Assembly (NCBI GenBank): GCA_036172245.1
Contig: JAYWIR010000057.1
Coordinates: 797,681 to 817,680, forward strand
Reading direction: 5' to 3'
Length of the DNA: 20,000 nt
Origin: Raillietiella orientalis
Taxonomy: Eukaryota
In this document: piece after piece, positions 1-20,000 of the stretch
Layout of the letters: every line of letters starts with the position of its first letter
How positions within the stretch are numbered: position 1 is the stretch's first letter
Translations under genes and position numbers: made by a program
Notes under the pieces: model-generated
Told to the model about the DNA's origin: nothing
What the model saw: only the letters and a program-made list of their open reading frames with translations
Databases searched by the model: none

Positions 1-142
1 ACATAAGAACATCGAGAAAAGCTAAATACACACAATTCACTAATCCACACTCATCAAAAGCGACAAAAGGGTAGCAGGCAATTAGCCCTTTCCCCTTGAA
101 TCAACGCGAGAGCTACGTCGAGGCACGTCCGTCCTACTCGAG

Positions 143-180
143 ACTACACTTTGATCTTAGCCAAAAGGCCGAGAAGCGAT
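143..180 (-). pseudogene. U2: U2 snRNA 5' fragment (nt 1-38), truncated within the branch-point-pairing sequence
   Basis: Reverse complement reads ATCGCTTCTCGGCCTTTTGGCTAAGATCAAAGTGTAGT, the canonical U2 5' end. It continues CTCGAG instead of the expected ATCTGTTC. Confidence 0.95.
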
Positions 181-290
181 TGATACCTAGCCATGATACT
201 TTCCCCAGGAACAGCTAAGTATGGAAAGGAATATAAGTTAGGACTTTGCTCCCCTTGGGCCTACATTAAGGCTCATAACTTTTGCAGCAG

Positions 291-1236
291 TCAGTTCTTC
301 TTGGAAAGAGATTTACTGGATATGTTATTGATAATCCGTCTGTCCGTTGACATTTTGTTGTAGTCTGGTTCCCAATTATCGAAAACCAGTATGTGTGGTG
401 GCTGAAAGTATTTAATGGAACCTTGAGACTTGCCGTCGATGATGATACCGTTCTTTAGGCTTTCTATGAATCCATACTGCACATGTTCCTGGTTGTCCCG
501 GGTGAAGTCAGTGACGAGAATTCTCCGTTGTAGATATACCGCATCGGCCTTCCTGCAGGAAGGCATGTAGATGGCCTTTTTTTTAAGGAAGAGAAATTTG
601 GCCATCCTTCTCTTCTCGGCGTTACCAACTGGGTCGTAAAACCAATATATTTTTCTCTCGTGAGGTTGATGTATAATGTCTAAGATTTTAAGTTGCCATT
701 CTTTGAGCTGAAGATTAGCGAGTGGGTTGGGATGTGTTCTGCTGCGGGATAATCGGAAACATTCTTTTGTAAAGTTGATGTTCTTTGCGTAAAACTTCGT
801 ATGGTGCTTGAGAATGAACTGTTCGCCTGCGCCATTTTCGATGAGTTGTAGGATCTGAAAAGAAAATGACCTTGAAATAGTCAACTACGCAGTTTGCTTA
901 CTTCTTCTTCATAAGTTTTTGCTTCTGCATCTTCGTTCAGATCTCCGTAAACCCATGCTTCTTTGTCCTGCTTGGTGCAGTACTTCAAGTTGCTCTGAGG
1001 TGAACCTTTTGCCTTTTCCAGGTGACACTTGTGAAAAGGCTTTCGGTGCAAACCAGGCATTCTCCTCGGTTCCTTCAATTTAAAGTAGCCCTGTAGTGCG
1101 GTGTACCGGTATCTGCCGTTTCTCTGCCAATACAGGCAAAGTGGCAGTTGCATCTGCACATTGTTTGATAGCTCTGAAGTTTTCGGAGTAGTTATACAAT
1201 GTAAGGCACCAATTGAAAAAAAAATGCATGAGGCAT
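291..1236 (-). pseudogene. rep: Endogenous CRESS-DNA virus Rep (HUH endonuclease + SF3 helicase), nanovirus/alphasatellite-like helicase type, frameshifted (Rep A)
   Basis: Stitching frames gives ATG at 1236, motif I WCLTLYNY, GRETADTGTPH/LQGYF (motif II, 1-nt deletion near 1097), HLEKAKGSPQSNLKYCTK (motif III), degenerate Walker A WFYDPVGNAEKR, Walker B VTDFTR, ESLKNG, motif C PPHILVFDN and KMSTDR. About four frameshifts. Confidence 0.93.
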
Positions 1237-1244
1237 GTTGGTAA

Positions 1245-1409
1245 TTCACTAATGGTGTGACTGTGGATCGGATGTTTGGTGGTTTATATACTAACACAGA
1301 CCCAAATTATGAAAAGATGTCTTCAGACAGATGGATTGTGCATTTCATTAATGAATCAAAAAGAACAAGCAAATATCCAATAAGTAGTATGTGTTCTTCA
1401 GGACGTTAA
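1245..1409 (+). pseudogene. rep: C-terminal fragment of a second, divergent CRESS Rep (Rep B)
   Basis: Not in the ORF track. The frame ending at TAA 1407-1409 reads NGVTVDRMFGGLYTNTDPNYEKMSSDRWIVHFINES, which aligns with Rep A NGIIIDGKSQG...VFDNWEPDYNKMSTDRRIINNISS with an internal deletion. Confidence 0.8.
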
Positions 1410-1795
1410 TATCTTATATCCCTAAGTCCTTTGAATTGCCAATACAATTTTCTCCAAATTCTAAAAATTGGAGCATTTTTTTGAATAACATTATTTTCCA
1501 GGATATCATTCTGTTGAGCCCATTCAGCTGGAAACTTGAATCCCACTACATGCTTCGCTATTATAGAATGACCAATCAACACATAAGAGCTCATTTCAGT
1601 TTGCTTTTCAGTACTAAACCAAGGACATTTAGGTCGATAATATATCACAGAATCACCCTTAGATGTCACCACAGACTGCTTCTCAACACAACTTCTACAA
1701 TACACAGACACATCTCTTTCTTTAAATTTATAAAAAAAGGAAGTCCTTTTGCTCTGATGCCAAGCTAAATTCTTCATGCATTCACTATACTTCAT
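1406..1795 (-). pseudogene. Putative CRESS virus capsid, C-terminal part
   Basis: 129-aa ORF in AT-rich DNA between the origin hairpin and Rep B, with its stop overlapping the Rep B stop (TTAA 1406-1409). RPKCPWFST and terminal LYWQFKG recall circovirus-type capsid C-termini. No Arg-rich N-terminus, so probably partial. Confidence 0.6.
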
Positions 1796-1826
1796 ATCAA
1801 CAAATTTAACTGCGTAGTTAGGCTGA

Positions 1827-1858
1827 GCGCAATCTGGTCAGTGTTACCCAGATTGCGC
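1827..1858 (+). other. CRESS rolling-circle origin stem-loop with nonanucleotide CAGTGTTAC
   Basis: GCGCAATCTGG (1827-1837) and CCAGATTGCGC (1848-1858) form a perfect 11-bp stem. The loop TCAGTGTTAC contains CAGTGTTAC (1839-1847), a NAGTRTTAC-type nonamer. Confidence 0.88.
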
Positions 1859-2185
1859 AGTTATCTGACCCTCTATTCATCTCGTCCTGCATCACATCTT
1901 GGAGTGACCAAGGTTGAAATTGACGCAGGGAGAGAAGATCTTCGGGACTGATTCCCTAAAATGCAGCCGAAGACTCAACAGATTCTAGCCGCCAATCATT
2001 AAAATTTAATGGGCGGCAGGAAATCCACGAATTGGCTTCCATCATTGAGGCTAGTTGCCTCAAAGGATGGGCAAAATCGTTTTGTGGCGCATGCCCGGCA
2101 CCAAGGAAAGAAGTCCGTCATTGCCGAGACCTCCATAGAAGGATGCGCGAAGGCACATAGAGCAGCGAAGTCGAAAGCTTGGAAC

Positions 2186-2505
2186 AGTGTCAGCATCCTG
2201 AACTGCACTTGCATTCTGATCCGCGCCATCGTCAGGATTCCAGAGGTGGCATCCCGAGGTTGAGCCATCAGGTCTTTCAGGCGGATCCTAGGCGTTTAGC
2301 CCGTTCTTTGGCGGCGTAGGGGGAGTACAAAAGAAAAAACAGGGTTCAGAGGACGGGGGCCACGAAGATGTTACAAATAGCCGCATGTTCCGGCAAGATA
2401 AACTAGCCATTAATTAAGGGGCTAGAGGCCAGCACTGCCTTATGAAGGCAGTCCGACCACGCCTCTTCGGCGCCGAAGTCGCCCAGTGGAACGCCAAGAT
2501 AAGTT
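2186..2505 (-). pseudogene. Decayed Tx1-like ORF2 fragments (post-RT region)
   Basis: YLGVPLGDFGAEEAWSDCLHKA and RIRLKDLMAQPRDATSGILTMARIRMQVQFRMLTL match element S (5325-6005). Contains stops and an internal deletion. Confidence 0.85.
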
Positions 2506-3120
2506 GGCGGCTTTTTTCCCGCTTTTACCGGCGAGCCGACGGTAAGCAGCACTGCTGGCTGGAGATCACGGTCGCCACCGTCCTCCATGGTGCTGCACGA
2601 ATTCGAGTGCTCGTCTCCGGGTAGCGTCGTTTGACGCCCCGGGGTGAGCTTTCGCACCTTCGCGGTCTGCGCTGCGCGCCTCAGGGCCTTAGCCCGGCGC
2701 GCTACGGCTACCGCGCTGGTGATCCGACGTGCGGCGATCTCAGACTCCGTTTCAGAGTGTGATTGAAGCGCGGGAGCTTCGCTTCTCACCTATCGTGTCG
2801 ATTCGGAGGTGCTCGCGGATGGAATCCCGACACTTCCTTTTTCGCGATCACCGGAACATCGTTCCTGACGATCGCAGCTTTCGCGCTATGCGCAACTGCG
2901 GTGGTAGCCTTGGCATCGGCATAGGGAACCTTCGCGCGAGTCTTCATCGCGCTACTGTTTCTTACATTGGAGAGGCTCTTGCAGTTAGGTTGCGGAGAAT
3001 TTTTGGGAGATTTTGTTTTTCTCCCTTTCTACACAACCTTCCACCCTCCGTCCGTTCCCTCGGAGCGCTCCTCGACTTTCGTGAGCAACGCTACCGGGCT
3101 TTCCTCCCCAACCGCCTGGG
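2506..3120 (-). pseudogene. Probable decayed Tx1-like ORF1 C-terminal low-complexity region
   Basis: GC-rich, Ala/Lys/Glu-rich translation containing EGTDGGWKVV*KGRKTK, comparable to EEGWQKVGKKK and ETEWQVATAKKSKK in the ORF1s of Z and U. Confidence 0.5.
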
Positions 3121-3301
3121 GAAAAAAATAAGCAGCCACGCCATCGCAAACAATAACTCAAGTTTTGTCGACTGCTTCAGGTTAATTGTGTGCAGCATAA
3201 TAAATTACACACAGAACGTCAAACACATTTTATTGACTTACTCATATTATGTCAGGTCACAAATTTGAAATAATAACAGCATAAAGAGATCAATAGTTCC
3301 A

Positions 3302-4344
3302 TTACCGCATGGGTTCAGCTGCAGGCAGTATTTTTTCATGTTGCCTTAGCCTGACCGCCCTTGGAAATCTATGCTCAAAGTTACGTATGGCTTCGTGCAA
3401 CTTGGTCCTGATGTCTGCTACACGGTCAGTACCCAGTTGTGGCGTAATCATTTCAATGGGTCTGAACGACAACTCCTTCGGAAATTTCGTGCAGAAGGCT
3501 TCCCATTCAGGCGAGAAATCCTCCTTTGACTCAACAGCCTGTTGCGACATATGGAGCGATCAACAGAGTGTGGACTTAGGGTGTATATTAAGCATGAATG
3601 ACCCAAGCCTTACCAACGTAGCATCTGCATCGTAGTCGTTGAAGTTGGTGCGGGCTTGACCGATGAGATATCTAGCTCCTATATGATAATACTTAGCGTT
3701 TGGCATAGTACTCGCATAGCACACGCCCATGAACACCATATTCTCAGGACAGTTTGCAGCTTGCGCCCAATTGACCAGACGTTTGAATGCCTGGTACGCC
3801 ACTGCATGCCGATGAGTTCCAGCAGGTGGGGACAGGAATCGAAGCAGAGCATCCTGGGATATAGTCACGGGTTTAAATGAGGGTCCTTGGACTGTGAAAG
3901 GCACTGATTCAATCATATGGGCAAATCCTGCCAGCTCCAGCACACGAAGAGTACTGCAAAAGTGACCTAATGTATGGGCCACATCCATCCCCTTCTTTTA
4001 AGATCTTTATCTTGCAAACAAAGAGCGCCAGACTTTTAGAGGATACCCTGCACCTCTAGTGTTATCTTCCCGGATACCGGTGTGATGATTAGTCAGCGAC
4101 CATGACACTTTTGTAGCTATAACTAGGACCATGCAATTCGTCGCTAGTTGCTGATTCAGGGCAGCTTGGCTGGCTGTTCGTTGGGCTGGTGTCAAATCAT
4201 GCCGTTGAGGAGTTGGTCGCCAGTCTCCATCCGGTATTAATACACCATTAATGGACCTATACCGAATCATATCATAGGTTAGCAGAGCATATATGCCGTT
4301 GATCATCAGCGTCAATTGCGCATCTTTGTATTGCTTGGTGCTGT
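3302..4344 (-). pseudogene. Endogenous RNA-virus nucleocapsid/capsid-like gene, tentatively qinvirus-like, 5'-truncated
   Basis: ORFs 4007-4351, 3560-3988 and 3302-3550 share one frame, split only by stops at 4007-4009 and 3560-3562. Intronless and lower in GC than the LINEs. Motifs ATKVSWSLTNHHTG, HTLGHFCST, PAGTH, YHIGARYL and PKSTL are recalled from qinvirus-like segment-2 proteins (unverified). AT-rich trailer at about 3122-3301. Confidence 0.55.
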
Positions 4345-4374
4345 TTATCACCCGGGTGCGCCGGGGCGTTTATT
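4345..4374 (-). repeat. Conserved LINE 3' terminal motif, copy 1 (S)
   Basis: AATAAACGC CCCGG CGCAC CCGGG TGATAA. Confidence 0.9.
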
Positions 4375-6857
4375 ACAAAACTATCCGGGAACAGAGTTCC
4401 CGAACAAGGAATACAGAAAAGACGAAGGAGGGGGGTCCCCGACACGCAGGTCGGTATACAGAAAGTCCGGAACTGGAGGGAGGGAACCACAAATACACAG
4501 ATAAAAAACAGAAATAAAGATATGGGGAAGGTAGGGACAGGGTACTTTGGTACGGCCGTTCCTTCCTTTCAGAACCGCCGATGGATGCCGGCGATCTCTC
4601 TCCTCACGCCCTCTGGTAGATGGGCCCACTCGGCAGCCGACGACATGCTCGCGCTGGCTAATCCGGTGGGCTGACGAAGAATGGCAAGCTTCTCCAACTC
4701 TCGGTGGGCCTTGTCGATGGCGTGGGTGCAACAGACCGTTGCGATGACAGCACCTAACGACAGGCCGCCTGGCATGAAGAAGCGGCTCATCAAGTCTCTC
4801 GCGGTGTCCCCCTGGTGCAGGAGAGCGGAGGACAGCCTCCGCCACAGTCCTAGGAGGGCACCGCAGTCCAGGATCAGGTGCGGGAACGTTTCCACTTCCC
4901 CGCACTGCTTACAGTTTGGGGAGACAACTCCCCCGGAGACACGGTTCGTCCGCTGGCTGGAGTGAAAACCCCAATGCACCAGCATGATGACGTCATGCTT
5001 CCATGAAAGGGGTAACAGAAGTGTTCAAACAGGAGGGAGGGACCACAAGTTCTTCGGGGGCACACTCAAGTGTTCACTCCACCGAAGGAGTCCCTTCGGG
5101 ATGTGGCCAGGCGTGGCGGAGTCTGCTAGCTCGCAAGTCCTCCAGCCGCCAATGTGTCGTGTTGTTCCTGCGATAGTGCGGGCGACCTCCCATCTCGCCG
5201 GTTCGCAGCTGTCATCTCTTGCCCTGAGGGCTGACAGCATGTCGGCGAGGGGCGTGACGGCCAGGCGAGTCCACTTCTGGCTGTTGCACACCTCATCCAC
5301 CGTGCAGTACGGGGAGAGGTGAACCTAACGGAGTTCCAGGAGGGAAACATCTTGGTGCTTTGCCCAGCCATGCAACGGTTCCTGCCACCAAACTTCAAAG
5401 TTCGTTGGGCGACAGGGAATCCATTCCTGGGCTGCCGGGAGCCGGTAGAGGGTTTTCAACGGGAAACCGTCGCTCCTCGTGGCGCGCTCCGTATGCGGCC
5501 GCAGCGACAGAAGTTCATCGCTGCCGGTGCAGCGCCGCAGGAGCAGACGCGCAGGAGCGAACCACGGGGTGGACCAAAGGTTGGCGCACAGGGTCAACAT
5601 CCGAAACTGCACCTGCAGCTCCATTCTCTCCAGCGTCAGGATACCTAAGTTTGCATCCCGACGCGGAGCCGCGAAGTCTTTGAGGCGGATCCTGGACCTC
5701 GCAGGTCCCCACAGAGCGTTCCTCAACAGGCTGTGCGCCTGGAGCTTGGCCGAGTAGGGGGCCGGGCAAACAAAAAGCAGGGGTCGCAAGAGGGGGGCAA
5801 CGAAGGTGTTAAATATCGCGGCCCGCTCCGACAGGAGGAACCTGCTATCGTGAAACGGGCTCAGAGCACTCGTAGCCTTCCGAAGGCAGTCCGACCACTT
5901 CCACTGAGCTGATGTTCTCCAGCAGAACGCCCAGATACTGGATGCAGGAAGCGGTCCGGATCCCCAGGCGGATCCAGTCGGACTGCCCCTCTCACGCCGC
6001 ACCAATACGAACGACCACGCTCTTGCTCCGGTTTACGCTCATACCCGCTCCCCTGCGAATCAGCTCGAAGAAATTATCGAGACTGGACGCCGGGGTGGTC
6101 ATGGGTAAAAGGAGAAGCAGGTCGTCGGCATAGACCGCCACGGCCGGAGTTCCCGGACAGGAGCTCGGCAGGTTGGCCAGAGTCAGCCTGTACGCCCTCA
6201 GCACCAACTCAAAGAAGATGCTGAAGAGCAGGGCGCTTAAGCTGTCTCCCTGCCTGATACCCCGCCCTATGGGAACGCCGTACACGTGGCGCCCGCTGAA
6301 AGAGATATAGCATAGCGCGTGGCGCCTGCAGGAGCGCAAGTAGGCGATGAGGTGCGTCGGGTGACCTAGGCGTTCCAGAATCTCCAGAAGGAGATCCTGG
6401 TTTACGCTGTCGAGCACTTTGCAGAGATCGACGGCGACCGTTAAGGCACCCGGCGTTCCATCGTGCCCTGAACACCGCCGCTTACCTTTGGCAGTGGCGA
6501 TTTCGGCTGCCTGGCTCTGCTGCGCCACGCGCTGCTGCAACTCGAACCATGTTCGCGCGAGGAAGAGATTCGCGTCCATGCACCGCCCCGTCTGCTCCGG
6601 ACTTACCAAGGACTCCGCGATTCTCCCCAGCCGCGCGACCCATAGCTTCGAGAAGAACTTGACGTCCGAAGTCACTAAGGTGATCGGACGCCAGTTGCTG
6701 AGGTGGCGGAAATCCCAGCCTTTCGGCAGGAGCCGCACCTTTGCTTAGCGGAAAGAAGCGGCAACATATCCCGTCTCCCGCATCAGCGAGGAAAGACTCA
6801 GCACCAGGGGGACGAGCTCCGACGCGAAGCACTGAAAGAACTCCGCGGGCAGGCCAT
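4345..6857 (-). mobile_element. Tx1/L1-type LINE segment S (subfamily 1): RT, C-terminal zinc finger, 3' UTR; decayed
   Basis: GLPAEFF, NWRPITL, GIRQGDSLS, YADD, CKQC...HLILDC. Several frameshifts and deletions (YAVP lost). 3' terminal motif at 4345-4374. Confidence 0.93.
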
Positions 6858-6858
6858 A

Positions 6859-7243
6859 CGTGCACAGCTGGCCAACGAGATGTGCGCTGCCATGAACGCG
6901 CGCAACTTGTTGGCCGGTGACGCCGGGAAAAATACGAGGATCGACCACATGTTCCTCGACAACCACCTGTGTTCGTGGGTGGGAAATCGAGGCGCAGTGC
7001 CATTCGAACTTGCCGACCATCCCCGGCTTGTGCTAGAGATACACCCGCGCGGTAGAGGTACACCCTCCACAGCGTGTCGTTTGCCAGGGGACTGGTTGCG
7101 CCTCGCAAGAGCAGCGCAACATCTTCGCTCGTTCCTGCAAGGCTTCCATCTGCAGTTGCTCGCGGACTGGGACGACTTCAAGAGCTCAGTCCGCGAGTTC
7201 TGCGACCAGTTTCCCCTAAACCGTCTCCCTCCAGGTTTCGGTG
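6859..7243 (+). mobile_element. Segment T: C-terminal half of a LINE AP endonuclease, inverted relative to its neighbours
   Basis: LANEMCAAMNARNLL...IDHMFLD...LADHPRLVL...LPPGFGV, closely similar to Z at 16440-16822. Confidence 0.9.
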
Positions 7244-7274
7244 TTGCCACCCGTGTACGCCCGGGGCGTTTATT
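7244..7274 (-). repeat. Conserved LINE 3' terminal motif, copy 2 (X)
   Basis: AATAAACGC CCCGGG CGTA CACGGG TGGCAA. Confidence 0.88.
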
Positions 7275-10200
7275 GAAAACTACAAAAACATTAAACTAGG
7301 CCCCACTAACGGCCGCACAGCACCGAACCTGGCGGAACGCCGGGACGGAGCCCGGCATGACGCTCCTCGGCAGTGGAGGGGGATGGGGAATAAAACAAAA
7401 ATAAAAATAAAGATATAGAAAACCAAAAAGAGTTTGGAGGGAGGGGAAGGGATCATTGTCCACTAGGAGGAGGGCCCATCCTTCGCAGGATGCCCTCCAG
7501 GTCCATCTTCATGCTTCCCAGATGGGGCCATCTCGCAGCTCTCCGCATGAAGCAGACCGCATACGGGATGACTACCCTCTCGTTGGCATCCACTGCGTCG
7601 CGAATGTCGCTCCACGCCGACACGATGCCTCGGATGCAGCAGAGGTCCCCGAGGGCTGCGGCGGGCTGCAGGGCGTCCCGCACGAAGAGGGGCCGAAGAA
7701 CGTCTCTGGGCGTGCTGCCCATTGGGAGCCCGAGTGTCGTCCCGAACCGTTCCCTCAGGGTTCGGAAAGCAGCACAGTCAACTAGTAGGTGGGAGAGCGA
7801 TTCCCGCTCCCCACACCTGGCCCACTCAGGGCTTACACTTCCTCGCGTGCAGTGGAAGCGGCGCGCGTTGCAGGGTATACCCCAGTGCAACAGCAGCAGC
7901 GCCGTCTCTTGCCACTTTAGAGGGAGAAAACTGGATCCGATGAGAATTGGGGGCCACTTGAGGTCATCCGTCGGGATGCCGAGCAGCTCGCCCCATCTCA
8001 GAAGTCCACGTGGGAGGGCACTAGGGGTCGTGGCGTCTGCCAGTTCTCCCATGGTCCAGCCGCTCATCTTTTTTCCCTTCCTGCGATTCAGCAGGAGACT
8101 TGCCACTTTGGCGTCCGGCCGCTGGTTAAGGCCCTCCGTAGGAAGGGCAGCGTCGAAGCCAAAGGGGTGGTCTCCGCCCACGTGCTCCTGGCGGGACACT
8201 CCAGAGTAGTCCGTAGGGTGCAGCAGGCGTTGGGGACGAGTCGCAGGCGGTTCCATTCACGTCCAGTCTGAAGGTTCAGCTTGGCACACGTGCCAACGGA
8301 TTCCTCCAGCCAGGCGGAGGAGTTGGCGGGGCTGCATACCGTCGAGCCGTTCTCTCTCACCAGGGATTCCATGCGCCCAAGGTGAAGGCCGCATTTTCTG
8401 AACTTCCGGCCGTGGCACAGAAGGTATGACGCGAGTCCTTGCGTCCTGGATACACGGCTGGCGAGGATGCGGGCTGGAAAGCACCAAGAGGTGCTTCATG
8501 TATTTGCTGCGATGGCGAGGGTGCGCCATTGCAGCTGTATGTGCAGGCGTTCCAGCGTCAAAGGGCCGAGACCGCCGTCCCGACGTGGAGCGCATAAGTC
8601 CTTTAGAGGCACACGTGGCCTCCCCATGCCCCAGAGGGCGATGCGGAGAAGGGCTTTCGTCCTCTTTTTCAACTCAGGGGAGACGGGGCACACAAAAAGC
8701 AGGGGGCGGAGGATGGTAGCCGCGAACGCGTTCCACACTGCGGCCCTTTCCGGCAGAAAGAACTTGCCTTCTAGGAACGGTCCGATTTCCAACTCTACCT
8801 TTTGGAGACGACCTGACCTGGCTTCTGCGAGGCAGAAGTCCCCCAACGGAACACCCAGGTACTTCAGGTACCTGGCCGTGGGAATCCCCATGCGGATCCA
8901 GTCAGGCCGTCGAGCCTACGTCGCACCCACCGGTACCACCGACGACTTCGCCTTGTTAACCTGCAATCCAGTCCCACGGCTTAGCAGATCGTAGAAATCC
9001 TCGACTGCGGTTGCCGGGGAGGACATGGGCAACATCAGCAGAAGATCGTCGGCGTATGCAGCTACTGCGGGCGTGCCAAGGCACCAGCTTGGTAAGGCAG
9101 CCAAAGTCACCCTGTACGCTCTCAGCACCAACTCAAAGTAGGTGCTGAAGAGCTGGGGACTGAGGCTATCGCCCTGCCGTATGCCCCGCCGCACCGGCAT
9201 GCCGTACACCTGTTGGCTGGAAAAGCAGATGTTAACAATGGCGTGGCGCCAGTAGGAGCGCAGGAAGGAGAGAAGGGAGGGTGGGAAGCCCATGCGACCC
9301 AGGAGCTCCAACAGTAGCTCCTGGTCAACGCAGTCGAACGCCTTATGGAGATCGACCGCGATCGCTAGGGCCCCCTTCCCAGCCCGGGTGTCCATTCCCA
9401 GCCCAGCTGGCGGCCCCAAAGTGGGGTTGCCAATCTTTCCGCCAGTGTCGTTTAGGCAGCGCTGCACATGGAACCATGTGCTCGCGAAGAACAGGTTGGC
9501 ATCCATACTTCTCCCGGGAACAGCGTATGTCTGCTCCGGGCTAATTATGGAGTCTGCCACCTGTCCTAGACGCGAAGCCCACAGTCCAGCGACCAGCTTG
9601 GCGTCCGTATTCACAATTGTGATCGGACGCCAGTTGCCTAGGGATCTCAGGTCTCCTCCCTTCGGGAGGAGCCTCACACGGGCTGACCGAAACGAGGCGG
9701 GAACGTCGCCTTCGTCTCGGATCAGCGCGGTCAACTGGAGCACCAGGGGGGCCAGCTCTGCTGCGAAGCATTGAAAAAATTCCGCAGGCAGGCCGTCCTT
9801 CCCTGGAGCCTTACGCCTCTTGAGCCTTTTAATACCGGCGAGAATTTCACCGGTAGAAAAAGGCTCGTTGAGGCTGTTCCTGTCCTCCTCCCCTATTGCC
9901 GGGGCTCCGTCCGGAAGCAGGAGCCGCGATGCGTCTCGCTCTGGGGGTGCCCTAGCGTAGAGGGAGGAATAGTAATGCCGCACGAGGCGCCTGATCGCGG
10001 GTGGGCCCGATCGCTCCCGGCCTTGGTCGTCCAGCAAGCTGGTCGACCCGGATTGCCAGGCTTGGCGCTGGGCTCCGGCTCGATATTCGGCCAGGCGACG
10101 GACATTGGGGGTCCTCTCGTACCGGCGGGCCTGTAAATAGGCCGTTTGGTTCCGAACCCCCTCCCCAAATCCGGGGGGCAGGCGGTGCAGGGGAACTCCT

Positions 10201-10584
10201 CGCAGAACTCGCGGACCGAGTCCTCTAAGAGGTCCCAATCTATGAGACTGCGGAGGGTGACGCCTCTCAGGAATTTGCGAAGGTGTTCCTGCGCACCTGA
10301 GAGCCGCGTCCAGTCCCCAGGGAGCCGCCTCGCCCTGGACGGGGGTCCTTTGTCGCGCGGGCAAACTTCGGCGATTATCCTGGAATGGTCCGACAGCGTC
10401 GACCCAAGTTTCCCCCGTTTGCCAACCCGTGAGCACAGGTGGGCATCCAGGATGAAGTGGTCGATGCTGCGGTCCATTCCCTCCGCGTCTGCCAACAAGT
10501 TCCGCGTGCGCATGGCAGCGCACAACTCGTTGACCGTGCGTTCTTGTGCTTCGGGCTCACCTGACAGCAGACGGAGATTAAAGT
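7244..10584 (-). mobile_element. LINE segment X (subfamily 2): endonuclease C-half, RT, zinc finger, 3' UTR
   Basis: FNLRLL...IDHF...SDH, APGKDGLPAEFF, NWRPIT, DLHKAFD, GIRQGDSLSP, YADD, KYLGV. Premature TAG at 8916-8918 and several frameshifts. Stop at 7453. 3' motif at 7244-7274. Confidence 0.95.
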
Positions 10585-10614
10585 TTATCACCCGGTCACG
10601 CCGGGGCGTTTATT
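10585..10614 (-). repeat. Conserved LINE 3' terminal motif, copy 3 (Y)
   Basis: AATAAACGC CCCGG CGTGA CCGGG TGATAA. Confidence 0.9.
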
Positions 10615-11460
10615 AATAATAAACTGGTCAGGGACAATGTCTCGAACCAACGACAGAACGACAGGGAACATAGACAAATTACCGGCACGCAGGCCTGGTA
10701 AACAAACCGCTCGCAACGTGGAAGGAACGAGGGGAAAACAAAAAAAAATCAAAAACTGGAGGGAAGGGTAACGGGTTTTTGGTTAGGCTCCGTACTCACG
10801 GGGATTTAAACGATGAGCACCTGAAATGTTCCGGAGCCTATGGGGACGCGGGTGTAAAAGGAAAATACAAAATTAGTTTATGGAGGGTAGGGCAATGATC
10901 ACCGGGTTGGCCGCTGCTGAGCGTGTGTAAACCGGCGGTGTGTTGCGGCGAGATTCCTTTTTGACTCCTCTGTCAAATGAGGCCATCTAGCGGATGCACC
11001 CATGTAAAAGGATGCTTTACTGATTACCTCTTGGTGCTGTCCGTTGATTACCAACGCCTGGCGGACGGAAACTATCGCGCGTATGCAACCGATGGTTGCA
11101 ATCCTTGCGCTTAGGGACAGCCGCTCGGCGTGAAGAATCGTCGCAGCAAGTCTCTTGCGGTGTCCACGGGATGCAATAGTGCTGTTGACAGCCTACGCCA
11201 TAGTCCTTGTAGGACACCGCAGTCCAGAAGTAGGTGCGGGATCGACTCCGTCGACCCGCACGGAACGCAGTTGGCAGATGCAAGTCCCCCGGAGTCTCGA
11301 TGCCAACGCTCGTTACACTGAAAACCCCAGTGAACGAAAAGCAGCACAGCTTGTTTCCAAGCAAGGGGGAGCAGCGAACTGTCAACACACTGTGGAGGGA
11401 CTACAAGTTCTTCGGGGATGACAGCAAGTTCTTCTGCCCACCGGAGGAGTCCCTTTAAGT
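10585..11460 (-). mobile_element. LINE segment Y (subfamily 1-like): ORF2 C-terminus and 3' UTR
   Basis: KGLLRWAEEL...LPLAWKQ...HWGFQC...CVPC...HLLLDC, similar to the S tail. Premature stop at 11111. 3' motif at 10585-10614. Confidence 0.9.
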
Positions 11461-11570
11461 ACAACGAGGAGTGGCGGCGTCCGCCAAATCACTCGTCTTC
11501 CAGGCGCCAAGGAGTTTTCTCGCGAGTGTTTTCAGGGTTTTTAGGTGTGAGCGGTTGTTCCTGGGCAGAG

Positions 11571-14500
11571 TTGCCCGAGGACGCCGCAAAGACGGCGGTG
11601 GGGGGCGAGCGCGCCTCGTCCCCCCAGCCCATGGATGTGGGGGCGTTCTCCCCCACGGAATCGTCCCCCGGCCCGGCGAGGGCTTGGAGCGCGGTGGTGG
11701 CGGCGCCTGCGCCGCCCCCCGCAGAGGAACAGCGGGCGTATATGGCCGACGGCTACAACCCGGCCCTACTTTATAAGGTAGGTGGCCTATACTCCCCCGC
11801 GGTCTTGCGGTCCTTCGCCGCGGAGTTTAAAAAGCTAAAAGTCCCGGAGGAAGAAGTCCTCGGGCTTTCGGTTAGAAGTGGCGGGCAGCTTGTTGAGCTG
11901 AACTGCAAGTCTGCAGGGATGGCTCAGCAGCTGCTCCGCCTGCCGGTGACCGTGAACGGTCGAAGAATCTTCCCGTTCACGGCGCACAATTCCATCGTTG
12001 TCCATCTCACCGGAATTACCATGCGAATGGCAAAGACCGCCGTTCGCGAGAGTCTGGAAAAGTTCGGGACGGTCCACGCGTTGTGGGCAAAACCCAATGT
12101 CCTGGGTTACACCAGGGCATTCAGTGGTTACACCGCTGCCCGCGTGACCGTCCGAGCCGAGGGTGGGCTACCCCACAGACTGCAGGTCGGGGAGGAGGAG
12201 ATCGACCTGTGGTATGTGGGGAAACCCGTTTACTGCGGCTTTTGCCAGGTGTCGGGGCACCTGAAGAAAAAGTGCCCCAACATCGTGTGCTTAGGCTGCG
12301 GTGGGAAGGGGCACATCAGGCGGATGTGCCCCAACAGGAAAAGGTCCGGTCCCGTTGGCGCAAGGAAGGAAGAGACGCCGAGGGAAGAGGACAAGGGCCA
12401 GGAAATGGCCGAATCCCGCCCGGCCAACCAACCCGATGCTCAGCCATCCTGCAGCACAGAACCTGCTGGAGAGAACGCCGAGAACGAGGAAGGTTGGCAA
12501 AAGGTAGGGAAGAAAAAGCCCCAGAAGAAGGAGGCAAAAAAGGTAAACAAGGCGGCGCCGAAAAAGCAGAAACCGGTCGTCCGCGCTTGTACGGTGAAAA
12601 TCGAACGCATCTCGATCTCCAGAGCCGTAAAGAAAGTAACGGTAAAGGCGATCGATACCGTCGATCCTGAGCCGGTTGTGCCCGCAGTGACGTCACCTGA
12701 GTGCCATTTCGCGCAGTGCCTACTGCCGGATGGTGCTCCTGCGCTCGGGGAGGAAGTTTGTTCCAGATTGTCAGGACCCTTTACGATCACAGAGATCATC
12801 TCCGCCATCAGTAAATTAAAAGCAAGGAAGGCACCAGGGGAGGACGGCCTGCCCGCGGAGTTTTACAAATACTTCGCGCCAGAGCTGCCCCCCCTGGTGC
12901 TCAGGTTAAGTCAGCTGATCCGCGAACACGACGAAGTTCCCGCCTCGTTCCGGTCAGCAAAAGTACGTCTCCTGCCGAAGTCAGGAGACCTACGCAACAT
13001 TGGCAACTGGCGTCCCATCACAGTAGTGAATGCGGACGCAAAGTTGTATGCCAAGTTGTGGGCTGAGCGTTTGGGGCGAGTGGCCGCTTCCGTGGTGAGT
13101 CCCGAGCAGACCTACGCTGTTCCCGGACGAACCATGGAGGCCAACCTGCTCCTCGCCAGCTCATGGTGGCAGTTGCGACAACGCGTTGCTCAGGATGGTC
13201 AAGGAAGCCTCGCGCTCCCCTCTGACCAAGAAGATCGGATAGAGGGTGGGATGGACTCGGCGGGAGCCCTTGCCGTCGCGGTCGATTTGCACAAAGCATT
13301 CGACTGCGTCGACCAGGATCTCCTTCTGGAGCTCCTGGAACGCATGGGCTTCCCGGCCGTGCTCCAGTCCTACCTGCGCTCCTGCTGGCGCAACGCGTCT
13401 ATTAATATTTGTTTCAGCGGCCGGTACGTGTACGGCGTGCCAGTGCGCCGCGGCATACGGCAGGGTGACAGCCTGAGCCTCTTGCTCTTCAGCATCTACT
13501 TCGAGTTGGTGCTGAAGGCTTACAGGGTAACTCTGGCAACCCTGCCGAGCTCGTGTGCCGGCACGCCTGCCGTGTCGGCCTATGCAGACGATCTTCTGCT
13601 GCTGCTTCCCGGGTCCACCCCGGCGAGTGCGCTCGAGGAATTCTTCGAGTTGCTGCGCCGCGGGACGGGCCTGGAGGTGAACAGGGCGAAGTCGTCCATG
13701 GCTTGTGTTGGCTCGGCGTGGGCTGGACGGTCGGACTGGATCCGCTTGGGGATCCCCACGGGCAGGTGCTTCAAGTACCTTGGCGTTCCGTTGGGTGACA
13801 TCTGCGCAGCAGAAGCCTGGTCCGACCGTCTCCAAAAGGCAGCGTTGGCGATCGGTCCGTTCCAAGAAAGCAAGTTCTACTTGCAGGAACGGGCCGCGGT
13901 GTGGAACGCGTTCGCGGCCCCCCTCCTTCGCCCCCTACTTTTTGTGTGCCCCGCCCCTTATTTTGTCCGAAAAAGAGCAGCGGGCCTCCTGAGGACAGTC
14001 CTTTGGGGCAAAGGGAGGTCCCGTGTGAGACTCAAAGACTTGTGCGCTCCACGTAAGGACGGTGGACTTGGCCTACTTACGCTGGAGCGCATGGAAGTAC
14101 AATTACAGTTCAGAACGCTCGCCCTTGCAGCGGAACTGTGGGACACGCCCTGGTGCGTTCCAGCACGCCTTCTGGCCCAACGTGCCTCTGGATATGGCGG
14201 ACTCTCGTCGTTTCTCTGGGCTTGCGACCGCAGACAAGCGCATTGCGGCTTTCACCTGCGTCGCATGGCCGTTGTGGCTCGGAAGAACGCATGGATCTCC
14301 TGCCTTCCTGGGAACCACTCGGCATGGCTGCACGAGTCAGTCTCCTCTTGGGAAAAGATCCACGTACCGGCAGGTACAAAGAACACTTGCCTGAAAAGGC
14401 ACGCCCGCTGGACGCTGCAGGAAATCGTGCAATCCCACGATCAGTTTCTGTGGGCCTTTATAACCCCCCTTGCTCCAGTGCTGCCCTTTTTAGTAAACGC

Positions 14501-15152
14501 CAGGAACAGCAGAGAGCAGGGAAAATGGACAGTGTCCTGCACCATAGATGGTAGGACACGAAAGATCGAGGCGTGGACATCTCGGCAGCTTACGGACGCT
14601 GCGACGCCGAGTGTCCCGCCTAACTTAATTCGACGCTGGGGCGAGCTACTCGGACTATCTCCGGAGGAGATGAAGTGGCCCCCAGCGTCCTGGAACAGTG
14701 TATCCCTCCCCTTGAAATGGCAGGAGGTGGCGTTGCTGGTTTTACACTGGGGTCTACCCTACAAAGCATGCCTCTCTCACTGCACACGGGGGGCTGTGGA
14801 TGCCAATTGCGACCGGTGCGGAGAAAAAGAGACATTTCCCCACCTTCTTATTGAGTGCAATGCTCTCCACCCTCTCTGGGATCGGCTTGCAACGATCCTA
14901 AACATTCGCGGAGGTGGCCCTAAAGAAATTTTTAGGCGCCTCTTCTTGCATGACGCCTTGTCCCCACCGGCCTCAGTAGCAGTTCTTTGCTGCATCAGAG
15001 GGGTCGTGGCGGCTTGGAACGCCACAAGAAGAAGGCGCCAAGTTAGCGGCAATGCTACATATTGGACCCGCCTCTTTGTGAGGAACATTTGCAGGTGGCG
15101 ACACCTGGTTGAACGACGGACGCAGCTTGTGAAGATCCTGAACAGGATCTAG
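11571..15152 (+). CDS. Uninterrupted chimeric ORF: Z ORF1 N-part (2x CCHC) fused in frame to W reverse transcriptase and zinc finger; no endonuclease
   Basis: The 1244-codon open frame (11418-15152) contains CGFCQVSGHLKKKC, CLGCGGKGHIRRMC, KAPGEDGLPAEFY, DLHKAFD, YADD (13581) and CDRC...HLLIEC. Start uncertain: TTG 11571 (aligns to the U ATG) or ATG 11631. Confidence 0.8.
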   Translation: MPEDAAKTAVGGERASSPQPMDVGAFSPTESSPGPARAWSAVVAAPAPPPAEEQRAYMADGYNPALLYKVGGLYSPAVLRSFAAEFKKLKVPEEEVLGLSVRSGGQLVELNCKSAGMAQQLLRLPVTVNGRRIFPFTAHNSIVVHLTGITMRMAKTAVRESLEKFGTVHALWAKPNVLGYTRAFSGYTAARVTVRAEGGLPHRLQVGEEEIDLWYVGKPVYCGFCQVSGHLKKKCPNIVCLGCGGKGHIRRMCPNRKRSGPVGARKEETPREEDKGQEMAESRPANQPDAQPSCSTEPAGENAENEEGWQKVGKKKPQKKEAKKVNKAAPKKQKPVVRACTVKIERISISRAVKKVTVKAIDTVDPEPVVPAVTSPECHFAQCLLPDGAPALGEEVCSRLSGPFTITEIISAISKLKARKAPGEDGLPAEFYKYFAPELPPLVLRLSQLIREHDEVPASFRSAKVRLLPKSGDLRNIGNWRPITVVNADAKLYAKLWAERLGRVAASVVSPEQTYAVPGRTMEANLLLASSWWQLRQRVAQDGQGSLALPSDQEDRIEGGMDSAGALAVAVDLHKAFDCVDQDLLLELLERMGFPAVLQSYLRSCWRNASINICFSGRYVYGVPVRRGIRQGDSLSLLLFSIYFELVLKAYRVTLATLPSSCAGTPAVSAYADDLLLLLPGSTPASALEEFFELLRRGTGLEVNRAKSSMACVGSAWAGRSDWIRLGIPTGRCFKYLGVPLGDICAAEAWSDRLQKAALAIGPFQESKFYLQERAAVWNAFAAPLLRPLLFVCPAPYFVRKRAAGLLRTVLWGKGRSRVRLKDLCAPRKDGGLGLLTLERMEVQLQFRTLALAAELWDTPWCVPARLLAQRASGYGGLSSFLWACDRRQAHCGFHLRRMAVVARKNAWISCLPGNHSAWLHESVSSWEKIHVPAGTKNTCLKRHARWTLQEIVQSHDQFLWAFITPLAPVLPFLVNARNSREQGKWTVSCTIDGRTRKIEAWTSRQLTDAATPSVPPNLIRRWGELLGLSPEEMKWPPASWNSVSLPLKWQEVALLVLHWGLPYKACLSHCTRGAVDANCDRCGEKETFPHLLIECNALHPLWDRLATILNIRGGGPKEIFRRLFLHDALSPPASVAVLCCIRGVVAAWNATRRRRQVSGNATYWTRLFVRNICRWRHLVERRTQLVKILNRI
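12683..12697 (+). repeat. Target-site duplication of W, left copy
   Basis: CGCAGTGACGTCACC, identical to 15404-15418. Confidence 0.93.
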
Positions 15153-15403
15153 AGGACCTTTCGGCGCGCAATGTGATTCCCCTCCCGCCCCCCCCTATCC
15201 CCCAAACATAAGTGTCCTCCCCAATTTTTACATTTTCTTTTTTGCTTTGTTTTTTATTCCCGTTGCCGCGCGCTTGAAGGACCTCGCCGGTTGAGAACCG
15301 GCAAGAAGCAGGCTGCCTTGTGGTGAACCATCAGGCTCTCCACACGAAAATAACATGTATTTTTATTTTTTCAAATAAACGCCCCGGCATATCCGGGTGA
15401 AAG
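12698..15403 (+). mobile_element. LINE segment W (subfamily 3): 5'-truncated, TSD-flanked insertion with intact RT
   Basis: Begins at PECHFAQCLLPDGAPA (compare X PERDASRLLLPDGAPA). Stop at 15152, C/T-rich 3' UTR, terminal motif at 15374-15402, flanked by a 15-bp direct repeat. Confidence 0.93.
15374..15402 (+). repeat. Conserved LINE 3' terminal motif, copy 4 (W)
   Basis: AATAAACGC CCCGG CATAT CCGGG TGAAA, followed by G and the TSD. Confidence 0.9.
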
Positions 15404-15418
15404 CGCAGTGACGTCACC
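15404..15418 (+). repeat. Target-site duplication of W, right copy
   Basis: CGCAGTGACGTCACC. ORF1 resumes here (AVTSPSADD...FAQAAEELAA, matching U FARAAEELAA). Confidence 0.93.
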
Positions 15419-15965
15419 ATCAGCTGACGACAATGCCGTGCCGGCATTGCCAGCGAAGGACGTCTGCGCGCCGATCGATGAAGCCGCCCCTGTCGCGCCT
15501 GCGCAAAGCGTCGGTGCGGAAAGCGAGGAGGCGGCGCGTATAACGGACGCGACCTTCGCGCAGGCCGCGGAAGAGCTGGCAGCCATGTTACGGCAGCCTG
15601 CCAAGGACGAGAAGAAGGCCTTGAGACGACCGGCAACGGTGAAGGGCCCTTGAAAATTCCGAGTCCGAAACCGAAGCCGGTTGTTCTACTTCCGAAGCCG
15701 TGCCTAAGAGGAAGGCTGGCAAGAAGACCGGTTGCCCGAGACGAGTCATCCCTCAGGTGGAGGAGGCCATGTCCTCGGGCACGGAGGAGGAGGCAATGTG
15801 CGTCGCGCCACGCGGCCCCACTCCGATCCGTGTCTCGGAAGCCAGCCCCATGGAAGTCGCTGTGGACGACGTGCTCCCGTGTGAGCAGCCGACCGTCGTC
15901 ACGGCCGCCAACGAGACGCCTCCCGCAAGGAAGGAGGCCGCCTCCACCCCACAATAAACACACCA

Positions 15966-16822
15966 ATGCGTGGGCTCGGCTCCTGCCGCCGCTTGCGCAT
16001 CATGTGTTGGAACGTCAACGGGTTGCGCGACGACGGTAAGAGGCGAGACGTAGCCGCCATACTGCGAGACTTTGACCTGGTGCTCCTGCAAGAGACGCAC
16101 GTTCTCAAAGCAGAAGAAGTCCAGGAAATCGAAAGAATCGCGGGAGGGCGGCTACTGCGGAGTGACCTTTATGCTTAAGCCAGCCGTCGACAACGCACTG
16201 CGCAGCGTCAGGTTCGACGAGGACGGTCGAGTTGGGCAGCTTGCGTTCAAGTGGTCCGACTCGATCGTTTTCGTGGTGACGAACCTGTACGCTCCGGTGA
16301 GCAGCCACAGGGCCGAGGAACGCACTGCGTTCTTCGAATCCCTGCGGCGAGACTGGTTGGCTGAAGCAAGCGTACGGCGGGCGCACCTCATCGCGGGCGA
16401 CTTCAATCTCCGCCTGCTGGCAGGTGCGCCCAGCAGTCAAGCACGACTGGTCAACGAGTTGTGCGCAGCCATCAACGCGCGCAACTTGTTGGCCGGTGAT
16501 GCCGGGAGAGATCGGAACATCGACCACATGTTCCTCGACAACCACCTGTGCACGCGGGTGGGAACTCGAGGAACGCTCCCGGCACAGCTGTCCGACCATC
16601 CACGGCTCGTGCTCGAGATACATCCACGCGACAAGGGCCCTCCCCTGAAAACGTGGCGCCTGCCAGGGGACTGGTTGCGCCTCGCAGGAGCGGCGGAACA
16701 TCTGCGCGCATTCCTGCGAGGATTCCATCTTGAGACGCTCGCGGACTGGGACGAAATGAAGTGCTCAGTCCGCGAGTTTTGCGACCAGTTTCCCCTGGAA
16801 CGTCTTCCGGCGGGCTTCGGCG
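15966..16822 (+). pseudogene. AP endonuclease domain of Z ORF2
   Basis: WNVNGL, LQETH, NLYAP, AGDFN, IDH, SDH. Frameshift near 16150. Homology ends at LPAGFGV. Confidence 0.93.
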
Positions 16823-16853
16823 TTATCACCCGGGTACGCCCGGGGCGTTTATT
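16823..16853 (-). repeat. Conserved LINE 3' terminal motif, copy 5 (V)
   Basis: AATAAACGC CCCGGG CGTA CCCGGG TGATAA. Confidence 0.9.
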
Positions 16854-18646
16854 AATAAACTCTACATGCGTGGTACAAGGCCCCACCACGGCCGTAAACA
16901 CAGGACCTGTCGGGACACCGGGACGCAGCCCGGCGTGGCACTCCCCGACAGCGAAAGGGGATGAGGGGAAAAACAAAAAGAAAAAAGAAAGAAATAAAAA
17001 AAACAAAAAGAGTTTGGAGGGCAGGGTAGGGATCACTGGTCGCTGTGAGGAGGGCCCATCCTTCCAAGAAAGCCCTCGAGGTCTCTCCGCATATCTCCCA
17101 GCTGGGGCCATCCGGCAGCTCTCCGCAAGAAGCGTTGGGCGTATGGGATGACATCCCTCGCCTGTGGACCCACTCCTTCGTTGTTGGCGTCGCTCCATGC
17201 CGCCACGATGCCACGGACACAGCACAAGGCTGCGATGGCTGCGGCTGGCTGCAGTGCGTCCTTCACGAAGAGGGGCCGAAGAACGTCTCTGGGGGTGCTG
17301 CCCGTAGGGAGCCCGAGGATCGTCCCGAACCGTTCCCAAAGGGGTCGGAGGGCAGCACAATCCACAATAAGGTGGGGAAGCGACTCCCGCTCCCCGCACC
17401 TGGCACACGCAGGATCCACAGCTCCCCTCGTCCAGTGGAAGCGGCGCGCGTTGCAGGGTAGACCCCAGTGCAACAGGAGCAACGCCGACTCTTGCCACTT
17501 GAGGGGCAGGATCCTGGATTCCTTCATCACCGGGGGCCACTTCAGCTCATCCCTGGGGATGGCGAGCAGCTTGCCCCATCTTAATAACCCTCGCGGCTGG
17601 ACGCTCGGGGTCGTGGCGTCGGCCAGTTCTCCTGTTGTCCAGCCGCTAATCAACTTCTCGCGTCCCTCGATGCAGCAGGAGACTTGCCACCTCGGCGTCC
17701 GACTGCTGTGAAGTGCCCTCCTCAGGAAGGGCAGCGCCGTAGCTAGGCAGGTCGTCTCTGCCCACGTGCATCTTGCTGGACTCTCCAGGAGATTCCGCAG
17801 CGTGCAGCGGACGTAGGGGCTGCATCGGAGACGATTCCACGTTTCGTGGCTCCTCTGGTTAACCGCTGCCCACGTTCCAATATTCTCCTCCAGCCAGGCG
17901 GGGGAGTTGGCGGGGCAGCAAACCATCCAGCTGTTCTCCTTGGCCAATGTTGCCATGCGCCCGAGCAGTAGGCCGCATCTTCGCATCTTCCGGCCACGGC
18001 TCAGAAGAAAAGACGCGAGTCCATCGCACCGGGACACACGGCTGGCCAGGAGGCGGGCCGGAGTGCACCAAGGGGTGCTCCACATCTTCGCTGCGATGGC
18101 GAGGGTTCGCCACCGCAGCTGCTTCTCCACGCGCTCCAGCGTCAGGAGGCCAAGACCGCTGTCCCGACGCGGAGCGCACAAGTCCTTCAGAAGGACTCGG
18201 CCCCCCCCCTTGCCCCAAAGGGCGATACGGAGGAGGTCCTTTGTCCTCTTCTTCGATTCCACGGTGGGGGGGCAAACAAAAAGCAAGGGGCGGAGGATGG
18301 GGGCCGCGAAGGCGTTCCAAGCCGCGGCCCGTTCCGGCAAGTGAAACTTGCCTTCCAGGAACGGGCCGATCGCCGTCTCGACTTTTTGGAGGCAGCTGGA
18401 CCACGCTTCCGCAGGGGAGTAGTCCCCCAACGGCACACCAAGGTACTTGAAGCACCTCGCCGTGGGGATCCTCAGACGGACCCAGTCCTGCTGCCCTGCC
18501 CACGCCGCACCTATTGGCACAACCGACGACTTCGCCCTGTTAACCTGCAGTCCGGTCCCGCGGCTGAGCAGATCGAAGAAGTCTCCGACCGCCTTTGCCG
18601 GGGTGGACATTGGCAACAAGAGCAGAAGATCGTCGGCGTACGCTGC
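16823..18646 (-). mobile_element. LINE segment V (subfamily 2): ORF2 from YADD to the 3' end
   Basis: Open frame from AAYADD to the stop at 17033, with KYLGV and CARC...HLIVDC. Tail GRMGPPHSDQ resembles X RRMGPPPSGQ. 3' motif at 16823-16853. Confidence 0.93.
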
Positions 18647-20000
18647 TCGATGTCCGGCCGAACGCCTTGTGCGCTCTAGGGTGGACGTGTTTTCTCGGTG
18701 CTCCTCGTGCCAGGAAGTCTCCCCCAGTGCAAGCGTCGTGTGGTTCGGTGGTCGATCAGGCAGCGATGCCTGACGCGACCACCAGGGATGGCCAGGGGGC
18801 AGCGGAACGCCGCCCTCAGAGGCGATGGAGGTGGGGCATCCGCCCCCACAGAATCGGTCCCCGCTGCAGCGCGGGCGTCGAGCGCCGTTGTGTCAGCGCC
18901 ATCGCCTGCAGCCGCGGCGGAATTGTCGGCCTATGTAGATGAGGGGTGCAACCCCTCATTGTTCTACAAGGTAGGCAATTTATATTCTTTAGAGAGCGCG
19001 CGCGCCTTCTCGAAGGGCATGCGCGCTCTCGATGTGAAAGAGGAGGAGCTCAGTGCTATGACCATCCGCAGCGGGGGTCAGTACGTTGAGGTCATCTGCA
19101 AACATGCAGAGCTGGCCCAACGACTGCTTAAAACCACCGTTGTGATGGGGACGCGCAGGCTTCTCCCCAATACGGCGGACCGCAGCATGGTGGTCCACCT
19201 GTTAGGCGTGACCGCGCGAATGCGCAAAGAACAGGTTCGCGCCGCTTTGGACCAGTTTGGAACGGTCCACGCGCAGTGGACGAAAGTTAGTCCTTTCGAG
19301 GACTACACGGGGCTGCAACACGGCCTCACTGCTGCGCGCGTGACCGTTCGGGAGGGCTGCACTCTTCCCCACAAACTGGTGGTCAAAGGCGAAACCGTCG
19401 ACCTCTGGTATGTGGGGAAGCCGAAATACTGTGGCTTCTGCAATACGTCGGGCCACCTCAAAAAGAGGTGTCCCAATGTGCAGTGCAAAGTATGCGGCAC
19501 AATGGGCCACACGAGGGAGGTGTGCCCAAAAGCAGCAGTGCGGGTGGTTTCCAAGAGAAACCTTAAAAAACGCGCCCGGCTTCTGCAGAAAAGACTGGCG
19601 GCGAAAGCTGCCGCGAAGGCTCTGCCACCCGCGCCCAAGACCCAGGCCGCACCCGCGACCCCGGCGACCAACGCCGAAAAAGTTGAGGGAGCCGAACAGG
19701 AGACTGAGTGGCAAGTGGCAACAGCCAAAAAATCAAAGAAGGAGAGGAGGATGGAAAAGAAAATCGCCTACCAACAGAAGAAGAAAGAGCAGGGTAGCGC
19801 GATAATTAAAGAGTGCAGCGTCGTAGTCGAACGCGTTCTCCATGTTGCTGAACGCTGCCGGAAAGAACTCGCCGCTACCGACGACCTCCCCTCTGTTGAC
19901 ACAGTCAACAGCGAGGGGAGCGAGCCGGCGGCGGCGTCCGTCATCGACACCACCATCGATGACGTAGCCTTCGCGCGAGCCGCGGAGGAGCTGGCAGCCT
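18647..20000 (+). mobile_element. LINE segment U: 5' UTR and ORF1, running off the window end
   Basis: ATG at 18766, two early frameshifts, then open from about 18836 to 20000: YVDEGCNPSLFYKVG...DLWYVGKPKYCGFCNTSGHLKKRC...CKVCGTMGHTREVC, homologous to Z ORF1. Absent from the ORF track because it has no stop. Confidence 0.92.

What the first reader, a model, noticed from the sequence alone, without database searches (positions are those of the whole stretch)
1245..1795. Hidden second CRESS genome: rep 3' end and cap-like ORF converge on a shared TTAA
A plus-strand frame absent from the ORF track encodes N..P.Y.KMSSDRW, a Rep C-terminus distinct from Rep A. Its TAA (1407-1409) overlaps the TAA of the minus-strand 129-aa ORF (1406-1408). 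This tail-to-tail arrangement is typical of ambisense CRESS genomes and supports the capsid call. It starts within about 10 bp of the Rep A start, so two related viruses appear fused back to back.
Basis: partly seen in the sequence, partly recalled or inferred. Interest (0 to 1): 0.7.

Follow-up and report, generated by a model that had tools for sequence, protein, structure and literature searches.

The report
Virus fragment nested in viral fossil
A 514-base piece of one small circular DNA virus (the tail ends of its replication and coat-protein genes) sits upside-down inside the replication-origin region of a second, related, dead virus embedded in a eukaryotic chromosome; it is a neat but ordinary viral fossil, not a hidden second genome.

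Summary
The letters are as reported: plus-strand TAA 1407-1409 overlaps minus-strand TAA 1406-1408. The peptide is a Rep helicase C-terminus (21.6 bits, best of 1000 shuffles 7.3). The 129-aa ORF is the C-terminal part of a ~300-aa, Arg-rich-tailed, probably circovirus-like capsid protein (fold not confirmed).

It is not a second genome fused back to back. Virus B contributes only 1293-1806 (514 bp). This piece is inserted, inverted, between the TATA-like box and the origin hairpin of virus A. The hairpin at 1827-1858 and bases 1245-1292 belong to A. Both B genes are cut at the junctions, and the ORF's ATG is internal.

Among 30 A-type origins, only this locus and its 95%-identical duplicate carry the insert: one event. 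The genome holds at least 150 Rep matches, often in patchworks with LINEs. Rep introns are retained (25 unspliced, 0 spliced), so integration was at DNA level. Most likely mechanism: end-joining capture in the host chromosome (~0.6); rival: a chimeric replicon formed during co-infection (~0.27). The virus lineage looks undescribed. The scan had already noted CRESS fossils elsewhere in this genome, but not this nesting.

The parts
291..1236 (-). Rep A gene, broken (several frame changes, e.g. near 1185 and 1096; the one near 1096 is shared with the duplicate copy); HUH endonuclease half and SF3 helicase half
   Evidence: PF02407 7e-6, at cut-off, on frame 884-1306; frame map against other copies; tree places it in clade A
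855..901 (-). 47-nt GT-AG intron between the endonuclease and helicase halves of Rep A, retained
   Evidence: intron-spanning pattern in 25 places of G000, spliced-junction pattern in 0; splicing itself not shown
1237..1292 (-).
   Evidence: matches A-type copies to 1290-1292; 8 of 10 pattern matches in the genome run straight on into the origin region, the other 2 are this locus and its duplicate
1293..1806 (.). 514-bp insert from virus lineage B, inverted relative to A's virion strand; replaces ~3 nt of A; no target-site duplication, no poly(A), 0-2 nt possible microhomology
   Evidence: 69-74% nt to B-type copies L003, L004, L005 over 258-506 nt; junction comparison
1293..1409 (+). 3' end of Rep B (38 codons plus stop): end of helicase motif C region and Arg-finger S-x-D-R-W (motif names recalled)
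   Evidence: 21.6 bits vs best shuffle 7.3; 60% aa to L004
1406..1409 (.). Shared TTAA: overlapping stop codons of rep B (+) and cap B (-)
   Evidence: sequence; TTAA or CTAG in 5 of 6 other places
1406..1806 (-). 3' part of the lineage-B capsid gene; the 129-aa ORF (1795-1406) starts at an internal Met; the gene's 5' part is absent
   Evidence: 38.2 bits vs best shuffle 7.5 against an A-type capsid profile without B members; reciprocal hit E 1e-7; 4 of 4 B-type copies examined continue upstream with a T-N/H-P-x-E-E motif that the window lacks
1807..1866 (+). Virus A origin region: iteron-like inverted repeat, 11-bp hairpin 1827-1858, nonamer CAGTGTTAC at 1839-1847 (the duplicate copy reads CAGTATTAC)
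   Evidence: fold -15 kcal/mol, z -4.3, 0 of 200 shuffles; B-type origin in L003 has a different stem
1876..2501 (-). LINE fragment abutting the origin; virus A's own capsid gene is absent here
   Evidence: tblastn to the window's LINE ORF, E 5e-12

Best explanation
SHOWN (about 0.95): 291-1866 is an endogenous fragment of CRESS virus A (rep, leader, origin; no capsid) into which a 514-bp piece of a sister-lineage virus B (rep 3' end plus capsid 3' part, with their native overlapping stops) was joined in inverted orientation, 20 nt upstream of the origin hairpin. It happened once, before a local duplication whose copies are now 4-5% apart. INFERRED: both viruses infected the same host lineage; a broken double-stranded piece of B was patched by non-homologous end joining into a DNA break in the A sequence in the host chromosome, either during A's integration or later, as part of a cluster that keeps collecting viral and LINE scraps. 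The element is dead: Rep A is frameshifted, both B genes are truncated, and the open 129 codons are compatible with neutral drift. Any remaining function would be as a template for small RNAs (untested).
For: Sharp reciprocal homology boundaries at 1292/1293 and 1806/1807. In 26 of 30 A-type origins the Rep match lies 97-182 nt upstream; in this locus and its duplicate 628-636 nt; 2 have no Rep. 15 of 15 distinct uninterrupted A-type intervals have 4 nt between TATA box and iteron (this survey could only see uninterrupted ones). No TSD, no poly(A). DNA-level integration: origin and promoter kept, intron kept in 25 places, spliced form in 0. Patchworks are the rule: of 12 multi-hit regions mapped, 9 hold LINE pieces, 3 hold both A- and B-type pieces, 3 hold pieces of an RNA-virus-like gene, one of them 24 nt from a CRESS capsid piece. 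Neutrality: dN/dS 0.53, p 0.24 between the two copies; P(no stop) about 0.33 at 5% divergence; 270 of 680 same-length windows of the duplicated blocks are gap-free.
Against: The junction lies 20 nt from the origin hairpin, a known recombination hot spot of replicating ssDNA viruses (PMC3187698, passages), which fits the pre-integration rival equally well. No empty-site allele of this very locus was found: both copies carry the insert. The insert has no indel between the copies while Rep A has 6 in 932 columns (P of none about 0.19). The 12 mapped regions were picked for having many hits. The capsid fold is unconfirmed.
Confidence: 0.6

Rival explanations
1. Pre-integration chimera: in a cell co-infected by A and B, non-homologous recombination next to A's origin produced a defective replicon (A rep + inverted B piece + A origin, no complete capsid gene) that depended on a helper virus and then integrated as one unit.
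For: Junction 20 nt from the hairpin; the element ends about 8 nt past the hairpin and lacks A's capsid gene; origins are recombination hot spots and defective rearranged molecules are known (PMC3187698, passages); both lineages demonstrably met the same host.
Against: Seen only once (plus its duplicate) among 30 origins; the insert separates the origin from the rep leader; non-viral LINE and RNA-virus-like scraps are joined to CRESS pieces in the same way across the genome.
Confidence: 0.27
2. LINE reverse transcriptase copied a B capsid mRNA (running into the antisense of rep) and template-switched into the A sequence.
For: LINE pieces surround the locus; RNA-virus-like insertions show that viral RNA was reverse-transcribed in this genome (recalled identity).
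Against: No poly(A) or TSD at the junctions; no spliced Rep junction found in the genome (0 vs 25). The insert itself spans no intron, so this is not excluded for it.
Confidence: 0.07
3. One reading: two viral genomes fused back to back near their rep starts, the hairpin belonging to the second virus and the 129-aa ORF being its capsid gene.
For: Order of features on the map; convergent rep/cap stops.
Against: A-type sequence lies on both sides of the B piece; the hairpin is A-type and reads on the strand opposite to B's capsid, whereas in B copy L003 and in 17 of 30 A origins the nonamer is on the capsid strand; the ORF is 5'-truncated.
Confidence: 0.02
4. The truncated capsid ORF is kept by the host under selection (for example as an interfering protein).
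For: Open in both copies; dN/dS point estimate 0.53; no indels.
Against: Not significant (p 0.24); joint chance of staying open about 0.13 under neutrality (0.33 x 0.40); no promoter evident upstream on its strand; neighbours are decayed.
Confidence: 0.03
5. Assembly chimera of contaminating viral reads.
For: The window lies at a contig end; many different CRESS sequences in one assembly can signal contamination (criterion used in PMC10193959, passage).
Against: Both junctions recur in a 95%-identical copy on a 12-Mb contig within a 13.4-kb shared block; genes are decayed and interleaved with host LINEs.
Confidence: 0.01

Closest known systems
Endogenous cressdnavirus elements with paired Rep and Cap (krikovirus EVEs, PMC10193959; Entamoeba/Giardia elements, PMC7493932; circoviral CVe, PMC6069186)
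   Same: Decayed rep and cap pieces of small circular ssDNA viruses in host chromosomes, in native convergent layout, sometimes tandem (passages seen for the first two papers; listing and abstract start only for the third).
   Different: Here a piece of one lineage is nested, inverted, inside the origin region of another; the lineage is distant from everything found (best Rep hits 26-36% over full length; no capsid relative).
Ambisense CRESS genomes with the nonamer on the capsid strand (cyclovirus-like organisation; label recalled)
   Same: Rep opposite to the nonamer strand in 26 of 30 origins, capsid downstream on the nonamer strand in 17 of 30; Rep with an intron.
   Different: PF02443 is never reached at cut-off (best 24.3 vs 36.2 bits); Rep C-terminal S-x-D-R-W resembles nanovirus/alphasatellite-type Reps rather than Circoviridae (recalled, not tested against named references).
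Defective or recombinant sub-genomic molecules of geminiviruses and circoviruses (PMC3187698)
   Same: Origin retained, rearranged or foreign sequence joined near it by non-homologous recombination (passages).
   Different: Those are episomal and observed in infections; this is a chromosomal fossil, and its joining before integration is not shown.
EVE- and transposon-rich piRNA clusters of arthropods (bioRxiv 10.1101/396382)
   Same: Dense mixture of transposon and viral fragments (passages of the paper).
   Different: No small-RNA data here; host not identified; viral sense strands are mixed in orientation.

Membership tests
Cressdnaviricota (CRESS-DNA virus), endogenous | Rep with N-terminal HUH endonuclease | tested here: met
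   PF02407 at or above cut-off in window Rep A and in B-type copy L005; absent from the B insert itself, which holds only the 3' end
Cressdnaviricota (CRESS-DNA virus), endogenous | Rep with C-terminal SF3 helicase | tested here: met
   PF00910 E 4e-4 to 8e-4, just under cut-off, in A- and B-type copies; B tail scores on an environmental Rep profile; the window's own helicase frame gave no Pfam hit
Cressdnaviricota (CRESS-DNA virus), endogenous | Origin hairpin with NANTATTAC-type nonamer | tested here: met
   1827-1858, one mismatch in the window, canonical in the duplicate; belongs to A; a B-type origin is seen only in L003
Cressdnaviricota (CRESS-DNA virus), endogenous | Single jelly-roll capsid protein with basic N-terminal arm | tested here: inconclusive
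   For: longer relative has an Arg-rich N-terminus, Atlas score 0.96, 208 of 256 features, clusters 92-100% viral with PF02443 on 14-49% of members, recognition value below the tool's threshold; weak PF02443 hits E 0.013-0.15 in 4 of 4 relatives, 4 genome hits vs 0 of 14 controls. Against or blank: models pLDDT 32 and 30; hhalign max 1.3% against 45 clusters of environmental non-Rep frames; no PDB, PHROG or representative hit
Cressdnaviricota (CRESS-DNA virus), endogenous | Circular ssDNA genome | not testable with these tools
   Only chromosomal copies; tandem origin-cap-rep units are consistent with a circular parent
Circoviridae (Cyclovirus-like) | Ambisense layout, nonamer on the capsid strand | tested here: met
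Circoviridae (Cyclovirus-like) | Capsid matching PF02443 at cut-off | tested here: not met
   best 24.3 bits vs 36.2; not filed as a member
Circoviridae (Cyclovirus-like) | Rep inside the Circoviridae clade | not tested
   No named reference Reps were in the tree
Anicreviridae (lead from an earlier scan note) | Rep inside the family clade | not tested
   Only a table row listing the family was seen (PMC11945456); no reference sequences in hand
   514 bp only; origin is A-type; both genes cut
LINE-made retrocopy (TPRT) | Poly(A) tail and target-site duplication | tested here: not met

The most novel reading that the evidence does not exclude
The locus is a fossil of a defective chimeric replicon made by non-homologous, origin-proximal recombination between two co-infecting sister lineages (Reps about 38% identical) of an undescribed animal CRESS family, captured in the germline. 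It would be direct fossil evidence of co-infection and illegitimate recombination in a virus group known only from more than a hundred endogenous pieces in one genome, with a capsid that has no detectable relative among 1.8 billion representative proteins.
Probability: 0.27. Interest if true: 0.5.

Novelty: new member of a known kind. Interest (0 to 1): 0.3.

Why it matters
The single locus is a modest curiosity: it shows that two lineages of one virus group infected the same host lineage and that their pieces were joined by end joining. The wider setting matters more: at least 150 Rep matches and about 30 origins from an apparently unclassified CRESS group tie that group to a host, record its genome plan (ambisense, intron in rep, overlapping stops in lineage B), and supply a capsid family with no detectable outside relatives. 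It also warns against reading a short open frame beside an origin as a small capsid gene of a second genome.

Tried and rejected
ADP-ribosyltransferase idea for the 129-aa ORF: Atlas leads at 0.84-0.86, below the tool's threshold; dropped once longer capsid-like relatives appeared. Direct searches with the ORF: no Pfam, PHROG (41) or 5.8-billion-protein hit (13). Longer relative: none; the profile search of 1.84 billion representatives gave 1 hit, a repetitive 890-aa protein judged spurious; PDB none meaningful (37). Two structure predictions were unusable (pLDDT 32.3 with 9 rows, 30.5 single), so no fold search was run. Profile against 396 frames of 100 environmental loci: best E 1.4; hhalign against 45 clusters: best 1.3%. 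Origin pattern in viral and metagenome contigs: 1 and 3 matches; the one I read is a large-phage contig, and one metagenome match has the same length and range; the other two I did not read, though their frames were among the 396. IMG/VR scan with an endogenous Rep gave 3 distant loci at 25-30%. Sequencing runs: none was listed. Selection on the ORF: not significant. Recurrent insertion at this site: not seen. Literature searches listed nothing whose title or abstract start describes one CRESS fragment nested in another; I read passages of six papers only, and the library lacks most subscription journals; no supplements were opened.

Full report
1. Observation. The plus frame 1245-1406 is open, holds NTDPNYEKMSSDRW and ends at TAA 1407-1409. 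The minus frame 1795-1409 (129 aa) ends at TAA 1408-1406; the two share TTAA. The peptide is Rep-derived: against a profile built only from 120 environmental Reps it scores 21.6-22.5 bits at positions 251-278 of 287, and 0 of 1000 shuffles reach that (best 7.3-8.0). The first 16 residues (1245-1292) do not score. An 11-bp hairpin at 1827-1858 with the nonamer CAGTGTTAC on the plus strand lies just beyond the finding (z -4.3).

2. Setting. The window is the end of contig C57 of a 210-Mb eukaryotic genome, G000. The genome gave 150 scored Rep matches (263 candidates), 24 matches to the ORF and 74 to a longer relative. A helicase tree of 15 endogenous and 45 environmental rows separates clade B (5 rows, 100/99) from clade A plus a nested third type (10 rows, 98/99); all endogenous rows form one side of a branch (94/90, below the starred threshold). 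The window's Rep A is in A; the window's B tail was too short to include, and is tied to B by its DNA matches. The host is probably an animal (inference from LINE types, a U2-bounded insertion and RNA-virus-like pieces; not tested).

3. Anatomy. A-type copies match the window up to 1290-1292 and, where the origin region aligns, resume at 1807-1809 only about 3 nt further on in their own sequence (L006, L008, L012, L031, L041, L044, L050). B-type copies start matching at 1291-1294 (L004, L005, L019, L020, L023, L030, L055), and L003 runs to 1808. So 1293-1806 is a 514-bp B-type insert. It replaces about 3 nt of A, has no target-site duplication and no poly(A), and at most 2 nt of microhomology at either end. 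Of 30 fetched A-type origins (31 found), 26 have the Rep match 97-182 nt upstream on the opposite strand, 2 have none, and 2 (this locus and its duplicate) have it 628-636 nt away; 17 have a capsid match within 500 nt downstream on the nonamer strand. The hairpin is therefore A's. In B copy L003 the origin has another stem and reads on the capsid strand; the insert's capsid is on the minus strand, so B is inverted relative to A. A's own capsid gene is missing: a LINE fragment begins about 10 nt after the origin region.

4. The ORF. It is the C-terminal part of a longer protein. All four B-type copies examined continue upstream with a shared motif that the window lacks, so the ATG at 1795 is internal. 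It scores 38.2 bits against a profile of 40 A-type rows with no B member (best of 1000 shuffles 7.5), and a 307-aa relative finds it reciprocally at E 1e-7. That relative begins with an Arg/Lys-rich arm, as most ssDNA capsids do (PMC11945456, passage), and its nearest Atlas clusters are cressdnavirus proteins with PF02443 on 14-49% of members (0.96, 208 of 256 features; recognition below threshold). PF02443 hits four of four relatives weakly (E 0.013-0.15), once over the C-terminal stretch that aligns with the window ORF, and four genome places against 0 of 14 control genomes, never at cut-off. Against or blank: both structure models were unusable, hhalign to 45 environmental clusters gave at most 1.3%, and no outside homologue was found. 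I put the capsid call at about 0.9, from position, arm and weak independent hits, not from a fold.

5. The shared stop. At the aligned column, 5 of 6 other places read TTAA or CTAG; CTAG keeps a stop on both strands. The overlap is thus a native feature of lineage B carried along in the insert, not a product of the fusion.

6. Age and decay. A copy on contig C1 shares both junctions within a 13.4-kb block of 95-96% identity. Between the copies Rep A differs by 25 of 932 sites and 6 indels, the insert by 24 of 514 and none. Rep A changes frame at several places, one shared by both copies. The ORF's dN/dS is 0.53 (p 0.24), and staying open has a neutral chance of about 0.33 for stops times 0.40 for gaps (270 of 680 windows). 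Against a more distant B copy the last 55 codons give dN 0.24 and dS 1.3: selection acted in the viruses, and is not shown in the chromosome.

7. Mechanism. Shown: one inverted, blunt or near-blunt joining of a B piece into A. Integration of these viruses was at DNA level: promoter and origin are present, and the Rep intron (47 nt at 901-855; lead from notes e1-7589806 and e1-7589380) is retained in 25 genome places with 0 spliced junctions. Inferred: where the joining happened. Of 12 multi-hit regions mapped, 9 mix CRESS and LINE pieces, 3 hold A- and B-type pieces, and 3 hold RNA-virus-like pieces, once 24 nt from a capsid piece (regions chosen for many hits). That favours end-joining capture in the host chromosome (0.6). 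But origins are recombination hot spots in replicating ssDNA viruses (PMC3187698, passages), the junction is 20 nt from the hairpin, and no empty allele is in hand, so a defective chimeric replicon formed in a co-infected cell stays live (0.27). A LINE-made retrocopy (0.07), a host-kept protein (0.03), back-to-back genomes (0.02) and an assembly artefact (0.01) are unlikely.

8. Comparison with the known. It works like, and is, an endogenous cressdnavirus element; paired rep-cap fossils are published (PMC10193959 and PMC7493932, passages). The best of 265 outside Reps are 26-36% identical over full length, so the lineage looks undescribed. Nine literature searches listed no title or abstract start on CRESS-in-CRESS nesting; the library is partial and I read passages of six papers only. 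Earlier scan notes describe other CRESS fossils in this genome, one nested in LINEs; none matched this insert by sequence.

9. Verdict. Observation partly confirmed, interpretation partly supported: two viruses, yes; a hidden second genome fused back to back, no. New member of a known kind; interest 0.3. The most novel reading not excluded, a fossil inter-lineage defective replicon, has probability about 0.27 and would merit about 0.5.

Noticed in passing
window 140-180 (-), and L055 6965-10000 plus window 1-177: The 5' ~40 nt of U2 snRNA end a ~3.2-kb insertion that the duplicate copy lacks; its frames carry weak C2H2 zinc-finger hits. Looks like the 5' part of a U2-targeting LINE that carried its target piece along (Utopia-like; label recalled, not tested).
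   Followed up: partly
window 883-894 and 1808-1819: A 12-mer in the Rep A intron equals the iteron-like 12-mer beside the origin. Only 3 of 30 distinct introns show its core, two of them this locus and its duplicate: chance, or a Rep-binding site in one sub-lineage.
   Followed up: partly
window 3305-4369 (-); second copy in L055 (window -5591..-5060): Broken frames that resemble a jingchuviral nucleoprotein (recalled resemblance; no Pfam, PHROG or PDB hit); relatives lie beside CRESS pieces in 3 of 12 mapped regions.
   Followed up: partly
window 4700-20000: Stack of LINE pieces with RT, endonuclease and zinc-knuckle domains, mostly on the minus strand, including one 1272-codon open frame at 11334-15152 (+).
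   Followed up: no
window -14367..2094 vs G000:C1:8090096-8076776: 13.4-kb block shared at 95-96% identity, with no match at 88% identity or more continuing it on either side in the stretches fetched: a segmental duplicate or a divergent haplotype.
   Followed up: partly
L027 (G000:C62) and L033 (G000:C27): A third capsid type goes with Reps that nest inside clade A on a long branch: possible capsid exchange among these viruses.
   Followed up: no
G000, genome-wide: At least 150 Rep matches (263 candidates, 150 scored), 74 matches to one capsid type and 31 exact A-type origin cores: an unusually heavy load of CRESS fossils.
   Followed up: partly

Follow-up and report, generated by a model that had tools for sequence, protein, structure and literature searches.

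A conserved, tail-less 3' terminus with a palindromic tag in an L1-group LINE radiation of Raillietiella orientalis

Stringent recognition of a 3' stem-loop has been described for L2-clade LINEs, including eel UnaL2 and zebrafish ZfL2-1 and ZfL2-2, where, by the account in PMC4176376, the region of ORF2 between endonuclease (EN) and reverse transcriptase (RT) binds the structure; UnaL2 is reported to end in TGTAA repeats (PMC3747384). Within the L1 clade, maize LINE1-1_ZM (monocot 1a) and Chlamydomonas L1-1_CR are presented as stringent lineages (PMC3472496, PMC3747384), and both PMC3472496 and PMC4176376 take up the question of how L1 enzymes shifted between stringent recognition of a tag and relaxed recognition of poly(A). 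Because PMC3472496 gives no 3' repeat for 9 of 233 L1 families in plants and for 5 of 15 in green algae, a missing tail is in itself nothing new. Hairpin tags are known from other LINE groups and are unusual among L1 relatives; L1 families without a tail and hairpin tails of the stringent type have both already been published, and the elements described here are not a new element class.

The window analyzed here is a 20,000-nucleotide stretch of the R. orientalis genome in which an earlier note, made from the sequence alone, had recognized five hairpin-ended LINE termini. Exact matches to AATAAACGCCCCGG occur at five positions (4361-4374, 7261-7274, 10601-10614 and 16840-16853 on the minus strand; 15374-15387 on the plus strand) against a chance expectation of 0.17, and none of 200 shuffles reached five, which bears this claim out. 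The corresponding elements and the copies that they interrupt are listed below.

4345..4374, minus strand: 3' terminus of E1, AATAAACGC-CCCGG-CGCAC-CCGGG-TG-ATAA
4345..6855, minus strand: body of E1, 5'-truncated, with a broken ORF2 (RT to C-terminus) and 3' UTR, delimited by tblastn with an intact ORF2
7244..7274, minus strand: 3' terminus of E2, 6-nt loop GCGTAC, one stem mismatch, ending TG-GCAA
7244..10584, minus strand: body of E2, ORF2 from endonuclease to C-terminus, EN domain split by E3
10585..10614, minus strand: 3' terminus of E3, loop CGTGA, ending TG-ATAA
10608..10624, minus strand: predicted upstream hairpin of E3, GTTTATT-ATT-AATAAAC, with the poly(A) signal paired
10585..11511, minus strand: body of E3, short and 5'-truncated, ORF2 C-terminus decayed
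11517..16821, plus strand: host LINE copy interrupted by E5, with an ORF1 that W divides (two apparent CCHC knuckles) and, at 15885-16821, the endonuclease portion of ORF2
12683..12697, plus strand: 5' copy of the 15-bp target-site duplication (TSD) of W, within host LINE ORF1, no motif preceding it
12698..15403, plus strand: W, an insertion 2,706 bp long and 5'-truncated, its frame open from RT to zinc finger
15374..15403, plus strand: 3' terminus of W, loop CATAT, ending TG-AAAG
15404..15418, plus strand: 3' copy of the W TSD, from which host ORF1 continues
16823..16853, minus strand: 3' terminus of E5, 6-nt loop GCGTAC, ending TG-ATAA
16823..18646, minus strand: body of E5, 5'-truncated ORF2, late RT to C-terminus

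These elements are nested. E2 interrupts, in antisense, a further LINE copy (6859-7243, plus strand) within its EN-RT linker, E5 occupies the same linker position in a different host copy, and E3 entered the GDFNL motif of the E2 endonuclease in sense orientation. The terminus of E1 is 200 nt past its ORF2 stop at 4569; an 11-bp match considered as its TSD sits within another LINE and is not claimed. E5 contains the palindrome GTTTATTAATAAAC at 16847-16860. For W, CGCAGTGACGTCACC repeats at 12683-12697 and 15404-15418, which sets the terminus to within a few bases, as had been proposed.

The consensus 3' end reads AATAAAY-G-N-CCCGG-(5-6)-CCGGG-TG-NNA(A). Stem and loop sequences in the window agree with the first description, including a stem that is kept with a single mismatch (ACGGG at 7250-7254), and other statements of the earlier note stand in part. 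The loop varies, but only partly: positions 1 and 2 are mostly C and G (52/61 and 42/61, respectively, of subfamily representatives with a 5-nt loop). The hairpin is followed by TG, as stated, and the real end is TG-NN-A(A) rather than GTGA (the copy at 7274 reads GTGGCAA). Likewise, the 3' UTRs are divergent, with 47-61% alignment identity between window ends over the 200 nt 5' of AATAAA, yet they fall into four clearly different types rather than five because the elements ending at 7274 and 16853 align at 76%. The terminal 60 nt of each of the window's five ends folded no better than dinucleotide shuffles (z -0.81 to +0.43), so the putative hairpin is read from the conserved palindrome and not from folding energy. 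An Rfam scan of the window returned no match at gathering score.

Across the genome, 1,803 exact copies of the 14-mer motif are present, compared with 0 for the control. Among 185 ends examined for junctions, 40 have an exact upstream duplicate of 12-22 nt that starts 4 nt (23 ends), 3 nt (10), 6 nt (2) or 5 nt (0) after GTG; two further duplicates start later than 6 nt, and three belong to tandem copies with the whole end in common. The A-run counted from +3 is 0-4 nt in 185/185 ends, in accordance with the absence of an A-tail first noted in the window, and none has the variable 3' poly(A) tail of relaxed, mammalian-type L1 elements. T occupies +4 in eight of these 185 ends and could not come from a copied tail. 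TSD pairs of 12-17 bp (n = 43) enclose inserts of 65-5,885 bp, and insertions bounded by TSDs can be barely longer than the motif (38, 40, 65 and 78 nt). The upstream TSD copy has no motif in non-tandem pairs, nor does the empty ORF1 site at L218; a motif at an empty site, which would have identified it as target rather than terminus, was not found. Thus, the motif belongs to the element and forms the actual 3' terminus of an L1-group LINE radiation; integration leaves a 12-17-bp TSD and stops, tail-less, 3-4 nt past CCGGGTG. Outside this genome, matches numbered one in metagenome contigs, zero in viral contigs and two in prokaryote genomes (approximately one expected by chance; 0/3 with LINE homology), counts that say little on the range of the motif because those collections contain few animal genomes.

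The motif follows 29 of 30 ORF2 ends chosen by protein, one of the 29 being scored by eye, and 26 of 30 chosen by Pfam zf-RVT, at a distance of ~200-300 nt, and is present behind ORF2 in every subfamily type sampled. Window ORF2 C-termini are 33-72% identical and the tag is nearly invariant; such conservation of a 3' tail against a diverged body is a hallmark of stringent LINEs, with the structure here being predicted. An A10+ run lies within 750 nt of two motif-less ORF2 ends. Three ORF2 copies of 1,198-1,212 aa contain PF03372, PF00078 and, slightly below cut-off, PF13966, and the layout is that of the L1 group (N-terminal APE endonuclease, RT, C-terminal zinc finger, no RNase H). The RT matches human L1 ORF2p at E 3e-33 versus 5e-14 for R2, and its best database matches are ~30% identical, the named ones being frog, plant and oomycete elements. 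Domains, RT affinity, and 5' truncation with TSDs all identify the family as an L1-group non-LTR retrotransposon. In a quick tree with no labelled Tx1 references, 19 of its RTs group on a single long branch (support 100) at an unresolved node. Two CX2CX4HX4C motifs are visible in ORF1 (Pfam zf-CCHC E 0.035, below cut-off); a CCHC-knuckle ORF1 is likewise typical of plant L1. Near-intact ORF1 and ORF2 copies exist, and the lineage is therefore young.

Targets differ between subfamilies. G|TCGA was used in 5/5 TSD-proven insertions of differing lengths from one subfamily, and the G at base -1, found in all five at a position that is not templatable by the RNA, points to the endonuclease. TSDs start with TCGA in 9/9 ends of one cluster and with an ACARC-like sequence in another. 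The targets are short (4-7 bp) and frequently within sister LINE copies. W and L212 entered the same ORF1 site with different 5' junctions, and this, together with the G|TCGA insertions, shows a target sequence preference, which is a trait of the Tx1 clade as well. At a single host site, the nick of W and L212 falls one base after that of L071 and L169, and all four end at +4. No donor flank was carried to the new site in the 43 TSD pairs, and their 13 mismatches are scattered (three at position 2; none at positions 1, 3 and 4). In tandem arrays, a new copy is placed directly behind an older end, with one TSD in common.

Upstream of the palindrome, AATAAA is positioned 24 nt 5' of the element end and TGTA occurs within 50 nt upstream in 35/66 representatives (16 expected; shuffle maximum 26), an enrichment and spacing that look like a functioning poly(A) signal. 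AAUAAA is predicted to be paired in about half of subfamilies (mean 0.53 vs 0.28), and with upstream TTTATT in 27/66 (11% in shuffles); such pairing could weaken the signal. In the host genome, an intron-bearing H3 gene is followed by AATAAA, and histone genes with stem-loop ends are present, their sequence differing from that of the LINE hairpin.

Covariation of the stem and SINEs sharing the tail had both been suggested as checks. The outer stem pair has 11 compensated copies versus 3.6 expected (control 2 vs 3.8), and the second has 4 versus 3.1 (control 8 vs 2.9). Fisher p is 0.017 for the first pair and its control alone and 0.40 when pooled over both pairs; covariation, seemingly backed by the first pair, is not claimed because the second reversed the result. 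Changes from C to T in the 5' arm, compatible with G.U pairing, outnumber G-to-A changes in the 3' arm (166 vs 118, p = 0.005), a weak difference inflated by one repeated variant. No SINE with the same tail was seen in 180 ends with 900 nt upstream (~5% of the roughly 3,500 ends in the genome). Of these, 27 have no nearby ORF2 match; five were compared with ORF1 and ORF2, and the others appear by eye to be LINE UTRs or short truncations. One candidate, L133 (1,070 bp), is a 5'-truncated LINE. A SINE partner is the usual genomic sign of stringency, and its absence in this sample counts against a stringent model.

We propose, with a probability of about 0.6, that the 30-nt module is a cis-acting 3' tag recognized stringently by ORF2p, with RT starting at a fixed distance past the hairpin on an RNA that is probably polyadenylated. 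Pol II would transcribe the element RNA, which the host would end at or near NNA via UGUA and AAUAAA and probably polyadenylate. ORF2p would then bind the conserved AAUAAAY-G-N-hairpin, largely by sequence, hold the 3' end of the nicked target at a constant spacing from the stem, and begin reverse transcription at the fourth base past UG, so that any tail would stay uncopied; the site would be chosen by the endonuclease and not by the RNA end. Binding of a 3' stem-loop by ORF2 has precedent in the systems covered by PMC4176376. RT recognition and a 3'-processing signal, the two options originally put forward, are probably not alternatives because TGTA and AATAAA fit a poly(A) signal and the fixed end fits the measured RT start. 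More tentatively, a poly(A)-ignoring ORF2p may read a portable 30-nt tag, in which the host poly(A) signal would also form part of the site bound by the RT, and start cDNA exactly four bases past the hairpin, with a second, AAUAAA-masking hairpin switching the RNA between processing and copying. If true, this would yield tail-free, base-precise 3' junctions over a whole radiation with differing endonuclease targets.

Alternatively, the RNA could end exactly at +4 without poly(A), by cleavage without adenylation or by hairpin-stopped trimming, and RT could start at its last base; the motif would then serve in processing or stability of the RNA and would not be a ruler for the RT. The fixed end without A-run variation, the ends with T at +4 and the predicted pairing of AAUAAA with TTTATT are consistent with such an RNA, as are the host histone stem-loops, which we take to mark tail-less Pol II processing. 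However, the LINE hairpin is unlike the histone stem-loop of this genome and has no Rfam match, and conserved TGTA and AATAAA at canonical spacing favor ordinary polyadenylation, which makes an untailed RNA rather unlikely. Less likely still is priming in the manner of silkworm R1Bm, where read-through RNA with the donor TSD would anneal to the nicked target, fixing the junction and rendering target preference heritable via RNA. R1Bm requires downstream target sequence, as cited in PMC7265360, and both the strong subfamily-specific TSD starts and the tandem arrays with a common TSD would fit. Absence of donor flank from new sites, mismatches spread over the TSD, and a conserved base at -1 that indicates the endonuclease all argue against it, and a poly(A) signal shortly upstream speaks against routine read-through.

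Finally, LINEs could insert next to the motif, which would then be either a target site in DNA or a small element in its own right. Tandem arrays with new copies behind older ends would suit this view, as would CCGGTTG at equal spacing in the W empty site, but the motif-less L218 site and upstream TSD copies, together with a motif that trails ORF2, lead us to reject it as extremely improbable.

In this lineage, a young L1-group element of an animal combines a minimal, invariant tag with 3' junctions that are precise to the base, and it can be compared directly with the solved structures of human L1 ORF2p. The family is predicted to have given rise to few processed pseudogenes of the poly(A) type, and the combination of short tag and precise junctions is of potential interest for RNA-templated gene insertion. 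A search of open-access literature found no description of the hairpin terminus reported here or of a Tx1 terminus of such type.

Relative to the described systems, the LINEs here resemble R1Bm in an accurate RT start at a defined 3' position (as cited in PMC7265360), but R1Bm belongs to the R1 clade, has a single rDNA target and needs downstream target sequence in its RNA, of which there is no sign here. They share with UnaL2 and ZfL2 a short 3' stem-loop tag without poly(A), with stem-loop binding demonstrated for the L2 LINEs and proposed here; whereas each L2-clade LINE reads its own tail, one near-invariant, repeat-free tag that includes AATAAA spans these diverged subfamilies. Like LINE1-1_ZM and L1-1_CR, which keep the last 45 nt as a hairpin against a diverged body, they belong to the L1 clade. 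The stem covaries in those lineages, which have SINE partners, and is invariant here, and L1-1_CR ends in poly(A) whereas these LINEs end tail-less at a fixed point. Similarity to Tx1-clade LINEs (Xenopus Tx1 and Keno, as described in PMC4494074) extends to an animal host, a probable CCHC ORF1, an ORF2 of APE-RT-zinc-finger layout, target preference and insertion into other repeats, with the distinction that the short targets here vary between subfamilies and are often sister LINE copies.

The 3' terminus common to the window's LINEs is a real feature. All five motifs lie where the earlier note placed them (5 found against 0.17 expected), each about 200–400 nt past the end of a LINE ORF2 frame, in a stretch of L1-like copies nested one inside another. 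The tag is shared even though the ORF2 C-termini have mutual identities of 33–72%. Throughout the 210-Mb genome its exact 14-mer occurs 1,803 times (control, 0) and the complete hairpin pattern 1,466 times; AATAAAC-N16-18-TGNNAA, in which the stem is unconstrained, has 4,113 matches versus 551 for its control, implying roughly 3,500 real ends. When loci were picked by protein rather than motif, the motif followed 29 of the 30 ORF2 C-termini closest to W, the plus-strand window copy (itself counted; 28 by pattern, one by eye), the exception being a rearranged copy. It also lies downstream of 26 of the best 30 Pfam zf-RVT matches, and the other four loci look interrupted or decayed. Across all fetched DNA, it was found with up to 6 mismatches at 153 of 176 ORF2 ends versus 7 of 225 reversed controls, the former figure being biased upward because many loci had been selected by motif.

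We gathered 185 distinct ends, a sample of about 5% drawn mostly from C1, C2 and contigs rich in LINEs, and 40 have an exact upstream duplicate of 12–22 nt. Relative to CCGGGTG, the duplicate starts after 4 nt in 23, 3 nt in ten, 5 nt in none, 6 nt in two (each accounted for by one mismatch) and later in two; three are tandem copies. The ten at 3 nt are about as many as a chance one-base match would add, and T-ending subfamilies may truly end there. Once one mismatch is allowed, 43 target-site duplications (TSDs) of 12–17 bp (mode 13–14) begin at that fixed end. After TG, the third base is A in 179 of 185 ends and the fourth is A in 172 and T in 8; the A-run is 0–4 nt in all 185. Together, these data define a fixed, tail-less end, CCGGG-TG-NNA(A). 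The absence of an A-tail is therefore upheld, and the proposed GTGA end is correct in being fixed but not in its final bases, as the first two after TG vary. The motif is also terminus rather than target, being absent from upstream TSD copies (tandem arrays excepted) and from the ORF1 site into which W inserted, which is empty in the near-intact copy L218. In another copy, L212, the same site holds a second insert with a different 5' junction. TSD-flanked inserts of 38, 40, 65 and 78 nt contain hardly anything besides the motif.

In the 66 subfamily representatives whose AATAAA is intact (from 72 clusters, six left out for an altered hexamer), stem positions are 92–100% conserved, usually with C or T just before the stem. 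The loop most often opens with CG. The earlier note's conserved stem thus stands, and its variable loop holds in part. The end lies 24 nt past AATAAA, inside the usual cleavage window of 10–30 nt, and TGTA, the CFIm site, occurs upstream in 35 of 66 representatives versus 16 expected. Histone genes of this genome carry the stem-loop GGCCCTTTTCAGGGCC, and AATAAA follows an intron-bearing H3 gene, which we take as a sign that in this animal AATAAA serves as the poly(A) signal. Of the 66 representatives, 27 have TTTATT in the upstream 45 nt, versus 11% in shuffles. Predicted pairing of AAUAAA is 0.53 versus 0.28 (Wilcoxon p = 5e-6, optimistic, like all p-values over representatives, because subfamilies are related). 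By this folding model, a second, loop-variable hairpin can mask AAUAAA in about half of the subfamilies, including window elements E3 and E5.

Covariation of the terminal stem gave a divided result. The outer pair has 11 compensated copies versus 3.6 expected (non-partner control, 2 versus 3.8; genome counts), but the second, counted by hand among 86 copies listed, has 4 versus 3.1, below its control (8 versus 2.9), and pooling both gives p = 0.40. Shuffled sequences fold as well as the window ends do. What is conserved is the palindromic sequence, whose arms likely pair. Ten listed genome copies (e.g., C9:39582 and C29:1472) repeat a variant with 5'-arm CTCGG and an AGAAAT loop, which would form a U.G pair and reflects either a lineage or a duplicated locus. 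Many subfamilies have an extra GC-rich hairpin 30–60 nt upstream of AATAAA, differing in sequence (GTGGCAGGA...TCCTGCCAC; GGGAAC...GTTCCC), and it is more promising than the terminal stem as a source of true covariation.

The junction is fixed and tail-less, the tag invariant, and the insertions bear TPRT marks and a target preference. We infer that the host would process the RNA 3' end at the tag, that ORF2p would bind the tag, and that cDNA would begin at a measured distance from it, a joint reading to which we assign a probability of roughly 0.6. An RNA that is itself precisely ended and untailed would leave the same junction and is a distinctly weaker contender. A mechanism like that of R1Bm, in which read-through RNA would anneal to the target, is more doubtful still, and the TSD mismatch pattern lends it no support.

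Target choice differs among subfamilies in the start of the TSD, which is TCGA for all nine ends of one cluster and ACARC-like in the cluster of E1. In the TCGA-targeting subfamily, position -1 is G in all five TSD-proven inserts of differing length. LINE coding sequence follows 45 of 131 ends (loci not selected via ORF2) and is antisense only in 27 of the 45. E2 and E5 occupy the same linker site in two host copies. This may be one old insertion later duplicated, since the elements (78%) have diverged as much as the hosts (80%), but long open frames favour separate events. Head-to-tail arrays at loci L081, L085, L021 and L119, where consecutive copies have one common TSD, are repeated insertions at one site.

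Other features of the window are as follows.

143–180, minus strand: first 38 nt of U2 snRNA, with a single additional A, continuing into unrelated sequence (Rfam U2, E = 1.6e-6, below the gathering score)
291–1306, minus strand: disrupted frames resembling rolling-circle Rep (Pfam Viral_Rep, E = 7e-6 at 881–1306)
1830–2830, minus strand: decayed RT fragment with 29% identity to ORF2 of the main family
6855–7254, plus strand: endonuclease fragment (by comparison with ORF2) adjoining the 5'-truncated end of E1, a minus-strand copy

The U2 piece may derive from a retrocopy that was truncated, or from a U2 gene that a U2-targeting element interrupted, leaving its 5' half here; U2 is described as the target of both Keno and Utopia (PMC4640811). 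The Rep-like frames are apparently an endogenous CRESS-virus-like piece, and adjoining AT-rich frames (1406–1837 and 3560–4369) have no Pfam match. The insertion site of E1 is on the border of this region. At only 29% identity, the RT fragment belongs to a different LINE lineage. The endonuclease fragment may have arisen by twin-priming inversion, or it may represent a separate host copy.

The family's ORF2 has the order APE-RT-zinc finger, and human L1 ORF2p is the closest solved structure. Its RTs form their own long branch, with no clear placement within Tx1 among the sequences compared. Near-intact copies (L218 at G000:C33:657900-665200, L217 and L214), with a 632-aa ORF1 frame and 1,198–1,212-aa ORF2 frames, indicate that it is young. 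Full-length copies (window 18670–18700, plus strand; L070, L079, L083, L085, L118, L121 and L212) begin with a common GGACGTG(T/C), which may act as an internal promoter or a 5' tag. We found no description of this terminus in the papers searched, and an entry may already exist in a library such as Repbase. Earlier papers report stringent L1 lineages bearing a 3' hairpin and L1 families that lack any 3' repeat (PMC3472496; PMC3747384), as well as target preference in Tx1 (PMC4494074). By analogy, the tag would work like that of stringent LINEs (PMC4176376); what is distinctive is that an enzyme of the L1 group is combined with an intact layout of the poly(A) signal, the lack of a copied tail, a base-precise end and a single tag across a deep radiation.

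Follow-up and report, generated by a model that had tools for sequence, protein, structure and literature searches.

The 3' ends of two LINEs of one subfamily (T and Z; T/Z-type) are joined in antisense to the same nucleotide of a sister LINE subfamily (X and V; X/V-type) in the analyzed window, i.e., the whole stretch of 20,000 nucleotides. We consider it somewhat probable that a T/Z-type LINE was primed site-directedly on its sister LINE, in antisense and at one nucleotide, in two separate events (n = 2). Two separate retrotransposition events would have joined the T/Z-subfamily 3' end to the first base past the GFG codons in the EN–RT linker of X/V; the 3'-OH on the X/V sense strand at ...TTCGGYG/ (the slash marks the break, here and below) would serve as the primer for copying T/Z RNA into DNA (target-primed reverse transcription); and the site would be selected by the T/Z endonuclease, or through pairing or structure at that spot. 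On this reading, T/Z would be target-specific, with a sister LINE as its landing place. Alternatively, a fixed terminal sequence may prime at one internal site.

Composition of the LINE Cluster

Positions 4345 to 20000 are occupied by eight LINE fragments abutting one another, with a GC content of 0.55–0.65 in the cluster versus 0.38–0.49 across most of positions 1–4500. Predicted domains place the elements among APE-type LINEs of the L1/Tx1 superfamily, with EN, RVT_1, a C-terminal zf-RVT, and ORF1 with CCHC knuckles. Exo_endo_phos is matched by P0002 (E = 7.3e-7) and RVT_1 by P0001 and P0004 (E about 1e-20); P0001 and P0006 show CCHC motifs, and the zf-RVT match lies under the cut-off (18.6 versus 27.5 bits). 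Comparison of the RT part of P0001 with the protein database yields 55 matches, the best 31% identical, and the nearest are fish L1/Tx1-like proteins; the "Transposon TX1" names of matches are automatic labels, given to plant L1s too. The protein atlas returns generic RVT_1/zf-RVT clusters alone. For the junction-crossing frames (P0002 residues 150–300), the protein database gives 64 candidates, none significant, and the 3'-terminal motif has no match in genome contigs, none in viral contigs, and one in metagenome contigs, a chance match without other similarity to the window. The size of the sample speaks against the site reading: n = 2 in a single 20-kb window, external copies not being recovered in protein, metagenome, genome, and viral contig searches.

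The leftmost element, A (4345–6856, minus strand), is a LINE of another subfamily with the same 3' terminus, at 4345; it is 5'-truncated in RT, its 3' end adjoins non-LINE DNA (about 45% GC), and its 5' side stands head-to-head with X. X (6862–7243, plus strand), delimited by tblastn of P0002 and alignment to V, is a 5'-truncated X/V-type fragment with the C-terminal part of EN and the linker (V-frame residues 129–256; 0 stops in 127 codons). T (7244–10584, minus strand), a LINE of the T/Z type whose 3' terminus lies at 7244, contains the 3' UTR, zf-RVT, RT, and the C-terminal half of its own EN; it is 5'-truncated near EN residue 108 and decayed (3 stops in the 534 codons read in Z's frame, and frameshifts). 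B (10585–11511, minus strand; right boundary approximate) is a short 5'-truncated LINE with an A-like 3' UTR, its 3' terminus adjoining T's truncated 5' end. C (11512–15402, plus strand; left boundary approximate) has an intact 1272-aa ORF1–RT–zfRVT frame without endonuclease, and its 3' terminus at 15374–15402 adjoins V. V (15403–16822, plus strand), an X/V-type fragment, starts in the ORF1–EN linker right after C's 3' end and includes EN, frameshifted upstream of 16054 (Exo_endo_phos, E = 7.3e-7). Z (16823–18646, minus strand), also a LINE of the T/Z type, has its 3' terminus at 16823 and its stop codon at 17033–17035; its frame is open throughout, and it is 5'-truncated at the YADD box. D (18686–20000, plus strand; left boundary approximate) is the 5' part of a LINE, with ORF1 and a V-like linker, that continues past the window edge; it lies head-to-head with Z's 5' end across about 35 nt of filler. 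The joins in the array comprise three 5'–5' head-to-head joins and two joins of a 3' end to a truncated 5' end. The long open frames noted in the first-pass annotation are confirmed for V (365 aa), Z (619 aa), and X (206 aa), but not for T, which is broken.

Position and Geometry of the Junctions

The X–T junction lies at 7243/7244, where X reads ...CCAGGTTTCGGTG/TTGCCACCCG, and the V–Z junction at 16822/16823, where V reads ...GCGGGCTTCGGCG/TTATCACCCG. Both breaks fall one base past the GFG codons (LPPGFG in X, LPAGFG in V). At each junction, a plus-strand EN-region fragment is followed by a minus-strand 5'-truncated LINE, and both nucleotide and orientation are identical (n = 2, both within one 20-kb window). 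The first-pass annotation had placed the junctions, at about 7243 and 16822, at the same homologous position, and the exact breaks agree with this: the X–T block (6862–9063) and the V–Z block (16441–18647) align across both, unbroken, with 77.9% identity over 2213 columns (X/V, 0.80 in 382 columns; 3' UTR, 0.755 in 212; T/Z coding part, 0.77 in 1614). It had also put the site at the end of the endonuclease domain, which does not hold: the Exo_endo_phos match (Pfam) ends at V-frame residue 182, the GFG residues are 254–256, and the junction is hence about 74 residues beyond the match, within the EN–RT linker. Minus-strand frames spanning both junctions (16437–17546 and 6798–7295) were dismissed as a by-product of wobble positions shared with the EN frame.

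For two unrelated insertions into an element of about 5 kb, a common nucleotide and orientation would be expected by chance in about 1 of 10,000 cases, a reasoned rather than computed estimate. X and V have 7 differences within the 20 bases preceding the junction; a sequence-reading endonuclease must tolerate these, which counts against the site reading.

That the adjacency is an artefact of the assembly, joining LINE fragments, is hardly credible. The cluster is a dense repeat, and the only public run found, X1, contains 0.22 of the sampled words in short contigs, no RNA run being listed; however, the adjacency is present twice, in sequences 22% diverged, and the two sides of the junction have no common words able to mislead an assembler. 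On positions 15300–19000, X1 gives 247 short contigs, 140 of them less than 90% alike, and the depth of 19.4 in the junction bin, with 6 of the 175 loose contig ends listed, does not itself indicate bridging of 16822/16823. Four X1 contigs have C at position 16810, as in X.

The Shared 3' Terminus and the Incoming Element

To the right of each junction lies the reverse complement of the canonical 3' terminus of the family, AATAAACGCCCCGG-loop-CCGGGTGA(T)AA, read on the minus strand as AATAAACGCCCCGGGCGTACACGGGTGGCAA in T (7244–7274) and as AATAAACGCCCCGGGCGTACCCGGGTGATAA in Z (16823–16853). When one mismatch or none is allowed, the terminus core GGGGCGTTTATT is present 5 times in the window versus 0.06 expected, each time about 210–230 nt beyond the stop codon of an RT-bearing element. 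Since this terminus recurs at five element ends with five different flanks (the three besides T/Z having unrelated flanks), the T/Z side of the junctions is a true LINE 3' end; hence, T/Z is the incoming element and X/V the interrupted one. The 3'-terminal hairpin folds in four of the five copies, with z-scores of −1.9 to 0; what defines the terminus is its conserved sequence rather than folding energy. The primer-side ends of the three remaining 3' junctions (GCTGT/, AAAGT/, and TGCGC/) show no common nick consensus, and strict endonuclease specificity is not a trait of the wider family, which counts against the site reading.

Divergence and Protein-Level Constraint

The dN/dS ratio is 0.29 for X/V (127 codons, dS 0.53) and 0.27 for T/Z (531 codons, dS 0.65); off-frame controls give 1.0–2.1, save for two antisense wobble-sharing frames (0.32 for X/V and 0.42 for T/Z). 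None of 500 permutations preserving base and CpG class reaches the observed value for X/V (null mean 0.85, minimum 0.405) or for T/Z (mean 0.89, minimum 0.58). Polarized synonymous/nonsynonymous changes number 11/19 in X, 10/13 in V, 60/75 in T, and 57/61 in Z; all four branches are far from the neutral expectation of about 1:3, and those within each pair are roughly equal. The constraint reaches the junction, the nearest 42 codons holding 9 synonymous and 10 nonsynonymous codon changes. T and Z have no disabling mutations in common (Z is fully open, T has 3 stops), their 5' truncation points are unlike (EN residue 108 and YADD, respectively), and the 3' UTR, with an identity of 0.755, is more conserved than synonymous sites. 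Since X and V, and likewise T and Z, diverged mostly under protein-level constraint, X, V, T, and Z each stem from an active lineage that evolved on its own.

An old DNA-level segmental duplication of a dead composite block, followed by neutral decay, would leave collinear homology of the kind seen here (2.2 kb, with similar identity on either side). It would not leave dN/dS of 0.27–0.29 on both sides, lower than all 500 null permutations, with four constrained branches, no common disabling mutations, and a 3' UTR exceeding synonymous sites in conservation. We regard it as largely refuted and very improbable; it could survive only if gene conversion from active copies had been extensive. The preference of the first-pass annotation, made by eye, for independent events over decay of one duplicated block is thus supported by both ratios, by the permutations, and by all four branches. 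As a sign of such a duplication it had named dN/dS near 1 together with equal divergence on both sides of the junction: the former is not observed, in favor of its reading, while the latter roughly is (dS 0.53 versus 0.65), against it.

About equal dS on both sides is predicted by common descent of the whole composite, and not by independent events. It therefore agrees with a junction made once and then inherited, i.e., a master T/Z element antisense in X/V whose composite was copied onward via read-through or 3' transduction; in one variant, the antisense X/V tail may guide priming by homology to other X/V copies. Homology continuous through the junction, and the absence of the downstream target half beyond T and Z, point the same way. 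However, a transduced antisense tail should be neutral in the EN frame, whereas the X/V ratio of 0.29 is below all 500 permutations and constraint persists in the 42 junction-adjacent codons; the outer ends (X at 6862, V at 15403) are unlike, which leaves the composite without a constant 3' end; and T has its own endonuclease, hence no functional reason for keeping X/V. Judged from these substitution patterns, the inherited junction is weakened by the dN/dS outcome, and we consider it unlikely.

With regard to site-directed priming on the sister LINE, the similar synonymous distances on both sides would suggest that T/Z co-diverged with its X/V target. That T/Z is a dedicated parasite of its sister LINE, which lands antisense at a single nucleotide in the coding sequence of the X/V EN–RT linker and has co-diverged with its target, is a tentative proposal, on the doubtful side of even.

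Candidate Target Subfamily and Target Continuity

X and V are 80% identical, while T's own EN is about 68% identical to X/V (nucleotides); hence, X/V is a subfamily distinct from T's own EN. T carries an uninterrupted copy of the site (10146–10181, minus strand; ...CCCGGATTTGGG/GAGGGGGTTCGG, LPPGFG/EGVRNQ), an empty-site reference from the sister subfamily. This copy is unoccupied and differs in sequence, GGATTTGGG/G versus GGYTTCGGY G/ in X/V. Both T/Z-type 3' ends readable in the window (2/2) are at the same X/V nucleotide, and none of the three 3' ends of other subfamilies is (A adjoins non-LINE DNA; B and C adjoin other LINE positions).

The downstream half of X/V was sought beyond T's 5' end, where B's 3' end is found instead, at 10585, and beyond Z's 5' end, where about 35 nt of filler and then D's 5' end follow; it was found at neither. 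The suggestion of the first-pass annotation that insertion severed the endonuclease of the sister LINE from its RT accordingly lacks support, the downstream half being absent beyond both T and Z. The target does not continue past T or Z, neither a target-site duplication nor a small deletion is seen there, and none of the five elements with a visible 3' end shows continuity of its target; therefore, the array was not built through simple insertions into continuous targets, which counts against the site reading.

Absent continuity in 5/5 elements would also be expected if reverse transcription itself had linked the T/Z 3' end to an X/V template (by end-priming or template switching at one preferred place) and the product had been captured at DNA ends. 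The same process would fit a fixed center with variable outer ends (EN residue 129 for X versus the linker for V; EN residue 108 for T versus YADD for Z), the three 5'–5' and two 3'-to-truncated-5' joins, as template jumps or free-end priming would give, and the presence in the array of C, intact yet endonuclease-less. It is nevertheless quite unlikely: no complementarity between the T/Z 3' region and X/V is common to both copies, no direct precedent was found, and n = 2. A 10–12-nt complementary match in X/T is missing from V/Z and was dismissed as chance.

A bolder variant of the parasite proposal is that priming would take place on X/V nucleic acid, away from any continuous target in the chromosome, which would account for the fixed center, for outer ends that vary, and for the absence of the target halves. 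More generally, the intact, endonuclease-less C in the array and the absence of target continuity at all junctions hint that such arrays may grow by end-priming rather than nick-priming.

Comparison With Known Systems

Target-specific LINEs have been described in rRNA and snRNA genes, in microsatellites, and in a small number of DNA or LTR transposons. If the site-directed reading is true, the use of sister-LINE coding sequence as a landing site would constitute LINE-on-LINE parasitism, and could account for the growth of LINE-only clusters, e.g., Zepp-type arrays, which have been proposed as the centromeres of some algae. The reused site GGYTTCGGYG/ would offer a concrete substrate for endonuclease or priming specificity.

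Adjacent inverted LINE segments are also a product of L1 twin priming (5' inversion), in which the inverted piece is on the 5' side and the 3' end adjoins the target. In the window, by contrast, it is the antisense partner that adjoins the 3' end, and this partner is of a different subfamily (68% versus 80% identity). Twin priming or simple inversion of one element was rejected on geometry, as T has its own EN half and extends beyond the site.

According to PMC4494074, where target-specific LINEs are defined by more than 20% of flanks being the same target, Tx1-group LINEs target other TEs: Tx1L is found in the piggyBac element Tx1D, Tx1-Mar in Mariner-N4_AMi, and Tx1-8_Crp and Tx1-4_AMi in LTR retrotransposons. 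T/Z resembles these (PMC4494074) in being an APE-type, L1/Tx1-like LINE whose copies share position and orientation within another TE. Unlike them, it would target coding sequence, that of a sister LINE in the same family cluster (2/2 copies), and neither a target-site duplication nor the downstream target half is seen. As in R1/R2-type LINEs, the 3' junction of T/Z is precise and recurs at a single nucleotide of a multicopy target, rRNA genes there and a candidate LINE here. Priming helped by target-derived RNA is mentioned for R1/R2-type LINEs (PMC4494074), whereas T/Z RNA is not seen to carry target-derived 3' sequence.

In layout, the window resembles the Zepp-like clusters of green algae, as it contains dense abutting 5'-truncated LINEs that are GC-rich relative to their flank. 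The passages on Zepp and ZeppL describe L1-type LINEs richer in GC than the genome around them, in clusters of mostly 5'-truncated fragments, with Zepp targeting existing Zepp copies (PMC8226300; PMC3446292), and in the window LINEs of about 60% GC likewise lie next to DNA of about 40–48% GC. Zepp arrays are described in those passages as nested or tandem, with no mention of a fixed landing nucleotide, whereas in the window orientations alternate and one exact site is reused.

Organization of the LINE array

LINE fragments are piled without a gap from ~4345 to the end of the window, with GC content of ~60%; in the DNA to the left of the pile it is ~40–48%. Four components make up the family: an ORF1 carrying a pair of CCHC knuckles, an endonuclease (EN) of the APE type, matching Exo_endo_phos of Pfam (E = 7.3e-7), an RVT_1 reverse transcriptase (RT), and a weak zf-RVT tail. 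The closest proteins in a collection of 5.8 billion are fish L1/Tx1-like, with identity of at most 31%. From left to right, the array comprises A (4345–6856, minus strand), from another subfamily and 5'-truncated within the RT; X (6862–7243, plus), a fragment of the endonuclease/linker; T (7244–10584, minus), extending from its 3' end via the RT to half of an endonuclease of its own; B (10585–~11511, minus), a short 5'-truncated copy; C (about 11512–15402, plus), with an intact frame of 1272 aa; V (15403–16822, plus), formed by linker and endonuclease; Z (16823–18646, minus), with a fully open frame, truncated at YADD; and D (plus), with ORF1 and linker, which starts at about 18686 and continues to the right edge of the window. 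X and V belong to one subfamily, T and Z to its sister. Sampled window words are found in one public run at a fraction of 0.22, as short contigs, and related copies are present there.

In element C, the ORF1 with its two CCHC knuckles is fused straight to the RT and zf-RVT; the endonuclease and ~75 residues past GFG are missing, and residue 455 of its protein frame (P0001) aligns with residue 205 of T. C is a LINE without an endonuclease whose frame nonetheless has a coding appearance. An old RT C-terminal fragment (1881–2501, minus) lies outside the main cluster and is 31% identical to P0001; its part 2174–2501 matches 5576–5937, 13776–13943, and 18274–18445 at 67–74% identity. Further left, in DNA of ~40% GC, two adjoining open frames occupy 291–1306 (minus). 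The frame 884–1306 matches Viral_Rep of Pfam (PF02407; E = 7.2e-6, barely over the cut-off), and hence has the look of a replication-protein fragment endogenised from a small circular ssDNA virus; for the neighbouring frame, 294–884 (minus), Pfam gives no match.

The conserved 3' end, AATAAACGCCCCGG-loop-CCGGGTGA(T/A)AA, terminates five elements in the window, four of them minus-strand (4345, 7244, 10585, and 16823) and one plus-strand (15374–15402), in all five cases ~210–230 nt beyond the stop codon of the RT-bearing frame. Its core 12-mer occurs five times in the window, with 0.06 expected; a short hairpin is predicted in four of the five copies, with unremarkable z-scores. Among metagenome, prokaryote-genome, and viral contigs, the terminal motif yielded one chance match only. 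The five flanks are mutually unrelated: non-LINE DNA for A, X for T, the truncated 5' end of T for B, the linker of V for C, and V for Z.

The two antisense junctions

X ends at 7243 and V at 16822, both one base beyond the LPxGFG codons (GFG+1), and the reverse complement of the T or Z 3' terminus begins immediately after. The same antisense junction, formed twice according to the first-pass annotation, is thereby confirmed at 7243|7244 and 16822|16823; its site, however, is not the end of the endonuclease domain, as had been claimed, but lies ~74 residues beyond the Pfam endonuclease match, within the EN–RT linker. Since T and Z end canonically, X/V is the interrupted sequence. Over 2213 alignment columns, segments 6862–9063 and 16441–18647 are collinear and 77.9% identical (0.80 in X/V, 0.755 in the 3' UTR, and 0.77 in T/Z coding sequence). 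T's own copy of the site is uninterrupted (LPPGFG|EGVRNQ, ...GGATTTGGG|GAGGGG); this is a sister-subfamily sequence, its endonuclease being ~68% identical to X/V. The putative specificity is based on two of two T/Z copies (n = 2), both in one window. By our reasoning rather than by computation, chance reuse of the same nucleotide and orientation in a ~5-kb element would occur about once in 10,000 cases.

X (7159–7197) and V (16738–16776) both contain, 46 nt upstream of the junction, an inverted repeat with perfect 11-nt arms, CTCGCGGACTG / CAGTCCGCGAG, and a loop of 17 nt, conserved in surroundings that are 20% diverged; the endonuclease of T has not preserved the first arm. The repeat might mark the landing site structurally, or simply reflect coding constraint. 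Open frames on the T/Z strand extend over both junctions into antisense X/V (16437–17546 and 6798–7295, minus); their wobble positions coincide with those of the endonuclease frame, and GC-rich coding sequence probably gives rise to them as a side effect. A protein database search revealed no junction-crossing frames.

Codon-level constraint

For X and V in the endonuclease frame, dN/dS is 0.29 (127 codons; dS 0.53, dN 0.156), and for T and Z in the RT frame it is 0.27 (531 codons; dS 0.65, dN 0.178). Off-frame controls give 1.0–2.1, except for two wobble-sharing antisense frames (0.32 for X/V and 0.42 for T/Z). As a null for GC-rich third positions, we shuffled the observed differences among sites of equal base and CpG class; none of 500 shuffles was as low as the observed value, either for X/V (mean 0.85, minimum 0.405) or for T/Z (mean 0.89, minimum 0.58). 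With X/V polarised against T's endonuclease and T/Z against element C as outgroups, synonymous/nonsynonymous changes are 11/19 in X, 10/13 in V, 60/75 in T, and 57/61 in Z; hence, constraint is present on all four branches, whose lengths are alike within each pair. The signal is still there in the 42 X/V codons adjoining the junction (codon changes: 9 synonymous, 10 nonsynonymous). All four pieces are from lineages that evolved as working elements during most of their separation.

T and Z have no stops in common (none in Z, three in T, in 534 codons), and their truncation points differ. Given these features, the low dN/dS, and the four constrained branches, we reject the duplication of an already dead block with subsequent decay of its copies; a neutral segmental duplication is largely refuted and very improbable. 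The first-pass preference for independent events over decay of one duplicated block thus stands as far as dN/dS is concerned, which is not near 1, although equal divergence on both sides of the junction roughly holds.

Proposed site-directed landing and its alternatives

On balance, we favour independent formation of the two junctions, two separate priming events being the simplest reading. In each event, a 3'-OH at ...TTCGGYG|, in the sense strand of an X/V-type sequence, would prime reverse transcription of T/Z RNA, the outcome being a site-directed landing of T/Z on a sister LINE. X/V bases past GFG+1, if complementary to ...GGGTGATAA, would support priming by pairing. Several observations speak against targeted insertion of the textbook kind: in the window, neither T nor Z is followed, past its 5' end, by the downstream half of X/V; of the five elements whose 3' end is visible, not one shows target continuity; the three 3' junctions other than those of T and Z have no nick consensus in common; and the synonymous distance is approximately equal on the X/V and T/Z sides. 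The latter would be accounted for if a transduced antisense X/V flank had been inherited together with T/Z; however, such a composite, which we consider unlikely, explains neither why X/V is constrained at the codon level nor why the outer ends of X and V differ.

Three junctions are head-to-head (5'–5'), A.X (6856–6862), B.C (about 11512), and Z.D (18647–18686), with a 5'-truncated minus-strand LINE running up against the 5' end of a plus-strand one in each; in two more, B onto T and C onto V, a 3' end abuts a truncated 5' end. The homologous starts of C and D (GTTTTCTCG...) suggest that both carry full-length 5' ends. Overall, the geometry is more like that of paired priming, or of priming on free DNA ends, than that of nested insertion. 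If priming or template switching had made the join where no continuous target existed, a fixed centre with variable ends would result, as seen here, but no complementarity common to both copies was found in its support, and we regard this origin as quite doubtful.

Comparison with known systems

A narrow literature search yielded no description of a LINE whose landing site is fixed within coding sequence of another LINE. Tx1-group LINEs target other transposons, e.g., piggyBac Tx1D, Mariner-N4_AMi, and some LTR elements (PMC4494074); Zepp LINEs use existing Zepp copies as targets, resulting in GC-rich clusters (PMC8226300 and PMC3446292). By analogy with both, T/Z in this window would be a LINE landing in transposable elements; unlike them, it reuses one exact nucleotide of a sister LINE coding sequence, in antisense, and the likeness is one of behaviour.

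Follow-up and report, generated by a model that had tools for sequence, protein, structure and literature searches.

A 5'-truncated L1/Tx1-like retrotransposon inserted in frame into ORF1 of a related element in Raillietiella orientalis

The window analysed here, a 20,000-nucleotide stretch of the Raillietiella orientalis genome, is a Russian-doll nest of related elements, nested in the order D, Z0, A, C, Z, then W and B, then Z2, and their decay tracks this order. Within the nest, a 2,706-bp 5'-truncated copy of an L1/Tx1-like non-LTR retrotransposon (W, 12698-15403) that lacks the endonuclease lies inside ORF1 of the element Z (Table 1). ORF2 of Z is interrupted in turn at 16821 by insert B, an antisense copy whose 3' motif occupies 16823-16858. 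Z itself splits an older copy, C, which is recognizable from a coding remnant on the minus strand that is matched by the W and B proteins (11132-11520, tblastn within the window), from the resemblance of 11084-11510 to element D (blastn), and from a 3' terminal motif that aligns at 10585-10619. A second Z-type copy, Z2, presents the homologous place without the W insertion and therefore serves as an empty-site comparator. Inversion of the 3' part of one element was considered as a source of the arrangement of sense endonuclease and antisense reverse transcriptase (RT) and was ruled out, because the lineages of the parts are only 60% identical in the endonuclease. Neutral segmental duplication is disfavored for the A/Z0 and B/Z composites, given a dN/dS of ~0.3 in flank and insert alike and the open frame of B. 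The similarity between 6835-6853 and a GDFN-coding stretch was judged coincidental, the stretch being the antisense of the GLPAEF motif of D.

Table 1. Parts of the nest surrounding the W insertion, in window coordinates
Feature	Coordinates	Strand	Basis
C: 3' ~0.9 kb of older family copy, split by Z	10585-11517	-	tblastn, blastn, 3' motif, X1 contig
Z 5' untranslated region, ~115 nt, no upstream ATG seen	11516-11630	+	X1 contig start, Z/Z2 similarity, codon-position GC
Z ORF1, N-terminal 355 codons: conserved core, two CCHC zinc knuckles, Lys-rich region	11631-12697	+	collinear homologues, zf-CCHC, AIR2 knuckles
Left copy of target-site duplication	12683-12697	+	exact 15-mer, twice in window
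W coding part: ORF2 cut between endonuclease/linker and RT; RT (YADD) and C-terminal CCHC finger kept	12698-15152	+	RVT_1, zf-RVT, L1 ORF2p match
W 3' UTR	15153-15403	+	five-copy alignment; W-like X1 contig
Right copy of target-site duplication	15404-15418	+	exact 15-mer
Displaced Z ORF1 tail, frameshift ~15650	15419-15957	+	P0019 match, codon-position GC, Z2 homology
Start of Z ORF2 with APE-type endonuclease; frameshift within 16121-16159	15966-16821	+	Exo_endo_phos, homologues in two frames, translations
B: antisense family copy at end of Z endonuclease; remaining ORF open (619 aa frame)	16823-18706	-	tblastn, ORF list
Z2: second Z-type copy (5' end and ORF1), start approximate	18720-19999	+	blastp, repeat spacing D2, D3, D6, D11, translation

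Related DNA is available from the run X1, which contains 15% of the sampled window words and from which 73 contigs are 90-99% alike to the window (3 of the 73 at 99% or more), figures that say nothing on copy number or expression. One X1 contig departs from the window sequence at 11517, and another, of Z type, begins matching at 11515 and has unrelated sequence before that point. Similarity between Z and Z2 also begins within 11516-11630. These boundaries place the 5' end of Z at ~11516 and not at 11461, the limit given in an earlier note on this DNA, a position that falls within the antisense coding remnant of C. A scan of 11300-11700 for bacterial-type promoters and terminators, which is unsuited to a eukaryotic element, returned nothing, and no tandem repeats were detected between 10500 and 16000.

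ORF1 of Z is collinear, without frame breaks, with P0016, P0017, P0019 and Z2, and all of its conserved domains lie upstream of the junction with W. Two CX2CX4HX4C motifs are visible in the translation. On these knuckles the Pfam family zf-CCHC reaches an E-value of 4.8e-4 and 20.5 bits, below the cut-off of 20.8, and in the homologue P0019 it reaches 29.9 bits; in addition, the AIR2 knuckles in the PDB match Z ORF1 with an E-value of 3e-5. An ORF1 that combines an RRM with CCHC knuckles, termed Type I, is described for Tx1-like and non-mammalian L1 elements (PMC5203782; Khazina and Weichenrieder classes). Of the CCHC knuckles, at least one of which marks a Type I ORF1p, Z has two, and on these, the part verified, its ORF1 appears to be of the same kind; upstream of the knuckles, Pfam returned no RRM match at E-values up to 5. 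Modelled with AlphaFold from an alignment of 5 sequences, Z ORF1 gave a mean pLDDT of 40, too low for use. In a feature search, ZCCHC3-like clusters lay close to Z ORF1 (rank 6, score 0.94), which is a lead only, and the RNA-binding domains of ZCCHC3 are absent from Z ORF1 in Pfam at E-values up to 5.

Flanking W is a perfect 15-bp direct repeat, CGCAGTGACGTCACC, located at 12683-12697 and 15404-15418. The 15-mer has two matches in the window when up to one mismatch is allowed, compared to 0.01 expected, and two matches were reached in 0 of 200 shuffles. Together, W and one copy of the repeat amount to 2721 bp. Homology to Z2 stops at residue 454 of P0001 (blastp, 42% identity over residues 91-454) and picks up again past W in the displaced tail of Z, at 15546-15584. 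Homology to A begins exactly at residue 455 (66% over 343 aa), upstream of which A runs on into a linker, with ~200 more residues plus an APE endonuclease, and homology to P0014 likewise starts at the junction. The CC that closes the repeat may represent 5' microhomology, because relatives have Pro-Glu at this position. The repeat count and the exact switch in homology both agree with the initial proposal of a 15-bp target-site duplication with W placed in frame within Z ORF1.

The fusion contains no stop or frameshift, within a frame that stays open between 11334 and 15152. In this frame, 11334-11630 is non-coding to judge by base composition at the three codon positions, and therefore the ORF extends from the ATG at 11631 to the TAG at 15150-15152, a length of 1173 codons; the intact long frame reported in the earlier note stands, at somewhat less than the ~1190 codons given there. 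Downstream of the knuckles, RVT_1 matches P0001 residues 548-819 (Pfam, E 4.4e-21, profile positions 2-204 of 205), YADD falls at residues 750-753, and the RT catalytic motifs are intact. A CX2CX7HX4C motif is visible in the C-terminal finger of W, and its C, C, H, C positions are shared by 11 of 12 distant homologues; Pfam zf-RVT at residues 1111-1182 scores an E-value of 0.003 and 18.6 bits, below its cut-off of 27.5. The fusion frame carries no endonuclease, and no RNase H family was detected after the RT (Pfam, E up to 0.01). The order of zinc knuckles, YADD-bearing RT and zinc finger first read from the letters is thereby confirmed, firmly for the RT and, for the two zinc families that score just below or below their cut-offs, through their visible motifs.

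In solved structures, residues 439-743 of human L1 ORF2p match W with an E-value of 3e-33, compared to only 5e-14 for R2, and a feature search matched a cluster named after the Tx1 149 kDa protein. Both the structure ranking and the Tx1 cluster are hints. The family combines a LINE-type RT bearing YADD, an APE-type endonuclease that is present in Z (15966-16821) and A (10163-10603) and not in W itself, and a C-terminal Cys-His finger without RNase H, and is therefore probably an APE-type non-LTR retrotransposon of the L1 clade in the broad sense (L1/Tx1). Among the matches listed, identity to the closest public proteins is 57-66%, and the W/Z family seems to be undescribed in the libraries searched.

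W ends in a 30-nt terminus (15374-15403), AATAAACGCCCCGGC..CCGGGTGATAA, in which AATAAA is followed by a 5-bp GC hairpin and then GGGTGA, with no poly(A) tail. The conserved 3' terminus attributed to the unit at the outset is present in all five copies aligned, and in X1 a contig carrying a W-like copy departs into a different flank after 15400. Folding of the last 64 nt of W gives a small hairpin with a stability no better than that of shuffles (z -0.89). Antisense 3' motifs recur at 4345, 10585 and 16823, at equal spacings of 6238-6240 bp; there is no matching content between the motifs, and the spacing was treated as coincidence. A separate observation is that joins between family members recur at one and the same nucleotide.

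The remainder of Z that was displaced by W carries one frameshift in each of its two coding parts. In the ORF1 tail, the frameshift at ~15650 ends the frame early, with a stop codon at 15651-15653 in place of the natural one at 15955-15957; the homologue P0019 aligns to 11934-12665 in frame 3 and to 15652-15930 in frame 1, and codon-position GC agrees. The Z endonuclease, which Exo_endo_phos matches from profile position 65 (Pfam, E 7e-7), is shifted within 16121-16159. It is therefore correct, as had been remarked, that the tail and endonuclease are damaged while the fusion is unscathed. However, the chance that both frameshifts fall in the 1403 nt of displaced Z is (1403/4922)^2 = 0.08, or 0.32 when counting Z sequence alone, and the absence of lesions from the fusion, set against the damage to the remainder, is not significant (p ~0.08-0.32).

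Across 84 columns of deep conservation, W has no private change and the older D has 5. Insert B is open as well (0 stops), whereas stops number 3-4 in A and 2 in D; the youngest inserts, W and B, are open and the older A and D are broken. Stop-creating changes make up 4% of the single-base changes in the fusion, and the chance that it stays open is 0.25 at 1% neutral change and 0.06 at 2%. W, and to a lesser degree Z, is thus young, with ~1-2% neutral change at most. Differences from X1 within W, counted on the 40 of 200 differences that are listed, comprise 6 synonymous and 16 non-synonymous changes of 22, with 25% synonymous expected under uniform change, and appear to carry no signal of constraint. 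The fusion is very probably still open because W, and less so Z, is young, and not because it has been selected. The earlier note had itself cautioned that in-frame landing has a 1-in-3 chance and that W may simply be young, and the 0 of 84 private changes, the open frame of B, a decay that follows nesting and the non-significant lesion contrast all favor that caveat.

A search for copies of the junction elsewhere had also been suggested, and no second copy was found in the window, the metagenome contigs, two protein libraries or the listed contigs of X1. Self-comparison of the window shows no similarity that spans the junction, and the exact 24-nt junction has 0 matches in metagenome contigs, where the 8 related loci are all 24-44% identical and match in the RT only. 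Proteins that span both halves number 0 of 11, 0 of 1 and 0 of 150 among those listed in the protein libraries. These are weak tests, as the closest public protein is 66% identical among the matches listed and X1 is the sole related run. None of the 8 X1 pieces among those listed bridges 12697/12698 or 15403/15404. Relatives of the family in X1 are 94-97% alike, and judged by this likeness the W/Z family is recently active.

Taken together, we infer that the fusion is very probably dead on arrival, made by ordinary target-primed reverse transcription within an L1/Tx1-like nest. At a nick within the ORF1 of a full-length Z already in place, a W-type RNA would have been copied into DNA, starting from its conserved 3' terminus; synthesis of the cDNA, or its 5' joining, would have halted between the endonuclease/linker and the RT, possibly via the 2-nt microhomology, and second-strand cleavage 15 bp away would have generated the duplication. 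The join would have kept the frame by a 1-in-3 chance, with the result that the ATG at 11631 now opens a single frame for the ORF1 core, two knuckles, the RT and the C-terminal finger. The product is formally complete, having a 5' end as in an independent Z-type copy in X1, conserved domains, intact RT motifs, and a 3' terminus with AATAAA, which leaves some chance of transcription, translation or trans-mobilization. That the chimera is transcribed from the Z 5' end to the W terminus and yields an endonuclease-less polyprotein of knuckles and RT, which either uses the endonuclease of active relatives, as a new non-autonomous lineage, or makes cDNA at pre-existing breaks, is decidedly unlikely. 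The candidates put forward in the earlier note, a trans-mobilized element or a co-opted cDNA-making enzyme, gained no support from the searches described above.

Repeat-rich loci misassemble easily, and the listed X1 contigs do not bridge the left junction, which would suit an assembly chimera or a product of recombination or deletion. However, a perfect 15-bp duplication around one element's worth of sequence that ends at the family 3' terminus, together with the precise continuation of Z ORF1 after W, is the signature of target-primed insertion and not of collapse or deletion, and an assembly chimera or such a product is very improbable, the least likely reading of all. The continuation of Z also bears on whether the chimera is a non-autonomous mobile unit, spanning from the Z 5' end to the AATAAA and conserved terminus of W and copied in trans by endonuclease-competent relatives, in the manner of ORF1-only half-L1 elements or internally deleted LINEs. 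Such a unit would be helped by the authentic-looking 5' end, by a 3' terminus that is conserved in five of five otherwise divergent copies, and by the recent activity of the family in X1. Nevertheless, a second junction copy is absent from the window, metagenome contigs and protein libraries, the Z remainder is still in place behind W, and W alone lies between the copies of the duplication; the locus is therefore the birthplace of the chimera and not a retro-copy, and we consider a mobile unit unlikely.

Very improbable, in our estimation, is that the fusion is a co-opted host gene encoding an RNA-binding, endonuclease-free RT under selection. Its long open frame, intact knuckles and RT motifs, with both Z lesions outside, are compatible with such a gene, and host genes derived from LINE ORF1 exist, such as L1TD1 (PMC11925450). 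However, L1TD1 and ZCCHC3-like proteins are encoded by single-copy conserved genes that lie outside nests and do not include an RT, whereas the fusion belongs to a crowded nest of its own family, where decaying copies and young ones lie together, and has the equally intact insert B as a neighbor. The contrast in lesions falls short of significance, W differs from X1 as it would without constraint, and no orthologue or similar architecture was found in the protein libraries. Furthermore, the perfect duplication and the low divergence required leave too little time for selection to show. Judged on its sequence, the fusion looks like an ordinary young nested insertion, not a new gene.

W shares with 5'-truncated nested L1-clade insertions the 15-bp target-site duplication, a 5' truncation that removes the APE endonuclease, and possible microhomology, and it shares with L1 an RT that is nearest to human L1 ORF2p among solved structures and a C-terminal CX2CX7HX4C finger. 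Unlike L1 insertions, W has the 30-nt conserved terminus in place of a poly(A) tail, and its join is in frame. Half-L1 (HAL1) and other internally deleted, trans-mobilized LINEs form families of many dispersed copies. Like HAL1, the chimera has a 5' end, ORF1 and 3' end without a complete ORF2 and could be copied in trans, but it has one known junction copy that is still inside its parent element. Endonuclease-independent L1 retrotransposition at pre-existing breaks is described for full-length L1 with a mutated endonuclease or in repair-deficient cells (PMC1920257). The fusion, an RT without endonuclease that is known from sequence alone, could in principle integrate in this way.

As it stands, the locus illustrates how a young nested insertion makes a long chimeric frame, liable to be taken for a novel gene by gene finders and readers alike. 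The repeated joins at one site between members of the family may reveal more about the insertion mechanism of the family than the fusion does. If expressed or propagated, the fusion would be a natural Gag-like/RT single-chain protein, created by a nested LINE insertion at a single stroke, and a possible source of endonuclease-independent cDNA synthesis.

An exact 15-mer, CGCAGTGACGTCACC, is found by a search of the window at 12683-12697 and again at 15404-15418, and with up to one mismatch allowed the sequence occurs twice against 0.01 expected, with none of 200 shuffles reaching two. Between the two copies lies a 2,706-bp element, W (2721 bp with one repeat), that sits inside ORF1 of Z, a full-length L1/Tx1-like LINE copy. 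The coding part of W carries a reverse transcriptase (RT) domain (RVT_1, E 4.4e-21) with its YADD motif and a C-terminal CX2CX7HX4C finger, for which the zf-RVT match falls below the cut-off, and an endonuclease is absent from it. Among solved structures, W is matched best by human LINE-1 ORF2p (W residues 14-337 against ORF2p 439-743, E 3e-33), with R2 proteins at 5e-14 or worse. The plus-strand frame is open from 11334 to 15152 (1272 codons), and within it the fusion of Z ORF1 with the W frame forms an ORF of 1173 codons that ends at a TAG at 15150-15152. Relatives have Pro-Glu at the start of W, so the final CC of the repeat may represent 5' microhomology, in which case the duplication would be 13 bp plus 2.

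Copies of the same family elsewhere in the window, and a public homologue, define the borders of the insertion. The minus-strand copy A aligns with W over 343 residues at 66% identity, and the first residue aligned is exactly 455 in the open frame, the junction codon. Upstream of the equivalent residue, A runs on into an FYxxLY-type linker and then an APE endonuclease, of which the C-terminal two thirds are present, so the 5' truncation of W falls between the endonuclease/linker and the RT. On the ORF1 side, fusion residues 91-454 share 42% identity with Z2, another Z-type copy of ORF1 that begins at about 18720 and extends to the end of the window; the alignment of Z2 to the fusion ends at the junction, and Z2 then matches 15546-15584, beyond W. 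Likewise, the match of the public ORF1 homologue P0019 is split between 11934-12665 and 15652-15930. The 15-bp target site duplication and the placement of W inside Z ORF1, both proposed in the earlier note, are therefore borne out by the repeat and by the switch of comparators at the junction. In Z2, a 1-nt gap (about 18830-18840) puts the ATG equivalent to the Z start codon out of frame, and an in-frame ATG is located 13 codons upstream of it.

Codon-position GC content between 11334 and 11630 is 0.49/0.68/0.61 versus 0.61/0.48/0.71 in ORF1, indicating that this stretch is non-coding in the fusion frame. On the minus strand, copy C has its C-terminal part at 11132-11520 and its 3' terminus at 10585-10619. 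In X1, a related DNA sequencing run seen as contigs matched to the window, a contig along C departs from the window sequence at 11517, and another begins matching Z at 11515 after 75 unrelated bases. These breakpoints place the 5' end of Z at about 11516, with a 5' UTR of about 115 nt and the fusion ORF starting from the ATG at 11631. Therefore, the insertion and in-frame fusion described previously stand, but the 5' end of Z given as 11461 and the length of about 1190 codons do not. The junction lies 3' of all conserved ORF1 blocks, namely the core, two CCHC knuckles, a Lys-rich stretch and a CxVxxERV block. The Pfam zf-CCHC match of Z ORF1 scores 20.5 bits against a cut-off of 20.8 (29.9 bits for P0019), and the knuckles also match those of AIR2. 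In a feature search, the neighbours of Z ORF1 (11631-12695) were hypothetical proteins from arthropods and clusters of ZCCHC3-like zinc-knuckle proteins (score 0.94-0.95); the ZCCHC3 RNA-binding domains were not found in Z ORF1 by Pfam, nor was an RRM, at E up to 5.

The displaced parts of Z are damaged. After the right repeat, ORF1 continues in its original frame to a stop at 15651-15653. Past this stop, the P0019 match and codon-position GC shift frame and stay shifted as far as the natural stop at 15955-15957, which precedes the ORF2 ATG at 15966 by nine bases. The reading frame of the Z endonuclease holds to about 16121 and has changed by about 16159, the Pfam match of the endonuclease starts only at profile position 65, and the antisense insert B cuts the endonuclease at 16821. 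Homologue frames and codon-position GC thus agree with the claim that the ORF1 tail and endonuclease carry lesions and the fusion none.

Across the window, related non-LTR retrotransposon copies are nested in both orientations, and the GC content is about 60% from 2 kb onward. From the sequence, we infer a Russian-doll order of D, Z0, A, C and Z, followed by W and B, each within Z, and lastly by Z2 within B. This would be seven successive same-family insertions into each other within 16 kb (4345-19999). Decay tracks nesting order among the copies in this interval.

State of the reading frames in nested copies of the family
Copy	Position	Strand	State
D	4345-6855	minus	2 stops, frame change, 5 private changes at conserved columns
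Z0 endonuclease fragment	6859-7241	plus	second in nesting order
A	7244-10603	minus	3-4 stops, frame change
Z			2 frameshifts, 0 stops
W	12698-15403		no stops or frame breaks
B			no stops or frame breaks

The open fusion frame is most likely explained by chance plus youth. An in-frame landing has a chance of one in three. With 4% of single-base changes in the fusion creating a stop, the chance that it stays open is 0.25 at 1% neutral change and 0.06 at 2%, and the chance that two frame-breaking lesions both miss the fusion is 0.08, or 0.32 if only Z sequence is considered. W-like pieces in X1 are 94-97% alike, indicating a recently active subfamily, and W has no private deviation at the 84 columns common to at least 10 of 12 distant homologues; both favour the caveat of the earlier note that the landing had a one-in-three chance and that W might simply be young. 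Weak evidence comes from the differences listed between W and X1, a comparison of paralogues with 40 of 200 listed, in which 6 of the 22 inside W are synonymous versus 25% expected. These sequence comparisons confirm the observation and support the structural reading made previously; W is best explained as an ordinary young nested insertion. Truncated LINEs are commonly found nested within other LINEs.

As in L1/Tx1-type LINEs, the APE endonuclease of the family is accompanied by an RT and a Cys-His finger, RNase H was not detected, and ORF1 has CCHC knuckles, as in "Type I". A passage in Ivancevic et al. (PMC5203782) ties the "Type I" ORF1 to Tx1-like elements of non-mammalian animals. One feature-search neighbour is named after the Tx1 149 kDa protein, which serves as a lead only. 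Unlike those LINEs, the family ends in a 30-nt terminus, AATAAACGCCCCGGC-loop-CCGGGTGATAA, with no poly(A). This terminus is kept in all five copies (4343-4382, 7244-7280, 10585-10619, 15374-15403 and 16823-16858), upstream of which the 3' UTRs are otherwise unalignable; the stem is invariant and so offers no covariation evidence. It probably serves the family as the element for RT recognition and polyadenylation. The antisense 3' termini at 4345, 10585 and 16823 are spaced by 6240 and 6238 bp, although the intervening sequences are not collinear; we take this spacing as coincidence.

Joins between family members recur at the same nucleotides. At one site, the ...GGGTGATAA terminus meets the endonuclease GDFN motif within its Asp codon, between C and A at 10584/10585 (10566-10619, minus strand), and independently in X1, where a W-like 3' end (contig ending 15400) leads into 17 bases identical to Z 16402-16418. 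At the other, the join lies after the ...GFG codons at the endonuclease end and brings in an antisense 3' terminus, that of A in Z0 at 7241/7244 and that of B in Z at 16821/16823, each a plus-strand Z-type endonuclease with antisense A or B (6859-7260 and 16438-16860). Flanks and inserts at this second site differ by 20-24%, with a dN/dS of about 0.3 and B open, which argues for two separate same-site insertions rather than a single duplication decaying neutrally. The recurrent joins may reflect a site preference or site-specific insertion, which would be Tx1-like behaviour, or microhomology-guided template switching, and no common target motif is seen between these sites and that of W.

At the left end of the window, where AT content is higher, a minus-strand ORF at 884-1306 matches Viral_Rep (PF02407, circovirus/CRESS-type Rep; E 7.2e-6, 26.6 bits against a cut-off of 26), the only one of 10 ORFs scanned across 1-4900 with a Pfam match, and is possibly an endogenous viral fragment. 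A minus-strand RT fragment at 1881-2501 is much more diverged (31% identical to W).

A search for the junction beyond this locus, in the rest of the window, in metagenome contigs and among the matches listed from two protein libraries, gave no other copy. Self-similarity and repeat searches gave no second copy within the window, and a 24-nt junction sequence had no exact match in metagenome contigs, where eight related loci reach at most 44% identity and cover the RT only. In a library of 5.8 billion proteins, the junction was spanned neither by any of 11 matches of near length nor by the single match at shorter lengths, and none of the 150 matches listed from a 1.84-billion representative library had a best stretch covering both halves. 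Among the matches listed, the nearest relatives are the RT-only fragment P0014 (66%), with a normal linker upstream, and the ORF1-only P0016, P0017 and P0019. A functional reading of the Z-W fusion is unsupported, and the in-frame ORF1-RT chimera would be a curiosity unless it is expressed or copied.
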